Positions 1 through 64,000 of a stretch of DNA of 64,000 nucleotides are shown here, one piece after another; position 1 is the stretch's first letter; each line of letters starts with the position of its first letter. Where the stretch lies: the sequence record NC_070982.1. The stretch is one strand, 5' to 3'. This stretch comes from Escherichia phage vB_EcoP-101114UKE3. The position numbers and the translations under genes are program-made. The notes under the pieces are model-generated. The model saw nothing but the letters and a program-made list of their open reading frames with translations, was not told the DNA's origin and did not search any database.

Positions 1-59
1 GCCTTTCATCCTTCCTTAACATGAGTAGAAGAAATACGGGTGGGATATTACTGGTTAGA

Positions 60-125
60 TATACATGGGTAAATAATGCATGTGTAATATCAATGGGTAG
101 GGTATTTATGGGTAGGGATACCACT
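60..125. repeat. Cluster of short direct repeats (ATGGGT and GGTAG units) in the non-coding leader
   Basis: ATGGGT at 65-70, 93-98 and 108-113 and several GGTAG copies within about 65 bp; no ORF. Confidence 0.4.
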
Positions 126-265
126 GGTAGCAGGTAGGGCAAGGCTTAGAGCTTAAAGGCTGATTGATTTCCTAAAGGCAATTGCATTGGTAATAACCCT
201 TTTTTAAATGAGGACTCCCCCTTTTTAGGAAACGCGCTCGGAGAGGCTAGGTCCATCCGGTCAAA

Positions 266-290
266 TTGAAATTTTAAACTGTTATATATA
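266..290 (+). promoter_or_regulatory. Candidate host-type promoter with extended -10 (TGTTATATA)
   Basis: TG-n-TATATA at 280-288, about 20 nt upstream of the small ORF at 309; -35 is poor. Confidence 0.3.
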
Positions 291-308
291 AGCATAAGGA
301 ATAACTTA

Positions 309-473
309 ATGTGGAAATTGAAGATGATTATTCGTCAGATCAAATGTCAACATGAATACTACCCGATACGAATATCAAGAGGTGATGAACGATTACACGC
401 TTATTACAAGAGTACATGGAGATGTGCAGACTGTGGTAAGGTGAGGAATAGTAAATGGGTGGATAGGCCTTAA
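309..473 (+). CDS. Small hypothetical protein (54 aa) with C-x-H and C-x2-C motifs, zinc-ribbon-like
   Basis: ATG at 309 with AAGGA 8 nt upstream; open to TAA at 471-473; below the ORF-track size cutoff. Confidence 0.3.
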   Translation: MWKLKMIIRQIKCQHEYYPIRISRGDERLHAYYKSTWRCADCGKVRNSKWVDRP

Positions 474-600
474 CATGACATGGCCTTTATGGGTATGCCT
501 TAATGTGGGGTAGCCTTTATGAAGTCCCCTTTACTTCAGCGTACATGGGTTTATACATGGGTGGGCCTTTAGATGAGTACGCCTTTATGGGTTGATCACT
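466..600. repeat. Array of about 7 degenerate 14-16 bp direct repeats (core CCTTTATGGGT)
   Basis: Units begin with CCTT(T)A and contain ATG(G/T)GG; ATGGGT recurs near 454, 490, 545, 557 and 587. Confidence 0.45.
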
Positions 601-624
601 CTCGTTTATCAGAGGAGAACAAAT

Positions 625-873
625 ATGTTTCTAGACTTTTTATCAGAGGTACTTCCCTACTTCCGCACTGAGAAATGTGCATTTGTATTTGATGAAGGGG
701 AGGAGTCAATGACTTGTTTGGGTAGATTAGTAGACCTAGACGATGATGAAGATTTTGATGCTACGATGGACATTAGTTCATTGGGCTGGTTGTACATGAG
801 ATGCTTTGTAAGTTACAAGGCTGAAACGTTTAAAGATTATCGCTATAGCGCTGAAGGAGAGAATGATGAATAA
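625..873 (+). CDS. Hypothetical acidic protein (82 aa)
   Basis: ATG at 625 preceded by AGAGGAG; ORF-track frame 592..873 trimmed to the first RBS-supported ATG. Confidence 0.5.
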   Translation: MFLDFLSEVLPYFRTEKCAFVFDEGEESMTCLGRLVDLDDDEDFDATMDISSLGWLYMRCFVSYKAETFKDYRYSAEGENDE

Positions 874-1519
874 TATGACAGGAACTAATACACTGAATGC
901 AATCTATGAGAACATGGGATGTAAAGGCGAGGTTGCTTACAATGGCTCACTCCGTCCTTTATCAGAGGACACTTTCTATCTGAATCGTGTTCATGAAACT
1001 ACTGGAGGTAAATCCCGAGTTGAGATGGTAAAACAACTGGCTCATGGTTCTGTGTACGGTTATGCTCCTTCAACCCGTGAAATATGGGAAGGTTTGATTC
1101 CTCGTACAGAAGCTAAAGATGTGAAAGACTATTTCACTGTAGCAAAAGAAGTTAAACGTAAGTGTCCATCCAATTTAGAAGTTGTTCCGTATGTAGCTGA
1201 CAAACATGCACACCTACCGGACTATGCCCGTGAGATGATTGAGATGATTGAAGAAGCCGAGTATGAAGCTCTGAATAATTATTTAAATTCAAAAGATCAA
1301 TGGTCACGTAATGTAGTAATTGATGAAGAAGGTAATGAAGTTGTAACGTGGGTGCATGTTAGTGAACAAGCTCTGGACCCCGAGCTTGAAGAATACAAAA
1401 AATTTTTGGCGTCCTCTTCTTTTGAGGTAGAGAATGACAAATCTATTCCAGTTGGCTGGGAAGGTGAAACTGTAGCTCTCCAGACTTTGTTCAACCTACA
1501 CGTAGGTGATGTAGATTAA
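863..1519 (+). CDS. Hypothetical protein (218 aa)
   Basis: ORF with AAGGAGAG RBS; start overlaps the upstream stop. Confidence 0.55.
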   Translation: MMNNMTGTNTLNAIYENMGCKGEVAYNGSLRPLSEDTFYLNRVHETTGGKSRVEMVKQLAHGSVYGYAPSTREIWEGLIPRTEAKDVKDYFTVAKEVKRKCPSNLEVVPYVADKHAHLPDYAREMIEMIEEAEYEALNNYLNSKDQWSRNVVIDEEGNEVVTWVHVSEQALDPELEEYKKFLASSSFEVENDKSIPVGWEGETVALQTLFNLHVGDVD

Positions 1520-1530
1520 TAAAAGGCGTT

Positions 1531-1557
1531 GCCTCCTCTCGTGGGAGGCTTTTTGTT
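1531..1557 (+). terminator. Rho-independent terminator
   Basis: GCCTCC / GGAGGC stem with 7-nt loop followed by TTTTTGTT. Confidence 0.5.
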
Positions 1558-1573
1558 ATAATGATAATGTAGA
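1554..1573 (+). promoter_or_regulatory. Candidate promoter: TGTTATAAT followed by TAATGTAGA
   Basis: Extended -10-like TGTTATAAT at 1554-1562 and a near-copy of the recurring TAATGTATA element at 1565-1573, 12 nt upstream of the ATG at 1585. Confidence 0.35.
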
Positions 1574-1584
1574 AGGAGTATAAG

Positions 1585-2052
1585 ATGTTTGGAGAAAAAG
1601 GAGAACTCACGCCTGCACAGGTAGCTGAGATTACAGGAAGACTGCCCGGAGTAACGGAAGAACTTGAATCCAAGGGCATGGAACCAAGCACAGGGAAGTT
1701 CACTAAAGGTAATAAATTTGGACGTCCCAAAGGTAGTAGAGGTAAATTGACACAGCTCATGCTCGATCGTGTTGCTGCTAGTCATCTGTCTCCCGATGAA
1801 GTGTTGATTCAGATTTATGAAGATCCAAATATTCCACCCGATCTTAGATTCAAGGCTGCAAGTAAAGTCGCTGATCTGGTATATCCTAAGGCAGCTTCTG
1901 TTGAGGTTAAGATTGAGGAAGAGAATGTAATCAATGAAGAATCACTGAACGCACAGATTCGAGACTTCTTGACTGGTGCACTGAAAGTGGATGTGCTACC
2001 TCCAGAGGACTCTGAGGACGCTGAAAAGGAGGAGGAAGCGGACGAGAGTTAA
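1585..2052 (+). CDS. Putative terminase small subunit (155 aa)
   Basis: Directly upstream of the large terminase; basic segment KGNKFGRPKGSRGK and acidic C-terminus; RBS GAAGGAG; assigned by position. Confidence 0.4.
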   Translation: MFGEKGELTPAQVAEITGRLPGVTEELESKGMEPSTGKFTKGNKFGRPKGSRGKLTQLMLDRVAASHLSPDEVLIQIYEDPNIPPDLRFKAASKVADLVYPKAASVEVKIEEENVINEESLNAQIRDFLTGALKVDVLPPEDSEDAEKEEEADES

Positions 2053-2080
2053 TAGGAATAGAGGGGAGGGTTCTTTTCGC

Positions 2081-2104
2081 GAGGGATCTCTCCCTTTTTT
2101 ATTT
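2081..2104 (+). terminator. Possible rho-independent terminator or attenuator
   Basis: Short AGGGA / TCCCT hairpin followed by TTTTTTATTTT. Confidence 0.3.
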
Positions 2105-2118
2105 TATTGGAGGAATAT

Positions 2119-3660
2119 ATGTCGTTAGATAAAGAAATCTATGAAGCTCTAACTGGAGACAAGTTGAGTATAGAGGAAAAGAAAGCTTTGCTCAATATGT
2201 TAAAAGAAAGGGACCAGTGGAGAAAATATAACAAGATGTTGGCTTTTAAAGCTTACGACTTTCAGAAGAAATTCTATGCAGCAGGGTTGAAGCATCGCTT
2301 TCGATTCCTGTGCGCAGCTAACCGTGTTGGTAAATCTTACAGCGAGGCATACGAGTTTGCTTGTCATGTCACAGGTCGCTATCCAACTTGGTGGACAGGT
2401 TACAGATTTAATCGACCTATATTGGCTTGGGCAGTAGGGATTACAGGGGACTCTACAAGAAAGGTATTGCAAAAGGAGTTGTTTGGAACACCTATCGGAA
2501 AGGATATGAATCTAATAGGAACAGGTGTTATTCCTCGTGATGCTATCGTATTGGACACGATAGAACGAGATGGGAACAAATTACAGATTGTACAAATTAA
2601 GCATCAAAACGCGAGAGGCGAGTTTGACGGTTTAAGTACATTAGAGTTCCGTTCTACCCAACAGGGTGAACATACATTGATGGGTGCTACAGTTGATTAT
2701 ATTTGGCTGGACGAAGAAGATCCATATGAATCTATGGCAATCTTCTCTCAGTGCGTAACACGTACACTTACAACTAAAGGTTTAGTTACTATTACAGCTA
2801 CACCAGAGAACGGTTTAACAGAGCTGGTGGATAAGTTTATGAAAGGTGAAGGAGATGAGAACACAGGTTCTCTGTATTTCCAGAATGCTTCTTGGTGGGA
2901 TGCTCATGTAGATTTAGGTGGACATATCACTGACCAAGATATTAAAGACATGACTGAAGGTATTCCAACATGGCAGTTAGAGATGCGTTCAAAAGGTATG
3001 CCGTTGCTTGGTTCTGGTTTGATTTATGATGTATCAGATGACATGATTAAGTGTGATCCCTTTGAGATACCTGATACGTGGAAACGTGTTTGTGCTATTG
3101 ATATTGGTATCGATCACCCGACAGCCGCTGTTTGGACAGCATATGATGCTAACACTGATACGATTTATGTTTATGACTGCTATAAAGAAGGTGGGTTTAC
3201 TCCGGTGTACCATGCACCAGCTATTAATGGTCGTGGTCAGTGGATTCCAGTTATTCTTCCTCACGATGCCGATAATATTGAGAAGGGAAGTGGTTCGTCT
3301 GTTGCTCAATTCTATAAGAATGCAGGGGTTAATGTACAGAGTGAGACCTTCTACAACAAGATTGGAATGGATGGTAAGAAGAACTTCTTTGTAGAGCCGG
3401 GAATTACTGATATTCGTGAACGTATGATGTCAGGTCGTTTTAAAATCTTTAACATTGCTTCGTGTGCTAAACTCTTTGAAGAGAAAGCTCGCTATCACCG
3501 TAAGGTTGGCAAGATTGTTAAGGAACATGATGACTTGATGGATGCTATGCGATATTCAGCTTGTTCTGTAACACATCGTGGACGTAGTAAGCATGATGCT
3601 AGTTATGGTAGTTCATCGCTTTATCAAGACAATATTAACAGATGGAATCAGACCTACTAA
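2119..3660 (+). CDS. Terminase large subunit
   Basis: ATG at 2119 with GGAGG RBS (the ORF-track start at 2107 is TTG); Walker A-like RVGKS and Walker B-like IWLDEED; typical size and position. Confidence 0.8.
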   Translation: MSLDKEIYEALTGDKLSIEEKKALLNMLKERDQWRKYNKMLAFKAYDFQKKFYAAGLKHRFRFLCAANRVGKSYSEAYEFACHVTGRYPTWWTGYRFNRPILAWAVGITGDSTRKVLQKELFGTPIGKDMNLIGTGVIPRDAIVLDTIERDGNKLQIVQIKHQNARGEFDGLSTLEFRSTQQGEHTLMGATVDYIWLDEEDPYESMAIFSQCVTRTLTTKGLVTITATPENGLTELVDKFMKGEGDENTGSLYFQNASWWDAHVDLGGHITDQDIKDMTEGIPTWQLEMRSKGMPLLGSGLIYDVSDDMIKCDPFEIPDTWKRVCAIDIGIDHPTAAVWTAYDANTDTIYVYDCYKEGGFTPVYHAPAINGRGQWIPVILPHDADNIEKGSGSSVAQFYKNAGVNVQSETFYNKIGMDGKKNFFVEPGITDIRERMMSGRFKIFNIASCAKLFEEKARYHRKVGKIVKEHDDLMDAMRYSACSVTHRGRSKHDASYGSSSLYQDNINRWNQTY

Positions 3661-3666
3661 AAATAG

Positions 3667-3690
3667 GGGAGGCTTTGTCCTCCCTTTAGT
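3667..3690 (+). terminator. Weak terminator-like hairpin
   Basis: GGGAGG / CCTCCC stem with CTTTGT loop followed by only TTT. Confidence 0.3.
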
Positions 3691-3725
3691 AGTTCCTTCC
3701 AAGCTATCACCGAGGGAGAGATTAG

Positions 3726-5969
3726 ATGGCTAAGAAGAAATTTAGTGAAGATGTTTTGGATGAATTACGCGTTGACCTTCAACGTCGATTCAATTATGCT
3801 CAAGGTTATGTAGACTTAGCTGTAAAAGGCTATGCTCGTGAGGCTTGGGAATACTTCTATGGGAACCTTCCTGCTCCAGTTACTGCTGGTAGCTCTAGTT
3901 GGGTAGACCGTACAGTATGGGAATCAGTGAATGGTACGCTCCAAGATATCATTAACGTGTTCTGTTCTGGTGACGAAGCGGTAACTTTCGTAGCCGATAA
4001 CCAAGAAGATAGTGATGCTGCTGACGTAGCCACTAAACTTGTCAACCAAATTTTGTTACGTGATAATCCGGGATACAATATTATCTCTTCAGCGGCACAA
4101 GAGTGTCTGGTTACACGTAACTCTTTTATTAAATATTATTGGGATGAACAAACTTCTACCCAAACAGAAGAAGCAGAGGGTGTTCCTCCGGAAGCTTTGG
4201 CTGCATATGTCCAAGGTTTAGAAGCTGGTGGGCTTCAAGATTTAGAAATCTTTACCACTGACAACGAAGATGGTACAGTGGATGTTAAAGTAACTTACAA
4301 ACAAACAGTAAAACGCGTTAAAGTAGAATATGTTCCTTCAGAACAGATTTTTGTTGACGAACATGCTACCTCTTTTGCAGATGCTCAGTATTTCTGTCAT
4401 CGCACACGTAAATCTAAAGAAGATCTGGTTGCTATGGGCTTCCCTAAAGATGAAATTGAAGCTTTTAATGACTGGACTGATACAATGGACACCACTCAAT
4501 CTACTGTTGCATGGTCACGTACTGACTGGCGTCAGGATATAGATTCAGATATCGGTGTAGACACTGATGATATCGCTTCTATGGTTTGGGTTTACGAGCA
4601 TTACATCCGTACTGGTGTACTGGATAAGAATAAAGAAGCAAAACTCTATCAAGTTATTCAAGCAGGTGAGCATATTCTCAGTTGTGAAGAAGTAACTAGC
4701 ATTCCTTTTGTAACATTCTGCCCTTATCCTATTCCGGGTTCATTCTATGGACAATCTGTTTATGATATCACCAAAGATATTCAGGATTTGCGTACCGCTT
4801 TGGTTCGTGGTTATATCGATAACGTAAACAATGCTAACTATGGTCGATATAAGGCGCTTGTAGGCGCGTATGACCGTCGTTCTTTGCTAGACAACCGTCC
4901 GGGCGGTGTAGTAGAAATGGAGCGTCAGGATGCGATTGATCTCTTCCCTTACCACAATCTACCTCAGGGTATTGATGGCTTACTAGGAATGTCAGATGAG
5001 TTGAAAGAGACTCGTACTGGTGTTACTAAGCTTGGTATGGGCATTAACCCTGATGTGTTTAAGAATGATAACGCATATGCAACTGTTGGATTGATGATGA
5101 ATGCTGCTCAGAACCGTCTCCGTATGGTCTGTCGTAACATTGCTCACAACGGTATGGTTGAATTGATGCGTGGTATTTATAATTTAGTCCGAGAAAATGG
5201 TGAGGTTCCTTTACAAGTACAAACCCCTCGTGGTATGGTTCAGGTTCATCCTAAACAACTGCCTGCTCGTCACAATCTACAAGTTGTTGTAGCTATCTCT
5301 CCTAGCGAGAAATCAGAACGTGCACAGAAACTCATTAGTCTGAAGCAATTAATTGCTGCTGATGCTCAGTTAGCACCTCTGTTTACTCTGGAGCAAGATC
5401 GTTACATGACTGCACAGATCTTCGAGTTGATGGGAATTAAAGACACTCACAAATACTTAATGCCTCTGGAACAGTATCAACCGCCAGAACCTTCTCCGAT
5501 GGAAATCCTCCAGCTTGAGATGACTAAAGCACAGGTTGAGAACGTACAGGCTTCTTCTCAGAAGATGATTGCTGATGCATTCGACCAGCGTGAACGTACT
5601 ACGTTTGAACAGCAGAAAGCTGCGGACGAGTTCAGCTTACGTCAAGAAGAACTGCAATTTAAGCAAGAGAATGCTGCTGATCAGATGACTTTGGAGAATC
5701 GTAAAGAAGACAACAGTGCTACACTTGAACAGGCTAAGCACAAGTTGGCTCTGCTCCAGCAACAGGTCCGTCAGTATGAATCTGTACTTAAAGAATTGCA
5801 GATGACTCTTAACCATCAGGTTGATGTTGAGAAAGTTGCAAATCAGGCTAAAATTCAAGATAAGACTTTGGAACTCCAAAAGAAAGAAGCAAATGAAACT
5901 AAGAAAGAACAGCAAAGTTCAATCAAAGATTCACGGATTCCTAACCGTCGTCTTGGTAGTAGAAAATAA
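3726..5969 (+). CDS. Putative portal protein (747 aa)
   Basis: Large protein immediately after the large terminase; coiled-coil Q/E/K-rich C-terminus; RBS GAGGGAGAG. Confidence 0.65.
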   Translation: MAKKKFSEDVLDELRVDLQRRFNYAQGYVDLAVKGYAREAWEYFYGNLPAPVTAGSSSWVDRTVWESVNGTLQDIINVFCSGDEAVTFVADNQEDSDAADVATKLVNQILLRDNPGYNIISSAAQECLVTRNSFIKYYWDEQTSTQTEEAEGVPPEALAAYVQGLEAGGLQDLEIFTTDNEDGTVDVKVTYKQTVKRVKVEYVPSEQIFVDEHATSFADAQYFCHRTRKSKEDLVAMGFPKDEIEAFNDWTDTMDTTQSTVAWSRTDWRQDIDSDIGVDTDDIASMVWVYEHYIRTGVLDKNKEAKLYQVIQAGEHILSCEEVTSIPFVTFCPYPIPGSFYGQSVYDITKDIQDLRTALVRGYIDNVNNANYGRYKALVGAYDRRSLLDNRPGGVVEMERQDAIDLFPYHNLPQGIDGLLGMSDELKETRTGVTKLGMGINPDVFKNDNAYATVGLMMNAAQNRLRMVCRNIAHNGMVELMRGIYNLVRENGEVPLQVQTPRGMVQVHPKQLPARHNLQVVVAISPSEKSERAQKLISLKQLIAADAQLAPLFTLEQDRYMTAQIFELMGIKDTHKYLMPLEQYQPPEPSPMEILQLEMTKAQVENVQASSQKMIADAFDQRERTTFEQQKAADEFSLRQEELQFKQENAADQMTLENRKEDNSATLEQAKHKLALLQQQVRQYESVLKELQMTLNHQVDVEKVANQAKIQDKTLELQKKEANETKKEQQSSIKDSRIPNRRLGSRK

Positions 5970-5978
5970 GGATACTGA

Positions 5979-6215
5979 ATGAATACAAGACAGCAATTCA
6001 ATAAAGAGCACGCCGCCGCTTTGGCGGCTCTCAATCACAACGGCATTCTTGACGCAGCATTAGAGGCATTAAAAGAAACCCTCATGAGAGATATTGTATT
6101 AACCGAGGCTCATGAGAATAAGAAACGCGAAGAGTGTTATCAAAAGTATAAAATGGTTGGTAGCTTAAAAGAGGTCATAAAAGCTGCTATCAATAATGCA
6201 GGAGATAATTCCTAA
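5979..6215 (+). CDS. Hypothetical protein (78 aa)
   Basis: ORF between portal and scaffold genes. Confidence 0.45.
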   Translation: MNTRQQFNKEHAAALAALNHNGILDAALEALKETLMRDIVLTEAHENKKREECYQKYKMVGSLKEVIKAAINNAGDNS

Positions 6216-7297
6216 TGGCAAATGATTATATTGACCCGAACGATTTTAAATCTTTCCTCCAACTAGACGACTTAAAAGGCTCCTTCAAAGAAGAGCTTAG
6301 TCAATTAGAATCAGAACGTGAACCAGAAGTGAACATTGATGATGAATTCCCAGAACAGTCTGAGACTTTTGATCTTGATGCTTCCGACCTTCTCGGTGAT
6401 GACGATACGTTAGCGTTCGAAGATGAAGATGGTTGGGAAGATCGTGAAGAGGAAGGCGAAGAAGAAGAGGAAGAGTCTGAGTTCTCTGATGAAGACGATG
6501 AAGAAGATGATTCCGGTGAAGCAGATCACGATGAAGCTGCTAACAGTGATGAAGATGGCGAAGAAGGTGAAGTCTTTGACGTAGATTATGAAACTGTTAT
6601 CACCCTTCCTGATGGTCGTGAGATGACTATTGAAGAGTTGTCTAATGGCTATTTGACTGGTGCAGAAATGTCCGAACGTGAGACTACTTTGCAGCGTCAT
6701 GTTGAAGCTTTTGAAGAACGTGTTTCTGGCTTGGGTGATGTATTAGAACTAGCTGCCCTAGAAGCAGACCGAGTAATTGAAGATTACAACGGTTTTGATT
6801 GGGACAAACTCGCACAAGAAGATCCTCAAGCTTATGTAGAAAATAAACGTTTCTTAGAAAAATATACAGCTCGTCGCCAACAGCTTGAACAAGCTCAGCT
6901 TAAAATCAAGCAAGAAGCACTAGCAAAAGAACAACAGCTCTTCCAAGCTAAATGTACTGAGTGTGTAAGCGTACTTAAACGTGAGATTCCTAATTGGGAT
7001 GACAACTTGTATCAGAACCTGATGCAGTATGCAATCGACTTAGGTGCTACAGAAGAAGAAGTGCTGAAAGAGAACCGTCCGTCAATCTTCCTAGCTCTAC
7101 ACAAAGCATACCAGTTTGATAAAGGTAAGCAGCAGGTGATGGCTAAGATTAAACGTCCCGGCTCTCCACGCAAGGTTGTGAAGTCCGATGCTTCTAAGTC
7201 TCGTTCTTCCAATACGCCAGACAACGCTAAGGTTGCCAAGGCATTCTCAGAGGGTCGTATTCGTCACGAAGATGCATTTAAGTATCTCGTAGATTAA
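6215..7297 (+). CDS. Putative scaffolding protein (360 aa)
   Basis: Very acidic D/E-rich region plus coiled-coil; lies between portal and capsid; RBS AGGAG. Confidence 0.5.
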   Translation: MANDYIDPNDFKSFLQLDDLKGSFKEELSQLESEREPEVNIDDEFPEQSETFDLDASDLLGDDDTLAFEDEDGWEDREEEGEEEEEESEFSDEDDEEDDSGEADHDEAANSDEDGEEGEVFDVDYETVITLPDGREMTIEELSNGYLTGAEMSERETTLQRHVEAFEERVSGLGDVLELAALEADRVIEDYNGFDWDKLAQEDPQAYVENKRFLEKYTARRQQLEQAQLKIKQEALAKEQQLFQAKCTECVSVLKREIPNWDDNLYQNLMQYAIDLGATEEEVLKENRPSIFLALHKAYQFDKGKQQVMAKIKRPGSPRKVVKSDASKSRSSNTPDNAKVAKAFSEGRIRHEDAFKYLVD

Positions 7298-7337
7298 TCG
7301 ACAAATTTATTTTTAATAGTATAGGAGCTAATATAAC

Positions 7338-8393
7338 ATGGCAAATCCAACTTTATTTGTATCTTACGACCAGAATGGTAAAAAACTTTCTTTTGCTAAC
7401 TGGATTTCTGTCCTGTCTCCGCAAGACACTCCGTTTGTGTCTATGACTGGTAAAGAGTCTATCAATCAGACTATTTTCAGCTGGCAGACCGATGCTCTGG
7501 CGAGCGTAGATGCTAACAACGCCCACGTCGAAGGCTCTCGTGCTGAAGACGGCGAAATGAAACCGACTGTAATTAAGTCCAACGTTACTCAGATCCTGCG
7601 TAAAGTTGTTCGTGTTTCTGATACTGCTAACACCACCGCTAACTACGGTCGTGGTCGTGAACTGATGTATCAGCTGGAGAAGAAAGGTAAAGAGATTAAA
7701 CGTGACCTCGAGAAAATCTTGCTGTCCGGTCAGGCTCGTACCGATATTCTGGCAGACCAGTATCTGACCAACTCTGCAACTGATCCTGCTGTTGTAGGTC
7801 AGAATGATACCTCAGCTGCTCGTAAGACTGGTGCTTTCCAGTTCCTGTGTGCACACAATGGTGTTGCTGGTGGTGTTGTTAAGAAAGAAGATGGTCCTGC
7901 TGACCCGGATACTGGTGCAGTAACTGTTAAAGTTGCACAGAATGCTTCTAACCCGACTACTAACATCGGTTTTGATGAAGCTGATATCTTTGATATGACT
8001 CTGCAATTATATACCGCTGGTTCTGAAGCAGACATCATCATGATTAACCCTGCTCACGCTAGCATCTTTGCTAAGCTTCAGGAAAACTCTGTTGGCTCTC
8101 GTCAGCGTATCTTTGAGAACACCAAACAGTTCATCTATGAAGTTAACAGCATCACTGACCCGCTGGGCCAGAGCTATAAAATCATCGTTAACCGTTGGAT
8201 GCCTGCTGATGCAGTTTACTTCTTCCGCAGCTCTGACTGGACTCAGATGGTTCTTCGTGCTCCGAAACGTACTGAACTGGCGAAAGATGGTTCTTACGAG
8301 AAATGGATGATCGAAATGGAAGTTGGTCTGCGTCACCGCAACCCGTATGCCTCCGGCGTTCTGTTCACTGCTGCGGGAAAGGTGGCGGCGTAA
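7338..8393 (+). CDS. Major capsid protein, short form (351 aa)
   Basis: Strong RBS TAGGAG; position after scaffold; followed by an in-register -1 ORF and a strong terminator. Confidence 0.65.
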   Translation: MANPTLFVSYDQNGKKLSFANWISVLSPQDTPFVSMTGKESINQTIFSWQTDALASVDANNAHVEGSRAEDGEMKPTVIKSNVTQILRKVVRVSDTANTTANYGRGRELMYQLEKKGKEIKRDLEKILLSGQARTDILADQYLTNSATDPAVVGQNDTSAARKTGAFQFLCAHNGVAGGVVKKEDGPADPDTGAVTVKVAQNASNPTTNIGFDEADIFDMTLQLYTAGSEADIIMINPAHASIFAKLQENSVGSRQRIFENTKQFIYEVNSITDPLGQSYKIIVNRWMPADAVYFFRSSDWTQMVLRAPKRTELAKDGSYEKWMIEMEVGLRHRNPYASGVLFTAAGKVAA

Positions 8394-8917
8394 CAGTAGA
8401 CAGTGTGACTGTTAGCCCTGCGTCTTTAGCAAGTCTAGAGACAGGGGCTACTCGGCAGTTCACTGCAAGCGCGGAGAAAAGTGATGGTTCTACCGAAACA
8501 ACTGGCTTTACTTGGTCAGTGACAGGAGGTGGTTCTATCACTCAGTCGGGTTTGTATACTGCTCCGAGTGCGTCTCAATCCACTGATGTATCCATTACTG
8601 CAACTTTAGAAGGTGTTTCTGGAACAGCAACCATTTCTGAAATTGTTGCTCCTGCTCCTACTATTGTAGCTAAGGGTCCAATTACGGGTAAAACTGGTGG
8701 TTCCTCCACTAATTTCACTACCATGTTTACTGTAACTAATTCTGCTGCTGCGGATTACACGTTTGTTGTAACTCCTACAGAAGCTGGTACAGTAAGTGCA
8801 GCTGGTGCGTTAACCTTAGATGCTGCTGCAAGTGGCGAAGTTACTGTTCAAGCAAGTTTGACAGCTGATCCGTCCATCAATGCAACATGCACTTTTACTG
8901 GTGTAACACCTGCTTAA
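7338..8917 (+). CDS. Major capsid protein, long form: predicted -1 frameshift fusion adding about 178 aa with Ig-like (BIG2-like) domains
   Basis: The -1 frame after the heptamer reads GKGGGVTVDSVTVSPASL...; no separate RBS seen for the downstream ORF 8303..8917. Confidence 0.5.
8375..8381 (+). other. Candidate -1 programmed frameshift slippery heptamer G_GGA_AAG
   Basis: X_XXY_YYZ heptamer in the capsid frame 10 nt before its TAA; the -1 frame stays open to 8917. Confidence 0.5.
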
Positions 8918-8924
8918 AACTAGA

Positions 8925-8950
8925 CCCTGCCTTCGGGCGGGGTTTTTTCG
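8925..8950 (+). terminator. Rho-independent terminator with UUCG loop
   Basis: CCCTGCC-TTCG-GGCGGGG followed by TTTTTT. Confidence 0.6.
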
Positions 8951-8976
8951 TTTTAAGACCTATACAAGCCAGTGTG

Positions 8977-8985
8977 TAATGTATA
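8977..8985 (+). promoter_or_regulatory. Candidate phage promoter element TAATGTATA
   Basis: Exact TAATGTATA 34 nt upstream of the ATG at 9019, just after the capsid terminator. Confidence 0.35.
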
Positions 8986-9018
8986 TTCTTTGTCTACATA
9001 CAACTAGGAGGACAATCT

Positions 9019-9771
9019 ATGGCGATGCCAGACGTTCAAAACCCAATTAATACCTACGGATGGCTTAAGAAGGCTGTGTCCCTCTGGGCTGACCGTGATG
9101 ACCCTGAATTTGTTAATCAAATTCCAAACTTTATTAACTTTGCAGAAAAGGAAATCTACCGTAATTTACGCATTCCTCCTCTGGAAAAAGAAGTCTATTT
9201 AGATATTAAAGATGGAGTAGCTTATATTCCTCCTGATTACTTAGAAGCTCAATGGATGATGAGAGCTAAAGATGGTACAATCTTCCAAGTAACATCTCCG
9301 GAAGAGATTAGCTATCGTAGACAGCATGGAACAATTAACCCATCTCATTGGAATAATCAACCTGTTAATTTTGCTCGTTTCGGTAGTCGTTTCATTTTCT
9401 ATCCTAGTATTGAAGCAGATACTCCGTACTACCCTGATGATGGAAGCCCTTTGATTCCAGCAGAAAACTCAGTGATTCTTAGCTATTATGCAGACCCACC
9501 GGAATTCCATGAAGATACAGATACTAGTACTATTCTTACTATAGCACCGGAACTTCTTCTGTACTTCACCCTACGTCATGCTTGTCTCTTTGTTCAAGAT
9601 GATAATGGTGTTCAGAAATGGTCAGCATTAGGAAAAGCTATCCTTGATGAAATGGTAGAACAGAATAAGAAACAAGAGTACTCAGGTTCACCTATCGCAA
9701 TTCCGAATAACATGACTCGACTTCAGAGCAGCTTGCCTGATATTTATGGTATTCGTACTTCTCGTGTATAA
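9019..9771 (+). CDS. Virion structural protein (250 aa), possibly head-tail adaptor or tail tubular
   Basis: RBS AGGAGG; position between capsid and tail fibre genes. Confidence 0.45.
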   Translation: MAMPDVQNPINTYGWLKKAVSLWADRDDPEFVNQIPNFINFAEKEIYRNLRIPPLEKEVYLDIKDGVAYIPPDYLEAQWMMRAKDGTIFQVTSPEEISYRRQHGTINPSHWNNQPVNFARFGSRFIFYPSIEADTPYYPDDGSPLIPAENSVILSYYADPPEFHEDTDTSTILTIAPELLLYFTLRHACLFVQDDNGVQKWSALGKAILDEMVEQNKKQEYSGSPIAIPNNMTRLQSSLPDIYGIRTSRV

Positions 9772-9780
9772 GGAGATAAT

Positions 9781-12423
9781 ATGATCGTTTATAATAACCA
9801 AGCACCTGATGCAGTGAATAACGTTGGGCAGTTTGGTGCTACTGAAGGCTCTATCGGAGCTTACAAGCAAGCAGCAGAGTATGCAGCTGACTCCAAATAT
9901 TGGGCACTGTTAGCGGAGTCTAAGTTTGGTACAATTGATGACTTGATCGCTGAAGTAGAGCGTCTGTATCAACAGGGTGTTCTGATGAAGCAGGATATCG
10001 AGGATCTTAAGCAGGATTTTAAAGATCAAGATGCTCGTCTGATGAGTTTGATTGCTCAAACTAACGCAGCGGTATCAGATGCGAATAATGCTGTAGCTCT
10101 AATTAATCAGAAACTTATTGAAGTCCAGAACCAGCTTGACGTTCTGTTAGGAATGTCCGTTGATGTAACCACACTTCCTCCGGGAACTCCGGCTACTGGT
10201 TCTTTTAATCCTAACACTGGTGTAGTCTCTCTAGGTATCCCAGAAGGCGAACCCGGAAAGGATGGTTCTGTTAAGGATTTAGACACAGCTCCTACTGGTG
10301 TTCCAGAGCTAGGTGACTTGGGTTTCTATGTTGATAAAGATGACAATACCGTCCATAAAACTACTCTAGAGAATATTGCTAACTTAATCCCATCTGTTCG
10401 TTCTGTTTCTGTTAATGGGGGACCAGCTCTTGATGGAGAGGTTGCTCTAACAATCAACAAAGAGACAGTAGGTTTAGGAAATGTTCTGAATGTTGCTCAG
10501 TACAGTCGTCAAGAGATTAATGACAAATTTGACAAGACTACCAAGACATACCAATCAAAAGCAGAGGCTGATGCTGATGCTCAGTATCGTCAAGTTGGAG
10601 AGAAAGTCTTAGTTTGGGAAGCTACTAAGTATGAATTCTACACTGTTGCTGCTAACAAAACACTAACTCCTGTTAAAACTGAAGGTAGAATCCTTACCGT
10701 TAACTCCCGTTCTCCAGATTCCAGTGGTAACATTGACATTACCATTCCAACAGGAAACCCTTCTCTGTATCTTGGTGAGATGGTGATGTTCCCTTACGAC
10801 CCATCTAAGAATATCTCCTACCCAGGAGTTCTTCCTGCTGATGGTCGTCTGGTATCAAAAGAATCTGCTTCAGATTTAGGCCCATCCCTTGTCAGCGGAC
10901 AGCTCCCTGTTGTTTCAGAAACTGAATGGCAATCGGGGGCTAAACAGTACTTCTCTTGGGGCAAGTTAGCAGACGGTATTACCGATGCGGATTCTACTAA
11001 TTTTATCAACATTCGACTCCCTGATTGGACTGGAGGGGAGGCAATAAGAGCACCAGATTCTGATAAAGACTCTCAGTACAATGGGTCTGTACAGGCTCAG
11101 AAACCTTATGTTGTTACTGTAAATAACCAAGCTCCTGATGAGATTACTGGTAATGTGAACATCTCCAGATCAATTTTAGGTGCTGCTTCTTCTGGAGCAA
11201 ACTCTGACATTACATCTTTATCTGGACTCACAACACCGCTATCCATCTCTCAAGGTGGTACTGGAGCTAAAGATGCTGCTGGTGCTCGTTCTAATTTAGG
11301 TCTAGGCTCAACAGCTACCCTCAATACAATACCTGTAGCCAATGGTGGCACAGGAGCAACTACTGTTGATGTTGCTCGTTCCAATTTATCCATAGACCGA
11401 ATAGATCAAGCCTCCGGGGAGAGTAAATTATTATCCCCTAACAAAGAAACCTACCTCTTTGTGGATAACAATGGGTGGGGCTGTTATAGTACCTCAGCTG
11501 GAAGGGTTGGTGATGTGGCTCTTTCTGTTGAAAGAGGCGGTACTGGAGCTAAAAATGCTGCTAGTGCCCGATCTAACTTGGGGTTGGGGAGTGTTTCCAC
11601 TCTAGATAACGTCCCTATCGCTAGTGGTGGGACAGGGGCTGGAGATGCTGCTGGTGCAAGGTTTAATCTTGGGTTAGGTAACTCAGCCACAATGAATACC
11701 GGAACTAACAGTGATAATGTTCTTAAGGTTGGTGATTTTGGAATTGGAAGACCTGACGGCGCTCTTGTTTTTGATACTACTTCACAAGACCAACTTCTTG
11801 CTGGACTTGACACTTATGGGCTGTGTGTGTTTAGGAATAACCAACAAATAGCAGCACCTTGGGACATATGGAACTACTCCTCAAACCTTTTCTTTAGGGC
11901 GGGTGACACATATAGTATGATAAGTATTCCGTTTGAGTCTGCCGGTAAGATAAAAGTTTTTGGTGGTGCATCAGGCAGTGGGTGGAAAACCTCAAGGACG
12001 GTATATGATACTGTAAATACAACTGTTGACGTCAATGGCTTTATCAAAGCAGCGTCACCAATAGTTAAGGTATTCCATGACGGAAGTTTTGAAACAAACG
12101 AACAATCTGATGGAGTTAGTGTTAAGAAAATCTCCACCGGGGTTTATTTAATTTCAGGGTGTCTTGGTCTTAATTCTGATGCAGGGTGGGGTGGGGTAGA
12201 TGGAGGTTTTGAAATCCCAATAGACCGAAACAAACAACCTAGAGTTTGGCTTGACTATGAGGTTAAAGAGGATGGTTCTCTTTTAATTAAAACTTATCAT
12301 AGAACCCATTCAACATCCCCAGCTTTTGCTAGAAACGAGTTGGAAGGTTTTTCTGACGGAGACCCTGTTGACATTCCTAAGGATGCGTTCATTTCGGTTC
12401 GTGTTGAAATGCCTTCTAAGTAA
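9781..12423 (+). CDS. Tail fibre protein with phage tail-fibre repeats (880 aa)
   Basis: Repeated GGTGA...ARSNLGLGS units and an N-terminal coiled-coil; RBS AAGGAG. Confidence 0.7.
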   Translation: MIVYNNQAPDAVNNVGQFGATEGSIGAYKQAAEYAADSKYWALLAESKFGTIDDLIAEVERLYQQGVLMKQDIEDLKQDFKDQDARLMSLIAQTNAAVSDANNAVALINQKLIEVQNQLDVLLGMSVDVTTLPPGTPATGSFNPNTGVVSLGIPEGEPGKDGSVKDLDTAPTGVPELGDLGFYVDKDDNTVHKTTLENIANLIPSVRSVSVNGGPALDGEVALTINKETVGLGNVLNVAQYSRQEINDKFDKTTKTYQSKAEADADAQYRQVGEKVLVWEATKYEFYTVAANKTLTPVKTEGRILTVNSRSPDSSGNIDITIPTGNPSLYLGEMVMFPYDPSKNISYPGVLPADGRLVSKESASDLGPSLVSGQLPVVSETEWQSGAKQYFSWGKLADGITDADSTNFINIRLPDWTGGEAIRAPDSDKDSQYNGSVQAQKPYVVTVNNQAPDEITGNVNISRSILGAASSGANSDITSLSGLTTPLSISQGGTGAKDAAGARSNLGLGSTATLNTIPVANGGTGATTVDVARSNLSIDRIDQASGESKLLSPNKETYLFVDNNGWGCYSTSAGRVGDVALSVERGGTGAKNAASARSNLGLGSVSTLDNVPIASGGTGAGDAAGARFNLGLGNSATMNTGTNSDNVLKVGDFGIGRPDGALVFDTTSQDQLLAGLDTYGLCVFRNNQQIAAPWDIWNYSSNLFFRAGDTYSMISIPFESAGKIKVFGGASGSGWKTSRTVYDTVNTTVDVNGFIKAASPIVKVFHDGSFETNEQSDGVSVKKISTGVYLISGCLGLNSDAGWGGVDGGFEIPIDRNKQPRVWLDYEVKEDGSLLIKTYHRTHSTSPAFARNELEGFSDGDPVDIPKDAFISVRVEMPSK

Positions 12424-12432
12424 ATTAACAAT

Positions 12433-12451
12433 GCTCCCTTCGGGGAGCTTT
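12433..12451 (+). terminator. Terminator-like hairpin with UUCG loop and short U tract
   Basis: GCTCCC-TTCG-GGGAGC followed by TTT. Confidence 0.3.
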
Positions 12452-12463
12452 AAGGAGATTTTA

Positions 12464-14611
12464 ATGTCTAGAGAACTAATGCCCAAATCTGGCATAATGA
12501 TGCCTCATGTAGTTGTAACCAGAGATGCGGCTGTTGTTGGCGTTTCTACTGTAGATGGGGCCGCTGGTGCTATCAACTTAACAGAAAAATACCTTCAGAA
12601 ATCTGACGCTGAAGCAACCTATCAAACGAAAGCAGAAGGGGCTACTAAGCAATATGTAACCGACGCTATCAACCCCATTATGACAAATGCTCTTTTTAAA
12701 GATGACCCCTTTGTTAATAATGACACACCTATTCGCTCTGGCGGTGGTAATGGTGTTGAATCGGTAGATATGATTAAAGTCACCCCTGAGAACACCATCA
12801 AACTAGGGAGCTATGCTTCTTCTGTTCAGGGGGTTGAGATTCATTCTGCTGGTCGTCTTCAGGTTGTTGATCAGAATGATAGTGGTGTAGAAACTAAATA
12901 CCCTGTGTATTCTAAGCGCTATCGTCCTGAGATTGAAGATTTACCTTTTGCTGCAATCGGTTCTTATGTTAAGGATTCAAAAGGTCGTACTGTTGGTGTA
13001 ACCCGTACCGGTATCAACTCTGATATCAAACAACTTACACAGAAAGTCACTTTTACTCAACCTGTAACCGTAGCCGATGCTGTAGGCGATTATGATGCAG
13101 TGACACTGAGACAGCTTCGTAACAGTGGTGGTGGTTCTGGAGGTCCTACCATGAGTGGTATCTCGAACTTTGGTATCGGTGATTTCCACTTACGCGATAG
13201 TCGTGCTTTTATCCCAGCTTTTGAAGTAGTGTCTGATGGTCAGCTTTTGAATCGTGCTGATTATCCAGATTTGTGGGCTTATGCTCAACTGCTATCTCCA
13301 ATCGAGGATTCTCTTTGGTTATCTAACATCTACCAGAGGGGTAAATACTCTACGGGTAACGGTACAACGACTTTCCGTGTTCCTGACCGAAATGGTATTC
13401 AAGAAGGGTCTCTGAAAGCTCTGTATGGTCGTGGTGATGGTGGAGCTTCGGCTGCTAATGGTCAAATATTTGATTCTGCTGCTCCTAACATTTATGGAGA
13501 TATTGGTGGTGTTGTTGCTTATGGCCAGACTGGAGCTATTCTACGAGGTCAAGAGGAACAACCTCTCGCCCCTCAACCTTCAACTGGAAATGGTGTCTTG
13601 AGAGTTAGTTTAGACGCCTCAAAAGCAAGTCCTGTATATGGTCGTTCCACCGATGAAATCCTAACCCGTAACTTTGTTGGTGTTTGGACTATTCGTGCTC
13701 ATGGTGGTTTTACTGCTGCTAATACTTCTTGGTCTGTTGTTAACAGTGACACAAATCGTCCTCCTAAAGGAACTAAAGCTTCTAGCGGTTCTGTTGTTGC
13801 TGAATATAAAATTGGTTCAGAAGTAGAGGCTTCTACTACGCTCCAAACTGATGCTTATATCGACGGAGCTTATTATGGGATTATCAATGTTTATAATAAA
13901 ACCAAAGGAGTTACCAAGCAATTAGCTTTTGACGATTCTGGAACCCTGAACTCTGATAGATATGTTGCTCGGTTTGGGACATTGATGTCTTGGAGTGAAA
14001 CAGGAAGTCGCAGAGGGACGTTTTCTACAGACAACCAAGGGATCGGTGCTAACTACTCTTTTAACTCTATACTGAGTGCTTCCCAAGCATCCCAAGGTGG
14101 ATACAAAACTACTACCCATGTAGGGATGATTCACAATGATGCTGGAACTTTTGCTGATTCTTGTTGGCACGTAGCTGGGGATGAAGATAACAAGTATGGT
14201 TGTCGTTTAACTCTTCGACCAAACAGAAATGAGATTTATTACTACACTTGGCAGCCAAGTTCAACCGGAACTTATACTCTTGCTATGAATCCTGTATCTG
14301 ATGAAAAGTTGAAACATAACATCCAAGATATCTCTCCTGATGAAGCAATTCGTGCGATAAAAGGTTTGGATTTCAAATCGTTTGTGTACAACAATGATAA
14401 TCAAGGAAGAACTCGTCGTGGTATCATTGCACAGCAGGCAGAGAAAGTTGAACCTCTTTATGTTAAAACTCGTAAATTCCATGACAACGATGGGGTAGAG
14501 CAGGAACAGAAAGAGTTGGATGCAACTCCAATGCTTTTAGATACCATGCAGGTTGTTCAAGATCTGCTGAAGCGTATTGAAGTTCTAGAAGCGAAGTTAG
14601 CAGAGAAGTGA
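12464..14611 (+). CDS. Tail fibre or tailspike with C-terminal intramolecular chaperone (peptidase S74-like) domain (715 aa)
   Basis: ATG at 12464 with AAGGAG RBS (the ORF-track start at 12326 overlaps the previous gene); C-terminal motif VSDEKLKHNI matches the SD-x-LK-x-NI autocleavage signature. Confidence 0.7.
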   Translation: MSRELMPKSGIMMPHVVVTRDAAVVGVSTVDGAAGAINLTEKYLQKSDAEATYQTKAEGATKQYVTDAINPIMTNALFKDDPFVNNDTPIRSGGGNGVESVDMIKVTPENTIKLGSYASSVQGVEIHSAGRLQVVDQNDSGVETKYPVYSKRYRPEIEDLPFAAIGSYVKDSKGRTVGVTRTGINSDIKQLTQKVTFTQPVTVADAVGDYDAVTLRQLRNSGGGSGGPTMSGISNFGIGDFHLRDSRAFIPAFEVVSDGQLLNRADYPDLWAYAQLLSPIEDSLWLSNIYQRGKYSTGNGTTTFRVPDRNGIQEGSLKALYGRGDGGASAANGQIFDSAAPNIYGDIGGVVAYGQTGAILRGQEEQPLAPQPSTGNGVLRVSLDASKASPVYGRSTDEILTRNFVGVWTIRAHGGFTAANTSWSVVNSDTNRPPKGTKASSGSVVAEYKIGSEVEASTTLQTDAYIDGAYYGIINVYNKTKGVTKQLAFDDSGTLNSDRYVARFGTLMSWSETGSRRGTFSTDNQGIGANYSFNSILSASQASQGGYKTTTHVGMIHNDAGTFADSCWHVAGDEDNKYGCRLTLRPNRNEIYYYTWQPSSTGTYTLAMNPVSDEKLKHNIQDISPDEAIRAIKGLDFKSFVYNNDNQGRTRRGIIAQQAEKVEPLYVKTRKFHDNDGVEQEQKELDATPMLLDTMQVVQDLLKRIEVLEAKLAEK

Positions 14612-14616
14612 GATAA

Positions 14617-14636
14617 GCCCCTTCGGGGGCTTTTAG
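14617..14636 (+). terminator. Rho-independent terminator with UUCG loop
   Basis: GCCCC-TTCG-GGGGC followed by TTTT. Confidence 0.5.
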
Positions 14637-14700
14637 GAGTGAAACTGGTGAATAAGTAATGAAACTACTATATCCAAAAGGAAAATGAAAGGAGAAGAAA

Positions 14701-14919
14701 ATGAAAATGATGAAACAGGTAACTTATGGTCTAGCTTGCTTAGGGACAGGTTTTGTGATTTCCACAGCAGTACCTGTAAATGCAGTAGGCTCTCATTCTA
14801 TTATAGAAGCTCCTGTAGAGAAGCTTAGTTCTCAATGTAAACAAAGGACCATTCAAAATAATTTGGTTGTTATTTGCCCAGACGCTCAATCTTCAGCTCT
14901 GAGAAAAATTCTTCCTTAA
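14701..14919 (+). CDS. Small protein with N-terminal signal peptide or membrane anchor (72 aa); holin-like candidate
   Basis: Hydrophobic N-terminus ending VNA; RBS AAAGGAGAAG; sits directly upstream of the lysozyme. Confidence 0.4.
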   Translation: MKMMKQVTYGLACLGTGFVISTAVPVNAVGSHSIIEAPVEKLSSQCKQRTIQNNLVVICPDAQSSALRKILP

Positions 14920-14952
14920 TTGACCTAAAATAACAACAAAAGGAGGTCAAAG

Positions 14953-15444
14953 ATGGACGCTATCGCATTGCCGCCTATACAGATGAGCCTAAGTCCGGCT
15001 GGTATGGAGTTTATCATGAAGCATGAAGGCATGAGAACTAAAGCCTATAAAGACTCCGCTGGAATCTGGACTATATGTGTAGGGGCTACGCGCGATATGA
15101 ATGGGTATCCAGTAAGACAAGGATTAACGTATTCTATAGAGGATTGTCTAGCTCTGCTAGATAGAGACACACAAGACTCTGTTCGTGCTACTCAGAAAAA
15201 CATAAGAGTTCCTATGCTAGCTCATGAATTTGATGCTGTCACTTCTTTCAACTTTAATGTTGGTGGTGGTGCTTTGTCAGCTTCAAAACTTAGGAAAGTG
15301 ATCAACGGAGATGTGAAGGGTGATGTTTACTCAGAGTTCTTACGTTGGGATAAGATAACTGTTAAAGGTGTAAAGCAGCGGAGTCCGGGACTTCACAATC
15401 GCAGGGTTGCAGAAGCAAATCTATACACTACAGGAAAATATTAA
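14953..15444 (+). CDS. Lysozyme (GH24-like) (163 aa)
   Basis: Motifs KHEG, YKDSAG and WTICVG match the Glu/Asp/Thr catalytic pattern of T4-type lysozymes; RBS AAGGAGG. Confidence 0.75.
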   Translation: MDAIALPPIQMSLSPAGMEFIMKHEGMRTKAYKDSAGIWTICVGATRDMNGYPVRQGLTYSIEDCLALLDRDTQDSVRATQKNIRVPMLAHEFDAVTSFNFNVGGGALSASKLRKVINGDVKGDVYSEFLRWDKITVKGVKQRSPGLHNRRVAEANLYTTGKY

Positions 15445-15456
15445 TGGAGGTGCCTT

Positions 15457-16260
15457 TTGGCTATCGAAACAACTGCGGTAGTTACTACCGATTTAAACCC
15501 CCTATACCCACGGGACAGGGATTATCTTTATGAAGGGGCTGCCCAGATACGACTGGTCAAACAAGTATTAATTAACACCTTTCCTAACATCACAGAGCCA
15601 GTTCAACTTGACTCAGATTCTTTCAACATCTTAGCAAACAAGGTTTCCTTTACTGGAGATTCTATGGATGTTGGAGGTTTGATGATCAAAAACTTAACTC
15701 CGGGAACTGGTGATAAAGATGCTGTAACCAAAGGTCAGATGGAAGCTTTCATGTTAAACTGGATGCAGAATAAACTCTATCGTATTGGGGCTTACTATAT
15801 CACTGAAGAAGATATCAACCCCGGAGATTCTAGCTCTCTTGGTTTTGGTTCTTGGGCTAAAGTAACTGGTGTTGTTATGGGTACTGGTGTTGTTAACCCT
15901 GATGGCTCTGTTCCTAATGCTCAGCGTGTAGAGTTCCAAGCAGGTGGTACTGGTGGTCGTGTATTTAACACAATTCGTGCTGACAACATGCCTCTGACTA
16001 CAATCAATGGTTCTAGTTTTCAAGTTAGTTCTTATTCTCACTCACATAATATCACAATGGGTCGTGGAGATGCTAGTGGTCACAACAGCAGTCCTAATTG
16101 GTATAGTCCGGGTGGTGGTTATACTCAGGTAACTGACACTAACACCCACTCTCACTCAATTACAGGTTCTGTTAGTTTTGGACGTGATGATGTATCGAGA
16201 CAACCCATCAACACTTTGCCGCCTTTCAGAGCAGCGCATATCTGGAGACGTATTAGCTAA
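15457..16260 (+). CDS. Tail fibre or receptor-binding protein with His-x-His motifs (267 aa); apparent TTG start
   Basis: SHSHN and THSHS motifs, G/S/T-rich; TTG at 15457 preceded by GGAGG 6 nt upstream; no in-frame ATG near the 5' end. Confidence 0.45.
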   Translation: MAIETTAVVTTDLNPLYPRDRDYLYEGAAQIRLVKQVLINTFPNITEPVQLDSDSFNILANKVSFTGDSMDVGGLMIKNLTPGTGDKDAVTKGQMEAFMLNWMQNKLYRIGAYYITEEDINPGDSSSLGFGSWAKVTGVVMGTGVVNPDGSVPNAQRVEFQAGGTGGRVFNTIRADNMPLTTINGSSFQVSSYSHSHNITMGRGDASGHNSSPNWYSPGGGYTQVTDTNTHSHSITGSVSFGRDDVSRQPINTLPPFRAAHIWRRIS

Positions 16261-16269
16261 GGAGGAACT

Positions 16270-19200
16270 ATGGCGCTTTATCCAATAAAATCTTTAGGGG
16301 CTGTAGGGGTTATTGCTGACCAAGCTCCGACTGATTTAGCACCTAATGCTTTCACTAATGCTATCAATGCCCGCTTTGTAGAGCAAAGAGTTTTTAAGAC
16401 GGGGGGCAATGCCCCTCTTTCTTATGTAGAAGAAGATAAAGAGATTACACCACTTTCTTTTATATCAATGCCTTTTGACTACTATAGTGCAGGTAATAGC
16501 TTTCTGATTGTTGGTACAGACAAAAAGCTATACAAGCTAACAGATGAAAGTTTGACAGATATTAGCCGAAAGGTTGCTACTGTCACAAAAAGAGCTTCCG
16601 CTTCTATTAAGATATATCCGGTTGTTTCTCAGATTGTTCCTAAAGAAACTTCTATTTCAATGAATTTCAATCAAACTAAAACCTTGGAAGTTTCTATTCT
16701 TCCTGAAGATGCTAATAACACAGCTTTAGTTTGGGAGGTTAGTAATTCTTCTTATGGTAAAGTAGAAGCTGACACCGAGAACCCTAAAACTGCAACCTTG
16801 ACGTCTTATGAAAAAGAAGGGAATTTAGTAGTTACTGTATCAACAGCTGATAAATCTATTAGTGCTCAGATTGCAGTAAACATCATAGATGGTGATTCTG
16901 GTATCTTCTTAAGTCAGGATACAATAACTGTCCGCAAAGGTGGTAACACAACACTAACTGCTGTTACTGGAAAAACTCCTGTAACTTGGGTCTCTAGTAA
17001 TGCTTCTGTTGTGTCTGTAACACCTAATGCTAATACACTGACAGCTACTTTGTCTGCTAATGGTGAGGGTACTGTAACAATAACTGCTGATAACGGAACT
17101 AAGAGTGCTTCTTGTCAAATTACTGTTATACCTCAGATAGACAGTATCACTCTGAGTCAGACAAGCGTTCAAATGAGCAGGGGTACTCAGTATGTTTTAA
17201 CTGCTACGGTTAATCCTTCAGATGCTCCCAATAAAAGCATAACTTGGACTTCCTCTAATCCTGCCATTGCCACAGTTTCTGGAAATAGTACAGAAGCGGT
17301 AATAACAGGGTTACTAGCTGGGTTTACTGAAATCACAGCTGTTACTCAAGAGGGTGATAGATCAGCAACCTGTACAGTGAGAGTTGATTTAGCTGGGAGA
17401 ATGATGCGAACTTCTGCAATGGCTTTATCAGAACCTGTTGTAGATTCTATACAAGAAGAAGAAACCAATAATACTCCTATCGAATCAGAAGAGGTTTTAT
17501 ATTTTGTTAATGAGCCATCTGGAGTTGATACCTCAGGGATGTATGAAGGTAACAACTTCTATGATTACTCAAACGTCAATGATATGGAAGGTTTTGCACG
17601 AGCTGCACTTATGTCCAGCGATACTCCGTTGCAATCTTTATCACTAGATATCATCGATGCCTCTCTTGATGTTGGGGAAGATATTGTAATTACAGCCAAT
17701 GCTTTGCCTGAGGGAGAGTATTTCTATCAGTGGACAGTGGACAAAGCAGGATATGTTTCAACCACATCTACTACCGGGAAATCTCTAAAACTGACAGCTA
17801 TTCGTAAAGGTGAGATCAAAGTTACTTGTACTGCTAGTCAAATGACTCAGAAAGATTATGATGCTTTTGACGACTATCCTTGGTATCACACCATAATCTC
17901 TAACTGTGCAGTGGCTACCACTCACTATGAAACACCACAGGTCAAAGAATTTGAATCTGAGTATTTCGTAGATCTTCCGGGATGGGGTGAGCAAACAGTC
18001 GTTGATAATGATGGCAACCCTTCTGTTAAGAAATTTAACTGGAAGTGTGAGCGTATTCGTGCATTCAACAACAGACTTTTTGCTCTGAATATGAGGGAAT
18101 CTAATGCATCTGGTGTAACTACTCACTACCCTCTAAGACTTCGGTGGTCGAATTTCGCTAACGAAAACAAAGCTCCATCTCTTTGGGATGATTATGCTTA
18201 TGATCGTTTAACAACTTCAGACCTATCAGCAAACATTGTTGGTCAAACTGAGGCTTTGGAAAATGGGTACGCTGGGTATATAGATTTAGCAGATTCTAAC
18301 GGAAGCTTGATTGATGTACTTCCTCTGAAAGATTACCTTTTTGTTTACACGGAGTTCGAAACCTACATTGGTTCTCCAACCAATAACACATATCAGCCTC
18401 TTATGTTTAAGAAGCTGTTTAATGACTCTGGCATACTTGCTCCTGAGTGTGCAGTTGAAGTCGAAGGTGGACACTTCGTAGTAACTCAAAATGATGTGAT
18501 CTTACACAATGGTGCATCTAAAAAATCTATAGCATCTAACCGAGTCAAGAATCTTCTCATTAATGAGATCTGTCTAGTAAACCCTCTAGCTACTAGAGTT
18601 CACCTACACCAAGACAAGAAAGAGGTTTGGGTTTTATATGTAGGTCCGGGAGAGCCTAAAGAGAGTTTTGCTTGTAATAAAGCCGCTGTTTGGAATTATG
18701 AGTTTGACACTTGGTCTTTCCGTACAATACCATATGCTCAGTGTATTGGGTTAGTCGATCCACCAGTTCTTGAGAGAGGTCCAATCTGGGCAGATTTTCA
18801 AGAGATCACTTGGGATGATCCCTCTATTAACCAATTAGTCTGGAGAAAGGATGCTAATAACTTCCGTCAAAGGATTACAATAGTTGGCTCTTTCCTGAAA
18901 GGATTCTATCAAGTGGATGTTGGTGCTCTGGATTACATCTATGATAGAACCAACGATAGGATTATAGAAAAACCTTTAGAAATGAGGCTAGAAAGAACTG
19001 GTATTGATTTTGATAGTGTCACTAACGAGTGGAATCAAAAACATATTAATAGATTTAGACCTCAAGTCACTGGTACGGGTACCTATACTTTTGAAGTCGG
19101 TGGAAGTCAATTCTCAAACGAGTATGGACATAATCACTCAACTAAAGAGTTTAGGGTAGGCTCAGATCGTCATGTATCCGTGAGACTGAACCATCCATAC

Positions 19201-19290
19201 CTATTCTATAATGTTATAGATAATGATGTTAACAGTAATGCTTCTATGAATGGTTTAACTATAGAGTTTAGTGTTGGCGGTCGAAGATAA
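16270..19290 (+). CDS. Large virion or tail protein with multiple Ig-like (BIG2-like) domains (1006 aa)
   Basis: Several repeats of the VTW-SSN-x-VATV...TAT type; RBS AAGGAGG. Confidence 0.6.
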   Translation: MALYPIKSLGAVGVIADQAPTDLAPNAFTNAINARFVEQRVFKTGGNAPLSYVEEDKEITPLSFISMPFDYYSAGNSFLIVGTDKKLYKLTDESLTDISRKVATVTKRASASIKIYPVVSQIVPKETSISMNFNQTKTLEVSILPEDANNTALVWEVSNSSYGKVEADTENPKTATLTSYEKEGNLVVTVSTADKSISAQIAVNIIDGDSGIFLSQDTITVRKGGNTTLTAVTGKTPVTWVSSNASVVSVTPNANTLTATLSANGEGTVTITADNGTKSASCQITVIPQIDSITLSQTSVQMSRGTQYVLTATVNPSDAPNKSITWTSSNPAIATVSGNSTEAVITGLLAGFTEITAVTQEGDRSATCTVRVDLAGRMMRTSAMALSEPVVDSIQEEETNNTPIESEEVLYFVNEPSGVDTSGMYEGNNFYDYSNVNDMEGFARAALMSSDTPLQSLSLDIIDASLDVGEDIVITANALPEGEYFYQWTVDKAGYVSTTSTTGKSLKLTAIRKGEIKVTCTASQMTQKDYDAFDDYPWYHTIISNCAVATTHYETPQVKEFESEYFVDLPGWGEQTVVDNDGNPSVKKFNWKCERIRAFNNRLFALNMRESNASGVTTHYPLRLRWSNFANENKAPSLWDDYAYDRLTTSDLSANIVGQTEALENGYAGYIDLADSNGSLIDVLPLKDYLFVYTEFETYIGSPTNNTYQPLMFKKLFNDSGILAPECAVEVEGGHFVVTQNDVILHNGASKKSIASNRVKNLLINEICLVNPLATRVHLHQDKKEVWVLYVGPGEPKESFACNKAAVWNYEFDTWSFRTIPYAQCIGLVDPPVLERGPIWADFQEITWDDPSINQLVWRKDANNFRQRITIVGSFLKGFYQVDVGALDYIYDRTNDRIIEKPLEMRLERTGIDFDSVTNEWNQKHINRFRPQVTGTGTYTFEVGGSQFSNEYGHNHSTKEFRVGSDRHVSVRLNHPYLFYNVIDNDVNSNASMNGLTIEFSVGGRR

Positions 19291-19296
19291 CAAATA

Positions 19297-19322
19297 GGGG
19301 CTTCGGCCCCTTTTATTGTTTT
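19297..19322 (+). terminator. Rho-independent terminator with UUCG loop
   Basis: GGGGC-TTCG-GCCCC followed by TTTTATTGTTTTT. Confidence 0.55.
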
Positions 19323-19337
19323 TAATTGGAGGTACTT

Positions 19338-20306
19338 ATGGGTGCTGGAGGTTTTCGAAAGAATACTGGTAGAAACAACACCACACTTCCGTACAATGTT
19401 GGTTTTCTAAACAATGTGCAGGATACAGAAACTTACAACGTTGCCGTCTATGATGAACTACAAAAAGTTAGTACAGCAACTAATCAGATGTTTCAAGCCA
19501 TTGATGAAATACATGAAGAAATTGATGTTAGGATTAAAGCTCTTAATGCAATGAATCTTCAATTTGATGAACTTGAAAACAGAATTACTACAGAGATCGA
19601 AACAGCTATTGCTGATATTCAAACACAGATGGGCAATCTGTCCACTGAAGATATTTGGGATAATTCAGTACAACCGCCAGTTAAGCTAGAAAGTTCTATG
19701 GCAGGGTTTAAAACTTCTATAGAAGGTAATGAGGTTAAGATACAATCTGTTGAGGGAATCGTAAACCAGCAGGGAGAGGAAATTGGCTTAGTTCAAACAG
19801 AGATCTCTAATATCAATAGCAGCCTATCTTCTTATATGAAGCTATCTGACTACGAGGCTACGTGGGGGGTTAACTCAAATGTCAACGGTAGGTATGCTGG
19901 TGTCAAACTAACTAACAATGGCACGAACAGTCAGTTCCAAGTTACGGCTGATAAGTTTGTTGTGGGTGACGGTAACTCAGGTAATACACCTTTTGTGTTT
20001 GAAGGAGGTCGAGCTAAGATAGAGTTTGCTGATATTAAGAATGTCAATATCACAACTGCTCAGATTGCTAATGCTCGTATCCAGTTTGCTCAGATAGATA
20101 ACGTGTGGATTACTGATGGTCAGATTGCCAATCTTACAGCTAACAAGATCACTGCTGGCTCTATGTCCGGTTCTAACTGGAGACTTACAGTAGGTGGAGA
20201 TTTTGTAATGGGTGGTACAGGCGGTTCTCAGTTATGGATGAACGGTAATAGAATAGATTTTTATGATGGGAGTGGAACTCTTCGCATAAGAATAGGGAGT
20301 TGGTAA
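19338..20306 (+). CDS. Tail or virion structural protein with coiled-coil N-terminus (322 aa)
   Basis: ATG at 19338 with GGAGG RBS; position in the tail module. Confidence 0.5.
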   Translation: MGAGGFRKNTGRNNTTLPYNVGFLNNVQDTETYNVAVYDELQKVSTATNQMFQAIDEIHEEIDVRIKALNAMNLQFDELENRITTEIETAIADIQTQMGNLSTEDIWDNSVQPPVKLESSMAGFKTSIEGNEVKIQSVEGIVNQQGEEIGLVQTEISNINSSLSSYMKLSDYEATWGVNSNVNGRYAGVKLTNNGTNSQFQVTADKFVVGDGNSGNTPFVFEGGRAKIEFADIKNVNITTAQIANARIQFAQIDNVWITDGQIANLTANKITAGSMSGSNWRLTVGGDFVMGGTGGSQLWMNGNRIDFYDGSGTLRIRIGSW

Positions 20307-20307
20307 T

Positions 20308-21342
20308 ATGGCATATGGAATATGGACAAGACCTGTTGGTCCGGGTCCGGCGGCACCTGCTGACATTTACATTGATAGTGGTAGCACGTTTCCTCAACTC
20401 AAGAATAGAGTTAGCGGTAACTTTGCATTTAGTGGAAACATTTGTGACCTCCCTATAAACGGGTGGGATGGAAGTGGTCAAATAGTTATTGTCCCAACAG
20501 GCTCTGTGGTATGGGAAAGATACATACCGCCTAATGTGACCTCTGACGTATACTGGATAAATAACATCTCAGTTATTAATAACTCTACTTTTCGAGTTAC
20601 TATGGATTATAATGTTAATGGGTGGATATTTGATATGGCTTTTAATGTGTATCAGATATGGCCTAGAGCTAATAGAAACTACGGAATTACTTTTTCTAAC
20701 ACAGCTGATTACTTCTCTATTTCTGACTCTGGTACTGTTGGTCAGTGTATCTGGGCTTGGGAAGGTGACATAAACGGCTCTCTTCAGATACCAGATATTG
20801 GAGGTTTTGATATGAGCCGGGCAACTGTTTATGCAAACTGGAGTCACGGAGGGGCTGGGTTGTTATATAACCCGTCTAACAGGGTTGTTTATGTGTACCA
20901 AAACAGGTCTCACGATAACAGTAACACAAACCAAACAGGATATATTGGTGGTGTTAGGATTGCTGTTTTCTGCGATGGTTCTGTGGTACCAACTCACAAC
21001 GGTGGCCTAAATATCTTTTCCCCAAATGGGTCTCAGTGCGTATTCTCTACCTACAGAACCCCTTTTAGTGTTGAGGGGTTTATGCCTATGAGTGGAGGTA
21101 ATACATCTCTGGCCTATCCAATGATACCACTGTCTTATGGGGCTGGGGCTATACGAGGAAGTGCTAGTGGTTGGTACTTTCAACACACAAGATCTCATAT
21201 GATGAATGGATCTTCTTTTGGGACAGGGTATGGAAGAATGATATACTCTTGGTCAAATCAGTATGATCTCGGTGGTGGGGGTGCTCTAGGATTAAGTATT
21301 CCGGTATTAGACGCCAAGAAGATTTTTAGAAGCATACAATAA
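20308..21342 (+). CDS. Virion structural protein (344 aa)
   Basis: ORF tightly packed within the tail module. Confidence 0.5.
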   Translation: MAYGIWTRPVGPGPAAPADIYIDSGSTFPQLKNRVSGNFAFSGNICDLPINGWDGSGQIVIVPTGSVVWERYIPPNVTSDVYWINNISVINNSTFRVTMDYNVNGWIFDMAFNVYQIWPRANRNYGITFSNTADYFSISDSGTVGQCIWAWEGDINGSLQIPDIGGFDMSRATVYANWSHGGAGLLYNPSNRVVYVYQNRSHDNSNTNQTGYIGGVRIAVFCDGSVVPTHNGGLNIFSPNGSQCVFSTYRTPFSVEGFMPMSGGNTSLAYPMIPLSYGAGAIRGSASGWYFQHTRSHMMNGSSFGTGYGRMIYSWSNQYDLGGGGALGLSIPVLDAKKIFRSIQ

Positions 21343-21351
21343 GGAGAGGAT

Positions 21352-22149
21352 ATGGATAGGATTTTAGGAGTTTCAGAACTAGACCCACTGGTTCAACAAG
21401 CTGCTAAGAAGTATGGTATTCCTGCTGCTCTTGTTCATGCGGTGATTCAGAGGGAGTCTAGTGGTAAACCCTCTGCCGCTTCAGGAACAGGGCCAGTAGG
21501 ATTGATGCAGATTAGTAAAGGCTTGGCTAAAGATTATGGATATAAACTTGAAGATAGGTTAGACCCTGCAAAGAATATTGACATGGGTGCTAGATATTTA
21601 AGAGATAACCTGAAAGCTTTTGACGGCGATGTGAGGAAGGCTTTGGTGGGGTATTCAGAAGGGACTGGTGGTGCTAAGCAAATGTTTGCTGGTAAGAAAG
21701 GGTTTACACCTCAAGCTTTAGATTCAATGAATAATAAGCTGTTCCTACCATTCTTTGATAAGAACACAGCAGCGGCACAAGTGGCTAATCCTGTAGGTGC
21801 TTTGAAAGCAGTACAGCCTGTGGACCAGTTTGATTCTAATACGCTGACTAGAGAAGGTGCTGCAAATGCTCCCACTCAAGCAGAGATGGCTGCAAGCAAG
21901 GCTGGGGCTTTGGGTGGTCGTCCTGTAGAGTTTTACTCTGATGAACAACAGTCTGGAGAAGATCAAAAACCTCAACAGAACTTTGGTAATGCTGTGTTGG
22001 CAGCTGCTTCTATGCTTGCAGGAAAACAGCCTAACTCTCAAACTGTACAGAGAGCACACGCCCCTACTCAAGCAGGTTCTCGATATAGTCCACAAACACA
22101 AGCTGTGCTGAGACGTCTGTCTAGCATAGGTACTGACATTTACAGATAA
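21352..22149 (+). CDS. Lytic transglycosylase (SLT domain) virion protein (265 aa)
   Basis: N-terminal motif VHAVIQRESSGKPSAASGTGPVGLMQIS resembles the SLT catalytic region; RBS AAGGAGAGG. Confidence 0.65.
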   Translation: MDRILGVSELDPLVQQAAKKYGIPAALVHAVIQRESSGKPSAASGTGPVGLMQISKGLAKDYGYKLEDRLDPAKNIDMGARYLRDNLKAFDGDVRKALVGYSEGTGGAKQMFAGKKGFTPQALDSMNNKLFLPFFDKNTAAAQVANPVGALKAVQPVDQFDSNTLTREGAANAPTQAEMAASKAGALGGRPVEFYSDEQQSGEDQKPQQNFGNAVLAAASMLAGKQPNSQTVQRAHAPTQAGSRYSPQTQAVLRRLSSIGTDIYR

Positions 22150-22158
22150 GGAGGACTT

Positions 22159-23211
22159 ATGTCTCTTTTCGGTTCTGCTCCTAAATCTAAGACTACGGTA
22201 GCTCCGTCTTCTCAGGTTGATGCTCTTCTGAAACAGATTGTAGCAAATGCTCAGGCTATGAATCAAAACGATCAAGGTTTTATTAATCGTAACATAGCAG
22301 GTTTTAATGAAAATCAAACAGCAGCTCTTTCTAATTTAGCAAATTCTAACACACTCAACCAACTCAGTCAGATGTACACCCCTAGAACTCAACAAGGGTT
22401 GGACCAGATGAATGAGTTGGCTCAGAAATATCAAAACCTAGTTAATAAGGGTGGTATCTCCGCTCAAGATGTTAATAATTTTAGCTCTGGACTGAATAAC
22501 TCTGCACTAGCTAAGTCTACAGGTAAAGCTGCTGCTAATATATCTCTTGGTAATGGCTCTGATTCAGGTTCTCTGAGACGTGCTGCTGCTCAAGGTGCTG
22601 CTCTCTCTTCAGCGAATACAAATCTTTCTCGTTCTATTCAAGGTAAGAATATGGGTGTTAACACTCTTCTGAATAACAACTCCTATCAGCAAGGTTTGCT
22701 CAATGCTCAGTCTGGTTTAGCAAATCAGAACCTGAATCTAGGAGCTGCTGGGGTACAAGCTGGTCAACAGGCAATACATAATCAGCTCACTGCCGGGAAT
22801 CTTCAACAGCAGCAAGATCAACTCCAAGCTAACAACAATTGGGAGAATGCTATTGGCAATCAGCAGTATGGTTGGAATCAGCTTAACAATCAGCTTAATG
22901 TATTAAACTCAGTAAGTCCAATGGCTGGGTACACTATTACTAATAGAGGTGCTGCCCCTAATGCTTCACAACAAATCCTTGGTGCTGGGGTTACTGGTCT
23001 TGGTATTGCTGGTCGTCTAGGTGCTTTTACCCCTAACCAGCAAACTACTAATGCTTGGAATTCGTACAATGCTTCTGGAGGTCAAGCTGGGATGGCTGGT
23101 CCTATGATTGGTGGCTCAAACCTGTCTCAACAGAACGGTCAGAGCAACTGGTTATCTACCGCAGGGAGTAATATCTTAGGTGGTGTTCTAGGAGCCTTTG
23201 GAGCAAATTAA
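22159..23211 (+). CDS. Q/N/G-rich low-complexity virion protein, internal or ejection-type candidate (350 aa)
   Basis: Paralogous to the next gene; RBS AAGGAGG. Confidence 0.5.
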   Translation: MSLFGSAPKSKTTVAPSSQVDALLKQIVANAQAMNQNDQGFINRNIAGFNENQTAALSNLANSNTLNQLSQMYTPRTQQGLDQMNELAQKYQNLVNKGGISAQDVNNFSSGLNNSALAKSTGKAAANISLGNGSDSGSLRRAAAQGAALSSANTNLSRSIQGKNMGVNTLLNNNSYQQGLLNAQSGLANQNLNLGAAGVQAGQQAIHNQLTAGNLQQQQDQLQANNNWENAIGNQQYGWNQLNNQLNVLNSVSPMAGYTITNRGAAPNASQQILGAGVTGLGIAGRLGAFTPNQQTTNAWNSYNASGGQAGMAGPMIGGSNLSQQNGQSNWLSTAGSNILGGVLGAFGAN

Positions 23212-23220
23212 GGAGGAGCT

Positions 23221-24189
23221 ATGGCTTTATTTGGTGGTGGGAGTAGCAAGACTACTTCTAAAATGACAAGACCTGACTACATTCAATCCTATATTGATCA
23301 GTTGGTCAATCAGGTTAATAACACTAGTTCAGGCGATTATGTGTATCGAGAAAATGTTGGACTTAATCAAAACCAGCAAGAAGCTCTGAATAATCTATCA
23401 CAATCTGGTGCATTAGGTGCACTTTCTTCTCAGTATATGGATGCTGCTCAATCTGGCTTAGGTTATCTAGATAATGCATACTCTGGATATAACAACCTGT
23501 CTAACTCTGGTCAAATCACTGGGGAACAGATTGGTGCTCTTGCAGGCCAGCTCTATGACGATGAGGCTGTGCAAGCAGCTATTGCAGCGAATAATGAACA
23601 AACCCAACAGAGTTTGGCTAGGAATGCACTTCCTCAAATCTCTCAGCAGTTTGCTGGTCAGCAAGGTTCTGGTGCACGTATGGCTAAATCTTTTGCTCAG
23701 GGTGATGCTCTGAACCAGATGCAGAACACAGCAACTAATATTACTAATAGTGCCTATGACTCCGCTCTAACTCAAGCACAGAACATTCTTTCTGGTAATA
23801 GACAAACACAAGCATCTGCTTTAGGTGGTTTATCTAACATTGGCTCCAATCTTGCTAATCTAGGAAACCAAGCTGGTCAGTTATCACAACAGCAAATGAT
23901 GAATCAGTGGAATGCAGGACTGCAACAGCAGCAACAACAGCAGTCTGATTTGAACAATGCTTATGAGAATGCTCAGAATGCTGCTAATTGGGGTTGGCAG
24001 GATATTAACAATCAACTAGGTGCTGCCGGGGTTCTTAATGGAGCTTTAGGGACAACCACAACTACTAAAACATCTGGTGGTAGTGGAGGCTTCCTAGGTG
24101 GTGCTGCGAGTGGTGCTGCTGCTGGTTCAGCTTTTGGCCCTTGGGGTGCTTTAGCTGGCGGTGTTATCGGTGGATTAGCTAGCTCTTAA
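23221..24189 (+). CDS. Q/N/G-rich low-complexity virion protein, paralog of 22159..23211 (322 aa)
   Basis: Similar N-terminus (M-x-LFG) and shared NQ-rich blocks; RBS AAGGAGG. Confidence 0.5.
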   Translation: MALFGGGSSKTTSKMTRPDYIQSYIDQLVNQVNNTSSGDYVYRENVGLNQNQQEALNNLSQSGALGALSSQYMDAAQSGLGYLDNAYSGYNNLSNSGQITGEQIGALAGQLYDDEAVQAAIAANNEQTQQSLARNALPQISQQFAGQQGSGARMAKSFAQGDALNQMQNTATNITNSAYDSALTQAQNILSGNRQTQASALGGLSNIGSNLANLGNQAGQLSQQQMMNQWNAGLQQQQQQQSDLNNAYENAQNAANWGWQDINNQLGAAGVLNGALGTTTTTKTSGGSGGFLGGAASGAAAGSAFGPWGALAGGVIGGLASS

Positions 24190-24203
24190 TTAGGAGAATA
24201 ATT

Positions 24204-25871
24204 ATGCAACAAACTTCTTATGCGTATCTTCGCAGTCAAGACCCAAGAAATCAGATTTATGGTGTTAAACAAGGGGCCGCTTCGGCCTCTCCATACATGG
24301 CAAGACCTGCTTATCCAGCTGCTGATGTTTCTATGTATAACCGGAGACCTCCTGCTTCTCCTGTAGGTTTGTCTTCTCTTGTTGCCAATGCTCAAGAAGA
24401 CCAAGAAGCTATGTTAAATCCGGGATTTAGACAGCGCCTTATGGAAGCAGAGAATCAAGGAACTCCTACAAGCCTTCAGGGTATTGATATTGGTGAACCA
24501 GCTCCTGCTATGAATAACCCAGATCTATCCTCTGATGAGGGTCTACAAGCTGCTGGGTTGATGCCTAGTGACCCACTTCCTGTTACTCCTCCTCGTAAAC
24601 CTCTGGAAGAAACAGATAAAGAGTTCTCTCCAGTTCAGGTGGAACAGGCTCAGAATGTTATTAACACTTTAGCTAATAGTAATCCAGCTCCTGAAGGTAT
24701 GGCTGGTGCAACTCGTGCTAAAGATCAAGAACGTATTAATAATGATATTATGGAAGTAGCTAAAGCTAAAGACCCAGCACAAGCTTGGAATGAGCTTCAG
24801 AAGCAACCGTTCTATCAGAAGTCTAGTTTCTACACTGGCTTAATGGGTGTTGGTCTTTCTATCATGTCAGGTAAATCCCCTATTGAAGCTTTCCAGATTG
24901 GTTCTGGCTTAGCTGCTCAGGATGAAACTAAACAACAACTAGAAGCCAATCGCGATGCTCTGTTAGAACAAGGCTACTCTCAAGATTCAGTTGCTGCTGC
25001 AATTGCTTCGGGAGATCCTTCTCTTCTCAAGATGCGTCAGATGAGTCCTCAGGAGAAAATGGCTCTTGCTGCTCAGGATGAAGAACGTGCCAATCGTGAG
25101 TGGGATAGACGTCAACAGATTCAAGAGAATTCGATGCGGGAACGTGCTGCTGAAACTCGTCGTGCTGCTGAAGAACGTGCTAATGCTCAGTTCGAGAAAC
25201 AGAAAGAACTTATTGGATATCGTGATCAAGTTAAAGCAGAGCGTGCAGAGAAAGCTGCTCAGAGCTTTACTTTCAACCCTAAAGAAGTTCGTCTGGCTCA
25301 GAATACAGCAGAAGGTACTGTTGCTAAACAGTGGGCAGAAAAAGCAGGTCTGTTTAATCAGTCTCACAAAGACTTGGATTTAGCTGACAAAGCTATTAAA
25401 GATAAGGATTATCAAACTGCTCGTTCTGCTTACATGCAGGCTATCATGAACTCCGCAAGGGCAGAAATTGGTGCTAACCGCTCTCTCCAAGCTGATGACT
25501 TGGCTCACTTTGCAGAAGACCCGTCAATCTTTGTTAAGGTTGGTAATACTTGGTCCCTTAAAGCAGGCTATCGTCCTTCTGATGCTGCTCTGTCATATGC
25601 TCGTAAGCAGGCAACTGTTGGTGCTACTTCCGCTGAGAAAGGTGTGAAGGATGCTAAGAAAGCAACAATTGAGGCATATATCGGTTCTGGTATGGATAAG
25701 AAACGAGCGACAGCTCTTGTCAACCGTGCTATTCCTTCTGCTGGTTTCTATGACCCATTCGGTACGTTTGAGAGTGAAGCTGAAGCAGCTGTTGGTGGAG
25801 ATGCTACAAATCCTCGATTAACAGGTGCTCTTTCTTCTTCAGCGGCAGATACGAGTTGGATGTTCCAGTAA
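24204..25871 (+). CDS. Internal virion protein candidate with a central hydrophobic segment (555 aa)
   Basis: Coiled-coil and charged regions with one transmembrane-like stretch; RBS AGGAGA. Confidence 0.5.
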   Translation: MQQTSYAYLRSQDPRNQIYGVKQGAASASPYMARPAYPAADVSMYNRRPPASPVGLSSLVANAQEDQEAMLNPGFRQRLMEAENQGTPTSLQGIDIGEPAPAMNNPDLSSDEGLQAAGLMPSDPLPVTPPRKPLEETDKEFSPVQVEQAQNVINTLANSNPAPEGMAGATRAKDQERINNDIMEVAKAKDPAQAWNELQKQPFYQKSSFYTGLMGVGLSIMSGKSPIEAFQIGSGLAAQDETKQQLEANRDALLEQGYSQDSVAAAIASGDPSLLKMRQMSPQEKMALAAQDEERANREWDRRQQIQENSMRERAAETRRAAEERANAQFEKQKELIGYRDQVKAERAEKAAQSFTFNPKEVRLAQNTAEGTVAKQWAEKAGLFNQSHKDLDLADKAIKDKDYQTARSAYMQAIMNSARAEIGANRSLQADDLAHFAEDPSIFVKVGNTWSLKAGYRPSDAALSYARKQATVGATSAEKGVKDAKKATIEAYIGSGMDKKRATALVNRAIPSAGFYDPFGTFESEAEAAVGGDATNPRLTGALSSSAADTSWMFQ

Positions 25872-25894
25872 TCTAAGACCTAAGTCCTATCTCT

Positions 25895-25905
25895 TATAAT
25901 GTATA
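25895..25905 (+). promoter_or_regulatory. Candidate promoter element TATAATGTATA
   Basis: TATAAT overlapping TAATGTATA, 37 nt upstream of the ATG at 25942. Confidence 0.35.
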
Positions 25906-25941
25906 TAGGAGGTAGGACATTTTTATTTATAAGGAGACGTT

Positions 25942-28900
25942 ATGGCTAATTTAAAATCGTGGGAAGAAGCTTCCAAAGCTCCTGCGTATCTGAACGCCTC
26001 TCCAGAGCAACAGGCTCAAATGAGAGAACAATACAAGGCAGCAGGGGGCACTATTCCTGAGACTCAACCACAAGAGCAACCACAACAAGAAGAACGAGGT
26101 GCTATTGGGGAGTTTGCTCAAGGTGTGTCTAACGCTCTTCAATCAGGTGGTGCTAACATTGCAGCTAGTGCTGCTAAAGGTTTAGGTGGGCTGGTAGAGA
26201 TTGGTGAAAACTTAACTGGTTCGGAAACAAGCTATGGTAAGCGCATTCAAGAGAACTCTAAACAGTTGCTGGAAGAACGCTTATCTAAGATAGAAGATGG
26301 TTTTGGTAAAACAGCTGGTCAGTATGCTGGTGTTGCTGCTGATATTGGTTTGACAGTTGCAAACCCTGCTGTTGCTGCTGCTGTTATCGCAGCTCGTGAA
26401 ACAGGTCGTGCTTATGCTGATCAAACTCCTAAAGAAGATGAAGATAAATCAGTCTTAGATGCTGCTCTTGTTGGTGGTGCTAACTACGCTGCTCAGAAGA
26501 TCCTTCCGGGCATGACTGGTACAGCTTCTACTACTCTTGGTCGTGTAGGACAAAGCGTAGCCTCTAACGCAGTTGCTGGTGCTAAGGGTGGTGCTATTGT
26601 TGGTGCTGCTGAAGCTCAGAACAAATATGGGGATGACACTACTCTAGCTAACGTATTAGAAGGGGCTATTGAAGAGGGTGCACTCGGTGCTGCTTATGGT
26701 GGGGCGATTGGTGGGGTTCATGGGTTAATAAGCCGTCCTAGCCCTCAAGTGTTTGATCGTACTCCTGAGCATGTTAAGACTGACATTGCTGCTGAAGATG
26801 AGGCTATTCGTAAAGCTGCTAACGCTGATGAACTTCGTGAAGCCTATGCTAAAGCTGAGAATGCTAATGCTGCCTCTGCTTTAAACCTTCTGGATGAAAA
26901 TGGTTTCCGAATCACAGATGCAGTTGCTATGGACTCTCCTGCTGTTCAGCGTATATTAAATACAGACCAAAGTCGTGCAGAGAAAGCTGCTACGGTTCAG
27001 AAAGATAGCTCTAATGTTCCCGGTCTCAATCCTCTCGCTTCTCCTAAGAAGACTCAAGGTAAAGCTTTTGCTGACAATGAGTACAACCAGAAACAAGCTG
27101 TGGCAATGAAAGATGCAATGGCTGACTACACTAAAGATAACACCAAAGCCCTTACTGATGTTCTAGACAACCTAGACCGAGAGTTAGTAGCTCTGAGAGC
27201 AAGTGGTGATTTTACTGGTAGTGCTATTGACATTAAAAACCGTACTCAAGCTGATCGTGATTTTATTGATGCTTATAAAACTTTTTACAGTGAAGCTAAT
27301 CGTTTCAAAGCTCGTGATGGTGAAGACCTAAACAACTTCATTGATAAAGCTACTCAGTTGCAGAAGCTATCTGAAAATGTTTCTCCAGAAATGAAGAAGG
27401 CCATTGGTGGATTAAAGAAACTAAAAGGTATGCCTGAAGGTTTTAACCCTATCCAAGATGCTTTCACTCTGAATAATACAGCTAAGTTCATGAGTAACCA
27501 AGACCGTGGTTGGACCTCTCTGACTGATGACGGTTTTCGTGAAGCTCCGGCTCCTGTGTTAGTTAAGAATCCTCTCGGTGCAGCCAAGTATGTACTTAAC
27601 CGCTTTACTTCCGATCGTGCTCGTGCTCAACGTGAGAAGCAACAGTCAGCTAATAGTGAAGCTATCCGCTCTTTGGCTAGGGCTGATTTAGAAGTACAAC
27701 GAGCTAGGACTCAGGCTGAAGAAGCAAGAGCAAAAATGGAAGAAGAACCAACCACAGAAGACATCAAATTCCGTACTCAAAATGATGCACCTTCCGAACC
27801 GGTTCGTGAGGAGCCTTCTGCTACTACTGTGACGGAAGAAATTCCGTCCTCTCCAGCTCCAACTGAAACACCTCTTACTGCGAGGGATTTGGTTGCTCAA
27901 AGACGTGCTCTCCAACAAGCAGAGCTTAGACGTCAAGAAGCTGAAGCTGCTCAGGCTCAAGAAAGTGCTACACCAGAACCTGAACCACAGCAAGAAGCTC
28001 TTACAGCTAGAGAATTAGTAGCTCAGCGTAGGGCTGTAGCAGAGGCTAAGAAACGTCAAGAGGCAGAAGAAGCAGAACGTGCTAAAGAAGCTCCTGAGGA
28101 AGCCGTAGAAGAGCCTAAAGAGAAACCTGAGCCATTACCTGCTCGTGCTCCTAAAGCTCCTGAGAAGGCTCCTGAGCCTGTTAAACCGTCACTTGGTGTA
28201 GAGCGTCTAGCTTCTATGTCAACTGCTGCTCGTCAAGCAACGAAAGACCGTGCTGATCGATTTGCTCGTTCTTTGTATTCGGCTGCTGCTAAAGCTAAAG
28301 CCACTGCGGAAAATTTCCTTTCTTACAAGGGAGATCCTAAAGAGCTTATGCGTCGTATCCGTCAGGAAGACCAAGCAAACAACACACAGCGTCATGAAGA
28401 GATGGCTAGAAACCAACTAGCTTCACAGCAAGGCATTGCTTCTGCTAAATCTCAACATGTTCGTGCTTCTTTTGCTGATTGGGTGAAAGAACGTGGGTTG
28501 CCTTCTGATATTGCTACTAAGGCTTTACGGGCTGAAGAGAAAGGTTTAGGTGGGAACGTCACAAGTCTAGATTCACTGAAGCGAAGAGCTGAGCGTTTAT
28601 ATCAGAAACAAAGAGATGATGAGTTTGACCGTCTCTATCGAGAGGCTCTGGAAGAGAATAAAGCTTTTGATAAGAGAGATGCTCCTAAACTGGTAGACCA
28701 GAAGAAAGAGCTTCAGGATGAAATTGGTGCGTTGCTTGATGCTGAACCGTTACGTCCTGCTCAGAAAGATGCTATGCGTAGGATTATGGAAGACTTCGTG
28801 GAGAGTAAGTTTAAATCTTCAGAGAAAGCTGGAAGGGTTGAGGCTTTGGAAGTTGGTCAGATGAAGGATGTGTGGGATGGGTTTATTAATACCTATAACC

Positions 28901-30387
28901 GAGAAGTTAACATGTTCAACAAGGCTAACAAGAATTCTCAATACGAAGCAGCAGCTAAACACTTGCAAGCACGTCAAGAACGTCTTGAGACGCTCCGTAA
29001 CAGAGCTAAAGCTCGCAGTGATGCTAAGGCAGCCATGGAGGCTGAGAAGCAGTCCTTGGAGGCTATAGCGGCTCAGAAATCAGAGATAGAGAAGATGTTC
29101 AAAGAATTGCCTGAAAGTGTCAGAGAGGCTCAGGAAGGGCGTACTTTGAAACAGCTTGCTGCTCACCATGATAAGAACTCTCCAGTACCACCAGAGCGTT
29201 TCCGTAGTATCATTGAACGTATTCACAACGCTGAGAGTGATTACCTCGATCGCAAACGTCGTTTGACCGAAGCAGAGGAAGATGCTCGTGAAGCTAAGTG
29301 GAATAGGATGTATGAACAGGCTGAGGAAATGAACCGTAAGTTTGATATCGATGCTAGAGTGAAGAGAGATAAGGCTCTGAAGGAAGCTCAAGAACGAGAG
29401 AATGACTTAATGGCAGTTCAACGTCAGCGTGACGACATTCATAAGCGTTTGGTCAATACTCTGGAAGAGAAGGGAGTTTCTAGAGAAGATGCTGAAGCAT
29501 ATGCTGGGTCTTATATGGATAATCGGTATGCTTTGTTAGAGAAACCAATGACTCCAGTGGAACATCAGAATGCTCGTGCTCGTATCGAATCTGACGTAGA
29601 GAAGTTTGTTAAGAAATACGAAACAGCTACTCCAATCGAAAGAGAGATTGCTAAAGCAACTGGTGATGCAGATGGGAAACCTTCTGACTTAGATGCAGAA
29701 ACATTAAAAGCTATCGAAGATGCTCGTAAAGTTGATTCCGATTTTAAGAAACTCTTAGATGAAGAGAAGGAAATGGAGAAGATTCGTTCAGCTCTACCTG
29801 AAGATGAAAGATCTCAGGCGAACTCTGATATTCTGGAAAGTATTAAGAAACAGGAAGATGATTTTGCTAGCAAAGCAGAGAAAGCTTTTATTGAAGGGAA
29901 GGACTTGCAGGAGTTAGCGAGTGTTGCAGAAGTTCTAGATAGGGTTCATGGTGCAGACAAGGCTGGTAACAACCGTCGATTTGTACGTGCTCTACAGACT
30001 GCTGCCGAGAACAAGAAACGTTATGGGGATAATCCAGTGGCTTGGTTTAGTGCTGATGATTACTCTGCTATTGCGAAACTTGGTGCTGCTTCGGCAGGTG
30101 GTAACAAATCTCGAGCACTTGAGAAAATCTTTGGTTCTACAGCAGAACAAGCTAAAGGGAAACTTTTAGGGCGGGATGATGTAGCTAAGATTAGACGTGT
30201 GATTGAAGCGAATCCCAATGTTAAGATTCCTTCTTACAAGACAACTACTCGACAAGAGTACATGCAGTTCTTGGAGAAGTATAATGACGAGGGAGAGTTG
30301 AAAGTCAAACGTGGTTCTCTGTCTGACAAGTTGGAGAGAGGTAAGCGTCAAGCTAAACTCCGTGTTAGAGTTCGAGCTAAGGAGTAA
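25942..30387 (+). CDS. Giant coiled-coil virion protein, internal or ejection protein or tape-measure-like (1481 aa)
   Basis: A/E/K/R-rich helical repeats; last gene of the plus-strand module; RBS AAGGAGA. Confidence 0.55.
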   Translation: MANLKSWEEASKAPAYLNASPEQQAQMREQYKAAGGTIPETQPQEQPQQEERGAIGEFAQGVSNALQSGGANIAASAAKGLGGLVEIGENLTGSETSYGKRIQENSKQLLEERLSKIEDGFGKTAGQYAGVAADIGLTVANPAVAAAVIAARETGRAYADQTPKEDEDKSVLDAALVGGANYAAQKILPGMTGTASTTLGRVGQSVASNAVAGAKGGAIVGAAEAQNKYGDDTTLANVLEGAIEEGALGAAYGGAIGGVHGLISRPSPQVFDRTPEHVKTDIAAEDEAIRKAANADELREAYAKAENANAASALNLLDENGFRITDAVAMDSPAVQRILNTDQSRAEKAATVQKDSSNVPGLNPLASPKKTQGKAFADNEYNQKQAVAMKDAMADYTKDNTKALTDVLDNLDRELVALRASGDFTGSAIDIKNRTQADRDFIDAYKTFYSEANRFKARDGEDLNNFIDKATQLQKLSENVSPEMKKAIGGLKKLKGMPEGFNPIQDAFTLNNTAKFMSNQDRGWTSLTDDGFREAPAPVLVKNPLGAAKYVLNRFTSDRARAQREKQQSANSEAIRSLARADLEVQRARTQAEEARAKMEEEPTTEDIKFRTQNDAPSEPVREEPSATTVTEEIPSSPAPTETPLTARDLVAQRRALQQAELRRQEAEAAQAQESATPEPEPQQEALTARELVAQRRAVAEAKKRQEAEEAERAKEAPEEAVEEPKEKPEPLPARAPKAPEKAPEPVKPSLGVERLASMSTAARQATKDRADRFARSLYSAAAKAKATAENFLSYKGDPKELMRRIRQEDQANNTQRHEEMARNQLASQQGIASAKSQHVRASFADWVKERGLPSDIATKALRAEEKGLGGNVTSLDSLKRRAERLYQKQRDDEFDRLYREALEENKAFDKRDAPKLVDQKKELQDEIGALLDAEPLRPAQKDAMRRIMEDFVESKFKSSEKAGRVEALEVGQMKDVWDGFINTYNREVNMFNKANKNSQYEAAAKHLQARQERLETLRNRAKARSDAKAAMEAEKQSLEAIAAQKSEIEKMFKELPESVREAQEGRTLKQLAAHHDKNSPVPPERFRSIIERIHNAESDYLDRKRRLTEAEEDAREAKWNRMYEQAEEMNRKFDIDARVKRDKALKEAQERENDLMAVQRQRDDIHKRLVNTLEEKGVSREDAEAYAGSYMDNRYALLEKPMTPVEHQNARARIESDVEKFVKKYETATPIEREIAKATGDADGKPSDLDAETLKAIEDARKVDSDFKKLLDEEKEMEKIRSALPEDERSQANSDILESIKKQEDDFASKAEKAFIEGKDLQELASVAEVLDRVHGADKAGNNRRFVRALQTAAENKKRYGDNPVAWFSADDYSAIAKLGAASAGGNKSRALEKIFGSTAEQAKGKLLGRDDVAKIRRVIEANPNVKIPSYKTTTRQEYMQFLEKYNDEGELKVKRGSLSDKLERGKRQAKLRVRVRAKE

Positions 30388-30396
30388 ACAAGAAAA

Positions 30397-30434
30397 GCCC
30401 CCAACCTGTAAAAAGGAAGGGGGCTTCTTTATTT
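30397..30434. terminator. Bidirectional terminator between the convergent gene blocks
   Basis: GCCCCCAACC...GGAAGGGGGC hairpin flanked by T-rich tracts on both strands. Confidence 0.5.
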
Positions 30435-30504
30435 CTAGATGTTAGAATCCATCAAATTCATCATACATCCCAATTTTCTTCTTCAAAGTCAATCATAAAA
30501 CCTC

Positions 30505-30804
30505 CTAGATTAAATCGTAATACTTAATAATATCAGAGAGCTTAAACTCTCTAATGTCATTCTTGTCATTATCCCAAGCAGTCATTATCCAACAAGGTTT
30601 GCCCCCATTATGATAAGGGGAAGAAGCAACTGAGGTTCGTATAGGAATAACGGAGCGGTCTGCAATCTCGCCTCTCCAATTACGATAGCTAAAGCGAAGA
30701 ATTTGTTTCGTAGATACTTGATCATTTGTGCTTTCCTTGTTCATTGATTCAAAGACTTCTTTTTCTTCAGGAGTCTCTAGATTTTTTAAATTCACGTCTT
30801 GCAT
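30505..30804 (-). CDS. Hypothetical protein (about 100 aa)
   Basis: ORF-track frame 30505..30927 trimmed to the ATG at 30804 with AGAGGA RBS; 38-nt overlap with the upstream gene. Confidence 0.4.
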   Translation of the reverse strand: MQDVNLKNLETPEEKEVFESMNKESTNDQVSTKQILRFSYRNWRGEIADRSVIPIRTSVASSPYHNGGKPCWIMTAWDNDKNDIREFKLSDIIKYYDLI

Positions 30805-31171
30805 CGTTTTCCTCTTTAGTTTTAATCTTATGGCATGGTTCTTTACATAAGACCTGAAAGCCATCTTTCTCAACCAAAGCTCTCTCAATAATCTCATCCC
30901 AAGTAGCTTCATGGTCCACTGGAACAATAGGCTCGATGTGGTCGACAGCCACCTCTTTCAGAGGAGAGTCATTACCGCACATGGCACACTTGTAGTGCAT
31001 TGCCAGCTTGCCAGTCTTAGGATTGATTTTACGTTCTGTCTGAGCTTCTTTGAGAGCATCAAACATAGGCTTCCACTTTCTAGTCAGAGAACGAATCCCT
31101 GACTTAATGAAGGAGTTGTAACGTGCTTCAGTCCACTGATTTGAACATCTTGTCTTCTCAGCCTTCGCCAT
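30767..31171 (-). CDS. HNH endonuclease (134 aa)
   Basis: Motifs CAMCG, DHIEP and CHKIK fit the HNH fold. Confidence 0.6.
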   Translation of the reverse strand: MAKAEKTRCSNQWTEARYNSFIKSGIRSLTRKWKPMFDALKEAQTERKINPKTGKLAMHYKCAMCGNDSPLKEVAVDHIEPIVPVDHEATWDEIIERALVEKDGFQVLCKEPCHKIKTKEENDARREFKKSRDS

Positions 31172-31349
31172 AACCTACATCCATATCAGCGTCTTCCCAA
31201 ATGCGTTTATTGACTCGGTGTGATTCTTTATCAGCACGAGGGATACGACCTGTGCGACGATCAAATGCTTGGTGCTTAATCTTTTGATCTTTACGAGATT
31301 CACGAGTAGAGAAGTTTTCATCATACGAACGATAGTCAAATTTACCCAT
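31158..31349 (-). CDS. Hypothetical basic protein (63 aa)
   Basis: RBS AAGGA; stop overlaps the HNH start. Confidence 0.4.
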   Translation of the reverse strand: MGKFDYRSYDENFSTRESRKDQKIKHQAFDRRTGRIPRADKESHRVNKRIWEDADMDVGYGEG

Positions 31350-31359
31350 TATAATATCC

Positions 31360-32181
31360 TTATTCCCAAGTTTTATCTAACCATGACCAATCAAAGAGGT
31401 CACCTTCAGCTTGTCCAACGAAGAGCAATCGAGCGTTTTCTAACATCTTATCTTCTGCTTCTTCCTCGAACCTCTTATAGTATTCCATTCGTATAATATG
31501 ATAAAGAGTCCACTTATCGAATACCTTCTCAATAAGTTTGATTGCAGCCTTGCTACCAATGCCTTTACGGCGCATAACCAAGTTGCCACCCCACATCATT
31601 TCAACCTTCTCACCACAACCGGGAATATTATCTGTATTATCCCCAATCAACATTTGGTAGAAGAAATTCTGCCATGCTACTTCTTCTGATACATAATGAG
31701 GAGGTACTTCTTTCTGTCTTTCTCCACAAGCCCAACGATAATGCCATCCGGGAGTGATTAACAAATCTTTATCACGAGTACAGATAATCGTATTCTTATC
31801 TCGTCTCTGTCTTTCAGCTAGGGCATCATCTGCCTCTCTCCCAAAGACTTCTACATACTCGTAATTTTCTTTAATATAATCACTAACGTTCTGCCAGTGG
31901 TGGGGTCTTTCTCCCGGTGGGCGATTAGCTTTGTAGCCTTGCTGTTTAGCAATGTTAAATCGAAAGTTACCACCTTCACTGAAGTAAAAGATTGTTTTCT
32001 CACAACCTGACCTTGCAATGATTACATCAATTTTGTGTTGAAGTCGTTCAATCAAGAATCCATAATCAACTGGAACACGACCTGTGTCTAGAAAAGGATG
32101 CTCTTGTGTAAGAGCACCGACTTCATATCGCAGAACATCTGCATCCACAATTGCTACTTCAGGATAGATTACATCAGACAT
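31360..32181 (-). CDS. Flap endonuclease / 5'-3' exonuclease (274 aa)
   Basis: GREADD and IGDNTDNIPG motifs typical of phage FEN / RNase H-type nucleases; ATG at 32181 with GGAGAG RBS. Confidence 0.65.
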   Translation of the reverse strand: MSDVIYPEVAIVDADVLRYEVGALTQEHPFLDTGRVPVDYGFLIERLQHKIDVIIARSGCEKTIFYFSEGGNFRFNIAKQQGYKANRPPGERPHHWQNVSDYIKENYEYVEVFGREADDALAERQRRDKNTIICTRDKDLLITPGWHYRWACGERQKEVPPHYVSEEVAWQNFFYQMLIGDNTDNIPGCGEKVEMMWGGNLVMRRKGIGSKAAIKLIEKVFDKWTLYHIIRMEYYKRFEEEAEDKMLENARLLFVGQAEGDLFDWSWLDKTWE

Positions 32182-32770
32182 AGAGTTCTCTCCGTGTCCG
32201 TACAACAATCCAGTTTAAATAATCTACTGCATCTTCTACAGTAGAATTATTCGCTAGGTAGTATGTATTTCTCTGACTACCTTCAATGTAGGAACGAGAA
32301 TCTCCTTTAAAATCACAACCTTCACGAATCACCTGAATTACCTGAACATGGAAATGTTTCTCTAGTTCTTCAACTTCGGCTTTGAACCCACCATCAGAGA
32401 AGACGATAACATCATTCTGTGATGGGATACGTTGTTGAATACTGCTAACAGCAAGTTTACCCATGCAGGTCTCACCAAACATAGGCTTCAGGTAATTCTC
32501 GCTAGTTGCAATCATCAAGTCTCGAACTGACTTACCGTCCCATTCAGGACGGCTATGTTCTTTCCACTCACGATCGTTGTACAGCTCCATGAACTCATAA
32601 AGAGGTAGACCTAATGCAGCAGCAGCCACTCGATACATAGGCTCCTTAAAAGCCTTTACATGAGGCCTAAACTCGGTGTTACCAAGTGTTTTCTCTAACC
32701 AAGAATTAGCGATTGTATCTTTACCACAACCCGGTGGTCCATTCAGAATTACTACTAATGGTTTACTCAT
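32174..32770 (-). CDS. P-loop kinase, deoxynucleoside monophosphate kinase-like (198 aa)
   Basis: N-terminal P-loop GPPGCGKDT. Confidence 0.5.
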   Translation of the reverse strand: MSKPLVVILNGPPGCGKDTIANSWLEKTLGNTEFRPHVKAFKEPMYRVAAAALGLPLYEFMELYNDREWKEHSRPEWDGKSVRDLMIATSENYLKPMFGETCMGKLAVSSIQQRIPSQNDVIVFSDGGFKAEVEELEKHFHVQVIQVIREGCDFKGDSRSYIEGSQRNTYYLANNSTVEDAVDYLNWIVVRTRRELYV

Positions 32771-33420
32771 TATTGAATCATCCCTTGAAGATCTTCTTTA
32801 TCAAAGTGCTTCTCTACTACCGCTTCATACAGATCACGATTCTCTGAATAACGACGATAGAAGGTTCCGTGTGAAATTCCCAACTCTTGCTGGATGTGAT
32901 CATGTGGGATGCCGAGAAAGAGCATTGAGAACATGCTTGCCATCTTACGGTTTTCCATAATGTCACTCAGGTCTTGGAAGAAGAAAAAGATTCTAGATTC
33001 CAAGAACGGGTCTCCAGTAGAATCATGCTTATCCATCGCAATCTCTAAAGGACTTTCCCATGAATTCATCTCAGGAGGTCTAAACATATCAGCCTCTGGA
33101 ATAGAGTAGATACGTCGGTCTCCAACTGTCTGGCGATTAGAACGAATCGACCAGATGATATTCTTGACACGATAAGTCATGTGCTCAATATCTTTTTCAT
33201 CAGTGAGCAGAAGTTCTTCTTGCTTTGCAAACACAAAACGCCAAGCGTTCAGTAATACTTCCTGAGCAACATCCTCTGCCTCGTGATAGTCTTTAATGTC
33301 ATACATAAAATACTTATGCACAACTTTCCAATTCTCTCGATAGAATTCATCGAAGGTTGGGTAGTACTTAATAGGTATGCCATGAATACGATAGCGTGTG
33401 GGTGTTGTCTTTTTCTTCAT
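32770..33420 (-). CDS. Sigma-70 family (ECF-like) sigma factor (216 aa)
   Basis: Region 2-like [15 protein letters not shown] and region 4-like [29 protein letters not shown]. Confidence 0.55.
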
Positions 33421-33444
33421 AAGTCATCCTTAACTTACTTTACA

Positions 33445-33669
33445 TTAAACTACACAGAATAAATACATTGCTGTTTCAGGGGAAGGTATGTGGTCACTAG
33501 GATATCTAACCCTAATCCACTCATCATCTTCTGCTACATAATAAGCCCAATAAGACCCATTTTCATTAATAAAGAACTTGAAGGTACAACCAAAGATTTG
33601 GTTATTGTGTTCCCATACTGCATGAAACTGAGTAACACCTTCTGGTATTGTAAGTTCCGCTCTGATCAT
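33445..33669 (-). CDS. Hypothetical protein (74 aa)
   Basis: ORF whose start overlaps the o-spanin stop. Confidence 0.4.
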   Translation of the reverse strand: MIRAELTIPEGVTQFHAVWEHNNQIFGCTFKFFINENGSYWAYYVAEDDEWIRVRYPSDHIPSPETAMYLFCVV

Positions 33670-33926
33670 TGTATTCCTCTCTCCTTTAGAGCTTTAAGCA
33701 AACCGTTGTGGTTAGCGGCACAGGTTGTATAAGTGTCCTGATACCACTCGAGTGTTGTTGCAAGTGCTACTCCCTGTCCACTCTGAAGTAAAGGGAGGTC
33801 TACATCACATTCAGCTTTTAGGTTTGTTGGTAAGGGCATTAGCTGCCTGCTGTTGTCGCTCGTTGAACAAGCTGACATACTCATCACTAGCACACACATT
33901 GTAAAAAACTGGCTTAGTCTTTTCAT
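33666..33926 (-). CDS. o-spanin candidate (Rz1-like outer-membrane lipoprotein, 86 aa)
   Basis: Signal peptide ending MSAC (lipobox-like), proline-rich mature part with Cys; embedded in the 3' end of the i-spanin gene in another frame. Confidence 0.5.
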   Translation of the reverse strand: MKRLSQFFTMCVLVMSMSACSTSDNSRQLMPLPTNLKAECDVDLPLLQSGQGVALATTLEWYQDTYTTCAANHNGLLKALKERGIQ

Positions 33927-34158
33927 AATGCATCTCTTTGTAAATAGTTTCCGTGTTCTTCTTCCAGTTAGATAAACCAGTCAGAACTTTCTGAGCCACT
34001 TCATCAGCAGCCTTAGCTCTCTCAACCTCAATCTCTTGCTGTTTCTTCTCATGGTCAAGAGCATTACTATCACTTCTGTATTGCTCAAACTTGACACCAC
34101 CAAAGAAAATAATAGCTGTGAAAATAAGAAAGCCTATATTGTTTTGAAGCTTTTCCAT
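33811..34158 (-). CDS. i-spanin candidate (Rz-like, about 115 aa)
   Basis: N-terminal transmembrane helix IGFLIFTAIIFFGGV followed by coiled-coil; ATG at 34158 with GGAG RBS. Confidence 0.5.
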   Translation of the reverse strand: MEKLQNNIGFLIFTAIIFFGGVKFEQYRSDSNALDHEKKQQEIEVERAKAADEVAQKVLTGLSNWKKNTETIYKEMHYEKTKPVFYNVCASDEYVSLFNERQQQAANALTNKPKS

Positions 34159-34171
34159 TTTAACTCCAACG

Positions 34172-34197
34172 AAAAAAGCCACCCGAAGGTGGCTAAG
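34172..34197 (-). terminator. Rho-independent terminator with UUCG loop (minus strand)
   Basis: Minus-strand RNA reads AGCCACC-UUCG-GGUGGCU followed by UUUUUU. Confidence 0.5.
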
Positions 34198-34217
34198 CTA
34201 TTACAAGGAGAGATTCA

Positions 34218-34958
34218 TTAGAAAGGGCTGTCATCTTCTTCAAAGGTAGACTGCGGCTCTTCGTTAATAGTAGGGATACTTGGAGTAGCATCTTTCTGTT
34301 CAGTATCAGAAGCTTTAGTAACTTCACGACCAGCCAGAGGGATGTTCTTAGCATCATTAGCTTGGGTCAGAAGATTACGTTGGAATGGGAAGATTGCTTG
34401 ATAAGCAGCCAAGTTAGCATCAGTCTCAGCATACGGTTCGAAGAAGATCAACTCACTACGAGGGGCACCTACAGCATCACGATATTTGGTAGGGATTGGA
34501 GTGATACTCTTAATGGAGTTTTTCTTCTCACCAGCTTTGTTTACATAGGAATTAACCAGAATGTTAACAGGCTGACCTAGCAGCATATCTTTAAACCAAC
34601 CCAAATCACCTTTCAGTGCTTGAACACTTGGGTCGATCATTTTAATCAGATTCAGAATACCAGAGTTCTTAGCTCGTGGGTTTACGTCGAAAGTTTTAAA
34701 CTGGCAAGCAGGACGAGGGTCCAGAGGTTTGCCTTCATTATCAGTCCCTGTTGCATCTACGCCAATCAGCTCAAAAGCTAAGTCCATACGGAAAGCTGGG
34801 TTCTTAGGGGTAACTGCTTTGGTCTTAGGGTCAATCCAAGGGTCACGATTGTGAACACCTAAACCTACAACACGAACAATACGTGCTTCGTACTCACCAT
34901 CAGGGATTACATCGTAGTTGGATTTACGGGATACAGACAGTTCAGGGATCATAGACAT
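34218..34958 (-). CDS. ssb: Single-stranded DNA-binding protein (246 aa)
   Basis: Acidic C-terminal tail EEDDSPF resembling the SSB DDDIPF-type tail; position in the replication module. Confidence 0.55.
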   Translation of the reverse strand: MSMIPELSVSRKSNYDVIPDGEYEARIVRVVGLGVHNRDPWIDPKTKAVTPKNPAFRMDLAFELIGVDATGTDNEGKPLDPRPACQFKTFDVNPRAKNSGILNLIKMIDPSVQALKGDLGWFKDMLLGQPVNILVNSYVNKAGEKKNSIKSITPIPTKYRDAVGAPRSELIFFEPYAETDANLAAYQAIFPFQRNLLTQANDAKNIPLAGREVTKASDTEQKDATPSIPTINEEPQSTFEEDDSPF

Positions 34959-35017
34959 ATTAATATTTCCTTATATAAATTTAAGATTGTTGCTCTCTTT
35001 GAGCGGTTTGTATACTA

Positions 35018-35026
35018 TATACATTA
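35018..35026 (-). promoter_or_regulatory. Candidate promoter element TAATGTATA upstream of the SSB gene
   Basis: Minus strand reads GTGTAATGTATATA about 60 nt upstream of the SSB ATG. Confidence 0.3.
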
Positions 35027-35087
35027 CACTTATACAGATAAGGTTCTATTATACTATAACCTTTTTGGTAGTAGATAATGACAAGTA

Positions 35088-35096
35088 GTAATGTAT
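35088..35096 (+). promoter_or_regulatory. Plus-strand copy of TAATGTATA in the AT-rich intergenic region
   Basis: GTAGTAATGTATATATGG on the plus strand, divergent from the minus-strand copy at 35018-35026. Confidence 0.25.
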
Positions 35097-35372
35097 ATAT
35101 GGTATAGCTAGTAAAGCTATTGCAGGCTTGTATATTGGGCAATCATTGTAACCCTTGCAAGTACCGAAGGGCAGGAGACACCTGCGAGATAAAATAGAGA
35201 ATTAAGGAAATCCTTGATTTAGGTTGTAGGGACTCCTAGGGACTTTGATTCTCTATTTAAAAGAATATTAATTACTTACTACCTAAATAATTAACTAACT
35301 TACTTAAACCAAACTCAAGAATAATAGATAAAAAGATTATTCCTAAGAAAGCTAAAAAGTAAAGGATATAAG

Positions 35373-35993
35373 TTACCATTCAAGTAAACCTTTAAAGTTA
35401 GTTTGTTCTACTATCCTCTGATAAGGTAAGTTAGATTCTGCTTGTTTGCTTAACACCTCTTGTACTTTATCAGTAATTGAATAATCTTTTTGTAATAAAG
35501 AAGCTACCCACTCTTTCCTACTTTCCAGTTCTTTTCTAATCTCTTGCAGAGACACAGCTCTGTAATCAATTTGTTCCATAGAAGTACAGAAGTATCTCCA
35601 ATCTCTGATAGTAGAATTATGAGTATGAGCATAGATATTATACTTTCCTCTCATTTCATCAGAGTGAATAGGAATATGAGTTACCCAAAACTCTTTGTAC
35701 TTATAATCACCACTGATGTGTCTAAAGACTTTCATCATATCAGGGAGAAGTTCTAATCTGTCATGGTTTCCTAAGACAAGATGTTTCTCTCCTTTTACTT
35801 CAGCGATAATATCAAGTGCATATTTCTCAAACACCCAATCACCTGTAAAGAAAGTTTTATCACGTTTAGTAACATGGTCAAACGCTGCTAAGATAGCTTT
35901 GTCGTGTTCTTCAATACTACTAAACTTCTTCCTAAAGTTACAGATGTTACGATGGCCTAGGTGACCATCACCTGCAAAATAAACTTCAGCCAT
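35373..35993 (-). CDS. Calcineurin-like metallophosphoesterase (206 aa)
   Basis: GDGHLGH and GNHD motifs. Confidence 0.6.
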   Translation of the reverse strand: MAEVYFAGDGHLGHRNICNFRKKFSSIEEHDKAILAAFDHVTKRDKTFFTGDWVFEKYALDIIAEVKGEKHLVLGNHDRLELLPDMMKVFRHISGDYKYKEFWVTHIPIHSDEMRGKYNIYAHTHNSTIRDWRYFCTSMEQIDYRAVSLQEIRKELESRKEWVASLLQKDYSITDKVQEVLSKQAESNLPYQRIVEQTNFKGLLEW

Positions 35994-36153
35994 TCTCGTA
36001 TGTGTCCTCGTAATATGAGTAGTTGAAGGATTCAGCTTTCGTTTCAGCCTCCTCCCTATCGTCTGTTTCTAAAATAACTCTCCAGCCAAAACCCTCAGGA
36101 TACTCAGCCCCTTCGTCTAGCCAGACTTTATATCGTTTAGATAGTGCAACCAT
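35986..36153 (-). CDS. Small hypothetical protein (about 55 aa), paralog of 36721..36900
   Basis: Start placed at the ATG at 36153 by alignment to the paralog (K-x-W...GW-x-IL-x-TDD-x-EEAE). Confidence 0.3.
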   Translation of the reverse strand: MVALSKRYKVWLDEGAEYPEGFGWRVILETDDREEAETKAESFNYSYYEDTYENG

Positions 36154-36340
36154 CGCAGATGTAATCTCCACTGAGTGACTCTTGTAGGAGGCGAGATTGT
36201 TCATCTGACACCAGTTTGTCAACCTCCTCTTTCAGAGCCATAAGGTCAACAAAGGTTAGTAGCTCATGCCGGTCAGCAATTATTTGGTATTTGTAATCAC
36301 TGATGTGCCCTACGGTTTGTGCGACGTAAATATTAGACAT
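36137..36340 (-). CDS. Hypothetical protein (67 aa)
   Basis: RBS AGGGAG; start overlaps the upstream stop. Confidence 0.4.
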   Translation of the reverse strand: MSNIYVAQTVGHISDYKYQIIADRHELLTFVDLMALKEEVDKLVSDEQSRLLQESLSGDYICDGCTI

Positions 36341-36564
36341 TATAAGATCTCCCTTTGTTTAGCGTTAATGACTGACATTGCTGTGATTGGATTATTTGTT
36401 CCGAGATACTCTAGAACAGGTGGACTGCTAACTGGTTTATCAGCCTCCACATAATTCTTAACCTTGCCACCAAGAACCGCTAGAGAAGCCTGAGCTTCCG
36501 CTTCATCATAGTGAATTCGGTCAACTGTTTTCTTTCCAATCCTATAAGTGTGAACGTAAATCAT
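36340..36564 (-). CDS. Hypothetical protein (74 aa)
   Basis: ORF in a tightly packed operon. Confidence 0.4.
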   Translation of the reverse strand: MIYVHTYRIGKKTVDRIHYDEAEAQASLAVLGGKVKNYVEADKPVSSPPVLEYLGTNNPITAMSVINAKQREIL

Positions 36565-36767
36565 TTAACTTCCTCAATATCAACTAATTCAAAACTTCCT
36601 ATTTCTTCAAGCTTAATAATCTCTTTAACTTTCTCAACAGCTTTAATAGGGTTTTCTTCTTCTACAACTTTACACCCTGATACTTCAAGACTGCCTGTTC
36701 CACGAAGGTATAAATTCAACTTATAAACTACTTTGTAGTATCTCATCGTGCTCCCAATTTCTTTCAT
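36561..36767 (-). CDS. Hypothetical protein (68 aa)
   Basis: ORF in a tightly packed operon. Confidence 0.4.
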   Translation of the reverse strand: MKEIGSTMRYYKVVYKLNLYLRGTGSLEVSGCKVVEEENPIKAVEKVKEIIKLEEIGSFELVDIEEVK

Positions 36768-36900
36768 AATATCCAGAGTTGTAGTTTAGGGCGCATTTCT
36801 CGGCCTCTTCTATGTCGTCTGTGTTTAGGATATTAACCCAACCACCAACTTCATCAAAACCCTCTTCTACCTCATTGAACCACACGCTGTATTTCTTCAT
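36721..36900 (-). CDS. Small hypothetical protein (59 aa), paralog of 35986..36153
   Basis: Starts MKKYSVWFNEVEEG; shared GW-x-IL-x-TDD-x-EEAE motif. Confidence 0.35.
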   Translation of the reverse strand: MKKYSVWFNEVEEGFDEVGGWVNILNTDDIEEAEKCALNYNSGYYERNWEHDEILQSSL

Positions 36901-37072
36901 CTTGATAAGACCCTTCCCCAATCCTTGATGTAACATCGACCATCAACCCACTTGGTCTCTGATTTAAACTTTTGAGAGATTCTTGTTTCACAGTCTTCTT
37001 TACTGTAATCACCAAGAGCATCCATCACCCAAAGAAACAGAGCAATTACAATAGACCAGATTAGAAACTTCT

Positions 37073-37465
37073 TCATCGTATCACCAGAGGCTCTTCAGAG
37101 TACACAGGAGAGGTTATTTCTACCGGAGGTGCTGCTCTAAGGTCATTAAGCCTTACGCCCTTCAGCATACCATCTAGGTGGTCCATTTTAGGGATACCTA
37201 CAGGGAAGTCATCAATCCAAACATCCACAAAGAAACCCAAGCTCTGAGTGACGGAATCCTTCTGAACACCATTGCAAAAGATAACAGGAATATCTAGACT
37301 TGCTGCATCTGCTAGAAGCTCCTCATTTGAATACCCATTAGGTTGAGCAAAACGATAGGTGACAATACGTACATCATGTCCACGAGATTTCATAAGACCT
37401 ACAATGTGGGTCCACATCTCTTTGTCCACTGTAAAAGTGTCATCATAATCTAAACCAATATTCAT
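37073..37465 (-). CDS. HAD-like hydrolase, possible nucleotidase (130 aa)
   Basis: N-terminal motif I IGLDYDDTFT (DxDxT). Confidence 0.45.
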   Translation of the reverse strand: MNIGLDYDDTFTVDKEMWTHIVGLMKSRGHDVRIVTYRFAQPNGYSNEELLADAASLDIPVIFCNGVQKDSVTQSLGFFVDVWIDDFPVGIPKMDHLDGMLKGVRLNDLRAAPPVEITSPVYSEEPLVIR

Positions 37466-37487
37466 ATTAGCCTCTTAGACAAGAAAA

Positions 37488-37503
37488 GCCACCCGAAGGT
37501 AGC
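37488..37503 (-). terminator. Terminator hairpin with UUCG loop (minus strand)
   Basis: Minus-strand RNA reads GCUACC-UUCG-GGUGGC followed by UUUUCUU; abuts the stop of 37504..37749. Confidence 0.45.
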
Positions 37504-37749
37504 TTATTTATTCTGTGTTTCCAGTTCGCTGATACGAACTTTCAAACCGTTAATCTCAGCCTGAGCAGCTTCTAGTTTAATTAGAGCTTCTTCAGCGTCA
37601 GCTTCTGTTTGAAGAACCGCAGTGGTTAGTTCGTATAAAGCTTGGCGGAGAGAATCTTTTCCCATAGCATGAATCTGTGCAACAAAGAATTGCTTACCTT
37701 CCGTGGTTTCCAAAGTCTCTTTTAATTCTTTAGATGTTAAAGTCATCAT
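37504..37749 (-). CDS. Coiled-coil hypothetical protein (81 aa)
   Basis: ORF followed by a terminator. Confidence 0.45.
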   Translation of the reverse strand: MMTLTSKELKETLETTEGKQFFVAQIHAMGKDSLRQALYELTTAVLQTEADAEEALIKLEAAQAEINGLKVRISELETQNK

Positions 37750-37916
37750 TACTCCCTTTCATAAATTTTAAGAACTGTACCGCCATCTGCTTCAATCTGA
37801 GCAACTACTTCATCGCGCTCTTCATCAGAATAAACCAGTTGGTTGTGAAATTTGCCTGTACTATCTTGGAAATACACATTCCATTTTGGAGCAGGTTTAC
37901 GAATCAAATCCATCAT
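37749..37916 (-). CDS. Small hypothetical protein (55 aa)
   Basis: ATG at 37916 with GAGAGGAG RBS; stop overlaps the next ATG; below the ORF-track cutoff. Confidence 0.35.
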   Translation of the reverse strand: MMDLIRKPAPKWNVYFQDSTGKFHNQLVYSDEERDEVVAQIEADGGTVLKIYERE

Positions 37917-38128
37917 TGATCTTTCTCCTCTCGTTCAACCCATGTATGGAAAAGCTCCCCATACACTTTGGCATCATCAAAACGTCCTTCTTCCTGTGCG
38001 AGTTTTTGTTGCTTCAAGCACCATTCAGAACTTTTTACTTCTTCCACTTCCTTGTCTCCTTAAAAAGAACTAATCAATAAGACTAGTTCATTTCATAATA
38101 CGATTCAGCTCTTCCACTGAACTAATCA

Positions 38129-38440
38129 CTACTTCTCCACCACAAAGAGGTTAACTTCAATGAAAGTTTCGTATTGTGTTGACTCCTGCTTACGGGTGTA
38201 GTAGAAATGACGACCTTCTAATGCACCTCCGTACTGAGTGGCACATCTTTTAACCATCTCTTTTATCACATCTACAACTGATTCGCCTTTCCACGGACGT
38301 AACCCCTGAGTTGGGACTTTTGCTGTACAGGTTACTTGTGTGTAACCTACATCTTGTAGAGATATCTCAAGAATCAGCTTTGCCCAAGCATCAAAATTAA
38401 GCTTGGGGTTATATTTAACTTCAGTTTTGATATCAATCAT
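38129..38440 (-). CDS. Hypothetical protein (103 aa)
   Basis: Start overlaps the DNA polymerase stop. Confidence 0.45.
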   Translation of the reverse strand: MIDIKTEVKYNPKLNFDAWAKLILEISLQDVGYTQVTCTAKVPTQGLRPWKGESVVDVIKEMVKRCATQYGGALEGRHFYYTRKQESTQYETFIEVNLFVVEK

Positions 38441-40284
38441 TAGTGAGTATGATTCCAGTTTAATCCAATCTTACAATCTGATGCAAGAGGACATTCCATC
38501 TTGAGGTATTCCCCTGCTTTACGAACACATTCTTCAGTGAGGGTACGAAGTTTGTTAACATCATCACGATGTACAGTGAACTGTCCTTCATCATGCATGT
38601 CAATAACCTTCGCACAACGAACACCATCCCGCTCAATCCATTTATTGAGGAATAGCATTGCATACTTCATAACAATCGCCCCAGCGCTCTGTAAGAGTGT
38701 ATTTAAGGCTTTATGGACCATAACCTTTCCAGTTGCATCTCTTCTCATTGTAATACGACGTCCATCCACACCGTAGATATATCCACTTTGCGCTTTCTCT
38801 GTCATACGTTCAATAAGGATTGCAATACAAGGGTTCTCTGCTAAGAATCTTGCTCTCATGATAGCCCCTTCGTCAGAGCCACCACCTACAATACTTCCTA
38901 ACTTAGCGTCACCTGCCCCATAGTTAAAGGCATAGATAAACGTTTTAGCATTATCACGAGTAGGAAGGCCAGCAAGTTTTTGGTTATGTGAGTGAATATC
39001 TCCTTCTAAAAGAATATCTCTATACATAACAGCAGAAGCTAGACCACGTTCAGCTTCTCGTTTCTTAGCCGGGTTGTTTTCTCGCTCTGCTTCAGCGAGC
39101 ATCTCACGACATTCTTTAATAAGGTAGTGAGCTAGCATCCTCAGCTCAAGACCAGAGCCATCGTAACCTAAGAAGATTTCACGACCAGCAGGAACATAGA
39201 ACTTATAGGCACCTACGGGTTTGTCTTTCTTGCCCGGTTTTCCCACTTCGTAGATAATGTTAGTACCCTTTCGTACGTAACACCCATCAGGGATATGGTT
39301 GGTAATGATGAAAGGATGGTTATGACTATCGTCTGAGGAATAGTCAGATTGAAAAAGACTGCGGCACTCGTGACCAAACAAACCGCGAGAAGGAATATTA
39401 ACAACAATGCGATGTTTAAAACGAAATGTCGGAGTAGCGCAGCTATTAGCTTCGGCGGACAACTTACCATCTTTACGTTCCTTGTCGATAAGCCCGCTAA
39501 TCAAACCTAGCCTGTGAGCCGCTACAACGCGTCTCTTAAGCAAACTTCCTACACCCCCTAGCTCACCCCCAAGCCCCTCTTCAAGAGTCTCCTCAAGGTT
39601 TGTAGGGGCTGTGGGCCACTTGTTTGATGTAGCCAAAGCTTTTTTGATTTCATCAAAGGTTACAGGTTTCTTCCTATTCGGATTAAGACCTAAACCACTG
39701 ACGTAGGCTTTCATGTAGTTGACAGTGTGATAACGGAAATGTTTATCCAAAAATCTTCGGATATCAGCATCTATCATCTCCGCTGTCTGTTTCTCTTTAG
39801 CATTACCTCGAATCCAAGCAGAATACCATGCAGAGTATGTACCATACTTCTTCATAGCTCTACGGATTTCAAATGTATTCCAAGGTTTCTTAGAATAATT
39901 CCACTCTGGAGGTATGAAGCCCTCATCCATCAAGGCTTCTTTAATACGTGCATCTTTCGATGGGTCGAAGTCTACATACTCAACGCAAGTAAACGCCCCA
40001 CCGATATCTTCTCTTTTAAGACCAACCCTATCGCAATAGAGCTGAGGCCACTTCTGTAAAGCACCTGATTTCTTAAAAGGCTTAGCATAAGTTGAACCAT
40101 CCACCCGCATTTTAGGGAGGAGAGGAATCAGTTCTTTATCAATATTGACAATAATCTCTTTGAGAAGGTGAACAAACCACCGAGCGTTTCTTCTGTTGAA
40201 GTTGACTCCATGCTTCGCTTGTTTTGAGATTATATCAGCGACTGTCATCTCCGTTATGAAAGGTAACTTATCAGGGTTATCCAT
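38440..40284 (-). CDS. DNA polymerase, family A, polymerase domain only (614 aa)
   Basis: Motif A DGSGLELR, motif B RDNAKTFIYAFNYGAG, motif C IDMHDEGQ; ATG at 40284 with AAGGAG RBS; no 3'-5' exonuclease domain in this ORF. Confidence 0.8.
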   Translation of the reverse strand: MDNPDKLPFITEMTVADIISKQAKHGVNFNRRNARWFVHLLKEIIVNIDKELIPLLPKMRVDGSTYAKPFKKSGALQKWPQLYCDRVGLKREDIGGAFTCVEYVDFDPSKDARIKEALMDEGFIPPEWNYSKKPWNTFEIRRAMKKYGTYSAWYSAWIRGNAKEKQTAEMIDADIRRFLDKHFRYHTVNYMKAYVSGLGLNPNRKKPVTFDEIKKALATSNKWPTAPTNLEETLEEGLGGELGGVGSLLKRRVVAAHRLGLISGLIDKERKDGKLSAEANSCATPTFRFKHRIVVNIPSRGLFGHECRSLFQSDYSSDDSHNHPFIITNHIPDGCYVRKGTNIIYEVGKPGKKDKPVGAYKFYVPAGREIFLGYDGSGLELRMLAHYLIKECREMLAEAERENNPAKKREAERGLASAVMYRDILLEGDIHSHNQKLAGLPTRDNAKTFIYAFNYGAGDAKLGSIVGGGSDEGAIMRARFLAENPCIAILIERMTEKAQSGYIYGVDGRRITMRRDATGKVMVHKALNTLLQSAGAIVMKYAMLFLNKWIERDGVRCAKVIDMHDEGQFTVHRDDVNKLRTLTEECVRKAGEYLKMECPLASDCKIGLNWNHTH

Positions 40285-40300
40285 CACCCACTCCTTATAG

Positions 40301-40654
40301 TTATTGGTATATTAAGTCTGTGAATGCTTGGTTGTCTTCAACAATATCTAAAGCTTCATATGAATCAGACAATTCATCCACATAAAAGACTGCTGGAATA
40401 TCTTCTGCTCGCTGTCTACGAGATTCCCTTTGTTCATTGATATTTCTTTGAACCTGTGCAAGTTTCATACCCCACACCTGCTCATACAACTCTGGATATT
40501 TGTCACTAACCACTACATAATTTCGAGCTGGTTGGTTTCTATTAATCTTCGCTGTCAACTCAATAAACTGGCGAAACTCTTGAATAGAGAGGTTGTCATG
40601 AATATTATCCCATTTGAGAACGCAGTGACGTTCTAGGCATTGAGGTACTGGCAT
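40301..40654 (-). CDS. Hypothetical protein (117 aa)
   Basis: RBS GTGGAG. Confidence 0.45.
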   Translation of the reverse strand: MPVPQCLERHCVLKWDNIHDNLSIQEFRQFIELTAKINRNQPARNYVVVSDKYPELYEQVWGMKLAQVQRNINEQRESRRQRAEDIPAVFYVDELSDSYEALDIVEDNQAFTDLIYQ

Positions 40655-40657
40655 AAC

Positions 40658-40915
40658 TTACTCCACTGTCGGGAATGGTTTTAGGTTGTTCATGGCTGTA
40701 CGAACATCAGCACAGATTTCAGGATCACGATAAGAGAGGAATTTACCATCCTTACCACGAATCATTACATTAGTCCGTGATGTTTTATTAGGCAATAAAG
40801 AAATCCCTCCAATAAGATGGTTGGTAGGGTGTTGTCCTTGATTAACCTTGTAGTCATGAGTCTGAGCGTCACCATTAAAGAGATGATCACGAATTTGGAT
40901 TAAGCTAATCTTCAT
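40658..40915 (-). CDS. Small hypothetical protein (85 aa), tandem paralog of 40917..41168
   Basis: ATG at 40915 coupled to the upstream stop (TAATATG); shared RTNV-x-RG-x-DGKF-x-S-x-RD...NLKPFP motif. Confidence 0.45.
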   Translation of the reverse strand: MKISLIQIRDHLFNGDAQTHDYKVNQGQHPTNHLIGGISLLPNKTSRTNVMIRGKDGKFLSYRDPEICADVRTAMNNLKPFPTVE

Positions 40916-40916
40916 A

Positions 40917-41168
40917 TTATGCACCAAAGTTAGGGAAAGGTTTCAGATTTTCAATAGACTTAGCAATACGCTTAGGAACAGCCTTATCACGGAAGGAGAT
41001 GAACTTTCCATCAGGACCACGAAGGGCTACATTAGTACGAGCTGTTGTTTTGTTAAACTGAATCATCTCAACAGAGCTTGTAACATTTTCTACAGGAAAA
41101 GTATAGCTCTCAGTTGTGTTCAGAGAAGGGAGGAAATCAGTTACAGTGATGTAAGTTACTTTAGACAT
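40917..41168 (-). CDS. Small hypothetical protein (83 aa), tandem paralog of 40658..40915
   Basis: ATG at 41168 with AAGGT RBS; the ORF-track start at 41204 lies inside the terminator hairpin. Confidence 0.45.
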   Translation of the reverse strand: MSKVTYITVTDFLPSLNTTESYTFPVENVTSSVEMIQFNKTTARTNVALRGPDGKFISFRDKAVPKRIAKSIENLKPFPNFGA

Positions 41169-41198
41169 ATTTATTACCTTAGGTTCTATAAAAGAAAA

Positions 41199-41220
41199 GG
41201 CCACCCGAAATGGGTAGCCT
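41199..41220 (-). terminator. Rho-independent terminator (minus strand)
   Basis: Minus-strand RNA reads GGCUACCC-AUUUC-GGGUGGCC followed by UUUUCUUUU. Confidence 0.45.
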
Positions 41221-41224
41221 TATA

Positions 41225-41539
41225 TCAACTTGAGCTTAAAGCTCCTTTGCGACCGCCTGCTGATTTTCCAGCACGATCTCCACTTTTGCCGCCGTTCGAG
41301 CGATTTCGAGAGACTGATTCAACACGTAAGTTACTTGACGCATTAGAACCTCCCGACTTGATTGATCGTTTGTGTCCAACATCTTTACCTCGGACAGCAG
41401 CTTTTCCATCGCGCTTTTCAACGATGCGACGTGCACGGTGGCGCTGAGCATCTCCGCTCTTGCTACCAACGCCGGTCTCACCCCTTGCGATTGCAGTTCT
41501 TCGTTCTTGTGCATAATCACGTTTCGCCTTATCGGTCAT
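41225..41539 (-). CDS. Highly basic low-complexity R/K/G/S-rich protein (about 104 aa), candidate nucleic-acid binder
   Basis: Strong AAGGAG RBS, its own TAATGTATA element and terminator; local GC is visibly higher and an alternative-frame ORF 41236..41520 is also open. Confidence 0.4.
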   Translation of the reverse strand: MTDKAKRDYAQERRTAIARGETGVGSKSGDAQRHRARRIVEKRDGKAAVRGKDVGHKRSIKSGGSNASSNLRVESVSRNRSNGGKSGDRAGKSAGGRKGALSSS

Positions 41540-41574
41540 CATAACTCCTTAATATATCAGTGTACACTAAGGAG

Positions 41575-41583
41575 TATACATTA
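41575..41583 (-). promoter_or_regulatory. Candidate promoter element TAATGTATA upstream of the basic-protein gene
   Basis: Minus strand reads CATAATGTATACTCC about 35 nt upstream of the ATG; overlaps an 8-bp inverted repeat ACTCCTTA / TAAGGAGT that includes the RBS. Confidence 0.35.
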
Positions 41584-41586
41584 TGT

Positions 41587-42324
41587 TTATGATTTTTCAG
41601 ATTCCATTGCTTTAACAATAGCTTTACAGAAACCTGAACGAACAATATCATCCGATTCGCCATCTACTAGAGCGGCAAATTCAAATAACTGGTGACGGTA
41701 GATGAAATCAGTAGCCCAATCAAGACCGCTCTCACCACGCATGTCGTGCTGGTTAGTGTCCCCCATGCAGAACATCTGAGAGGTTTCACCAAGACGTGTC
41801 ATGATTGAATATGCTTCATCAGGAGTAGTGTTCTGGAACTCATCAACAATCACGATAGCATCGTTGAACGAGCGACCACGTAGATATTCCAGAGGTACGA
41901 ACTCAATATTACCATTACCTACTTGACATTCGTAGAAACCTTTACCGTAGCGCTGAGTAATAACATCAACGATTGGCATTAGGTATGGTTCAAACTTCTC
42001 ACGAAGCCCACCGGGAAGTAATCCAAGACTATTACCCATACCAACAGCAGGTCGGCTTAGGATAATCTTCTCAATCTTCCCACTCTTCAGAGCATCAATC
42101 ACTGTAGAAGTGATTACGAAGGTCTTACCACAACCAGCAGGAGCATCTGTGAATACAACCTGTTTGGTTTTAATTGCATCAAGCAGCTCACTCTGGAATT
42201 GGTTCTGAGGTACTACCGGCTTAGCAAGAACTACTTCTTCAAATTCCCGCTTTCCTTTCTTGGTGACGAGAGCTTCACGACGTAATTCTCTCCGTGATGC
42301 TTTCCGAGATTCTCTACGACTCAT
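41587..42324 (-). CDS. phoH: PhoH-like ATPase (245 aa)
   Basis: Walker A-containing FTDAPAGCGKTF and PhoH-like downstream blocks; RBS GGAGG. Confidence 0.8.
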   Translation of the reverse strand: MSRRESRKASRRELRREALVTKKGKREFEEVVLAKPVVPQNQFQSELLDAIKTKQVVFTDAPAGCGKTFVITSTVIDALKSGKIEKIILSRPAVGMGNSLGLLPGGLREKFEPYLMPIVDVITQRYGKGFYECQVGNGNIEFVPLEYLRGRSFNDAIVIVDEFQNTTPDEAYSIMTRLGETSQMFCMGDTNQHDMRGESGLDWATDFIYRHQLFEFAALVDGESDDIVRSGFCKAIVKAMESEKS

Positions 42325-42502
42325 TTCCTACCTCCGTGTTCTTCATATAAGAAGCTACAGGATTTACACTCTGAGCAATGGATACCTATAACCTTAATTT
42401 CGACAAACTTCTTATTCTTCCCTTTAGTCGGGGAGCCTTTGGCAAGCTCCCGTATTACTTTCGAGTCCAAATGGAGAAGAGTTGATTCACATTTAAAACA
42501 TT

Positions 42503-42823
42503 TCAGATTGATTTGTCCTTATGTAAACGGTATACTTCAGTAGCCATACAAGCTATACGCTCGTCATGTGGGAGATGCATACCAGTAGAGCCGTTCCATC
42601 CTTCGAACTCTGAATCAAAGAATCCAATAGGCTCGGGATACATCTCTTGCAAGGTGGTTAAGTCATCAGCCACTTGTTGCCACTTATCGTCAGACCAGAT
42701 TGGGTCATCCAACCAATAATACAAATAGGAGTGGATAAGCATCTGTGTTCTATGTCGTTTAATCACTTCAGCAGGACTGATTTCATTTCCGTTACCAGTC
42801 CTAAATGTATTATTGTTGATCAT
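42503..42823 (-). CDS. Small protein resembling the N-terminal Ia domain of NAD-dependent DNA ligase (106 aa)
   Basis: YLYYWLDDPIWSDDKWQQVADDLTTLQEMYPE parallels the LigA pattern YLYHV-D-P-I-D-EYD-L...LE-HPEL; no KxDG adenylation motif. Confidence 0.35.
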   Translation of the reverse strand: MINNNTFRTGNGNEISPAEVIKRHRTQMLIHSYLYYWLDDPIWSDDKWQQVADDLTTLQEMYPEPIGFFDSEFEGWNGSTGMHLPHDERIACMATEVYRLHKDKSI

Positions 42824-43299
42824 TCCAAAACCCTTTCTTCTAAATCATAAAAGATTTGATTTGTCCCATTATTCTCAACAAGCACTGTTCCATTATCTAG
42901 CAGGGTAGCAACTTGGGAATAAGGAATGTTCTTTAACATCAGAGCATTAATGGTCGGCTTGTTTTTGAAGTAAGCGACAGGCTCAACATAGAAGGAAATC
43001 CCACGACTTCCTTTAATTGGGGTGCTTGAAGATAGAACCCAAATTGTTTCTGGCTTGTCTATTTCCTTTTCAACACCAACCTCAACAAGAGAGTCAGCAG
43101 CGAAACCTACAGGACGCCTAGAAGAACCAAGCAACCGAACATATCCCGGTAATTTTGACATATTAGACCAACTACCAGTGTTTTCATTAAACACAGGTCT
43201 TACATCACCATATGCCCAAACCAGATTATCATAGTCACGGGCTATGTATTTAACCCAATCAGGAACATCATACTCCCTTCCTTCAAAAATAGCTTTCAT
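42820..43299 (-). CDS. Hypothetical protein (159 aa)
   Basis: RBS AAGGT. Confidence 0.45.
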   Translation of the reverse strand: MKAIFEGREYDVPDWVKYIARDYDNLVWAYGDVRPVFNENTGSWSNMSKLPGYVRLLGSSRRPVGFAADSLVEVGVEKEIDKPETIWVLSSSTPIKGSRGISFYVEPVAYFKNKPTINALMLKNIPYSQVATLLDNGTVLVENNGTNQIFYDLEERVLE

Positions 43300-43494
43300 T
43301 TAGATAACCTTGTGCTTATAGATGTTAGGGTTGTAGTAATGCAACCAGTTTATGTATTGTTTCTGTTCAAGGTAGTGTCTGCAATCATGACAAAAAGCAT
43401 GACCCAAACCTGTTTCCTCGTTCAGCTTGAAGTTGATAAGAAGCTTCTGCTTTTGACAGAAGCTACATGCTTTAGTGGGCTTCACGTAATGCAT
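43300..43494 (-). CDS. Small Cys/His-rich protein, possible zinc ribbon (about 64 aa)
   Basis: C-x2-C ... C-x2-C pattern; start uncertain because the ORF-track frame overlaps the ThyX-like 3' end and the RBS is weak. Confidence 0.25.
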   Translation of the reverse strand: MHYVKPTKACSFCQKQKLLINFKLNEETGLGHAFCHDCRHYLEQKQYINWLHYYNPNIYKHKVI

Positions 43495-44122
43495 CCCATG
43501 AGATTGGGAAAAGTTTACGAAGCTCTTCATCAACAGTTGATGCGAACACTCGTACTTCATACTGAGCATGGTCGGACAGTCGCTGACGACATAACTCTGA
43601 CCAGCCATATAAAGAACCTGTCCACACCCACTCAGTGATCATACCTTGAGGTAGAACGAATCGGGCTTGCTCTGGAGCAATAAACTTAATCAACTCATCA
43701 TATGACTCAAGAGCTGTTTCATATGCCCGATTAATCAGAACTAGTGCAGAGTTTTGCGCTCCCGTGGTGAGGAGATTCCCCGCACCTGCATGGAGGTCCG
43801 AAGGTCTTTCAAAAATCTCTTTAGGGATGAAGAGTTCAACTGCTCCATCTTTATACCGCCGGGACATTTCGTTCCACGAGAATCCAACTTGATGCTTGCC
43901 CAGCTGTCTCGCAATTGCGATTGGCGCTTTGCATCGGAAGCTAATTGTCGGATGGCGGAATGGTGTGACATGCTTTTCTCTGGCAAGGAACTTGATAAGG
44001 CGTTCATCTCGTTCATTTAACTCTCCTTCACGAGTAACCCCAAAGGAAACTCGAGCTGCATTAACAACAGATTTATCAGAACCCATTGCTTCAATTAGTG
44101 TTGCTTGTAATTGTTCGTTCAT
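43472..44122 (-). CDS. thyX: ThyX-like flavin-dependent thymidylate synthase homolog (216 aa), divergent
   Basis: ARVSFG, ARQ...NE-S-RRY and LPQG-x-T blocks fit the ThyX fold, but the RHR signature position reads KHQ. Confidence 0.5.
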   Translation of the reverse strand: MNEQLQATLIEAMGSDKSVVNAARVSFGVTREGELNERDERLIKFLAREKHVTPFRHPTISFRCKAPIAIARQLGKHQVGFSWNEMSRRYKDGAVELFIPKEIFERPSDLHAGAGNLLTTGAQNSALVLINRAYETALESYDELIKFIAPEQARFVLPQGMITEWVWTGSLYGWSELCRQRLSDHAQYEVRVFASTVDEELRKLFPISWDALREAH

Positions 44123-44136
44123 CCTTGAATTCTTCC

Positions 44137-44352
44137 TTAGTAATGAATCTTTTTATAAATCAGGTTGCTTCCACTTTCTGTTTCAATCCCTTTCTGGATT
44201 GTAATCTTAGAAGCACCGGTATTAGCAATTTTTAAAGCTCGTTTAAAGCGGCGAGCCTCTCTCCGTGTTGTGTATGAGGAGAAGCTAGGGATTGTACTAT
44301 CAAAATTAAACCACTTAACTACCCAAAAAGTAATCCAAGGTTTCTTTTCCAT
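44137..44352 (-). CDS. Small hypothetical protein (71 aa), member of a three-gene paralog family
   Basis: Shares W-x-W...TRREAR...KITI-x-K...Y-x-K-x-HY with 46217..46432 and 46432..46629. Confidence 0.45.
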   Translation of the reverse strand: MEKKPWITFWVVKWFNFDSTIPSFSSYTTRREARRFKRALKIANTGASKITIQKGIETESGSNLIYKKIHY

Positions 44353-44353
44353 A

Positions 44354-44629
44354 TTAAATACCTTTCAGAGCTGTATCTAAAAACGCACGGAGGTTTGATT
44401 CAGTTTGCATACCGGACAAGCTGTAGTGAGCACCACTGTTCATGTTAGGAACCACAAAGGCTGGGATACTGCGAACACCATATTCAATGGCTCGCTCTCG
44501 ACCATTACCTTCAGAGATATTTACTTCTTCAACTTCTACGTTGTAATCAGCTACAACTTTCTTAAACACAGGAGCCATAGCTGCACACGGAGCACAGGAA
44601 TTACTATAAAACTTAATTACTTTACTCAT
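44354..44629 (-). CDS. Thioredoxin-like protein with CAPC active site (91 aa)
   Basis: FYSNSCAPCAAMAPVFKKV resembles the thioredoxin WCGPC region; ATG at 44629 with AAGGA RBS. Confidence 0.6.
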   Translation of the reverse strand: MSKVIKFYSNSCAPCAAMAPVFKKVVADYNVEVEEVNISEGNGRERAIEYGVRSIPAFVVPNMNSGAHYSLSGMQTESNLRAFLDTALKGI

Positions 44630-44819
44630 TTTATTCCTTGTTAATAAACAGATTGATATGACGTTGGGTAGCAGGAACAACAATAAAAGATTTATACTGA
44701 CCTTTTGCTAAGTCATGAGCAATCTTCTTTGTCTGACTAAGACCCATTACACAGCCACTAACAATAATAGCATGTGCTTGTAGCTCTTCAGGTAGGTTTA
44801 GTTTCACTCTTTGGGTTCC

Positions 44820-45005
44820 TTATAGCATACAAAGAATAATAACAAGAGGTAGTGTTATAGCAAAATGTACCAGAACAACACTACCTAGCTTGATAGCTTT
44901 AACATCCTCTTCTGCTGGGTTTTCTTTAATTGCTAAATTTCGAGCTTTATATATAACAGTACCAACTATTAACGACCACACGGCCCACACAATCAGTGAA
45001 ATCAT
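44820..45005 (-). CDS. Small two-TM membrane protein (61 aa), tandem paralog of 45015..45194
   Basis: Two hydrophobic helices flanking a KENP-containing loop. Confidence 0.4.
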   Translation of the reverse strand: MISLIVWAVWSLIVGTVIYKARNLAIKENPAEEDVKAIKLGSVVLVHFAITLPLVIILCML

Positions 45006-45014
45006 ATCAAACCC

Positions 45015-45194
45015 TTATGCAGTCAACAGGTGGAGAAGGAAAGGAATGACAACAGAGAAGACTACCAGAGCAATGCTGCCATGTTTAATGGGTTTAGCGT
45101 CATTCGGGTTCTCTTTAAGCATCTGTTTCTGAGCTACATAAACGATACCGCCAACAAAAATTGCCCATACAGACCATACGATTGCTGAAAACAT
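45015..45194 (-). CDS. Small two-TM membrane protein (59 aa), tandem paralog of 44820..45005
   Basis: ATG at 45194 with AAGGA RBS; same helix-LKENP-helix layout. Confidence 0.4.
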   Translation of the reverse strand: MFSAIVWSVWAIFVGGIVYVAQKQMLKENPNDAKPIKHGSIALVVFSVVIPFLLHLLTA

Positions 45195-45257
45195 ACTCAT
45201 ATCCTTATAAAGAAGTTCGCCCCACCTCTTGAACAAAGAGACAGGGCGGAGGTTTGA

Positions 45258-45824
45258 TTAGTAAGACACATCACCACTGGAGTGGGACATGTTGCTCTTG
45301 ACGAAGTAACAGAACTTGCCAAGACCTTCATTAATTTCTTGAAGCATACTCTGGTCCACTGGATAGGTGCACAAGTCTGAATCAAACTCATCCATCTTCT
45401 CAATGATACACATAAGAGTCATGCACATGTCGGAAAGCATACCGTCCATGTCAAGATCAGCGTTACCTTCTCGGAACCAAGCATGACCTAAATAATTACT
45501 AGCAGTAGCATCCACTTTAACACAATGAAAGCGCATACGCTCTGCTATTCGGTCGCCTGCCTCACGAGCATAATCTTCTAGTTCATCGAACATACCATGA
45601 ACACCTTGGAAACCAGCTCCAGAGACGTTCCAGTGGTAGTTCTTTGCTTTGATGTGTAGAAGTTCAAGGTTAGCTTGCACACCACACAAGATGTGTTCTA
45701 AGCTGTTACCGCTAATCAGTTTATTCATTCCCTCAAGACGAGAGATAGAAGAGTCAGTAGCAGAGAATGGGTTGCTAGAACCCACTCGTGTTAGTTCTGG
45801 TAAGTCGAAGACATTATTATGCAT
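45258..45824 (-). CDS. Dps-like ferritin-fold protein (188 aa)
   Basis: KNYHWNVSGAGFQGVHGMFDELEDYAREAGDRIAERM matches the Dps pattern HW-x-V-x-G-x-F...H...F-x-E...D-x-IAER. Confidence 0.65.
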   Translation of the reverse strand: MHNNVFDLPELTRVGSSNPFSATDSSISRLEGMNKLISGNSLEHILCGVQANLELLHIKAKNYHWNVSGAGFQGVHGMFDELEDYAREAGDRIAERMRFHCVKVDATASNYLGHAWFREGNADLDMDGMLSDMCMTLMCIIEKMDEFDSDLCTYPVDQSMLQEINEGLGKFCYFVKSNMSHSSGDVSY

Positions 45825-46146
45825 TAGGTGCATCCCCTTCTAAGTTAGTTGAATTAGCTACATTACGAGCAATGTTATCCATGACCTGCTGTGTAATAAC
45901 AATGCAATTCTGAGGGTCTACTGATTTAGAACGCCCCATCTCAGGGTCATAGACTTTGACTCGCTTGGCTGTTGAGCCAGTAACTTGCAACACTTTGAGA
46001 AGATAGCCTTGGTTTCCAATAGACCATGCAACAACATCACGATTCTTGATATAACGACCAAGCATGTCACGATGATAGAACTGCTGCATAACTTTAGCTT
46101 TGCTAATCTCTTCAGATGGCGGGGCCACTTTACTCAAATCTAACAT
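45817..46146 (-). CDS. Hypothetical protein (109 aa)
   Basis: ATG at 46146 with AGGAGAG RBS; a near-copy of the TAATGTATA element lies about 40 nt upstream. Confidence 0.4.
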   Translation of the reverse strand: MLDLSKVAPPSEEISKAKVMQQFYHRDMLGRYIKNRDVVAWSIGNQGYLLKVLQVTGSTAKRVKVYDPEMGRSKSVDPQNCIVITQQVMDNIARNVANSTNLEGDAPNA

Positions 46147-46216
46147 AACTCTCTCCTGTTTCATACAATATTCTTATACTGTATATACATTTGAGAGTTA
46201 TCATATCTACTACCAA

Positions 46217-46432
46217 CTAGTAATAAACCTTGCTGGATATGAATCCAGCACTGTTATGGATATTTTCAATCCAACGATGAATCTCCACCTTTTCAGCGAT
46301 TCCTAAAGCTTTTGTAGCTTTTATAGTTTTCTTAGCAAGACGAGCCTCTTGTCTTGTGTTGAATAATTGAATACAATCACCACCAAGAGCTTTGTTAGCC
46401 CATTTAGTACGAACTGCCCATAATTTATCCAT
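46217..46432 (-). CDS. Small hypothetical protein (71 aa), paralog family member
   Basis: NTRQEAR and SSKVYY motifs shared with 44137..44352 and 46432..46629. Confidence 0.45.
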   Translation of the reverse strand: MDKLWAVRTKWANKALGGDCIQLFNTRQEARLAKKTIKATKALGIAEKVEIHRWIENIHNSAGFISSKVYY

Positions 46433-46629
46433 TAGTAATGTACCTTTCCGCTGATATAGAAACGACCTGATTTAAAGTCTTGAGCTTTGTGGATAGTGAT
46501 CTTATTAATTGTGCTTTCACAACTTAATAAGAACTTCTTATGAGCGCGAGCTTCTTGACGGGTATTCCTAATACCCATTGACTCTGTACCACTGCTCCAG
46601 TGAATACGAACTACCCAACGTCTTTTCAT
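46432..46629 (-). CDS. Small hypothetical protein (65 aa), paralog family member
   Basis: ATG at 46629 with GTGGAG RBS; NTRQEAR...ITIHK...SGKVHY. Confidence 0.45.
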   Translation of the reverse strand: MKRRWVVRIHWSSGTESMGIRNTRQEARAHKKFLLSCESTINKITIHKAQDFKSGRFYISGKVHY

Positions 46630-46643
46630 TGTTCCAAACTCCA

Positions 46644-46835
46644 CTATCTGTCAACCGATTTAGGGACAAACTGCATTACACAGACCTGACTACGAGGGAG
46701 ATTTATTTCACAAGCGGCTCTTCTCGTCTCAATCTTAACGCTAGAATCTGGACCAACGTTAGATATAAATACTCCCATAGCAAATGCCCCAACTACAAAA
46801 CCTATAGCTAAGTAAGTAGCTTTTTCTTCTTTCAT
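46644..46835 (-). CDS. Small membrane protein (63 aa)
   Basis: N-terminal hydrophobic helix; weak RBS. Confidence 0.35.
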   Translation of the reverse strand: MKEEKATYLAIGFVVGAFAMGVFISNVGPDSSVKIETRRAACEINLPRSQVCVMQFVPKSVDR

Positions 46836-46840
46836 CTTGG

Positions 46841-47374
46841 TTATACACCCTTAGATGCAACTACACCATTACTGCCGTTGTATCGACCCTTCACTGCATA
46901 AGAGTCATCACCAGCGTGAGAGTGTTCGAACATAACCATTTGACCAACACGCATCCCAGCACGAACTCGTAAGCTATGATTATGGGTAACGTTATGAAAT
47001 TCAAAGGTTAGTTTACTGCTGTTAAACCCTGCATCAGCCCAACCAGCATGGAGGTGGTTTAAACCACAACGAGCCATTGAGGAGCGAAGTACAAACAGGC
47101 TTGAGATGTTATCTGGAAGGTTAAACTCTTCCATTGAGTGCGCTAAGAAGAATTGCCCCGGAGTGATAACAATACCATCTTCAGGGATTTTTACTTCTTT
47201 CCACTTGAGGTTTTCTTTAGCATCAATGTCAACAATTCCGTCAGCCTGTTCTTCAACAAGGATAGTATCACCAATACGGATATCCACGCTAGCAGCGTTA
47301 ACATATTTATGCTCCGCATCTAAAAAGCCATTATCAATAACGCTGTGTAATTCTTGAGAACCTAAAAGACTCAT
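46841..47374 (-). CDS. dcd: dCTP deaminase / dUTPase-family enzyme (177 aa)
   Basis: SSMARCGL and GWADAGFNSSKLTFEF blocks typical of the dCTP deaminase family. Confidence 0.7.
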   Translation of the reverse strand: MSLLGSQELHSVIDNGFLDAEHKYVNAASVDIRIGDTILVEEQADGIVDIDAKENLKWKEVKIPEDGIVITPGQFFLAHSMEEFNLPDNISSLFVLRSSMARCGLNHLHAGWADAGFNSSKLTFEFHNVTHNHSLRVRAGMRVGQMVMFEHSHAGDDSYAVKGRYNGSNGVVASKGV

Positions 47375-48819
47375 GAGTTTCTGTTTCCTTGTACAGATGA
47401 TGCCAAATTATTAATCATGTTACGAGCTGTTTCACGAGATAGTGTAACACCTGCTAAGTTGTTATGAAGCTCACCAGATAGCTCACGAGCAGCAGCTCGA
47501 AGTTCTGTACCAAGTGTAGTATCGGAGTGAGCCAAACCATTACGACGACTATAAGGTCGAGGAGCTTCGTTAGCGTCATTAGCCAATGATGCAAAACCAA
47601 TATGAGCAGCTTCACGAGACGCTATAGTTGACACTCGATCTTCCGTAGGGGTTGGCAAATCACCAACTTCTACACGTTCTATATCACCAGCACGTAGACC
47701 CTGAACGACTGAGCTTACTGTTTCCCATGAACGACGAGAACGCTGTAAATCACCCATTGACGGAGAAGAAGCAGGTCGAACAGTTACTCCACCTGTATCA
47801 TGAGTGACATGCCATGTACGAGTATCCATTCCAGAAGAGCGTGCACTACCAAAACTGCCAGTGAAAGTGTCACGAGGTGCCATTGTAGGAGGAACTGCGA
47901 ATCTTTCCTGTTGCCAAGAATCGCGTCTGTTAGTTCCCGGAGTCCAAGGCTGCGTGATTGCTTCAGCACCTATAGTGGTTAATCCGCTAGACCATTCTGT
48001 CTGTAGGTTAACTTCCTCGTCCAGATAACTACGACCCCTTTCCTGAGGAATGTTTAATATAGTTTCCATCATCTTCAGGGTATAATGACGACGCTGATTC
48101 TGATATAAATTTACACCAGCCATAGGTCCAACTAAATCACTAATCAGGTGAACTTCTGGCTCACCGAAAGCTCCCATTGCAAGGTGCATATATTCGGTAG
48201 AACTGCTATAAACTGCAACAGTTGCTTCAGGCCACTTCTTGTGAACATACTTCATTTCACGACCAGATACCACAGGAATGTCACGAGTGTATGACATTGC
48301 AAACAAACCTTCGTTTGACACATACATGTCATCAAGAGACATGAACCCCTGACAGATCATAGGAAAGCGACGGCTTAAAGTATCCATATCCAAAGGTAGA
48401 TTAATCATCATCTGGATTTTAACTTGATCAATCTCAATTTCCAGAATCTCTTGGAAAGTGAAAAGTGCTTCAGCGTAAGTTGTCCCACTAACAGGCTGAA
48501 CTAGGCGAGATGTAGTTTGAAGCCCTTTACTCTCTGTCCAAGACAAGAAGTTGTCAAGGAACAGTGCAGCATTCATCACGTTAGCAGGGTTGTTTTCCTG
48601 ACGGGTGTTCCAACGAAACCCTCCTTGGACTAGGAAGATATCCACATCATTCGGAGTTCGGTTCTGGAAGAACGTATCACGGATAGCACCACCTGCAATA
48701 ACAGGGTAGATACCATCAGGAACTACGTTGTCTCTGATCAGATTGCGAATCAGATCAAGCCCTACGCTGAGGGCTTCTCCTTCTTGAAGGTTTAATTCAG
48801 ACAATGGAATCTTAATCAT
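47371..48819 (-). CDS. Nucleotidyltransferase-fold protein with long S/T/R/G-rich C-terminal region (about 482 aa)
   Basis: GG-x13-DVD pattern (VIAGGAIRDTFFQNRTPNDVDIF) fits Pol-beta-type NTase; ATG at 48819 sits 2 nt after the exonuclease stop. Confidence 0.5.
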   Translation of the reverse strand: MIKIPLSELNLQEGEALSVGLDLIRNLIRDNVVPDGIYPVIAGGAIRDTFFQNRTPNDVDIFLVQGGFRWNTRQENNPANVMNAALFLDNFLSWTESKGLQTTSRLVQPVSGTTYAEALFTFQEILEIEIDQVKIQMMINLPLDMDTLSRRFPMICQGFMSLDDMYVSNEGLFAMSYTRDIPVVSGREMKYVHKKWPEATVAVYSSSTEYMHLAMGAFGEPEVHLISDLVGPMAGVNLYQNQRRHYTLKMMETILNIPQERGRSYLDEEVNLQTEWSSGLTTIGAEAITQPWTPGTNRRDSWQQERFAVPPTMAPRDTFTGSFGSARSSGMDTRTWHVTHDTGGVTVRPASSPSMGDLQRSRRSWETVSSVVQGLRAGDIERVEVGDLPTPTEDRVSTIASREAAHIGFASLANDANEAPRPYSRRNGLAHSDTTLGTELRAAARELSGELHNNLAGVTLSRETARNMINNLASSVQGNRNS

Positions 48820-48821
48820 TT

Positions 48822-49370
48822 CTACATTTTCCAATTTAGAGATGGGGGATTCTTATAATCAAATCCAGCCATTTGGCAAAGACACATGTAAACCTTAACT
48901 GTCAAGTTAACGTCTTGCTCACAATACGTGAACATGTCTTCAGTGAATGCATCCCATGCTTCTTCCTGTTCACCATAATCACCCTTCAGCTCTCCCAGAA
49001 ATTCGCCCCATTGCTTGAGGCCATGACCGCGAGGGCCATGTCTAGGGTCGCCTTTGGGGTATTCTGGACTATCACCAATACGGTCAGGCTTGAGATATCT
49101 ACTCAGGCACAAAGTATCGAAGACGTTAAAGCGAAAAGGTATCACATGAGAATAAAACTTAAACAAAGCAGGAAGGTCAAAATCAATAATATTGTGACCT
49201 ATTACTACATCAGCTTCTTTCAGTTTGTGTAGTGCTTCTTCAATTTGGTGAGGGCGATACCCCCACCGCTCTCCAGATAATACATCAAATATCCAGATAC
49301 ACCAGACATTCTGAATACCATCATAGAGATTATCACCCTCGATATCAAACGCATACAGTTTCTTTACCAC
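48822..49370 (-). CDS. DnaQ-like 3'-5' exonuclease, stand-alone proofreading domain (182 aa); GTG start
   Basis: Exo I FDIE, Exo [13 protein letters not shown], Exo III YCEQD; GTG at 49370 preceded by GGAGG. Confidence 0.65.
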
Positions 49371-51154
49371 GGACGTGCCTCCCCTTCCTGTGCAAGTAAG
49401 GAAGCTGCATCCTCTCCATTGGTAACGGTAAAAGGATGCTCTTCATCAACTTCATGATCTTCTCGTTCTACAAGACGACCTGTTTCGTTAATGTATTTGG
49501 TATAGCAAACCCCTGTCTGTCCATAGTTACGCTCTTTGAGCAGTCGTATGATTGACAAGTTTTTACCTAACCCATCCGCTTGTTTGTTACGTTCAAAACC
49601 AATAATACACTGACACCAGCGCATCAATGAACGTGAACCAGTAAACTGTACTTCTTTAACCTGACCACCTTCTTCGTGAGGTGCACCACCTGCCGGAGCG
49701 TTCAAGTGAGATAATACAAAAGCAGTGAAGTCTAATTCCTTACACATACCAGCAAGCTCTGAAGCAATCTTGCTGATTTCTGTGTTTACCTCAGATGGGG
49801 TTAAGTGAGATACCAATGCAGTGATGTTATCAAGAATGATAAATTTACACTGATTCTCAACTACCCAAAAGCGAATACACTGCTTAATGTCTTCCCACTC
49901 GTTCTGCCCAAAGTTGTCATACAAGAAAAACTTATCAGCGTATCGAAGTGCTTCATCTCGTAGCTGGCTTTCTTCGTACTCAACATCTGGTCGGTGGAAT
50001 GGAATAGATGCAGATTTACCTGCAATGTTCTTAACAGACATGCCTACCTTCTCTTCCAAGAAGAAGCCACCACCATTAAAACCATGCTCAAGGCAAAGCC
50101 ATGCTACTAGTTCGTGTGCGATTAAGGTTTTACCTGAACCAACACCACCGCCGATTGCAACCATCTCTCCCCAACGAATACCAAAGGTCATGTCGTTAAG
50201 AGTTTTCCACGGATAAGGAATACCCCATTCCGCTTTCTTCAGAGCATCTTCGAGGCAATCAAAAACTGTAACAGCTCCAGCAGGAGATTCCCGCTTAGCT
50301 GAATATTTCAGATTGTTGAAAAGCTCTTGACCTCTCCCTGCAAGTAACATGTCGTTTGCATCTTTGATTTCCTTTTCTTGTCCGTTATAAGTGAACGTAC
50401 CTTTTGGAATCCTTGCAAACTTAACATGCGGGTACAGAGAACGACCCTTAGTTAAAGCAATCTCACCTGCATCATCATTGTCCATGCAGAGTACAATCTC
50501 CTCGAAACCATTAATAAAATCACGGTTTCTTGATAATACAGAAGAGATTGAACCTGCACCGAACGGAAGAGAGACGCAAGCAGGTTTGATGTTAGTTGCG
50601 TTTGTAAACGCGGTAAGTACGTGGAACCCAGACATACAAGAGAGAGGATCTTCAAAGATGAAGAGTTTCTTGTTGTATACGTCACCACGTTGTGCTTGAG
50701 CCATACCAAACAAGTCGGCTTCTTTCACATTACCTACATAATAGAACTTCTTGCTGTCTAGAAGTTTTACTTCATATCCAACAATGTTCCCATCACGTTC
50801 ACGAGGGAAGAAGTAGCTGTCAGGAGTTTGACCATCTGTTTGGCTTAAACCGATACGGCATCCATAACGTTCAGATACAGCTTTAGGAATTAAGCGACGA
50901 GTCAACTCTCCCTGAGGAAGCTCTAAGCAATCGTCTAAGACTTCTCGGAGTTCTTCAGGGGACAGCTCTTTCTTTTCATTAGGAGTGGGCGTCGTTCCTT
51001 TCTCGAAGATTTCATACGCACCACATCTGTTACATGAACCCCACTCCTCACCGGACTCTTCATTTCGGAAGAGAATCATGTGATTGCGGGTCTTATCACG
51101 ACCATGAGAGATACACTCTTTACAGCCTGTGTCTCCCAAAATGATCTTTGACAT
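49364..51154 (-). CDS. Primase-helicase (596 aa)
   Basis: N-terminal C-x2-C...C-x2-C zinc ribbon, central primase-like region, C-terminal Walker [10 protein letters not shown]; RBS AAGGAGG. Confidence 0.8.
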
Positions 51155-51189
51155 GCTCTATCCTCCTTGGAATTCCTTGAGCAATCTTC

Positions 51190-51396
51190 TTAGTAAAACG
51201 ATCGTATTTCTTCCCACACATCATCTTGCAAGTTTCTAAAACCCTGCAAGGTTTGCTTTGTTCTGTGAATAAATTCTTCAGAGTGCTTATCAGGTGTGAG
51301 CATACTGACAAACTTTTCATAGCGATTAATCTTCCACCGCATCTTCAAGTAGTCAGATTCCAGCTTTCTTAACTTCTGCCTGTCAGTTACTGTCAT
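51190..51396 (-). CDS. Small hypothetical protein (68 aa)
   Basis: ORF-track frame 51190..51492 trimmed to the ATG at 51396. Confidence 0.35.
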   Translation of the reverse strand: MTVTDRQKLRKLESDYLKMRWKINRYEKFVSMLTPDKHSEEFIHRTKQTLQGFRNLQDDVWEEIRSFY

Positions 51397-51814
51397 CCTT
51401 CTCACCTGCCAGATATGCTGTCCAGTCACCAGATTCAACCAGAACATCTTGTTCTTCGTCGATGTGATAAATCCACGCTTCCACAGTTTCACCGCTGTCC
51501 AATAATACTGGAATCAGTGTACGCTTGTAAAAGGTGTATGGGTTATCATTACCACGATGACCTTCCAGACCGTCATACGGACCTTCCAGACCAGCTTGGG
51601 TTGTTTCAAAGACTTCTACACGAACAGGCTTACCATTGCTGTCATGCTCCAAAGATACACTTGGGAAGTATGCTGTGCAATACTGATACAGGTTACAGTT
51701 GTTTACTGTCCACCCTTCACCAATAGACACACCACCTGCACGAGCATTGATAGCGTGGTTGTGTTGACCTTTACGAAGAGAACCATACGTTGCAACTAAT
51801 ACTTTATCAGACAT
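51383..51814 (-). CDS. AIG2 / gamma-glutamyl cyclotransferase-like protein (143 aa)
   Basis: N-terminal YGSL motif (VATYGSLRKG) with downstream acidic residues; RBS AAAAGG. Confidence 0.55.
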   Translation of the reverse strand: MSDKVLVATYGSLRKGQHNHAINARAGGVSIGEGWTVNNCNLYQYCTAYFPSVSLEHDSNGKPVRVEVFETTQAGLEGPYDGLEGHRGNDNPYTFYKRTLIPVLLDSGETVEAWIYHIDEEQDVLVESGDWTAYLAGEKDDSN

Positions 51815-51818
51815 TACA

Positions 51819-52016
51819 TTACCTTTTGTTTAAAATTTCTTTTGTACAAGAAGTCCCGTTACACACGAGAACTGTTTGAGTTATAGAATCGACAACTGTT
51901 ACATGGCTGCCGCATTGAGTTATGATTTGACCTCTCCCTGAATCTTTAGAGATGCATTCATCAGCGGCGATCGCTGACACACTGAATAAGGAGAGGAAAA
52001 ATAGAATCTTTTTCAT
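51819..52016 (-). CDS. Small secreted cysteine-rich protein (65 aa)
   Basis: Signal peptide MKKILFFLSLFSVSAIA followed by about 48 residues with 4 Cys. Confidence 0.45.
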   Translation of the reverse strand: MKKILFFLSLFSVSAIAADECISKDSGRGQIITQCGSHVTVVDSITQTVLVCNGTSCTKEILNKR

Positions 52017-52022
52017 GGCTGC

Positions 52023-52439
52023 TTACCAATCATGTTGGAAACCAGAATATCCAGAGAAGATGATTGATCGGATTGGCTTTTCAGGGAATCCTTCAAAACA
52101 TCCCTTAATGGCTTTCTTGGTTTCATCAGAAATTGACTCTTTTTCACCAAACCAATATTCTTCAAAAATATCAGAGAAGATATAAGTTCGGTATCTTTCC
52201 AAGTCATAAAAACCTTCCACTGCACTTGTAACAGCTCTACTAATTACACTTGAAGCTACAGGAAATAAGTCACCGTGTTCCAGAAACAAGCACCAACGAT
52301 CAAAGAGAGGAATCTCTTCATCTTTCAGAAGACTTTCTAACTCTTCCTTTGCCTCTTTCTTGTGCTTCTCAAAGAGGTTTTTGGAATACTCTACATCTAA
52401 GATACGACTTTTAAACATATCCAGTTTATTATTAACCAT
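52023..52439 (-). CDS. Hypothetical protein (138 aa)
   Basis: RBS AGAGG. Confidence 0.45.
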   Translation of the reverse strand: MVNNKLDMFKSRILDVEYSKNLFEKHKKEAKEELESLLKDEEIPLFDRWCLFLEHGDLFPVASSVISRAVTSAVEGFYDLERYRTYIFSDIFEEYWFGEKESISDETKKAIKGCFEGFPEKPIRSIIFSGYSGFQHDW

Positions 52440-52496
52440 TTTACAACCTCTAGTTAAATTCGAACTAGCCTCCTCTTTCGAAGAGGCTAAAGCAAA

Positions 52497-52682
52497 TTAT
52501 TCTACTTCGAAGTGTTTGATCACACCAGTCAGTACATCAGATTGGAATGTACCCACTAGCTCTGTACCTCGGAAAAAGTTAACACTTGTTCCAAGTGATT
52601 CAAAGCGATCTGCTTGAATGTCCAGAGATTGAATATTTCCTTCTGCTGACATTGTACGAAACATGATTGTGTATTTATTCAC
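52497..52682 (-). CDS. Small hypothetical protein (61 aa), GTG start
   Basis: GTG at 52682 with AAGGGAG RBS, overlapping the upstream stop. Confidence 0.35.
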   Translation of the reverse strand: MNKYTIMFRTMSAEGNIQSLDIQADRFESLGTSVNFFRGTELVGTFQSDVLTGVIKHFEVE

Positions 52683-52921
52683 AGACTCGTTACTCCCTTA
52701 TCTGCTTGTGCAATTGCGATGATACGCTCAGCACATTCCATTGAATACTTATCACCTCGTTTGAGGAAGGTGATGATTGCAGAGAACTGATTACCAATCA
52801 TTCTCTTATTTGTGATACCAAACTCTTCACAGAGTTGGTTGATAGCTTTACGAGAGCCTACAATCAGAGGCTCTTTTTCTTCGGTCATTCCACGGCTGAT
52901 CAAATCTTCGATAGACAACAT
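52679..52921 (-). CDS. Small hypothetical protein (80 aa)
   Basis: ORF in the operon. Confidence 0.4.
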   Translation of the reverse strand: MLSIEDLISRGMTEEKEPLIVGSRKAINQLCEEFGITNKRMIGNQFSAIITFLKRGDKYSMECAERIIAIAQADKGVTSL

Positions 52922-52947
52922 TACAAATTCCTTTTTGTTTAATTTAA

Positions 52948-54183
52948 TTACAGAGTTACTGCTACTTCGCTACCTTCAACATTGACAGACTCTAACTTGC
53001 GAGGGTTATGAATCTGGACTGGATTGACCGGAACGTTCCAACCACTGCGGTAGAAGTTACGACCATCACAGAACAAAATGACATTGGCAGACATTGCATT
53101 CGGTTGAAGGTTGTTGTGGACGTGACGGATATCTGCAATCCAGTAACCACGAGACAAAGTGTAACCAGTAGGTGCATTACGAATAGTTTGAGTATTCATC
53201 TGACCTTCTAGCTGCATTTCTTCAGGAACTACATCTACCGAATCAACCGGCTGTGCTACTTGTCCTTCCAGTGCAAAGTTTTCATCATCAGCACTTTCAA
53301 TATCATCCACTAACTCACCGTCTCCATCTTCAATCGGAGTCTGGTAAACCACTTTATACTGAGGAGTATAGAGAGGGTTCTGAGCTTTAACAAACTCAAG
53401 AATGTTATGACGGTAGGTATCCAGAGTTGTACCAGTCAGGCCCGGTGCTGTATTAACTTCCAGTACCCACGCTTCTTGACCTTTGGTGATAATATCAACT
53501 GCACCGAAATCCAGACCCATTGATTCAACAGCTTTCACTGCATTGATCAGAGAGGCGTCATTCGGAGCATCTGTGAAGGAGCTTGAGTAAACCCAGCCAG
53601 TGTGGTGATTACGAATATCTTCACGATAGTTAGGGTCTTCGCGATAACCATTGCGACGAATCTTCTTCTGAACATAGGTGATTACACCTTTGAACACATG
53701 GACACGCCACTCACGACGTGGGCCTTGAATGCCTTTAGTGTACAGTTCAGCTCGACCAAGACCATCACCCGGTTCTACAACAACAATGCCCGAACCAGAG
53801 TGACCAGTCAGCTCATGGCGCTCATACACAATATTACCAGTGTTTGACCACTCTTGAGCAGTCTCTTGAACATCTGTGTATTCCACAGTTTTAACACCTG
53901 CTTGGTCCATCACGCTGAAAGCACGACGTTTGTTCGCTGCCATATGTAAGGCTGCGGTACGGTTAAGGACGGTTGCAGAACCAAAGAATGATTCAGGATA
54001 GCGACGGTTCCCGTAGTTAACAACCACATCACCTTCACGAGAACGCCAGCGGCTATTCTCTGAAAGAAGACCCATCACGTTAGCATTGATGCGTTCATCA
54101 CGGATAGTATCACTGATAGCAGATACTAGAGCGTTAACAGAATCAGACGGGCCATACGGAAGAACACGGATACGAGTAGTCAT
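52948..54183 (-). CDS. ATP-grasp ligase (411 aa)
   Basis: Glycine-rich GHSGSGIVVV loop and C-terminal VLEVNTAPGLTG motif typical of ATP-grasp enzymes. Confidence 0.7.
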   Translation of the reverse strand: MTTRIRVLPYGPSDSVNALVSAISDTIRDERINANVMGLLSENSRWRSREGDVVVNYGNRRYPESFFGSATVLNRTAALHMAANKRRAFSVMDQAGVKTVEYTDVQETAQEWSNTGNIVYERHELTGHSGSGIVVVEPGDGLGRAELYTKGIQGPRREWRVHVFKGVITYVQKKIRRNGYREDPNYREDIRNHHTGWVYSSSFTDAPNDASLINAVKAVESMGLDFGAVDIITKGQEAWVLEVNTAPGLTGTTLDTYRHNILEFVKAQNPLYTPQYKVVYQTPIEDGDGELVDDIESADDENFALEGQVAQPVDSVDVVPEEMQLEGQMNTQTIRNAPTGYTLSRGYWIADIRHVHNNLQPNAMSANVILFCDGRNFYRSGWNVPVNPVQIHNPRKLESVNVEGSEVAVTL

Positions 54184-54185
54184 TT

Positions 54186-54416
54186 TTAGATACCTTTTAG
54201 TTTAAGAATTTCGTTACGACAGGATTGAATTTTAGCTTCGATTGCCCAATACTCAGCGAACATTTCGTCTTCTTGGGCATCGCTTGGAGAGTCGATTAAG
54301 TTAAAAGCAAACGGATACAGCTTTCGCTGCTCCGTTACCAGTTGTTGAAGTCGGAGTTGTTGATACTCCAGCATTGTCAGGTGAGGCTTAGCTCCCTTGC
54401 TTGACATGAGGCTCAA
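54186..54416 (-). CDS. Small hypothetical protein (about 76 aa), possible TTG start
   Basis: TTG at 54416 with AAGGGG RBS; the first ATG is at 54407. Confidence 0.35.
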   Translation of the reverse strand: MSLMSSKGAKPHLTMLEYQQLRLQQLVTEQRKLYPFAFNLIDSPSDAQEDEMFAEYWAIEAKIQSCRNEILKLKGI

Positions 54417-54621
54417 CTTTAATCCCCTTCATTTTAACATAGTCAGCCAACACGTTATTGATAACGGTTGGAAAAGGGATTTCTACTGGAGAGTCAACCA
54501 GCTTCCCAATACCTTCTTGCATCCACTTCTGGATTGCTCGGAGGTTATCACATCCTGTGCTTGTCATCGGAATACGGCGGGTAGTTACCACGTTATCCAA
54601 CATCAGTTTACGAACTTCCAT
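54388..54621 (-). CDS. Small hypothetical protein (77 aa)
   Basis: RBS AAGAGG. Confidence 0.4.
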   Translation of the reverse strand: MEVRKLMLDNVVTTRRIPMTSTGCDNLRAIQKWMQEGIGKLVDSPVEIPFPTVINNVLADYVKMKGIKVEPHVKQGS

Positions 54622-54632
54622 AACTATACCTC

Positions 54633-56666
54633 TTAGTGTTTACCTTTACAGTAATCTGAATTACAGATCACCCTGTTTTCTTTGTTCAGTGAGCAAGTTT
54701 CTGCATCACGCCACGGAATTTGTTTATAACAGACTGCACAAAACCCAATTGAAGTCCAGAGGGCTTTTGTAAACTCAGCTGTTCGTTGTCCATCGTAACT
54801 GACAACTGTTTTTCGGAGAGAGGTTGACTTTTCTGGAAATGTCTCCGCTTTCTCAGCGGGTACCTCCTTTGGGGCATTCTTTGGACCATAAACAGAGATG
54901 GCATAAGTATCACCACCACGTTTTTCCAAATACGAATTAGGAACATCTGCAAGTGTGATGTCCCCTGAACGTTTTGCTGAGCTGACCATTACAATCATAC
55001 GGCTAAGCATACGTTCATCAACACGAACAGCTACTTCAGGACGACGTGGGTTGGTTGTGTCTACTGCTTTAGTCCAAATATAACCTTCAGATAGAGTAAC
55101 ATTCTTTACTTTATCTTTGATTTCTTTGGAGCAGATATAACAAACGTCTTCACCACGAAGTTTACTCATTTCGTTGTCAAACTCGAAATCAGTCTTGACT
55201 TCACCACAGATAGCACATACACCCAAAGGCACATCTTCTTCCTCTTCAGAGGTTTTAGATAACGCTTCGAAGCATTCTGGATGCCAGTATGCCTGATAAG
55301 CAAACACAGCCTTACGAGCATCTTTCCAGTCAATGTGCTTATCACAACCACCACAGTCACCATGAGAGTGAGATTCCCAGAACTTACGAGTGACTTCTAC
55401 ACCATTCTTAGTGATGAAGGAGTCCTCTGCATCAAAAGGGATATCATCATCAAAATCAGCAGTAGTGCTTTGAGGCTCCTTATCTGTAGCATCAACAAAC
55501 AGCCCTGAAGTTAGTACGAGGCGAATCATACTGTCCACTTCGGAGATACAAGCAATCGTCCCGCGATATACTACCTTTGGGTTTTCAAGAGCCTTAAGAT
55601 ATTCATCTTTGGCTACGTTGTGAACATCCCCTTCGACATACTCTTGAGCTTTATCATCGTAGATGTAACCAACCATCTTACCACGATCTGTGTTGTTATA
55701 AGCATGGAACTCGTGAGGAATAATATCCACACGACCATCACGACGATAAGGAAGACCGCGATCGGCAGCCAGTTTGTTCTGGTCTTCAATCGCTTTACGA
55801 CGACGAATGTCTCCGCTTGTCACGCCGGGCTTGTCGTCTTTGTTTCCGTAAATGTCGCTTGTGCTGCTGCTTGATTTGTTTGTCTGTTGGTTCTGATAAA
55901 GAGAGGAGTTCGAGTAATAGCCGCCCCAGCGACTCGTTACCGTAAAAACCGGAAGCGTGTGCTCCACCTCTTGAACCAGAGTCATACGACTGTTAGACAC
56001 ATCAAAGATATACTCAGTTCCCACTTTACATTCGAAGTGGTCATTGATATGGTTCTTATGGGACTTAGAACGCTCTAAAATCCACATAAGCATAGCTTCT
56101 TCAGAAGCTCCAAACCAATCCAAACCACAGCGGGCTAGGTGGAAAGGACGCTCATCATTACGGATAATGTGAAGTGTGTTGTCTTTAGCATCATGCCAAA
56201 TCAAAGTGAATGCACCATCCAGTTTTTGGATAGTCTCTGCTGCTCCAATGGTGTTAATTGAGTGGCAGATGTTTTCACTATCAACTTCGAAACGCTTACT
56301 GTCAGGAAGGAGATCTTGATCTAACAGGGTTCCATTATGAACCAGAGTAATATCCCCGTGAGTAAATGGGTGAGCATTTCGAGCATTGACAGCCCCACGA
56401 GTGGCATGTCGGCTGTGACCAACAATCCACGAAGGAGGAACTACGTAGTTCGTAAGCCCTTTGGTAATATTTGTATATTCTGTCTGGAGCATAAAAGCAT
56501 AAGAAGGAAGAGCTTCTTTATAAGAGAAGACTTGCTTTTCACCTTTACGCTGACCAAACACACCAGTTGAGTGCTGTCCACGGAAAACACCAGCATACAG
56601 AAGTTGGTTGAAAATGTCCAAATCTGCTGAGGTCATGTTGCCGCCAGCTAATACGATACCACAAAT
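54633..56666 (-). CDS. Ntn-hydrolase / class-II glutamine amidotransferase-like protein fused to a CxxC-rich C-terminal region (about 677 aa); predicted AUU start
   Basis: The frame upstream of the first ATG reads stop-K-I-CGIVLAGGNM..., giving the GAT-II N-terminal Cys; ATT at 56664-56666 has AGGTGG 8 nt upstream; RHATRG and NAHPF blocks; at least five C-x2-C pairs in the C-terminal third. Confidence 0.65.
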   Translation of the reverse strand: MCGIVLAGGNMTSADLDIFNQLLYAGVFRGQHSTGVFGQRKGEKQVFSYKEALPSYAFMLQTEYTNITKGLTNYVVPPSWIVGHSRHATRGAVNARNAHPFTHGDITLVHNGTLLDQDLLPDSKRFEVDSENICHSINTIGAAETIQKLDGAFTLIWHDAKDNTLHIIRNDERPFHLARCGLDWFGASEEAMLMWILERSKSHKNHINDHFECKVGTEYIFDVSNSRMTLVQEVEHTLPVFTVTSRWGGYYSNSSLYQNQQTNKSSSSTSDIYGNKDDKPGVTSGDIRRRKAIEDQNKLAADRGLPYRRDGRVDIIPHEFHAYNNTDRGKMVGYIYDDKAQEYVEGDVHNVAKDEYLKALENPKVVYRGTIACISEVDSMIRLVLTSGLFVDATDKEPQSTTADFDDDIPFDAEDSFITKNGVEVTRKFWESHSHGDCGGCDKHIDWKDARKAVFAYQAYWHPECFEALSKTSEEEEDVPLGVCAICGEVKTDFEFDNEMSKLRGEDVCYICSKEIKDKVKNVTLSEGYIWTKAVDTTNPRRPEVAVRVDERMLSRMIVMVSSAKRSGDITLADVPNSYLEKRGGDTYAISVYGPKNAPKEVPAEKAETFPEKSTSLRKTVVSYDGQRTAEFTKALWTSIGFCAVCYKQIPWRDAETCSLNKENRVICNSDYCKGKH

Positions 56667-56743
56667 TTTCTAATCCACCTGAAGGGTAAACCCTTTCATC
56701 TAATTAACCTTTAAATGCGCCCTGTATAAGAGCGCCCGTTGTG

Positions 56744-57844
56744 TTACAGCAGTCGTTCTAATTGCATTTCCAGATGGTCTGGAATATAACCAGTGACGTT
56801 ATCATCACTGCTACCTGATTCACGCATCAATGCAAACATGTGACGAATTTCACGAACCGTTGCGATTCGAGTGCTTTCAATCTGAGGGGTGTAGTAGGTC
56901 ATGATCTCTTCGTAGACACTGTTGGCATTACCGCGCACATATCCCAAGAAACCATAGAAGTCATTCATATCACGTAAGTTGATAAGGACTTCACCATCAG
57001 GGCCAGTCTGTTGCACACGAACACGACCAACCAAAGTTACAGATTGCTCACGACAGAAGAGAATATCACGAGCAAGACGATACCCTTCAGTGAGATCACT
57101 GTCTCTTGGAGTATAGTCTAGGGGTAGATGTTGAATCATAGGAGCGAAGCGCAGCTCATTCAACTTCTCAACATAAGCTTCATTGTCTAAATCTGCATAT
57201 TCAACAGCCAGTTTCTTGAGAACCAAGAAGCGGTTGACCAGATTCAGAAGTTGGCTCTTTTTCCACTTCGGCTCTGAGATACGGAACTCAACAGAACCAA
57301 ATTGAGATAGAGGCAAAAGATTAAGGGAGGTGTATTTATCCCAGCTATTAACAAGAGAGTGGAAGAAAGCTTCCCCGTCTCGGTTGAACGCTGACGAAGC
57401 ATTCATAACTTGTGCTTGAACGACAGCAAAAGCTGGACAGAAGTTGCTACGATAGCGATGGTATCCAGAACATTTGAACATCATCTTTTCATAGAACGTC
57501 CATCCAAGAATAACTTTCTTAAGGATATTACTATCAGCGTCACGCATATCCATATGAACGTGAGTGGAGCAGCGCCAAGTTCCCTCGGCTCCAGAATCCT
57601 GTACTGCTTCACTCAGATTGTTAATAGCACGAAGTAATTCTTCACCGTTGTAAGGTCGTGCACATACTAATTCACAACCATCACGAAGAGAGCCATCTTC
57701 AGTACAAACCCACATATCAGCGTCAATGTCAGTTGTACCTTCGACTTCTAACTCAATACCAACACCACACTGAAAAGCAATACTTGGATGCGGTTCAGAT
57801 AAGCGAGGGTTACGGTATCCAAAAACTTGTGCTACGGTTGTCAT
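56744..57844 (-). CDS. Amidoligase-like (carboxylate-amine ligase, glutamine synthetase-like fold) protein (366 aa)
   Basis: GVGIELEVEG near the N-terminus and a downstream STHVHMD motif; genomic context with GAT-II-like and AIG2-like genes. Confidence 0.45.
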   Translation of the reverse strand: MTTVAQVFGYRNPRLSEPHPSIAFQCGVGIELEVEGTTDIDADMWVCTEDGSLRDGCELVCARPYNGEELLRAINNLSEAVQDSGAEGTWRCSTHVHMDMRDADSNILKKVILGWTFYEKMMFKCSGYHRYRSNFCPAFAVVQAQVMNASSAFNRDGEAFFHSLVNSWDKYTSLNLLPLSQFGSVEFRISEPKWKKSQLLNLVNRFLVLKKLAVEYADLDNEAYVEKLNELRFAPMIQHLPLDYTPRDSDLTEGYRLARDILFCREQSVTLVGRVRVQQTGPDGEVLINLRDMNDFYGFLGYVRGNANSVYEEIMTYYTPQIESTRIATVREIRHMFALMRESGSSDDNVTGYIPDHLEMQLERLL

Positions 57845-58467
57845 AATGATTCCACCAACTCTACATTATATGATGACAGGTCTGAAGAAATATGCTTGAA
57901 CTTCTCCAGAAGGTTTAAAGATTGACGACCATTGTCGCCATAACCAGCTTCAAGAAGCACGTTTCCAACGTAAGCCCCTTTGTAATAAACTTTTCCATCG
58001 ACAGGATTGATATAGATGAAACGAGTAACCAACCCTTCAAACTCTGGATTAAACAGGTTATACACCAAATCACCCGGAATCGAACGTCCGAGAGAAGGTG
58101 GAGTACCACGAAGTTTATTCCCCATCAAGCCTTTAGCTCGCTGACGAACAGGGTTGATATGGGTCCAGCTCACCACGTTATTACCATGCTGAAGGTATCC
58201 TACATCTGGAGACTCCAGAATGAGGCTGTGATCAAACACTGGGATATTACTAACAATCTGACGTTCAAACTGACCTTCGGAGTTTTTAGTCCAGCGTTCC
58301 GCCTCAAACACTAAAGACATTTCAGCGTCGTGTGAGTAGTCGTCGATATCAAAGTTACCTTGCTGACGAACATCAAGCACATATAGAGGGAGGTTTTTAC
58401 CATCAGGTGATCGCTGAGCAATCCATGTTCCACAATAATAGTGTTGAAAATCTCTTAACAAGCTCAC
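57841..58467 (-). CDS. Hypothetical protein (208 aa), GTG start
   Basis: GTG at 58467 with AAGGTGA RBS; no early in-frame ATG. Confidence 0.45.
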   Translation of the reverse strand: MSLLRDFQHYYCGTWIAQRSPDGKNLPLYVLDVRQQGNFDIDDYSHDAEMSLVFEAERWTKNSEGQFERQIVSNIPVFDHSLILESPDVGYLQHGNNVVSWTHINPVRQRAKGLMGNKLRGTPPSLGRSIPGDLVYNLFNPEFEGLVTRFIYINPVDGKVYYKGAYVGNVLLEAGYGDNGRQSLNLLEKFKHISSDLSSYNVELVESL

Positions 58468-58476
58468 AATATCACC

Positions 58477-59283
58477 TTATACAATCTGGAGTTTAGAGGA
58501 GAATTTATCTGCTTCTTTAACATCGTTACTGTTGATGATGTTGTGAAGCTTTTCAATTGGAAGGCGAGAGTGAAGTGACATCAATACTTCCATATCACAG
58601 CCTTGAACAACCTTATCAACTTGCTCATAAACAAACTTGCGGGTTGACTTCTCGCCAATCCAGAAGTTAGAAAGAGAACGATATTCAATACCGTAATCCT
58701 TGTAACGAATGGCAGAAGCCTTTCCGTATAACTCTTTACGACGAGTGTCTTTATCCATGATTACAGCTGGCAAGGACAGGAAATAATCACACAACACACC
58801 CAACATCATTTGAGTTTGTCGAGTAATCTCTAAAGTCCCGGAGACACCAAGGTGCACATGACCCCCAGCAGTACGCAAACCCTTATTAGTTGCGACCGGT
58901 GAAGGGTTCTTTTGTCCAGTGAAGGCATTGAAATCAGGAGTACAACCAAATACAAAGGCTGACGGATGGAAAGATTCAAGCTCTTCTGAAGTGAACACAT
59001 GAGAGCTAATCCCAAGTGCTGCCTCCATGCCACGTTCATTGAGAACTTTGTTAGTCAGATCAATACCACGCTGAATGTTATCATCAAACGCTTCAAACCC
59101 TTCCTGTGGGTTAATATCAAACTCGGCCAGAACGTTGTCTTCTTGAAGACGAACATCAGGAGCCAGATCAATTTTATTGTCTTTAGAACAGCCCAGCTTA
59201 CCAGCCACAGAGGTGATAATACCGGAAGCAGTACGAACAAACATTTCAGGGTCAGAGCCAATAAGGAAAGCGCGCTTAGTCAT
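58477..59283 (-). CDS. Second amidoligase-like protein candidate (268 aa)
   Basis: ATG at 59283 with GGAG RBS; LIGSDPEMFV and GGHVHLG motifs parallel the E-rich and HVH motifs of 56744..57844. Confidence 0.35.
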   Translation of the reverse strand: MTKRAFLIGSDPEMFVRTASGIITSVAGKLGCSKDNKIDLAPDVRLQEDNVLAEFDINPQEGFEAFDDNIQRGIDLTNKVLNERGMEAALGISSHVFTSEELESFHPSAFVFGCTPDFNAFTGQKNPSPVATNKGLRTAGGHVHLGVSGTLEITRQTQMMLGVLCDYFLSLPAVIMDKDTRRKELYGKASAIRYKDYGIEYRSLSNFWIGEKSTRKFVYEQVDKVVQGCDMEVLMSLHSRLPIEKLHNIINSNDVKEADKFSSKLQIV

Positions 59284-60226
59284 TGTAATACTCCACGAGT
59301 TCATCAAAAAGGGAAACAACACGAGCACCAGCTTCTTCTGGTGTCATTGAGGAAGGTACTGCTTGCATCAGACGTTCGATAAAACTTTGAACAGTAATTC
59401 TGTCCATACGCTGATCTAATACTTCTCGCTTGTGACCTGCACAAGTTGACCAGAGACGTAACCACTCACTCATACTCTCATAATGGTCAGGGTCTTGGTC
59501 ACGACGACGTGCCATACGACGGAGAACTCCATCATTATGGTTTCGTACATAACCATCTCGGTTGTCATCAACACCGAATACATTCTGAACCCATACGTTT
59601 TCAGAAAATTCATCAGTGGTGCAAATTAATGGCAGAAATGCAATTGCACTCATGTCGCCATCAAAATAAGTCGCTGCTGACTCATCGGTTGAGTCTACGT
59701 CATTACTATAACACCAGCGACCAAAGAAGTTACGACTTAAACCAGCTAAGCGTAGAGCTAAACCGATTCGTTGTCGCTTAAGCAACTCTTCCTTGTCTTG
59801 TACGCCTTCCTGAAGGAACTCCATTCCATTAAAATCACCATCCAAATAGCTACGGATGGTCATTAGTCCAGTAAACACCTTGTCTGCTGGATGGTTTCGA
59901 AGGTTCACGGCAATAGAGTTCACCGAAGTGACAGAGAACATATCTTTATAGCAAGACATTGAGTTAAAAATGTCTGTTGCTTCAACTAAAGCTCTTTCGA
60001 TATCTTTAGCTGGTACGCCATAAAAATTGTGAGGCCAGAAGTTAATAACTTCAATTTCTGAAGTTCTGTCACGAAGGCTTGTTCGGTTACGACTTTCACC
60101 GTTAATGTCTGTAACAGAATACATGTGCATACAGTTAAAAGTACCAAAGCAAGCTCTTCCTTTGAACACTGACTCACCGAAATCCTCTGCCGGTGTTACC
60201 GGAGCAATCGATGCGGAGATTGACAT
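59276..60226 (-). CDS. Hypothetical protein (316 aa)
   Basis: RBS AGAGG; part of the operon. Confidence 0.5.
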   Translation of the reverse strand: MSISASIAPVTPAEDFGESVFKGRACFGTFNCMHMYSVTDINGESRNRTSLRDRTSEIEVINFWPHNFYGVPAKDIERALVEATDIFNSMSCYKDMFSVTSVNSIAVNLRNHPADKVFTGLMTIRSYLDGDFNGMEFLQEGVQDKEELLKRQRIGLALRLAGLSRNFFGRWCYSNDVDSTDESAATYFDGDMSAIAFLPLICTTDEFSENVWVQNVFGVDDNRDGYVRNHNDGVLRRMARRRDQDPDHYESMSEWLRLWSTCAGHKREVLDQRMDRITVQSFIERLMQAVPSSMTPEEAGARVVSLFDELVEYYND

Positions 60227-60234
60227 ATTCGCCT

Positions 60235-61452
60235 CTATTTATTAAAGAATAATTTTTCCATAATGGTTTCCCACTCTTCTGAGGGGAGGGTTGAGAACCC
60301 GTTTCCGTGAAGCCTGTTTGTCATGCAACTAATAATATTGTACATGTTGTAGCTTCGGGTGGATTCTGTTCCATTGTTCCAGTTATAACCGAAAACAATT
60401 TTATCGAAGGAGGTTTTATCCGTAGTTACTTCTCGGATGAACTCAACCAAGAGCGATTTCTCTGTGATGACCGCACGTTCACCATCTGGCAGATTACAAT
60501 ACTGAGGAAGAAGAATTGGTAAGAACATCGAATTGTTCACTCGACAATCACGAACATCTTCACTGCGATAGATTAGGCTTGAGAAGTCTTCATCACGCAG
60601 GTGTCCTTCACCTTCAGTGTATTCACACTGTCGCCATTTGGTCTGACGAGGTTCAATCATTGTACTACCAACGCCTACTGTATACAGAGACGCTTGGAAG
60701 ATACACGAGTCGTAATCATTCCCTGTTAAAGCAACTTGCTCATTGCCGAACACATCCACTGAAGAGTTAATCAGTCGGCTGAATGCAAGAGAGGCTAGTG
60801 GAGACCAACCTTTCTTATACATCTTGTTCAGCATTTCATACACAGCAGATTTTTCATCATCTGTATAGAATGTACGATTCAGCATCAGATAGAACAGAGC
60901 GCGATCAGCAGGACAACCATCAGTACAAACACCCATGAATCCTACTTCATGCCATACCAGACATGAGTCAGAATCTTTATCCATGAATGCTTCAAAGGCT
61001 TCCATTACAGCCCTGTCAGTAACATCAGGACGGTTGTTTTCTTCTGCCCATGTTTCTACATGAGAAGGAGGACGAGGGTCTCCATTCTCCACCCCTTCGC
61101 GGAAATATTGAGTGGTAATAGGCTTTTTATCACCATAACGTTTTACACCATAAGCGGGAAGGTGTGTACCAGAGTTCCAGATGTACTTAATTTCGGACAT
61201 AGGCATCATGTTTTCGAGAACGTTCTCTTCAGCAGTGCCTTGACGAACCATCATATTTTCACTCCACACCTTAATGCGGATATTCCAGCCGTAGTTGCTG
61301 TCATACGTGTTATAATAATCAGGATCACCATCTTCATCTTCATCATAATCACCACCCTGATAGTAACCTGCTTTCAGGAAACCATAACAAGGAGGCCAGA
61401 CGGTTACAACATCATCTGATTCTTTCCAGCTTTGAAGTGTTACAGGGAACAT
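60235..61452 (-). CDS. Hypothetical protein (405 aa)
   Basis: RBS AAGAGG; first large gene of the operon. Confidence 0.5.
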   Translation of the reverse strand: MFPVTLQSWKESDDVVTVWPPCYGFLKAGYYQGGDYDEDEDGDPDYYNTYDSNYGWNIRIKVWSENMMVRQGTAEENVLENMMPMSEIKYIWNSGTHLPAYGVKRYGDKKPITTQYFREGVENGDPRPPSHVETWAEENNRPDVTDRAVMEAFEAFMDKDSDSCLVWHEVGFMGVCTDGCPADRALFYLMLNRTFYTDDEKSAVYEMLNKMYKKGWSPLASLAFSRLINSSVDVFGNEQVALTGNDYDSCIFQASLYTVGVGSTMIEPRQTKWRQCEYTEGEGHLRDEDFSSLIYRSEDVRDCRVNNSMFLPILLPQYCNLPDGERAVITEKSLLVEFIREVTTDKTSFDKIVFGYNWNNGTESTRSYNMYNIISCMTNRLHGNGFSTLPSEEWETIMEKLFFNK

Positions 61453-61463
61453 CTTTTACCTCT

Positions 61464-61826
61464 TTACTCTGCTACCAAAAGGCTCAGAGATTTGCGAATG
61501 TAGTCAATACTACGGAAGTTTCGATAGTTCTCTTGGAAGCGCATTTTTTCAAACTCTGCTTCCTGAAGCTCTACCTCTGCTGCTTTATATCCTGATAAAG
61601 CTAAACTTACCACATCCTGAGGTAAGGTATTACGACGGCGAATAAGATATTTATTCGCTTTTAGTTTACCTTGTGCACGAGCCATTTTGGCCTTTGCCGC
61701 CTTGATACCATGAGAAATCCAAAGCAGTTGCTGTTTCAGATCTTCCTCATCCATACCACCTAAATCATTTGCTACTTTATGCAGCGTAGACAGGTTCACA
61801 TGGCCTTTAATGGGGCGTAGGTTCAT
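61464..61826 (-). CDS. Hypothetical coiled-coil protein (120 aa)
   Basis: Start overlaps the stop of an upstream small ORF (ATGA). Confidence 0.45.
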   Translation of the reverse strand: MNLRPIKGHVNLSTLHKVANDLGGMDEEDLKQQLLWISHGIKAAKAKMARAQGKLKANKYLIRRRNTLPQDVVSLALSGYKAAEVELQEAEFEKMRFQENYRNFRSIDYIRKSLSLLVAE

Positions 61827-61990
61827 AACTTCTCCTGTTTGTCACATTGATTGGTTAGCCAGTTGTAAGACCCACTGTTGTTCTTGCTTAACTCGCAAGA
61901 TGCAAAAGAGTACATCCTGACAAACCCCACAGTGGCTAAGCAAATAAAGATTGCTGCCAATAAGAATTTAGCTTTCAACTTATTATCCAT
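61823..61990 (-). CDS. Small membrane or secreted protein (55 aa)
   Basis: ATG at 61990 with AGAAGAGG RBS; hydrophobic N-terminus KFLLAAIFICLATVGFV; below the ORF-track cutoff. Confidence 0.35.
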   Translation of the reverse strand: MDNKLKAKFLLAAIFICLATVGFVRMYSFASCELSKNNSGSYNWLTNQCDKQEKL

Positions 61991-62231
61991 ACAACCTCTT
62001 CTTTGAGCTTAAAAAAGGACTCTCCTAAGAGAGCCAAGCTTTAAGGCCAATTAAATAGATATCACCCAATATCTGTGGATAACCTGCTCTTAAAATATTC
62101 TATCCGACGGATGTTCGAGGATTATTCCTCTCCCTAGCATCGGCCCCATACGGGAAAGATTAAATTAAGTTTAGGTTAGTTGAGCCAGAATAGCTCACAT
62201 AGCCCTCTGATACTCACAAGGGCTATAGATG

Positions 62232-62480
62232 TTACTCTGTGGCTCCGTCGAATCGGAGGATTGCTGCTGGAACAGGGTATGCTTCCAGATCTTCATCCAG
62301 TCGGTATAGATGCCCTGTACTTAAATTTACAGCTGTTACTGGCTTAGAGTGGCCTCCAGCCTGTATGGAAGGAACTCTGATAAAGAACTCTTCTGGATAT
62401 TCAACAGAGTGGAACACACTTCCTGAATAAAGATCTTTTATTTTAGAAGTTTGTTTAGGAGTTTTATCAGCAATTTTCAT
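62232..62480 (-). CDS. Hypothetical protein (82 aa)
   Basis: RBS AAAGG. Confidence 0.4.
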   Translation of the reverse strand: MKIADKTPKQTSKIKDLYSGSVFHSVEYPEEFFIRVPSIQAGGHSKPVTAVNLSTGHLYRLDEDLEAYPVPAAILRFDGATE

Positions 62481-62713
62481 TACAGACCTTTCTTAGCACG
62501 ATCTTTGGCAGTTTTGCCAGTGCGGATACGATGGGAAACATTAACCAGCTCGCCACCTTCGACGATGGTTACGCTTTTGTTTTTCGCAATATCAAACACA
62601 GTTTTCTCTGTGCCGCCCAGACGAATCTGTTTAGGCTCACTGTGGGTCTGAGTTGATTTAGACTGGAACTGGAACGGCTGACGGATGGCATCAATTGCGC
62701 TAACTTTAGACAT
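62480..62713 (-). CDS. Hypothetical protein (77 aa)
   Basis: ORF with a TAATGTAA-like element about 20 nt upstream. Confidence 0.4.
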   Translation of the reverse strand: MSKVSAIDAIRQPFQFQSKSTQTHSEPKQIRLGGTEKTVFDIAKNKSVTIVEGGELVNVSHRIRTGKTAKDRAKKGL

Positions 62714-62741
62714 GTTTTTATTACCTTACATTAAAGAGAGA

Positions 62742-63155
62742 TTAAACAACGAATTGGAACGCTTCGTATCCAAACTTGTATAAGAAATCGTGTTTGAACT
62801 TTACTACACGACCACGATCGCGGAAAGCTTTCAGGCGACTGCTGAACCCAACCATTGGCTCAGGGTCAATAGGGCTACGAATCTTCATAGCTACAGAGTG
62901 CAGCTTGAAGCGTTTACCAGTGCTACAGGCCATCATCACATACTCCATACGAGTAGTCCAGATGTTGAGCACCATGCTTGTTTTCTCCGCTGACCAACCA
63001 GTCTTGCGGGCGATTTCTTTATGGACATTAAGCTCCAAAGGAAGAGGGAATTGCTTGTTGAATGAAGCCGGATATAGCTTGACCAGAAGGTCAATGTTTT
63101 CTTTATACGTTAAGTAAGCCAATTTCTTGCTTACGTTAGGGAATTTCCCAGACAT
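62742..63155 (-). CDS. Hypothetical protein (137 aa)
   Basis: RBS GGAG. Confidence 0.45.
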   Translation of the reverse strand: MSGKFPNVSKKLAYLTYKENIDLLVKLYPASFNKQFPLPLELNVHKEIARKTGWSAEKTSMVLNIWTTRMEYVMMACSTGKRFKLHSVAMKIRSPIDPEPMVGFSSRLKAFRDRGRVVKFKHDFLYKFGYEAFQFVV

Positions 63156-63353
63156 TTTTGAAGCTCCAAAACAGCGCCGAAAAGAGAGGCGTCATAGTAG
63201 CTAAAAGGAGGAGAGAAGAGGGCTTATTTACTTGCCTTTTTCTGTCCGTTAATGTACCAGATAACTGAACCGTCAGGCTGTCGTTGACCGAAGCCTTTCA
63301 AGTTAACCATTTCTTCTTCAGAGTAGGCACGTTTTCTCACTGATTTTCTCCTG

Positions 63354-63611
63354 TCAGTAGAAGGTGTGTGTAGAGTCGTCGTTCATAGATAACCAAACGA
63401 AGAAGACAATCACACAGAAAGCAATAATACCGAGAGTTGCAAGGATTATAGTGTTAGCTAATGTGATATCTAACACGCTTTGCAGATATATAAAGAACTG
63501 TACGACACCACATACCATCAGCACAACCCCAACGACAATGAGGAGCCAATATGTGCAGAGAAGGACTGCATCTAATAGTGATACATACTTTGGATGATCT
63601 TTATGTCTCAC
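63354..63611 (-). CDS. Small membrane protein with two hydrophobic helices (85 aa)
   Basis: Hydrophobic stretches LLCTYWLLIVVGVVLMVCGVV and IILATLGIIAFCVIVFFVWL; apparent GTG start. Confidence 0.35.
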   Translation of the reverse strand: MRHKDHPKYVSLLDAVLLCTYWLLIVVGVVLMVCGVVQFFIYLQSVLDITLANTIILATLGIIAFCVIVFFVWLSMNDDSTHTFY

Positions 63612-63867
63612 TGATCTTTTCCACTAAATCCAGAGTTGCTGATTCAAATACAACACCAACTACCATATTAGGTGCCATATTACGAACGTATCCGCTCTGC
63701 ATAGACACGGCCCGAGAGTATTCAGAACCGTTAGAACTTTTGTTTACCTTCATGTAAAGGGTTTGCTCTTTATCTTCTTTCAGAGTAAAGAAAGAGCCGG
63801 GAAGAAGCCTCTGAACAGTCAGAGGGATATCTGCAACATGAGTCTTATTGATAGTAAGAACTGTCAT
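63601..63867 (-). CDS. Hypothetical protein (88 aa)
   Basis: RBS AAGGA. Confidence 0.4.
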   Translation of the reverse strand: MTVLTINKTHVADIPLTVQRLLPGSFFTLKEDKEQTLYMKVNKSSNGSEYSRAVSMQSGYVRNMAPNMVVGVVFESATLDLVEKISET

Positions 63868-63870
63868 TGC

Positions 63871-64000
63871 TTATTCCTTAATAGTTGCTTCAGCTTTAAT
63901 AGGAATAACAGCAACATCTTTACGAGGTGCTGTCGCTCGACCTGTGTTAAGGCAGGCTACAAGTCTATGCTCGTCCGCACCCTTGATGCAGAGTCGAGTT
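63871..64000 (-). CDS. Partial CDS, 5' end beyond the window edge
   Basis: Open frame on the minus strand from the window end to TAA at 63871-63873. Confidence 0.35.
   Translation of the reverse strand, partial: TRLCIKGADEHRLVACLNTGRATAPRKDVAVIPIKAEATIKE

Follow-up and report, generated by a model that had tools for sequence, protein, structure and literature searches.

The window analysed here, a stretch of 64,000 nucleotides from Escherichia phage vB_EcoP-101114UKE3 (NC_070982.1), carries on its minus strand an open reading frame (ORF) that an earlier note, made from the sequence alone, had taken for an ECF-like sigma factor. The locus raises the question of whether the encoded protein is a sigma factor and, if it is, which promoters it would serve, with which partner and under what control.

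Identity of the protein encoded at 32770..33420

32770..33420, minus strand: gene for a sigma factor, orthologous to phiEco32 gene 36 (216 aa; assigned from the ORF, homology and residues)

The ORF opens with an ATG codon, ahead of which an AAGGA ribosome-binding site is found. Its product could be aligned over the full length (214 aligned residues, 80% identity) with gp36 of phage phiEco32 (phi32_36, YP_001671781), relative to which it carries a 2-residue insertion in the inter-domain linker. In a search of the PHROGs profiles it matched PHROG 1740, 'RNA polymerase sigma factor' (E=1e-43), and its best sequence match in the PDB was 9m7y_F, 'RNA polymerase ECF sigma factor' (E=1e-117). Together with gp79, gp36 was identified by mass spectrometry of RNA polymerase from phiEco32-infected cells (PMC12276001); the gp36 holoenzyme is active in vitro on phiEco32 promoters of the middle and late classes (PMC12276001; PMC8948821), and the gp36 open promoter complex has been solved by cryo-EM (PDB 9m7y), with mutagenesis also published. 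With its function carried over from phiEco32, the window ORF almost certainly encodes an orthologue of gp36, that is, a sigma factor that would retarget host RNA polymerase.

Alignment to gp36 places a sigma2-like N-terminal domain at approximately residues 1-103 and a sigma4-like C-terminal domain at approximately residues 140-216, joined by a linker. The AlphaFold model of the protein (mean pLDDT 75) has a helical domain at either end and, at residues 99-115, a disordered linker, so that the sigma2-linker-sigma4 architecture and fold are present in the model, in agreement with the cryo-EM description and its stated deviations. When this model was used as a Foldseek query, 9m7y_F ranked first (E=7e-19). 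Ranks 2-27, with E-values of 0.018 or weaker and probabilities of up to 0.98, were taken by ECF sigma factors (including SigE, SigH, SigL, AlgU, SigW, SigK, BldN and sigma-E), except for two flagellar sigma-28 chains and one integrative model.

Curated sequence profiles gave a fainter signal. Pfam Sigma70_r2 (PF04542) fell below its cut-off (19.1 versus 24 bits, E=1.1e-3, residues 26-61), as did NCBIfam TIGR02937 for sigma70-ECF (20.6 versus 42.9 bits), and region 4 was matched by neither Sigma70_r4 nor Sigma70_r4_2. Among 19 relatives of the protein, with identities down to 43%, Sigma70_r2 was matched weakly by all 19 (best E=1.9e-5) and Sigma70_r4_2 by 2 only (E=0.0036). Because the Pfam and NCBIfam sigma-70 thresholds are failed, the protein is by sequence a distant sigma-70 homologue; it is group 4 sigma-like by fold, yet fails the formal ECF profile tests by sequence. 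The label ECF-like is thus upheld by the fold, the identity to gp36 and the match to 9m7y_F, but not by the sigma-70 cut-offs. The search against sigma-70 regions 2 and 4 that the earlier note had suggested left region 2 under threshold and region 4 unmatched, with PHROG 1740 as the profile that did match; to read the lack of a sigma-70 profile match as a refutation is too strict, since the orthologue gp36 is a proven sigma factor.

A weak C-terminal match to TetR_N (E=0.064), matches to TetR-family PDB chains (E=0.3 and 0.02) and weak HTH_23 matches in 3 of the 19 relatives could be taken to mean that the protein is an ordinary helix-turn-helix DNA-binding regulator, for example a TetR-like one, which acts on DNA without replacing sigma. 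These matches are insignificant and limited to the helix-turn-helix, whereas the similarity to gp36, a protein seen by cryo-EM at the sigma position on the polymerase, spans the full length, and the Sigma70_r2 signal recurs in every family member. An ordinary regulator is accordingly regarded as extremely improbable, and the protein is treated below as a gp36-type sigma factor.

Over the 2.5 kb compared around the gene, identity is 100% with Escherichia phage vB_EcoP-101114BS3 (MZ234015) and 93-96% with MLP3, IME267, SU7, Bas86/87 and NC-B. The window represents a phiEco32-like podovirus of E. coli, and these relatives are phiEco32-like podoviruses of the subfamily Gordonclarkvirinae. The sigma protein was found in 97 phage records, all with Escherichia or Shigella hosts, and is identical in MLP3, NC-B and HC-25922. 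It is labelled 'hypothetical protein' in MZ234015 (locus 101114BS3_011), SU7, MLP3, ECBP2 and E20-1, and newer records name it "RNA polymerase (ECF) sigma factor". The SU7 genome paper stated that an alternative sigma factor may hide among the SU7 hypothetical proteins (PMC8399022). The sigma factor system of the window is already known, and the value of the identification is practical: the gene can be named, and the temporal programme of the window, with its middle and late promoters and gp79 switch, becomes readable, while no open question is moved.

Conservation of the residues that contact polymerase, promoter and gp79

In 9m7y, the N-terminal domain of gp36 (1-103) sits on the clamp helices via D44, E47, E49, D50 and E54; the -10 region is read by E79, H80, Y83, R84, W90, S91, S94 and N95; and the linker passes through the active-site cleft. 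The C-terminal domain (138-214) grips the flap-tip helix with M138, I142, F166, L167 and F204, R187 and Y186 contact -37G and -34A, and helix 1 of gp79 is docked on F146, M164, L167 and I169. All 24 gp36 residues published as contacting polymerase, promoter or gp79 are conserved in the window protein (23 identical, one Met to Leu). The acidic clamp-binding helix (5 of 5) and the -10-reading residues (8 of 8) are identical, and so is the -35-reading pair Y186/R187, numbered Y188/R189 in the window protein. The flap-tip groove is identical at four of its five positions, with M138 of gp36 replaced by L140, and the gp79-docking groove (F148/M166/L169/I171 in window numbering) is unchanged. Across the 19-member alignment (at least 43% identity), D44, E47 and D50 are invariant, and the two -35-reading residues and most of the clamp- and -10-contacting residues are invariant or nearly so.

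Both of the motifs pointed out in the earlier note were found to carry such residues. The 15-residue region 2-like motif corresponds to residues 48-62 and holds E49, D50 and E54, three of the five acidic residues that bind the clamp, and the 26-residue region 4-like helix-turn-helix corresponds to residues 176-201, with Y188/R189 at the beginning of the predicted recognition helix. The claim that such a factor redirects host RNA polymerase to middle and late promoters is likewise supported, through the orthology to gp36 and the identical contact residues.

Variation was seen further out in the family. H80, which contacts -11G, is replaced by N in six more distant members, and one distant contig encodes a sigma protein in which H80 is kept and R93 is changed to H, with TAACGTATT upstream of gene 40 in place of the TAATGTATT of its relatives. 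The H80N, R93H and TAACGTATT changes hint at a drift of promoter specificity within the gp36 family.

A gp79 orthologue in the window

52679..52921, minus strand: gp79 orthologue, predicted inhibitor of the sigma-70 holoenzyme and co-activator of the phage sigma (80 aa, 76% identical)

In phiEco32, transcription by sigma-70 is inhibited by gp79, which raises that by gp36 3-4 fold (PMC12276001). A tblastn search with gp79 located this ORF with 76% identity (E=2e-40), and its 80-aa product matched gp79 of 9m7y_G/9m7z in the PDB (E=5e-37). The residues that touch gp36 and RNA polymerase are either kept or exchanged conservatively (L6I, V10I, L29I and W36F). This partner, although encoded in the same window, was missed in the earlier reading. 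The orthologue belongs to PHROG 8339, labelled 'unknown function' despite the solved structure and mechanism of gp79; the label is an annotation gap in PHROGs.

Promoter elements of the phage sigma

The promoters of gp36 have AATGTA in common, centred at -11.5 (PMC12276001). Six gp36-dependent promoters were mapped in phiEco32, upstream of genes 6, 13, 26, 40, 58 and 68, with the consensus tAATGTAtA and transcription starting 6-8 nt downstream of it (PMC8948821; PMC4331800). These six published elements recur in the window letter for letter, at matching positions upstream of the corresponding genes:

1565..1573, plus strand: P6-type late promoter element TAATGTAGA, in front of the gene 6 orthologue (ORF 1585..2052)
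8977..8985, plus strand: P13-type late promoter element TAATGTATA, the start of which lies 42 nt ahead of the ORF at 9019
25897..25905, plus strand: P26-type late promoter element TAATGTATA, in front of the 1481-aa ORF 25942..30387
35018..35026, minus strand: P40-type middle promoter element TAATGTATA, the start of which lies 68 nt ahead of the gene 40 orthologue 34218..34958
41575..41583, minus strand: P58-type middle promoter element TAATGTATA, upstream of ORF 41225..41542
46184..46192, minus strand: P68-type middle promoter element AAATGTATA, upstream of ORF 45817..46164

Exact copies of TAATGTATA number 5 in the window versus 0.53 expected, and none of 100 shuffles reached 5. The variant letters of P6 and P68 are those published for the phiEco32 promoters ('TAATGTAgA' and 'aAATGTATA', respectively). 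The spacing from element to start codon is exactly that of phiEco32 for P13 (42 nt; 9101 to 9143 in phiEco32) and P40 (68 nt; 4171 to 4239 of the compared segment) and lies within a few nucleotides of it for P26 and P58. Upstream of P68, TTGGTAGTAGATA supplies -37G and -34A, with which contact is made in the P68 complex solved by cryo-EM. With the sites aligned on the element, -34A occurs in 7 of 7 window sites, that is, the six above and an antisense site described below, and -37G occurs in P6, P58, P68 and the antisense site. The proposal that the TAATGTATA sites are promoters of this sigma factor is borne out by the recurrence of the six published elements at matching places.

A gp36-family sigma with promoter specificity or gp79 dependence shifted in this Suseptimavirus-like lineage, for which not all TAATGTATA sites would be true targets, was also weighed. 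Room for such a shift is given by the 20% of residues that differ from gp36, the 2-residue linker insertion and the four substitutions in the gp79 orthologue, and the H80N change and the exchange of TAATGTATT for TAACGTATT upstream of gene 40 are precedents elsewhere in the family. The base-contacting residues published for gp36 are nevertheless all identical in the window protein, the six promoter elements equal those of phiEco32 both in sequence and in position to the downstream genes, and the gp79 substitutions are conservative. Shifted specificity or gp79 dependence is considered very unlikely, and a sigma factor with the promoter preference of gp36 is preferred.

The upstream sequences of these promoters fall into two kinds. 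TAAGACCTA is common to P13 and P26 at -38..-30 (window 8939-8948 and 25859-25868, plus strand), and P40 has TAGAACCTTA (35049-35058, minus strand), placed one position further downstream than TAAGACCTA in P13 and P26; TGGnA is found at -38..-34 in P6, P58, P68 and the antisense site. The two kinds might set differing timing or gp79 dependence of gp36-type promoters. A separate observation concerns P6, the element of which leaves only 11 nt to the start codon (ATG) of the gene 6 orthologue (window 1565-1587, plus strand). A start 6-8 nt downstream of the element gives a leader of only approximately 3-5 nt and leaves out the AGGAG ribosome-binding site, so that either another transcript is translated or the annotated start of gene 6 is wrong.

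Proposed transcription programme

In phiEco32 the sigma-70 holoenzyme transcribes the early genes, and the gp36 holoenzyme transcribes those of the middle and late classes (PMC12276001). Genes 36 and 79 are themselves middle genes (PMC8948821; PMC4331800), gene 36 lying in the middle cluster of a common early/middle strand (PMC8948821). The programme shown for phiEco32 was carried to the window by orthology. Under it, host sigma-70 polymerase would transcribe the early genes, and the phage sigma and gp79 would follow as middle-class products. The gp79 orthologue would bind the outer face of the beta' clamp, with its N-terminus inserted into the RNA exit channel, and would displace sigma-70 region 4, whereby host and early transcription would be switched off. 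The phage sigma would grip core polymerase at two places, with its sigma2-like domain on the clamp helices, bound by the acidic helix D44/E47/E49/D50/E54, and its sigma4-like domain on the flap-tip helix. AATGTA at -11.5 would be read by E79, H80, Y83, R84, W90, S91, S94 and N95, and -37G and -34A would be touched by R189 and Y188, while the N-terminal helix of gp79 on the sigma C-terminal domain would stabilise the open complex. The resulting holoenzyme is predicted to transcribe the middle genes on the minus strand from the P40-, P58- and P68-type promoters and the late structural genes on the plus strand from the P6-, P13- and P26-type promoters.

Comparison with other sigma factors

The bacterial ECF factors (SigE, SigH and SigL of M. 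tuberculosis, AlgU of P. aeruginosa and sigma-E of E. coli) resemble the window protein and gp36 in their length of approximately 200 aa, in having sigma2-like and sigma4-like domains and in the passage of the linker through the active-site cleft, and they are the best structural neighbours after 9m7y; the Sigma70_r2 signal in the gp36 family, weak but consistent, fits the same picture. The window protein differs in lying under all curated sequence cut-offs, with region 4 essentially undetectable. According to the cryo-EM paper, the first helix of gp36 is rotated by approximately 70 degrees, its C-terminal recognition-side helix is shorter and the flap-tip helix is bound differently. The gp36 promoter consists of AATGTA at -11.5 with sparse -35 contacts rather than a bipartite motif, and gp36 activity is boosted by a co-activator, gp79, rather than held by an anti-sigma factor, a mode of control that is typical of ECF factors without being universal among them. 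No match to an anti-sigma family was found among the neighbouring genes scanned in the window.

The late sigma factor gp55 of T4, with its co-activator gp33, is likewise a highly diverged phage sigma that reads an essentially single -10-like element, and its need for a second small phage protein on the polymerase (gp33) for full activity offers a parallel. No detectable sequence relationship between gp55 and gp36 is known. The T4 system differs in that activation is also coupled to the sliding clamp, whereas gp36 retains a sigma4-like domain touching the -35 region.

The phiEco32-related Salmonella phage 7-11 has a protein of the same role, SaPh711_gp47, encoded at a comparable genome position, and its promoter positions correspond to those of phiEco32 (PMC8948821). 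SaPh711_gp47 is, however, only approximately 15% identical and recognises the bipartite motif GTAAtg-(16)-aCTA, and phage 7-11 is without a gp79 homologue, a middle class and host shut-off (PMC8948821).

Genomic context and expression of the sigma gene

Plus-strand ORFs of the window extend up to 30387 and minus-strand ORFs start from 30505, and the GC skew changes sign at approximately 30 kb, where the two gene blocks converge. The sigma gene lies approximately 2.3 kb from this point, with five annotated genes in between. Its assignment to an early-strand block holds for the strand, which is the early/middle one, but not for the class, gene 36 being a middle gene in phiEco32.

With respect to gene 40 and to the genes for the dNMP kinase and the exonuclease, the sigma gene sits where it does in phiEco32. 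A 198-aa gene of the window matches a dNMP kinase family. In metagenomic relatives (sigma 47-64% identical), the order of gene 40, the sigma gene, a 196-202-aa gene, the exonuclease gene and a convergent giant gene is kept. The window differs from phiEco32 in having a 74-aa ORF (PHROG 30479) upstream of the sigma gene, where phiEco32 has the macro-domain protein gp37, and in that no gp35 separates the sigma gene from the dNMP kinase gene.

A further difference concerns the promoter of the gene itself. For the sigma gene of SU10, the product of which is identical to gp36, the SU10 paper predicted a sigma-70-type promoter immediately upstream, and TGGACA-18-TATAAT can be read in phiEco32 at the corresponding place. 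A scan for sigma-70-type promoters near the window sigma gene gave none above 9 of 12 matches; the SU10-type predicted promoter is missing here because a different gene occupies the upstream segment. Going upstream from the sigma gene, P40 is the first gp36-type promoter; the following feature lies between the two:

34177..34194, minus strand: strong, GC-rich hairpin (AGCCACC-TTCG-GGTGGCT) resembling an intrinsic terminator, with a T run after it, right behind gene 40

The hairpin is kept in phiEco32 with a loop change. It would leave gene 40 largely monocistronic and highly expressed and would limit P40-driven transcription of the sigma gene.

An autoregulatory gp36-type promoter was also considered, in the form of TAATGTAAA at 33439-33447 (minus strand), which ends 18 nt before the sigma ATG, and was found to be unsupported. 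A second AATGTA core was noted at 33461-33466 (minus strand), 14 nt upstream of the TAATGTAAA site. Each lies within the upstream ORF or at its end, and one of them overlaps the stop codon of that ORF. The proximal site reads TAATATAAA in TH34, the distal core reads TATGTA in ECBP2, and neither core exists in phiEco32 or E20-1. Promoter sites with one mismatch occur in the window at chance level (24 observed versus 18 expected), and the two cores before the sigma start are probably due to chance. Given the lack of a convincing promoter of its own and the hairpin after gene 40, the sigma gene is probably expressed by low-level read-through from upstream promoters, P40 included. If P40 is indeed read through into the sigma gene, the arrangement would amount to weak positive feedback.

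The gene 40 orthologue (34218-34958, minus strand), which lies between a strong phage promoter and the terminator-like hairpin, encodes a 246-aa protein of PHROG 6599 (function unknown) with the acidic tail ...EEDDSPF. This tail resembles those of single-stranded DNA-binding proteins; as a candidate for a recognisable member of that group, the gene 40 product was set aside, having no Pfam match.

A candidate antisense promoter and a conserved non-coding stretch

The two features listed here are the sole parts of the locus that could extend the known phiEco32 transcription system:

35089..35097, plus strand: seventh element, an exact TAATGTATA in antisense orientation, back to back with P40 and 63 nt apart from it
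35104..35262, plus strand: non-coding stretch, conserved and structured, that follows the antisense promoter, with its core at approximately 35165-35262

The antisense element carries the -35 sequence of P68, TTGGTAGTAGATA at -39..-27, including -37G and -34A, and thus has the layout TTGGTAGTAGATA-N10-TAATGTATA. The pair formed with P40 is present in phiEco32 too, and the element at 35089-35097 is missing from the six published gp36 promoters. Both halves of the antisense promoter are invariant in 10 phages, even where its spacer and the stretch separating it from P40 vary. In metagenomic relatives with sigma proteins 63-64% identical, an antisense TAATGTATT is preceded by TGGTAGT and lies opposite a P40-like site; in two other relatives, the antisense element is degenerate. 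The promoter would fire away from P40, against the whole early/middle block.

The 414-nt intergenic region is 80-100% identical across the 97 records, and the neighbouring 2.5 kb fall in the 60-80% identity band for 74 of them. For the approximately 160 nt that follow the antisense promoter, the plus strand gives the better fold (consensus -34 kcal/mol, versus -25 kcal/mol for the minus strand), and the 5' hairpin has three covarying pairs and G-U pairs that become C-A mismatches on the minus strand. A 3' module of approximately 95 nt is nearly invariant, also in a metagenomic contig with a sigma protein 70% identical and an unrelated 5' part; MN05, ECBP2 and a metagenomic relative have unrelated sequence in the 5' part. 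Searches of the intergenic region and the module against Rfam gave no match. A dispersed repeat is ruled out, because the module is single-copy in the window and its IMG/VR matches are only in contigs of approximately 77 kb, like phiEco32-like genomes.

From this conservation and folding, it is possible, if still doubtful, that the sigma regulon includes the seventh promoter and that this yields a candidate structured non-coding RNA of approximately 160 nt. When read from the minus strand, this long hairpin has a U run after it and could simply terminate the upstream operon, but a terminator role by itself would not account for the degree of conservation. If real, the RNA might act as a small regulatory RNA, prime replication or belong to an insulator; in the last case, the insulator would keep transcription of the upstream operon from reading through after the phage sigma has taken over. 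A literature search on an RNA or an origin in phiEco32 found nothing relevant, and GC skew was discarded as a pointer to an origin near 35 kb, as its only sign change is that at the convergence of the gene blocks.

MZ234015 annotates a 53-aa CDS with a TTG start at 34981-35142 (minus strand), which spans both TAATGTATA promoters and is probably spurious.

Follow-up and report, generated by a model that had tools for sequence, protein, structure and literature searches.

The genome of an Escherichia phage related to phiEco32 very probably encodes an overlapped two-component spanin. The putative spanin genes occupy positions 33666..34158 of the window (the 64,000-nucleotide stretch of DNA that was analysed), and their function is assigned by homology, topology and synteny. 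Of the features by which two-component spanins are recognised (Summer et al. 2007; Kongari et al. 2018), four were found at this locus: an i-spanin candidate with a transmembrane segment, an o-spanin candidate with a signal peptidase II lipobox, adjacency of the two genes, and periplasmic cysteines. The initial annotation had already read the locus as an i-spanin/o-spanin pair. This reading is supported by the match of the larger protein to a spanin family (PHROG 1152, E 1e-35), by the lipobox of the smaller one, by the LipoP prediction for its homologue in phage Paul, and by the listing of related pairs in Kongari et al. 2018.

The 2-kb segment around the spanin pair displayed 100% identity to Escherichia phage vB_EcoP-101114BS3 and 91-98% identity to phages SU7, Bas86, IME267 and ECBP2. 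In total, this segment matched 97 records, nearly all of them phiEco32-group (Gordonclarkvirinae) podophages of E. coli or Shigella. The gene order of the window is that of phiEco32. By these matches, the window is assigned to a phiEco32-like coliphage of the Gordonclarkvirinae. The two open reading frames correspond to phiEco32 genes 39 (i-spanin) and 38 (o-spanin) and are flanked, as they are in phiEco32, by the gene 40 homologue and the sigma factor gene (Table 1). Downstream of the o-spanin, the window carries a 74-aa open reading frame, whereas phiEco32 and Paul carry a macro-domain (Appr-1-p processing) gene.

Table 1 Features of the predicted spanin locus and of the distant lysis genes in the window
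Feature	Position	Strand	Basis or remarks
'Holin' family gene, 72 aa, just 5' of the endolysin	14701..14919	plus	PHROG 11161 holin, E 1e-40
Endolysin, GH24 lysozyme family, 163 aa	14953..15444	plus	PHROG 7, E 7e-46; endolysin annotation in SU7
Sigma factor, gene 36 homologue	32770..33420		phiEco32 gene-order match
Putative o-spanin, 86-aa precursor, 67 aa mature, ATG start	33666..33926	minus	+1 frame relative to the i-spanin; open reading frame list
Putative i-spanin, 115 aa, ATG start	33811..34158	minus	Open reading frame list; PHROG 1152
Dual-coding overlap, 116 nt (C-terminal 38 codons of the i-spanin, N-terminal 38 codons of the o-spanin)	33811..33926	minus	Open reading frame coordinates
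Predicted lipoprotein signal peptide and lipobox, MKRLSQFFTMCVLVMSMSA followed by C	33867..33926	minus	PROSITE-type rule
Empty insertion site of the HNH element	33874..33876	minus	o-spanin codons 17/18, i-spanin Val95/Ser96
Predicted i-spanin transmembrane helix, residues ~8-24, IGFLIFTAIIFFGGVKF	34087..34137	minus	Hydropathy; AlphaFold2 helix 3-24
Shine-Dalgarno GGAG, 5 nt 5' of the i-spanin ATG	34164..34167	minus	Sequence
Intrinsic-terminator-like hairpin AGCCACCTTCGGGTGGCT with T tract, between gene 40 and the i-spanin	34167..34194	minus	Terminator scan
Gene 40 homologue, 246-aa open reading frame	34218..34958		phiEco32 gene-order match
Candidate gp36-sigma promoter element, TAATGTATA	35018..35026	minus	Pattern search; exact phiEco32 match

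The i-spanin candidate matched the family of Rz-like spanins PHROG 1152 (E 1.3e-35). Its N-terminal hydrophobic segment, IGFLIFTAIIFFGGV, reached a Kyte-Doolittle 15-mer mean of 2.47, and a TMpred note in the GenBank entry for phage Paul places a transmembrane domain at residues 8-23 of the homologous protein. An AlphaFold2 model, obtained from the single sequence without an alignment and of moderate confidence (mean pLDDT 72), displayed helices at residues 3-24, 33-75, 82-89 and 92-110. The protein would be a type II inner-membrane protein, presumably oriented N-in/C-out, with a periplasmic domain that is helical in the model. This domain contains one cysteine, Cys89, within a conserved FYNVC motif. 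The transmembrane helix that the initial annotation had proposed is thus supported by both hydropathy and the model. The coiled-coil proposed along with it is supported in part: the domain is predicted to be helical, and the coiled-coil predictions for i-spanins of the phiEco32 group are inconsistent: in the tables of Kongari et al., ECBP2 and NJ01 have a single segment each and phiEco32 has none (PMC6139136). A Pfam scan of the protein returned only a sub-threshold match to DUF3290. Regarding the translation start, the same authors give the GGAG motif in Table S1 for all four phages, namely phiEco32, ECBP2, KBNP1711 and NJ01 (PMC6139136). We preferred the ATG at 34158 because it has GGAG 5 nt upstream and is the start given in that table. 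A GTG at 34182 is an unlikely start, as it is located inside the terminator-like hairpin and without a ribosome-binding site.

The N-terminus of the o-spanin candidate reads MKRLSQFFTMCVLVMSMSA followed by CSTS. Its lipobox is SMSA-C (the hyphen marks the cleavage site), and Cys20 would be the lipidated residue. The PROSITE-type prokaryotic lipoprotein rule is satisfied, matching MCVLVMSMSAC, with K/R near the N-terminus and no charge in the six positions before the lipobox. The residue at +2 is Ser, not Asp, which predicts sorting to the outer membrane. The homologue in phage Paul (83% identity by tblastn) is annotated in its GenBank record with a LipoP SpII score of 18.03 and cleavage between residues 19 and 20. 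The suggestion of a lipoprotein-like o-spanin therefore stands on a valid lipobox with Cys20 and on the prediction for the Paul homologue. The same frame had been described as proline-rich, which is not the case: the mature protein has three prolines in 67 residues (4.5%). Besides the lipidated cysteine, the mature protein contains two further cysteines.

The best family match of the o-spanin candidate was PHROG 2425 (E 6e-25), which is labelled as of unknown function, and it also matched the Rz-like spanin family PHROG 456 weakly. By tblastn, homologues were detected in 174 phage records. Among them were phages of Erwinia, Salmonella and Proteus and Sashavirus phages at 31-41% identity, whose records often label the locus a spanin. 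An o-spanin is annotated in SU7, VTCCBPA_211, IMEP8, ShigP1 and other records. Automated pipelines often skip this gene or start it late: in the RefSeq record of phiEco32 the start of gene 38 is annotated too late, giving 57 aa, and in the records of several relatives there is only a 174-nt 'hypothetical protein'.

The architecture of the pair follows from the coordinates. The two genes have 116 nt in common and a further 145 nt of the o-spanin gene extend past the i-spanin stop (the o-spanin gene ends at 33666 and the i-spanin gene at 33811), hence the pair is overlapped, as in P2 lysB/lysC, and not embedded, as in lambda. The initial annotation had used both terms; 'overlapped' is correct, but its 'classic Rz/Rz1 embedded architecture' is not, given the 145 nt outside the i-spanin gene. 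Within the overlap, a stretch of 68 nt displayed 85% DNA identity to many spanin loci of Felix O1-like phages.

Comparison of related genomes provided insights into the coding status of both frames. The locus was taken from 17 phiEco32-like genomes, down to ~77% DNA identity. These relatives were drawn from an annotated phage collection, and a scan of viral contigs with the o-spanin gave only two loci. Both open reading frames were open in all 17 genomes, and the o-spanin start was conserved. The i-spanin cysteine, the lipobox cysteine and the two further o-spanin cysteines were kept in each of the 17 as well. Codon positions were counted in an alignment of the 12 uninterrupted loci. In the part coding for the i-spanin only, 52/77 third positions of the i-frame were variable against 12/77 second positions. 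In the part beyond the i-spanin stop, which codes for the o-spanin only, variable positions of the o-frame numbered 42/48 at third and 5/47 at second positions (Fisher p 7e-15). This frame-specific variation, together with the intact open reading frames, shows that both frames are coding. The overlap was less variable than the single-coding parts (26/113 versus 156/374 variable sites, p 4e-4), as dual coding predicts. Changes within it fell mostly on position 3 of the i-frame (position 2 of the o-frame), suggesting that the resulting amino-acid changes are absorbed by a tolerant signal peptide. Collectively, these patterns point to strong purifying selection on both spanin frames.

In some relatives of the window, the overlap is split. 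A 545-bp element with an HNH endonuclease gene was found within it in SU7, PAS59, Bas86, Bas87, KM01, EK010 and E20-1, while the window carries the uninterrupted allele. The HNH genes of the element match PHROG 99 (E 1e-48 to 1e-57) and are of two types with 65% identity. The insertion site was placed by aligning the window with SU7 and Bas86 and by k-mer mapping against SU7 and EK010. The element starts with a recoded i-spanin tail, which is VGLFNERQQQAAEALKLKN followed by a stop codon in SU7 and a more diverged copy in EK010. In this way, the insertion carries the i-spanin frame on for 19 codons to a stop of its own, and it also brings a new o-spanin start. The 3' end of the element, inside the HNH gene and in another frame, supplies a second signal peptide together with its lipobox, which join the unchanged mature o-spanin. 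This reads MLTKKKQKSCLVIFLASSLMA-C in SU7 and ends in KKKLLSCTGILLAFSLSA-C in EK010. The replacement lipoboxes are LMAC or LSAC among SU7, Bas86, Bas87 and EK010. Thus, in the natural experiment that these four phages provide, the HNH insertion is tolerated only where the i-spanin tail has been replaced and another signal peptide is supplied in frame. The preservation of both products in these alleles provides independent evidence that both are needed.

The insertion was also considered as a self-splicing intron. This is judged unlikely, as an Rfam scan of the 545 bp (E<=1) detected no group I or II intron and the insertion brings its own i-spanin stop and its own o-spanin start. Bas86 and Bas87 carry an intron-like 'join' annotation of the spanin, which is therefore probably incorrect. 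We lean towards the view that the 116-nt overlap is a recurrent homing site for free-standing HNH genes which bring along a 'repair kit', consisting of a recoded synonymous i-spanin tail and a ready-made lipoprotein signal peptide, so that insertion un-overlaps the genes and neither product is lost. The recoded tail could, in addition, protect its carrier from cleavage. This is reminiscent of the T5 family, in which Kongari et al. described a GIY-YIG homing endonuclease gene lying between those of the i-spanin and the o-spanin (T5 versus Shivani and phiR201; PMC6139136). In both cases the endonuclease separates two spanin genes that had overlapped, and only the tail of the i-spanin and the signal sequence of the o-spanin are changed. 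The cases differ in that the endonuclease is of the GIY-YIG type in the T5 family and of the HNH type in relatives of the window, and in that only in the latter is the new o-spanin signal peptide encoded within the 3' end of the endonuclease gene in another frame.

The predicted spanins do not have the lysis-cassette location that is usual, and not obligatory, for such genes, and the support that gene context commonly lends to a spanin assignment falls away here. The 'holin' family gene and the endolysin gene are found among tail genes on the opposite strand, 18.2-19.2 kb from the spanins, and no spanin-like gene was found after or next to the endolysin in the window. The earlier statement that the pair lies about 19 kb from the lysozyme on the opposite strand, with dispersed lysis functions, is thereby confirmed, the endolysin being 18-19 kb away. 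The 72-aa 'holin' displayed a single N-terminal hydrophobic segment by hydropathy, and according to a published note its homologue in ZCEC16 shows a signal peptide only.

The surroundings of the pair also suggest how it is expressed. Promoters of gp36, with consensus tAATGTAtA, have been mapped experimentally upstream of phiEco32 genes 6, 13, 26, 40, 58 and 68, and the cluster on the minus strand that includes the polymerase and sigma genes belongs to the middle class (PMC8948821). In the window, the element TAATGTATA sits ~60 nt upstream of the gene 40 homologue and is likely the promoter of the operon that holds the spanins. The terminator-like hairpin at 34177..34194, between gene 40 and the i-spanin gene, is conserved and is an annotated terminator in the records of 4E8, WFI101126 and Paul. 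Its T tract runs into the ribosome-binding site of the i-spanin. Because this hairpin is directly upstream, spanin expression needs read-through or another promoter. It is probably provided by read-through from the gene 40 promoter, with the sigma gene following in the same operon. Meanwhile, the holin-like gene and the endolysin gene appear to belong to the late structural operon and the spanins to the middle-gene cluster. According to the established model summarised in PMC6139136, intact peptidoglycan keeps spanins inactive. Separate or earlier expression of the spanins should thus be harmless, since they are inert until the cell wall is degraded.

Much about this family was already on record. 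Kongari et al. 2018 listed phiEco32, ECBP2, KBNP1711 and NJ01 as carrying overlapped two-component spanins, the i-spanins belonging to family 'JH2', which is common to Felix O1-like phages, and the o-spanins to family 'NJ01' (PMC6139136). Their supplementary tables give i-spanins of 115/116 aa, o-spanins of 86 aa with a 19-residue signal, and an overlap of 116 bp for the pairs of all four phages, and the authors found that the o-spanin start needed correction (PMC6139136). The proteins of the window are a few residues off the ECBP2 sequences of their Table S1, and the o-spanin has 91% identity to the ECBP2 locus (tblastn). On this similarity, we assign the pair to the same i-spanin and o-spanin families. 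Pfam and NCBIfam scans of both proteins, lambda Rz/Rz1 families included, gave no usable match, which rules out membership of the lambda Rz/Rz1 sequence families. Two recent Kuravirus papers report overlapping spanins at ORFs 35/36 and the endolysin at ORF16, and in one of them the holin and endolysin genes are placed at ~2.2-2.9 kb, the o-spanin gene being at 21.8 kb on the complementary strand. The genome announcement of phage Paul, which we also checked, does not describe lysis genes. The existence of the spanin pair and how far it lies from the endolysin are thus already known, the distance being undiscussed, and the pair of the window is an ordinary member of a catalogued family, set apart from the endolysin like the pairs of all phiEco32-like phages. 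Our literature search found no experimental report on spanin function in the phiEco32 group, and we know of no complementation test of any spanin from this group.

Other explanations of the locus were weighed against a spanin. The frequent omission or late start of the smaller gene in annotations might suggest that it is an untranslated chance frame and that only the 115-aa protein is real. This explanation is effectively refuted: the frame is open, with its start, lipobox and cysteines conserved in 17/17 genomes at DNA identities down to ~77%, its codon-position pattern is that of a coding frame, and the HNH-insertion alleles rebuild an in-frame signal peptide and lipobox. A more serious candidate, though still quite improbable, is that the +1-frame product is a lipoprotein with another role, such as superinfection exclusion or receptor blocking in the manner of T5 Llp or Cor, and that the 115-aa protein is unrelated to lysis. 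In its favour, PHROG 2425 has no assigned function, neither protein matches Pfam or NCBIfam families, and the pair is located amid middle genes beside the sigma gene instead of in a lysis cassette. However, the partner protein belongs by its match to an Rz-like spanin family, and the +1 overlap of a type II membrane protein with a small lipoprotein is the defining signature of spanins. Moreover, homologous pairs in Felix O1-like, Erwinia, Sashavirus and other phages are annotated as spanins, and the window holds no alternative spanin candidate beside the endolysin.

The pair could also be a functional spanin that is redundant or vestigial, with another factor near the endolysin disrupting the outer membrane. 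The 19 kb that separate the pair from the endolysin would fit this idea, as would the atypical 'holin' next to the endolysin, with its single hydrophobic segment or signal peptide only. We regard this as very unlikely, since both frames are under strong purifying selection, both products survive the disruption of the overlap by the homing endonuclease, and no alternative outer-membrane disruptor was found.

As a two-component spanin, the pair would act as follows; its membrane localisation, complex formation, fusion mechanism and expression timing are those that we infer from the features described above. The spanin genes, situated just upstream of the sigma gene, would be expressed from a different operon than the endolysin and the holin-like gene. 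The i-spanin would insert in the inner membrane via its N-terminal helix, N-in/C-out, with its mostly helical domain reaching into the periplasm. The o-spanin would be exported, cleaved by signal peptidase II, lipidated on Cys20 and, with Ser at +2, sorted to the outer membrane. By analogy to lambda Rz/Rz1, the periplasmic domains would bind each other and form a bridge across the meshwork of the peptidoglycan. The complex may be stabilised by disulfides, given that the i-spanin has one conserved periplasmic cysteine and the o-spanin has two; periplasmic cysteines for intermolecular disulfides are ubiquitous in two-component spanins according to Kongari et al. (PMC6139136). Once the endolysin has destroyed the peptidoglycan, the freed complexes would fuse the inner and outer membranes, completing lysis.

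The closest known systems are those of phiEco32, ECBP2, KBNP1711 and NJ01, which display the same genomic position, 116-nt overlap, protein lengths, lipobox type and cysteine pattern and differ from the window by allelic differences only. T4 is the classic exception to clustered lysis genes, with its spanin genes pseT.3/pseT.2 encoded away from the holin gene t and the endolysin gene e. The pair of the window resembles it in lying apart from the other lysis genes, whereas the T4 genes belong to the separated class instead of the overlapped one and are unrelated in sequence. The lysB/lysC genes of P2 are located in the lysis cassette beside the holin and endolysin genes, while the pair of the window is 19 kb from the endolysin. 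No sequence similarity to LysB/LysC was detected in the family scans. Nevertheless, the architecture is shared, as the o-spanin gene, read in the +1 frame, has its start within the i-spanin gene and runs past the i-spanin stop (class definition in PMC6139136). T4 pseT.3/pseT.2 are shown as the prototype of the 'separated' class in that same work (PMC6139136).

Lambda Rz/Rz1 are similar to the pair in predicted topology, presumed mechanism, +1 frame and periplasmic cysteines. They differ in that Rz1 is encoded wholly inside Rz, while 145 nt of the o-spanin gene of the window lie outside the i-spanin gene. In addition, Rz1 has a conserved penta-proline stretch (Kongari et al. 2018; PMC6139136), unlike the o-spanin of the window with its 4.5% proline. 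The Felix O1-like phage JH2 (Ounavirinae) encodes homologous proteins, at 32% identity for the i-spanin (E 4e-14) and 33% for the o-spanin (E 1e-11), in the same overlapped architecture and with a near-identical signal peptide (MKRLSQ.F.M..L...MS.CSTS). The differences are that Felix O1-like genomes are those of myoviruses and that most of the mature o-spanin has diverged. JH2 has one periplasmic cysteine in its o-spanin, against two in that of the window, and Kongari et al. put the Felix O1-like o-spanin in a different o-spanin family (PMC6139136).

For the window, these findings amount to routine annotation, which corrects the start and class of an o-spanin that is missed or truncated in many records of this phage group. 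The lysis genes of phiEco32-like phages appear to be divided between a late structural operon, with the holin-like gene and the endolysin, and a middle-gene cluster, with the spanins. Such a division matters for the engineering of phages that are widely proposed for therapy and biocontrol, and for automated finders of lysis cassettes that expect adjacency. Wider interest is limited to the HNH element, which is a second example of a homing endonuclease altering spanin gene architecture. If the homing interpretation is true, the 'join' annotation of the Bas86 and Bas87 spanin is wrong, and the element provides a clear example from nature of two overlapping genes being disentangled through partial duplication, with a selfish element as the driver.

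Part of the spanin overlap displayed a DNA likeness to Felix O1-like myoviruses, among them JH2, EC6 and Mordin. Over 68 nt the DNA identity amounts to 79-86%, despite the fact that the spanin proteins of these myoviruses are overall only about 33% identical to those of the window. This suggests either a very strong dual-coding constraint or a past exchange of the segment.

We also observed that, in at least seven related phages, the spanin overlap is interrupted by a 545-bp element encoding a free-standing HNH endonuclease. The element supplies a recoded tail of the i-spanin, as well as a new lipoprotein signal peptide, which lies inside the 3′ end of the HNH gene in another frame. The i-spanin of Bas86 and Bas87 is annotated as a two-piece "join", a layout that would make the element an intron; an Rfam scan found no Rfam intron within it.

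Gene content directly 3′ of the o-spanin differs among relatives. The window, SU7 and IME267 carry a 74-aa ORF of unknown function (PHROG 30479), the start of which overlaps the o-spanin stop (ATGA). This slot is occupied by a macro-domain (Appr-1-p processing) gene in phiEco32, Paul and SGF2, by an NrdA-like fragment in EK010, and by no gene in WFI101126.

Coordinates of features in the window and of the HNH element in related phages
Feature	Coordinates	Strand
Stretch similar to Felix O1-like phages	33860..33927	
Empty insertion site of HNH element	33874..33876	
Region of HNH element, SU7 (locus L001)	3881..4362	
Region of HNH element, EK010 (locus L012)	476..1000	
HNH element, Bas86 (locus L002)		
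HNH element, Bas87 (locus L010)		
74-aa ORF	33445..33669	-
72-aa "holin"	14701..14919	+
Gene-40 homologue	34218..34958	-
35-aa ORF MVTYILYFLAFLGIIFLSIILEFGLSKLVNYLGSK	35272..35379	-
Further site	8978..8985	+
Further site	25898..25905	+
Further site	41575..41582	-
Further site	46184..46191	-

Sites of the kind listed last number six in the window, a count that 7 of 100 shuffles reach and that alone is not above chance.

The 72-aa "holin" (PHROG 11161) displayed two cysteines and a single hydrophobic stretch. The stretch lies at the N-terminus, with VNA|VG after it, and resembles a cleavable signal peptide. In the phage ZCEC16 homologue, too, no transmembrane domain was found (2026 paper). The true holin of the phiEco32-like group may be yet to be found.

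The operon that precedes the gene-40 promoter closes with the 35-aa ORF, which is hydrophobic nearly throughout. It encodes a small membrane protein and is homologous to phiEco32 gene 41.

The gene-40 homologue (246 aa) displayed an acidic C-terminal tail with a terminal Phe (..TFEEDDSPF), similar to the tails of E. coli SSB and T7 gp2.5. It also gave a weak, below cut-off match (E 1e-5) to an NCBIfam family for phage replication initiation. The protein may bind single-stranded DNA or act in replication, and may be highly expressed, which would fit the terminator 3′ of the gene.

Follow-up and report, generated by a model that had tools for sequence, protein, structure and literature searches.

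The gap upstream of gene 40 in a phiEco32-like coliphage carries two back-to-back promoter elements of the phage sigma factor gp36, and the rightward promoter probably makes a non-coding RNA of ~155 nt, a stable small RNA, a reading to which we assign a probability of roughly 55%. The promoter motifs and their conservation are observed directly in the DNA of this phage and its relatives; from these we infer transcription, the ends of the RNA and its function.

A gap among minus-strand replication genes

The window, which is the whole 64-kb stretch of DNA analyzed here, shows 100% identity to Escherichia phage vB_EcoP-101114BS3 (MZ234015), a Kuravirus of the Gordonclarkvirinae and a relative of phiEco32. 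The gap itself (34959-35372) is flanked by two minus-strand ORFs (34218-34958 and 35373-35993), and a homolog of it is found in 97 phage records, each of them for a phiEco32-group phage of Escherichia or Shigella. From ~30.4 kb onward, every gene is on the minus strand. Replication genes surround the gap (an SSB-like gp40, an exonuclease and a DNA polymerase), and the sigma factor gene, the gp36 ortholog, lies at 32770-33420, three genes downstream of gene 40. On the right, the gap is bounded by a metallophosphoesterase gene (35373-35993, minus strand; phrog_547, 4.6e-53; PF00149), the last large gene of the upstream minus-strand operon.

The original prediction described the region as an AT-rich, 414-bp non-coding stretch. 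The AT-richness is clear (30% GC vs 42% for the whole window) and differs by part, with 25.5% GC in the promoter region, 40% in the middle and 22% in the right-hand 110 bp (35263-35372). The region is however not wholly non-coding: a 35-aa hydrophobic ORF, the ortholog of phi32_41, occupies 35272-35379 on the minus strand (phrog_24970, E 4e-23). This AT-rich ORF is dispensable; 13 of 22 relatives have an intact copy, and the other 9 have lost it or carry a disrupted form. A 53-aa ORF with a TTG start is also annotated at 34981-35142, spanning both promoters. It is absent from the phiEco32 annotation, and a family search with it returned zero matches. A scan for sigma-70 promoters and terminators gave a yield no higher than that of shuffled sequences and called no terminator inside 34959-35372.

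What is the protein encoded to the left of the gap? The phi32_40 ortholog (34218-34958, minus strand; 246 aa) belongs to phrog_6599, a family of unknown function. Its C-terminal tip reads EEDDSPF, and its distant homologs end in F-DDD-x-PF, the tip motif of E. coli SSB. An AF2 model (pLDDT 83) retrieved mostly SSB, PrgE, PriB and RPA in Foldseek, with weak scores (best E 5.5e-4, TM <=0.46), and a single-sequence AF2 run gave a pLDDT of 36 and was uninformative. gp40 had no Pfam SSB match, no PDB sequence match and no match to the T7 gp2.5 profile with hhalign. Based on the model and the tip, gp40 is a probable divergent OB-fold SSB. The earlier statement that the gap lies upstream of SSB is plausible, although the gene is annotated as hypothetical everywhere.

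Back-to-back gp36 promoters

The 9-mer TAATGTATA is present in five exact copies in the 64-kb window vs 0.53 expected, a number reached in 0 of 100 shuffles. Two copies are in the gap, one on each strand, as had been predicted; the minus-strand copy is exactly where it was placed (35018-35026), and the plus-strand copy, at 35089-35097, is shifted by one base from the predicted 35088-35096. The 9-mer is the published gp36 promoter element: as related in later papers, tAATGTAtA is the single consensus element of phiEco32 gp36 promoters, with transcription starts 6-8 nt downstream, and six such promoters have been published, P6, P13, P26, P40, P58 and P68, before genes 6, 13, 26, 40, 58 and 68 (Pavlova et al. 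2012, cited in PMC8948821 and PMC4331800). A cryo-EM structure of the P68 open complex has AATG at -14 to -11 (PMC12276001), so the 9-mer corresponds to positions -15 to -7 and +1 lies seven bases past it. In this register, the predicted starts are A35011 for P40, which gives a 53-nt leader, and A35104 for the plus-strand promoter.

By its position, the minus-strand copy (35018-35026) is the ortholog of the mapped, gp36-dependent middle promoter P40, which is already known, drives the gp40 gene and occupies the same place before phi32_40 in phiEco32. The P40 9-mer is invariant in the 22 aligned relatives. Placing +1 from the -15 to -7 register of the 9-mer yields a predicted 53-nt 5' UTR of the gp40 mRNA (34959-35011, minus strand) that includes the Shine-Dalgarno sequence AAGGAAA. 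In this leader, 71% of the columns are invariant, and a similar leader precedes gp048 in phage 7-11. The P40-gp40 unit is closed by an intrinsic terminator 24 nt past the gp40 stop codon (34177-34194, minus strand; AGCCACCTTCGGGTGGCT followed by TTTTT), and the annotation of phage 4E8 has a terminator at the matching position.

The plus-strand 9-mer (35089-35097) is an exact TAATGTATA element outside the published six, and we refer to the divergent promoter to which it would belong as Panti. When all gp36-type sites in the window were lined up to compare their upstream elements, a -35 element, TTGGTAGTAGATA, was found at -39 to -27 of Panti (35065-35077, plus strand), and the P68 ortholog is preceded by the same 13-mer at equal spacing. 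The window has no third copy. The Panti copy includes -37G and -34A, the bases that contact gp36 R187 and Y186 at P68, where their mutation abolishes transcription (PMC12276001). This P68-type -37G/-34A feature is not class-wide, because P40 has T at -37 and A at -34. The P58 ortholog carries TGGAA at the -35 site, and the late promoters P13 and P26 share another upstream motif, TAAGACCTA.

Conservation of Panti is high. phiEco32 also carries the plus-strand 9-mer (NC_010324, 36704-36712), and the 9-mers of both promoters are invariant in the 22 aligned relatives, even where ~120 bp are inserted between the promoters. The exact Panti 9-mer was found in five of six Kuravirus metagenome contigs, and overall in 27 of 28 Kuravirus-type sequences. 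The sixth contig reads TAATATATA, a G-to-A change at the critical -11 position, and its conserved block (see below) is intact. In more divergent relatives, the plus-strand element reads TAATGAATA and that of P40 reads TAATGTATT.

Panti has no downstream ORF, and zero ATG codons occur between 35104 and 35372. The six known gp36 promoters all sit in sense orientation before middle or late genes; P40 fits this arrangement and Panti does not. Position before a gene is, however, a description of the six known promoters and not a mechanistic requirement. Panti is apparently unreported, lying outside the published six as these are given in secondary sources; a 2015 computational promoter study scanned only the sense strand upstream of genes. 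With its complete P68-type architecture, Panti is predicted to be a new member of the gp36 promoter class. The proposal of a regulatory hub with divergent promoter-like elements is borne out by the gp36 9-mer, the mapped P40 and a conserved Panti with a full P68-type -35 element. It also holds that the plus-strand copy would transcribe against the flow of the surrounding genes, since the neighboring genes are all on the minus strand.

A nearly invariant 96-nt block

Downstream of Panti lies a conserved block of 96 nt (35164-35259, plus strand), which holds two predicted hairpins, H3 (35171-35185) and H4 (35193-35257), and the direct repeat TAGGGACT (35227-35234 and 35237-35244). In the block, 90.6% of the alignment columns are invariant, as compared with 82%, 90% and 35% at codon positions 1, 2 and 3 of gp40 and ~2% just downstream of the block. 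Its identity to the present phage is 92-99% where the gp40 DNA is ~80% identical, and it persists almost unchanged in Logan/ENA relatives whose gp40 proteins are 72-74% identical. The block has no reading frame and its changes show no three-base periodicity; no second copy exists within the 64-kb window. At the level of these alignments, the block is shown to be an unannotated element under strong constraint, that is, purifying selection. Both small motifs announced for this region were recovered. The two TAGGGACT repeats are separated by CC and are the only two copies in 64 kb. The small GCAGG/CCTGC hairpin is present with a loop, AGACA, of 5 nt and not 6, and its position is 35171-35185 and not 35173-35187.

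Which strand folds? In single-sequence folding, the plus strand reached -45.4 kcal/mol (z -2.7, 0 of 200 shuffles as good) and the minus strand -35.7 (z -2.0). Consensus folding gave -40.6 kcal/mol and two covarying pairs on the plus strand, vs -29.8, zero covarying pairs and no H1 on the minus strand. The plus-strand model consists of H1, H2 (the variable domain), H3 (the GCAGG/CCUGC hairpin) and H4, in which a 15-bp lower stem (35193-35207/35243-35257) is extended by U.G and G.U pairs and by two short capping helices. On the minus strand, A.C mismatches take the place of the G.U pairs of H1, H2 and H4, and both stem substitutions found in Kuravirus relatives replace an A with a G, so that a G.U pair results on the plus strand. 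Together, these features favor the plus strand as the folded strand. Note that 36 of the 45 predicted pairs never vary and are uninformative on structure, real covariation being found only in H1 and one closing pair, and that one relative (L051) is an exception in which the minus strand folds slightly better (-40.0 vs -37.2).

In the fold model, UCC(C)U is the pairing partner of the second TAGGGACT copy, and the apical loop holds the first. G-run and C-run lengths match by lineage in upper H4 (UCC/GGGA, UCCU/AGGA and UCCCU/AGGGA), so that base pairing can account for what looks like a concerted change of both TAGGGACT repeats. H4 is followed by UAUUU on the plus strand (UUUU in L043 and L049), i.e. 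3-4 U, and by U4-5 on the minus strand. Compared to a canonical terminator, the lower stem of H4 is A/U-rich and its interior is large, and the terminator scan made no call. By its flanking U-runs, H4 could end transcripts from either direction, although it is not a canonical terminator.

A structured 5' end and an exchangeable domain

The predicted +1 of Panti (A35104) is also the first base of a 5'-terminal hairpin, H1 (35104-35120, plus strand; AUAGCU-AGUAA-AGCUAU), with compensatory changes at two pairs and G.U pairs that form on the plus strand only. Pairing in H1 is kept across sequence variants (AUAGCU/AGCUAU, AUAGA/UCUAU, AUAGUU/AACUAU and AGAGUUA/UAACUCU). In the commonest variant, AUAGCU/AGUUAU, a G.U pair on the plus strand corresponds to a C.A mismatch on the minus strand. 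H1 starts at the predicted +1 in every lineage despite differing sequence; for example, relatives with 72-74% identical gp40 have an ACAUC-AAAC-GAUGU hairpin at +1 that is unrelated in sequence and alike in shape and position. The covariation score of H1 was above that of 500 of 500 shuffles, and the count of double-changed pairs (two) was reached by 8 of 500. Comparison of the lineages therefore indicates that H1 is conserved as a structure.

An invariant UUGCA lies between H1 and a variable domain (35121-35163, plus strand), which is the H2 hairpin in the present phage. Other lineages carry other hairpin modules in its place, with at least four unrelated modules in total and a closing pair that is G-C, C-G or U-A. 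As far as the alignments tell, the variable domain swaps like an RNA expansion stem. The 5' half of the predicted RNA is not unusually stable (z -0.6 to -1.9).

Distribution among relatives

The comparative set consisted of 22 aligned relatives; the six Kuravirus metagenome contigs and five divergent Logan/ENA contigs were inspected separately. Scans of IMG/VR gave 5 loci only, and the metagenome scan gave the 6 Kuravirus contigs and 2 chance matches. The conserved element is absent from phages 7-11 and GAP52 and from the Proteus, Aeromonas and PKM phages, where the gaps are short. These distant relatives keep the order gp40, sigma, exonuclease, and the gap before their gp40 homolog measures only 50-100 bp; in phage 7-11, the sole promoter in this gap is the sense-strand P48. 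The element is also absent in relatives with 65% identical gp40. Its absence from distant relatives points to an innovation of the phiEco32 lineage. An intermediate contig (L052) has kept the divergent promoter, and unrelated AT-rich sequence replaces the block, which suggests that the promoter is the older or more general feature.

Similarity to known RNAs was low. A search of Rfam 15 (E up to 10, with 3.5 kb and then 241 bp) gave a best hit of 16.6 bits vs a gathering threshold of 50, with E > 1 and on the minus strand, and ARAGORN found no tRNA or tmRNA over the window. The candidate RNA had zero blastn matches in 5,426 E. coli genomes. For trans targets within the 64 kb, the longest complementarity was 12 nt, about chance level. 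Literature searches on Kuravirus transcriptomes and non-coding RNAs found nothing relevant. Two candidate roles were dropped along the way: a CsrA sponge (4 GGA motifs vs ~2 expected by a rough estimate), and a resemblance to CRISPR repeats or 6S RNA, for which there was no convincing match.

A model for the gap

How would the two promoters work? We propose that host RNA polymerase with gp36, helped by gp79, initiates both ways from the gap from the middle phase onward. Leftward transcription from ~A35011 would make the gp40 mRNA and end at the strong terminator (34194-34177). Rightward transcription would start from ~A35104, 93 bp from the P40 start, and run against all neighboring genes to make the ~155-nt non-coding RNA. 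This RNA would consist, in order, of the 5' hairpin, the lineage-specific variable hairpin, the GCAGG/CCUGC hairpin and the long irregular helix with its short U-run. The 5' hairpin H1 would protect the RNA, which probably ends or gets processed at H4 and the short U-run. A stable small RNA would then accumulate and act via its invariant 3' domain on a protein or on another nucleic acid; selection on the 3' domain points to such a specific partner. Should transcription of the upstream operon read through the gap, the RNA would also be complementary to that transcript over its full length.

More tentatively, and at somewhat below even odds in our judgment, the rightward transcript may represent a new phage small-RNA family made only after the takeover by the phage sigma factor, acting either as a sponge or guide for a protein of the host or the phage or as a structured origin primer RNA. 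Selection on its 96-nt 3' domain equals that on second codon positions of protein genes. If true, a sponge/guide or origin-primer role would to our knowledge be the first for a phage with its own sigma factor.

Alternative explanations

Alternatively, the block could work on the minus strand or as DNA, being a terminator of the upstream operon and/or an RNase III-type hairpin, and the plus-strand 9-mer would then be weak or incidental, with no functional product. The site, past the last of the upstream genes and ahead of P40, is indeed where one would look for a terminator, and when read as minus strand the 10-bp lower stem AAUAGAGAAU/AUUCUCUAUU leads into U4-5 (in most phages as UUUUUAU), which makes a better U-run than the plus-strand one. 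Most of H3 and H4 is invariant, which leaves the strand unprovable there, and the L051 sequence folds slightly better as minus strand. Yet a terminator or processing site needs no 96 invariant nucleotides, and this one would have an A/U-rich stem with an interior of ~45 nt that the terminator scan did not call. H1, H2 and upper H4 all lose pairs on the minus strand, where the commonest variants form no H1, and a complete, conserved P68-type -35 element is hard to call incidental. We thus regard action on the minus strand as unlikely. Binding of a protein to the DNA is another way to explain sequence invariance, which is typical of protein-binding sites: a phage DNA-binding protein that controls both promoters would use the TAGGGACT repeats, together with the inverted repeat around them, as operator or iteron sites. 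The repeats are unique in the window and 10 bp apart, one helical turn, and both change together from GGG to GG in six sequences. But the complementary UCC(C)U run varies in length along with this GGG/GG change, as base pairing predicts, and in the variant lineages the spacing shrinks from 10 bp to 9. A simple operator would moreover sit closer to its promoter than these repeats do, at 130-150 bp past the plus-strand start and ~220 bp from P40, and no candidate binding protein was identified. An operator is therefore highly improbable.

Could the gap be a replication origin, as originally suggested? In a transcription-primed origin, the transcript of the gene-less promoter, hybridized or processed in the G-rich block and the AT-rich DNA, would prime the leading strand. 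Several observations fit: Panti serves no ORF and points into AT-rich DNA (22% GC, 35263-35372), the site lies among the genes for the SSB-like gp40, the exonuclease and the DNA polymerase, several GGG runs occur in the block on its plus strand, and the divergent promoter is conserved more widely than the block, as L052 shows. However, the sequence of the AT-rich flank is only 0-10% invariant, and 9 of the 22 relatives lack the flank or have different AT-rich DNA in its place. Cumulative GC skew turns at ~30 kb together with gene orientation and not at 35 kb, a weak test where genes are strand-biased. A T7-type origin gives no reason for a 96-nt invariant block that can fold as plus strand, or for a conserved 5' hairpin, and 7-11, GAP52 and the Proteus and Aeromonas phages share the gene order with a gap of 50-100 bp and no divergent promoter. 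As for an iteron-type origin, there are only two 8-bp repeats, both in the upper long helix of the RNA fold, and no initiator-like gene is annotated in the region examined. Hence the proposed origin gained no positive support, given the absence of a skew switch near 35 kb, the loss of the AT-rich flank in 9 of 22 relatives and a repeat count of two, and we consider a transcription-primed origin quite doubtful.

Significance and comparison with known systems

phiEco32 is the model for phages that redirect the polymerase of the host by means of a self-encoded sigma factor, here gp36, and a co-factor, here gp79. If the reading of back-to-back promoters and a small RNA is true, a seventh gp36 promoter, gene-less and divergent, revises the phiEco32 transcription map, and Panti offers a ready-made natural site at which to test the -35 contacts of the 2025 structure. 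No other 100 nt in this region of the genome are as conserved as the block in ~100 sequenced coliphages that are therapeutic candidates, and it is unannotated; phage engineering projects that insert DNA into 'empty' intergenic gaps would do well to leave it intact. Should the RNA be real, it would offer a tractable entry to small-RNA function or to origin mapping in the subfamily.

How does this arrangement compare with known ones? The T7 RNase III sites (R0.3, R1.1 and others) are intergenic processing hairpins. Like these sites and like bidirectional terminators, the block would form a long irregular hairpin between operons, with an A-run before it and a U-run after it. In contrast to them, it is far more conserved and has a larger interior, and its extended helix relies on plus-only G.U pairs. 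The T7 promoters phi1.1A/B, phiOL and phiOR and the T4 origins oriF and oriG are transcription-primed origins, in which, as here, a phage-specific gene-less promoter lies beside AT-rich DNA in the early or replication region. Those origins however need no conserved structured element, whereas in the present gap the AT-rich part is dispensable and the conserved part is foldable.

The OOP RNA of lambda is a short phage antisense RNA with its own promoter. The candidate RNA would resemble it as a short non-coding RNA made from its own promoter against a polycistronic operon, with a hairpin end and the capacity to form a duplex with read-through mRNA. It would differ from OOP in being about twice as long, intergenic and not over the 3' end of a coding region, and dependent on a phage sigma factor; it is also invariant in sequence, which simple antisense action does not require. 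A further parallel is within phiEco32 itself, where the minus-strand copy is the ortholog of P40 and the plus-strand copy matches P68 in its exact 9-mer, its -35 13-mer and their spacing. Unlike P40 and P68, Panti lies outside the published six, faces away from all genes and has no ORF after it.

Upstream classes and natural variants of gp36-type promoters

What could separate middle from late gene timing? When promoters of the type used by the phage sigma factor gp36 were compared (window 8932–8985, 25852–25905, 41575–41628 and 46184–46237), they fell into two classes by upstream sequence: TAAGACCTA at −38..−30 is common to the orthologs of late P13 and P26, and TGG(T/A)A at −38..−34 is common to middle P58 and P68 and to the new divergent promoter, the plus-strand site pointing away from the gp40 promoter P40. 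This class difference could be the basis of the timing.

The gap between P40 and the divergent promoter is an insertion hotspot. In ES17 (L019, 780–923), ~120 bp is inserted exactly between the two promoters, with a 48-aa ORF annotated within it, and ~120-bp insertions occur at the same site in the relatives L007, L034, L036, L037, L039 and L040. The divergent promoter itself also varies. In L034, a 68-kb metagenome contig (ERZ1034915 NODE-75), it carries G-to-A at the critical −11 position and reads TAATATATA, yet the 96-nt non-coding conserved block downstream is intact; this variant could be used as a natural promoter-down control. L052 (Logan SRR30464905, 361–655; gp40 identity, 67%) retains P40 together with a divergent promoter (TTGGTAGTA...TAATGTATT), downstream of which the conserved block is replaced by an unrelated stretch of ~200 nt that is AT-rich and rich in hairpins.

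Small ORFs and the phosphoesterase gene

A 53-aa TTG-start ORF annotated in MZ234015 (101114BS3_016, 34981–35142, minus strand) covers both promoters. It is probably spurious, because it has no family match and the phiEco32 annotation lacks a counterpart. The phi32_41 ortholog, a 35-aa hydrophobic ORF (MVTYILYFLAFLGIIFLSIILEFGLSKLVNYLGSK, 35272–35379, minus strand), overlaps the phosphoesterase stop codon. Of 22 relatives, 13 have this small ORF intact; in the other 9 it is deleted or frameshifted. The 206-aa phosphoesterase (35373–35993, minus strand) joins phrog_547 (residues 1–176) and phrog_14248 (residues 169–206) in a single frame; SU7, SU10, MN05 and 4E8 have these parts annotated as two overlapping ORFs. 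The disagreement comes either from a true difference, by fusion or frameshift, or from faulty annotation.

gp40 as a putative SSB with a conserved leader

The last residues of the gp40 ortholog (34218–34958, minus strand) are EEDDSPF. Its homologs in Salmonella phage 7-11, Cronobacter phage GAP52 and phages of Proteus and Aeromonas finish with F-DDD-[IVAC]-PF, the motif that E. coli SSB carries at its C-terminal tip. Structure comparison of an AF2 model of gp40 (pLDDT 83) gives weak matches to OB-fold SSB-like structures. gp40 probably represents a so far unrecognised SSB family that imitates the host SSB tail.

The gp40 gene is followed, 24 nt past its stop codon, by a strong intrinsic terminator (34177–34194, minus strand). 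Promoter P40, gene and terminator thus make up a self-contained unit, with the genes for the spanin and the sigma factor lying downstream of it. The gp40 leader (34959–35011, minus strand) reads ACAAACC..AAGAG.GCA.AAC..AAGGAA, and a recognisably similar leader lies 5′ of the gp40 homolog in Salmonella phage 7-11 (L029, 1378–1449), although the two proteins share only ~43% identity. The leader may be a translational operator, by analogy with the autoregulation of T4 gene 32.

Follow-up and report, generated by a model that had tools for sequence, protein, structure and literature searches.

We found that the T7-type family A DNA polymerase of Escherichia phage vB_EcoP-101114UKE3 is split between two separate, non-adjacent genes, one for a stand-alone 3'-5' exonuclease and one for a polymerase-only protein, in the 64,000-nucleotide stretch of NC_070982.1 that we analyzed (the window). 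Collinear alignment to T7 gp5, the predicted folds, and the homologues of both products support this split, and both halves are intact, independently translated and under purifying selection. The layout is real but ordinary and not new, being annotated in GenBank and published for phiEco32-like and LUZ24-like phages. Its best overall explanation, which we consider probably correct, is an old fission in the inter-domain linker followed by non-covalent pairing of the exonuclease and the polymerase as in T7 gp5.

Features of the split polymerase and its surroundings (positions in the window)
Feature	Position	Strand	Details
Candidate 5'-3' (FEN-type) exonuclease	31360-32208	(-)	Pfam 5_3_exonuc_N and 5_3_exonuc matches weak, below cut-off
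Polymerase-only family A (T7-like) DNA polymerase	38440-40284	(-)	614 aa, ATG start, AAGGAG ribosome-binding site; GenBank CDS 101114BS3_030
Motif C, residues 564-568 (HDEGQ; H564-D565-E566-GQ)	38581-38595	(-)	Homologue and T7 alignment
Motif B, residues 443-456 (RDNAKTFIYAFNYG; R443-DNAK447-TFIY451-AFNYG)	38917-38958	(-)	Tyr at T7 Y526 position
Motif A, residues 375-382 (DGSGLELR)	39139-39162	(-)	D375 and E380 invariant in 52 homologues; aligns to T7 DASGLELR
Intervening block, 22 same-strand genes	40285-48821	(-)	Includes 'nucleotidyltransferase', dCTP deaminase, thioredoxin, ThyX, solo Nlig-Ia domain, PhoH
Phage thioredoxin	44354-44629	(-)	91 aa, CAPC site; Pfam Thioredoxin E = 3.9e-12
Stand-alone 3'-5' proofreading exonuclease (predicted)	48822-49370	(-)	182 aa, GTG start; GenBank CDS 101114BS3_053, identical coordinates
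Exo III, Y149-C-E-Q-D153	48912-48926	(-)	Y, D invariant; aligns to T7 YNVQD
Exo II, H59-N60-I-I-D-F-D65	49176-49196	(-)	H, N, D invariant; aligns to T7 HNGHKYD
Exo I, D9-I10-E11	49338-49346	(-)	D, E invariant; aligns to T7 D5/E7
T7 gp4-like primase/helicase	49364-51154	(-)	TAA stop overlaps exonuclease GTG start; Pfam and PHROG

The window belongs to an E. coli podophage of the phiEco32-like group (Gordonclarkvirinae). Escherichia phage vB_EcoP-101114BS3 (MZ234015.1), a record already annotated with both genes, matches the region at 100% identity, and IME267, ECBP2, MLP3, and HC-25922 match it at 93-99%; in RefSeq relatives the small gene is labeled "DNA polymerase exonuclease subunit". The replication-module gene order of the Gordonclarkvirinae (GGCT, primase/helicase, exo, NTase, DCD, Trx, ThyX, Nlig-Ia, PhoH, pol) is present. 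The split has been reported for the LUZ24 group, in a paper that says it had been reported for phiEco32 too (PMC3517423). Fission of the exonuclease and polymerase genes was also analyzed in other T7-like phages, with a preserved complex of the two products modeled (PMC10201439), and a further paper supports a split polymerase and lists the 5'-3' exonuclease as a separate subunit (PMC9965538). A biochemical study of a phiEco32-like or LUZ24-like split polymerase was not found in the literature searched.

A preliminary description of this DNA had proposed a stand-alone DnaQ-type exonuclease that starts with GTG and carries Exo I, II, and III, and a 614-residue polymerase ORF with motifs A, B, and C about 8.5 kb and roughly 20 genes away, the two being one polypeptide in T7. 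All of these points held. The GTG start of the exonuclease gene (49370-49368) has a ribosome-binding site, GGAAGGGGAGG (GGAGG), 7 nt upstream, and overlaps the stop codon of the primase/helicase gene (GTGGTAA), so that translational coupling of the two genes is possible. The product barely exceeds the threshold of Pfam DNA_pol_A_exo1 (PF01612; 24.2 bits, cut-off 23.6), but it matches two PHROG families of 'DNA polymerase exonuclease subunit' (PHROG 38876 and 403) with E = 2.6e-67 and 3.1e-37, and the top 27 Foldseek PDB matches of its AlphaFold2 model (pLDDT 95.7) are all T7 DNA polymerase. Because of these family and fold matches, the assignment is strong despite the marginal Pfam score: the product is a DEDDy (DnaQ-like) exonuclease of the PolA/T7 type, with predicted 3'-5' activity. 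The residues of Exo I (DxE), Exo II (Nx(4)D), and Exo III (Yx(3)D) are invariant across 41 stand-alone homologues, in an alignment whose query lacks the first codon and whose residue numbers are thus one lower. The 52 closest homologues (46-96% identity) are all 163-189 residues long, except for two truncated entries of 105 and 137 residues.

The polymerase ORF scores well above threshold against Pfam DNA_pol_A (E = 4.5e-24; 85.5 bits, cut-off 34.3), and D375 of motif A, R443, K447, and Y451 of motif B, and H564-D565-E566 of motif C do not vary among 52 polymerase-only homologues. Y451 aligns with T7 Y526 at motif-B position B3, where a tyrosine is a criterion for the T7-like PolA subfamily (PMC10201439). 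The AlphaFold2 model (pLDDT 90.8) again has T7 DNA polymerase as all of its top 27 Foldseek PDB matches. Sequence and model together place the protein in the T7-like family A subfamily (cd08643; cluster #5 of PMC10201439). Relative to T7 it carries insertions at about residues 160-260 and 315-368, which are clade-specific and common to LUZ24. In the thumb, an insertion lies at the place homologous to the thioredoxin-binding domain of T7, but T7 and ICP3 have about 22-25 residues more there. The polymerase ORF contains no exonuclease domain, and a BLASTP search with the exonuclease ORF detected none in the 106 closest polymerase homologues.

Alignment to T7 gp5, a single chain of 704 residues, defined the domain boundaries. 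The exonuclease ORF aligns to gp5 residues 4-142 (phmmer, E = 4.3e-08), extended by MAFFT to about residue 205, and the polymerase ORF is collinear with gp5 from about residues 181-206 to 702 (phmmer, E = 5e-33; MAFFT). The two ORFs thus cover gp5 end to end, corresponding approximately to residues 1-205 and 206-704, and the break near residue 205 sits in the inter-domain linker, the junction falling within the linker of fused relatives as well. One PHROG polymerase profile (PHROG_17) takes both ORFs on adjacent stretches, the exonuclease on 670-826 and the polymerase on 837-1233. Chance does not account for the layout, given these neighboring profile positions and given 97 phage records with a match to the region, 17 of them over 80% or more of its length. 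Between the exonuclease stop and the polymerase start lie 8,537 nt with 22 GenBank CDSs; these genes are not parts of the polymerase and are inserted between its two halves.

The phage-encoded thioredoxin is hypothetically a processivity partner of the T7-like polymerase, as has been raised for C3 phages (PMC7881722). The candidate FEN-type gene, whose Pfam matches lie below cut-off and whose IME267 orthologue is annotated 'exonuclease', represents a third Pol I-like activity on a gene of its own.

We compared this arrangement with known systems. Phages of the phiEco32 type (Gordonclarkvirinae: Kuravirus, Suseptimavirus, and others) have the same system, gene order, and annotations, with no substantive difference; in ECBP2, motif C of the polymerase is interrupted by a candidate group I intron and its HNH gene, whereas the polymerase gene of the window is uninterrupted. 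In LUZ24-like Pseudomonas phages (Bruynoghevirus) the genes are named 'DNA polymerase part I / part II'. There the polymerase is cut in the same linker, to within about one aligned residue. As in the window, the primase/helicase and exonuclease genes overlap at the end of the former, and unrelated small genes stand between exonuclease and polymerase, but the gap measures 2.3 kb with 8 genes. The LUZ24 exonuclease is 32% identical to that of the window, and the LUZ24-like phages P0120 and P0124 have polymerases of about 41-42% identity to the window polymerase; the LUZ24 polymerase gene has an endonuclease-containing intron after motif B. S-SBP1-like and S-CBP4-like cyanopodovirus PolAs are likewise cut at this linker into two genes (Czernecki et al., 2023, PMC10201439) and, like the window polymerase, have a thumb (TBD) insertion shorter than that of T7. 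Their genes, however, are adjacent and overlapping, as a result of a recent +1 frameshift (PMC10201439); those of S-CBP4 lie at 3489-4007 and 3911-5236 of L007.

The order primase/helicase, exonuclease, variable gap, polymerase is kept among the split forms, with a gap of 2.3 kb in LUZ24, 3.2 kb in metagenomic locus L009, 8.5 kb in the window, and more than 10 kb in metagenomic locus L010. A neighbor-joining tree built on the polymerase domain unites the window with LUZ24 and every other non-adjacent split form in one clade (bootstrap 64/100), which is sister to compact fused enzymes and leaves the adjacent-split cyanophage S-CBP4 outside. This tree, with its moderate support, suggests that the large split clade probably descends from one fission common with LUZ24-like phages. 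A fission separate from the adjacent cyanophage split is also suggested by the 8.5-kb distance between the genes of the window, by the much greater size and divergence of the clade, and by the position of S-CBP4 outside it.

We considered it unlikely that the exonuclease has ceased to be a subunit of the polymerase and acts alone or with another partner, such as a coupled primase/helicase, while the polymerase runs without an exonuclease domain. The freed protein could then be a trans-acting proofreader, or a nuclease for repair, recombination, or degradation of host DNA. Its gene does directly follow or overlap that of the primase/helicase in five of the six genomes examined (window, ECBP2, LUZ24, L009, and L010), far from the polymerase gene; but gene 4 stands just before gene 5 in the T7-like order, and the adjacency is therefore ancestral and calls for no new partnership. 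Possible terminators also fit this alternative. Two strong hairpin-plus-T-run candidates lie between the two genes on the coding strand (45248-45218 and 41221-41197), from a scan whose count was not above shuffled expectation; together with the 8.5-kb gap they mean that the exonuclease and the polymerase may be on different transcripts and made in unequal amounts. The polymerase insertions absent from T7 could, in addition, compensate for a missing exonuclease domain. Against such independence, the nearest matches of the exonuclease, by sequence as by fold, are exonuclease domains of T7-type polymerases and not free nucleases, and the two genes appear to co-occur (at least eight homologue pairs agree in the length of their longest contig; both together in ECBP2, LUZ24, and L009). 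The structural stability of PolAs is also reported to depend on the exonuclease domain (PMC10201439).

It is very improbable that the products are rejoined by a split intein or by RNA trans-splicing into a mature enzyme of normal, single-chain form. The two genes are loosely termed polymerase 'exons' in one genome paper (PMC3890496), and the polymerase genes of relatives do contain group I introns and HNH genes. However, the check for inteins that the preliminary description had suggested gave no Pfam intein match in either ORF, and the ends of the two ORFs abut in alignments to T7 and to fused relatives, so that the homologous linker has no spare residues for intein halves. Each ORF moreover carries a ribosome-binding site, a start, and a stop of its own, and the 22 genes between them are independently coding. 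We found nothing in favor of an artefact of sequencing or assembly, or of a pair of decaying pseudogenes; this reading is refuted and scarcely credible, given that the arrangement recurs in independent isolates (17 near-full-length and 97 matching records), in LUZ24-like phages, and in metagenomic contigs, with invariant catalytic residues.

Separate chains for polymerase and proofreading exonuclease, assembled non-covalently, are known from E. coli Pol III (alpha and epsilon, DnaQ) and archaeal PolD (DP1/DP2). These enzymes belong to unrelated polymerase families (C and D), and their exonucleases did not arise by fission of that polymerase; an analogy of split PolA to PolD has been drawn (PMC10201439). 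For each of the two halves, T7 gp5 is the best match in sequence and in structure, and both phages have a tyrosine at B3 and a gp4-like primase/helicase gene upstream. T7, in contrast to the phage of the window with its two genes and its own thioredoxin, uses the single chain with E. coli thioredoxin. The published AF2 complex of the split S-SBP1 exonuclease and polymerase superposes on the fused Syn5 PolA, with the association preserved (PMC10201439). Judging from homology and from this complex, a non-covalent heterodimer would be the most likely mechanism.

We therefore favor the following model. An old fission, in the linker that joins the 3'-5' exonuclease domain to the polymerase domain, would have distributed a T7-type replicase over two genes. 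The exonuclease half would have stayed in its ancestral place directly after the primase/helicase, and the polymerase half would have ended up 8.5 kb downstream, with genes for nucleotide metabolism and small accessory genes building up in between. The 182-residue exonuclease and the 614-residue polymerase would re-associate through the domain interface seen in T7 gp5, and the re-formed proofreading replicase would work with the gp4-like primase/helicase, perhaps with the phage's own thioredoxin. To what was known of this family, our analysis adds the large size of the split clade, a probable single fission common with LUZ24-like phages, its likely separateness from the adjacent cyanophage split, and the pairing of the primase/helicase and exonuclease genes.

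We found that this phage encodes both halves of a T7-type replicase, an exonuclease and a polymerase, in two intact and separately translated genes. The preliminary description had proposed a family A DNA polymerase divided between a stand-alone exonuclease with a GTG start and motifs Exo I, II and III, and a 614-aa polymerase with motifs A, B and C, lying about 8.5 kb and roughly 20 genes apart. Both ORFs and all of these motifs were confirmed, and the gap was measured as 8,537 nt with 22 annotated CDSs. The start of the exonuclease gene overlaps the TAA stop of the primase/helicase ORF.

Features of the split polymerase region and of the gap between its two genes
Feature	Coordinates	Strand	Details
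Primase/helicase ORF	49364-51154		596 aa
Exonuclease	48822-49370	-	182 aa; GTG start; GGAAGGGGAGG upstream of start
"Nucleotidyltransferase"	47371-48819	-	482 aa; PHROG_12715, E = 2.2e-165
PHROG_4939 paralogues (three copies)	44137-44352, 46217-46432, 46432-46629	-	small genes in gap
"Integrase" CDS of MZ234015.1	45258-45824	-	PHROG_3636 "DNA binding protein", E = 9.9e-53
Candidate terminator hairpins	45248-45218, 41221-41197	-	stems of 13 and 10 pairs; T-rich tails
Thioredoxin	44354-44629	-	91 aa; CAPC active site
Solo Nlig-Ia protein	42503-42823	-	106 aa; Pfam Nlig-Ia, 116.6 bits
PHROG_6814 tandem paralogues (two copies)	40658-40915, 40917-41168	-	small genes in gap
Polymerase	38440-40284	-	614 aa; ATG start; AAGGAG upstream

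The region 38000-51200 is identical (100%) to Escherichia phage vB_EcoP-101114BS3 (MZ234015.1; Gordonclarkvirinae, Kuravirus) and shares 93-99% identity with phages IME267, HC-25922, MLP3 and ECBP2, and the structural module of the same phage group matches the first 25 kb of the window. All genes beyond about 30.5 kb lie on the minus strand, and the sign of the GC skew flips at the same point.

The exonuclease ORF barely passes the Pfam DNA_pol_A_exo1 threshold (24.2 bits against 23.6) and matches the PHROG "DNA polymerase exonuclease subunit" families very strongly (E = 2.6e-67 and 3.1e-37). The polymerase ORF hit Pfam DNA_pol_A at E = 4.5e-24 and the PHROG_17 "DNA polymerase" family at E = 3.2e-82. 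Catalytic residues are present in both, namely D9/E11 (Exo I), N60/D65 (Exo II) and Y149/D153 (Exo III) in the exonuclease, and D375 (motif A), R443/K447/Y451 (motif B) and H564-D565-E566 (motif C) in the polymerase. Because the Exo I-III residues are invariant in an alignment of 41 exonucleases and motifs A, B and C in an alignment of 52 polymerases, we concluded that both genes are functional and maintained. AlphaFold2 models built from homologue alignments reached pLDDT 95.7 and pTM 0.90 for the exonuclease and pLDDT 90.8 and pTM 0.78 for the polymerase, and each had T7 DNA polymerase chains as its top 27 PDB matches. The 52 closest exonuclease homologues (46-96% identity), many of them on phage-sized contigs, are stand-alone proteins of 163-189 aa, save truncated entries of 105 and 137 aa.

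Comparison with solved structures aligned the exonuclease to residues 4-142 of T7 gp5, the single-chain T7 DNA polymerase, and the polymerase collinearly to residues ~181-702. A MAFFT alignment of the joined halves with T7 gp5 and with LUZ24 gp25, gp34 and gp36 placed the break at about T7 residue 205, in the linker that joins the final helix of the exonuclease to the initial helix of the polymerase, and an alignment with eight fused relatives put it in the same linker. The two ORFs cover PHROG_17 profile positions 670-826 and 837-1233, respectively, and are therefore consecutive pieces of one polymerase. These boundaries bear out the proposed split into non-adjacent genes.

Two further explanations had been raised against the split, that the polymerase ORF already contains an exonuclease domain and that the exonuclease belongs to another enzyme family. 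The first was ruled out by BLASTP and alignment, as the N-terminus of the polymerase aligns to T7 from about residue 206. When the 120 polymerase homologues listed were compared with the exonuclease by BLASTP, none of the 106 closest carried an exonuclease domain and only eight fused relatives matched; these eight are more distant and about 600-637 aa long. An RNase H-like, DnaQ epsilon or oligoribonuclease identity was likewise ruled out, since the top sequence and fold matches were all T7 gp5 and other DEDD nucleases scored far weaker. An intein, split intein or trans-splicing was excluded because no intein family was detected and there is no room at the ends of the ORFs for split-intein halves. 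A sequencing artefact is ruled out by recurrence of the arrangement in 97 phage records, of which 17 are close to full length; it is also found in LUZ24 and in metagenomic contigs.

The polymerase gene of the window is uninterrupted. In ECBP2 (1941-4392 of the extracted locus, minus strand) an insert containing an HNH endonuclease gene separates H564 from D565 within the HDE of motif C. The insert gave a full-length Rfam match to a group I intron, with a score (27.2 bits, E = 9.3e-5) under the gathering cut-off; the equivalent site in the window is polymerase codons 564/565, at about 38590-38595. The annotation of phage SU7 lists three "DNA polymerase" CDSs, and the LUZ24 polymerase is broken after motif B. 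Several metagenomic polymerase homologues are pieces of ~450 aa that match no more than the first 72-74% of the query; a break near motif B (residues 443-456) would fit this. A T7-like polymerase on a 9,356-bp metagenomic contig (4396-6539) is called as two pieces, one of 298 aa comprising the exonuclease and the start of the polymerase domain and a DNA_pol_A piece of 253 aa followed by a GIY-YIG (T5orf172) gene; its break position differs from that of the window.

Genes for dCTP deaminase, ThyX and a solo Nlig-Ia protein recur in the gap. The last consists of only the NAD+-binding Ia domain of NAD-dependent DNA ligase, so that its "DNA ligase" label in RefSeq and PHROG overstates its content. 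An Nlig-Ia domain also lies just upstream of the polymerase gene in the metagenomic locus L009, and solo Nlig-Ia phage proteins have been described already, for example the ECBP2 orthologue ECBP2_0056 (PMC9503650). The "nucleotidyltransferase" gene comes immediately after the exonuclease gene and is closely packed with it and the dCTP deaminase gene; its product matched no Pfam family, and a PDB sequence search gave no significant match. The "integrase" label in GenBank MZ234015.1 is probably a mis-annotation, judging from the PHROG assignment of the product, a weak ferritin-like Pfam match and the RefSeq ECBP2 name "DNA binding protein". Both strong hairpins are intergenic, on the coding strand, and lie between the exonuclease and polymerase genes, where they could possibly act as terminators or attenuators able to uncouple expression of the two halves. 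Because a promoter and terminator scan gave counts not above shuffled expectation, we regard them as candidates only.

We compared gene order around the split to assess its origin. In T7 and Vibrio phage ICP3 a few small genes lie between the primase/helicase gene and one fused polymerase gene that follows it. In ECBP2, LUZ24 and the metagenomic loci L009 and L010 the exonuclease gene comes immediately after the primase/helicase gene or overlaps it, just as in the window, and one small ORF separates the two in PJNS034. The distance from exonuclease to polymerase gene is 2.3 kb (8 genes) in LUZ24, 3.2 kb (9 genes) in L009, 8.5 kb (22 genes) in the window and >10 kb in L010. The break falls at the same position in LUZ24 as in the window, and the two have in common large insertions in the polymerase domain which T7 lacks. 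A neighbour-joining tree of polymerase domains grouped every non-adjacent split enzyme in one clade (bootstrap 64/100), with compact fused enzymes as its sister and cyanophage S-CBP4 outside it. S-CBP4 has overlapping ORFs for an exonuclease (172 aa; 3489-4007) and a polymerase (441 aa; 3911-5236), a pair resembling the adjacent-fission type of PMC10201439; its RefSeq record (NC_025464.1) leaves about 3.7 kb (1703-5382) without an annotated CDS, and further ORFs there may represent a primase/helicase gene in pieces. Together, these comparisons of sequence and gene order lend only moderate support to a single old linker fission that was independent of the cyanophage fission and was followed by gene accretion in the gap.

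We next considered how the two products might work. Most likely, they would dock through the ancestral interdomain interface and so restore a proofreading polymerase, which would act with the gp4-like primase/helicase. We infer this docking because both halves are homologous to T7 gp5 and because the two genes seem to occur together: at least eight pairs of exonuclease and polymerase homologues have longest contigs of equal length, and both genes are present in ECBP2, LUZ24 and L009. It is also suggested by the work of Czernecki et al. (2023; PMC10201439), in which an AF2 complex of the split S-SBP1 exonuclease and polymerase superposes on fused Syn5 PolA and PolAs are said to need the exonuclease domain for stability. 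The main rival to docking, which is less likely, is that the exonuclease acts independently or with the helicase.

The thioredoxin encoded between the two halves is, by analogy, a candidate processivity partner. Its active site reads CAPC in place of the canonical CGPC. A thioredoxin gene also occurs in the equivalent gap of L010, and in alignments the thumb insertion of the polymerase is shorter than the T7 thioredoxin-binding domain. A phage thioredoxin has been proposed as processivity partner in C3 phages (PMC7881722).

A wider reading, which we consider unlikely when its four parts are taken jointly, is that a single ancient fission is common to phiEco32-like, LUZ24-like, Vp_R1-like and many uncultured 45-115 kb phages; that the exonuclease is a true replisome subunit with synthesis coupled to the primase/helicase; that it docks via clade-specific polymerase insertions (about residues 160-260 and 315-368), possibly with the phage thioredoxin; and that the fission is independent of the cyanophage split published as the "first" in PolA.

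The split itself is not novel. It is already known for this exact genome and phage group, since both genes are annotated in RefSeq/GenBank (ECBP2_0072 is named "DNA polymerase exonuclease subunit" in RefSeq) and the arrangement is stated in genome papers on the group. Separate genes were described in all LUZ24-group phages in 2012 (PMC3517423), a paper which adds that a similar organisation had been reported for phiEco32, citing Savalia et al. (2008), and phage YF01 was described as encoding its 5'-3' and 3'-5' exonuclease subunits separately from its DNA polymerase (PMC9965538, 2023). The fission of T7-like polymerases has also been analysed structurally, so the split carries little weight as a discovery. 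That analysis (PMC10201439, 2023) calls the fission in S-SBP1-like T7-like phages the one seen "for the first time" in PolAs and makes no mention of LUZ24.

Compared with the S-SBP1-like split of that family A reclassification, the lineage of the window is much larger, older and non-adjacent. It lies outside the published structural analysis of PolA fission, and biochemical characterisation appears to be absent from the literature found. Its remaining value is modest: it offers a convenient natural system for asking whether the polymerase domain of a family A enzyme keeps its stability and processivity when no exonuclease domain is covalently attached, and whether proofreading is adjustable through subunit stoichiometry. 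If the joint four-part reading were true, proofreading in these phages would be open to regulation or exchange, and the pairing of the two proteins would do more than restore the shape of T7 gp5.
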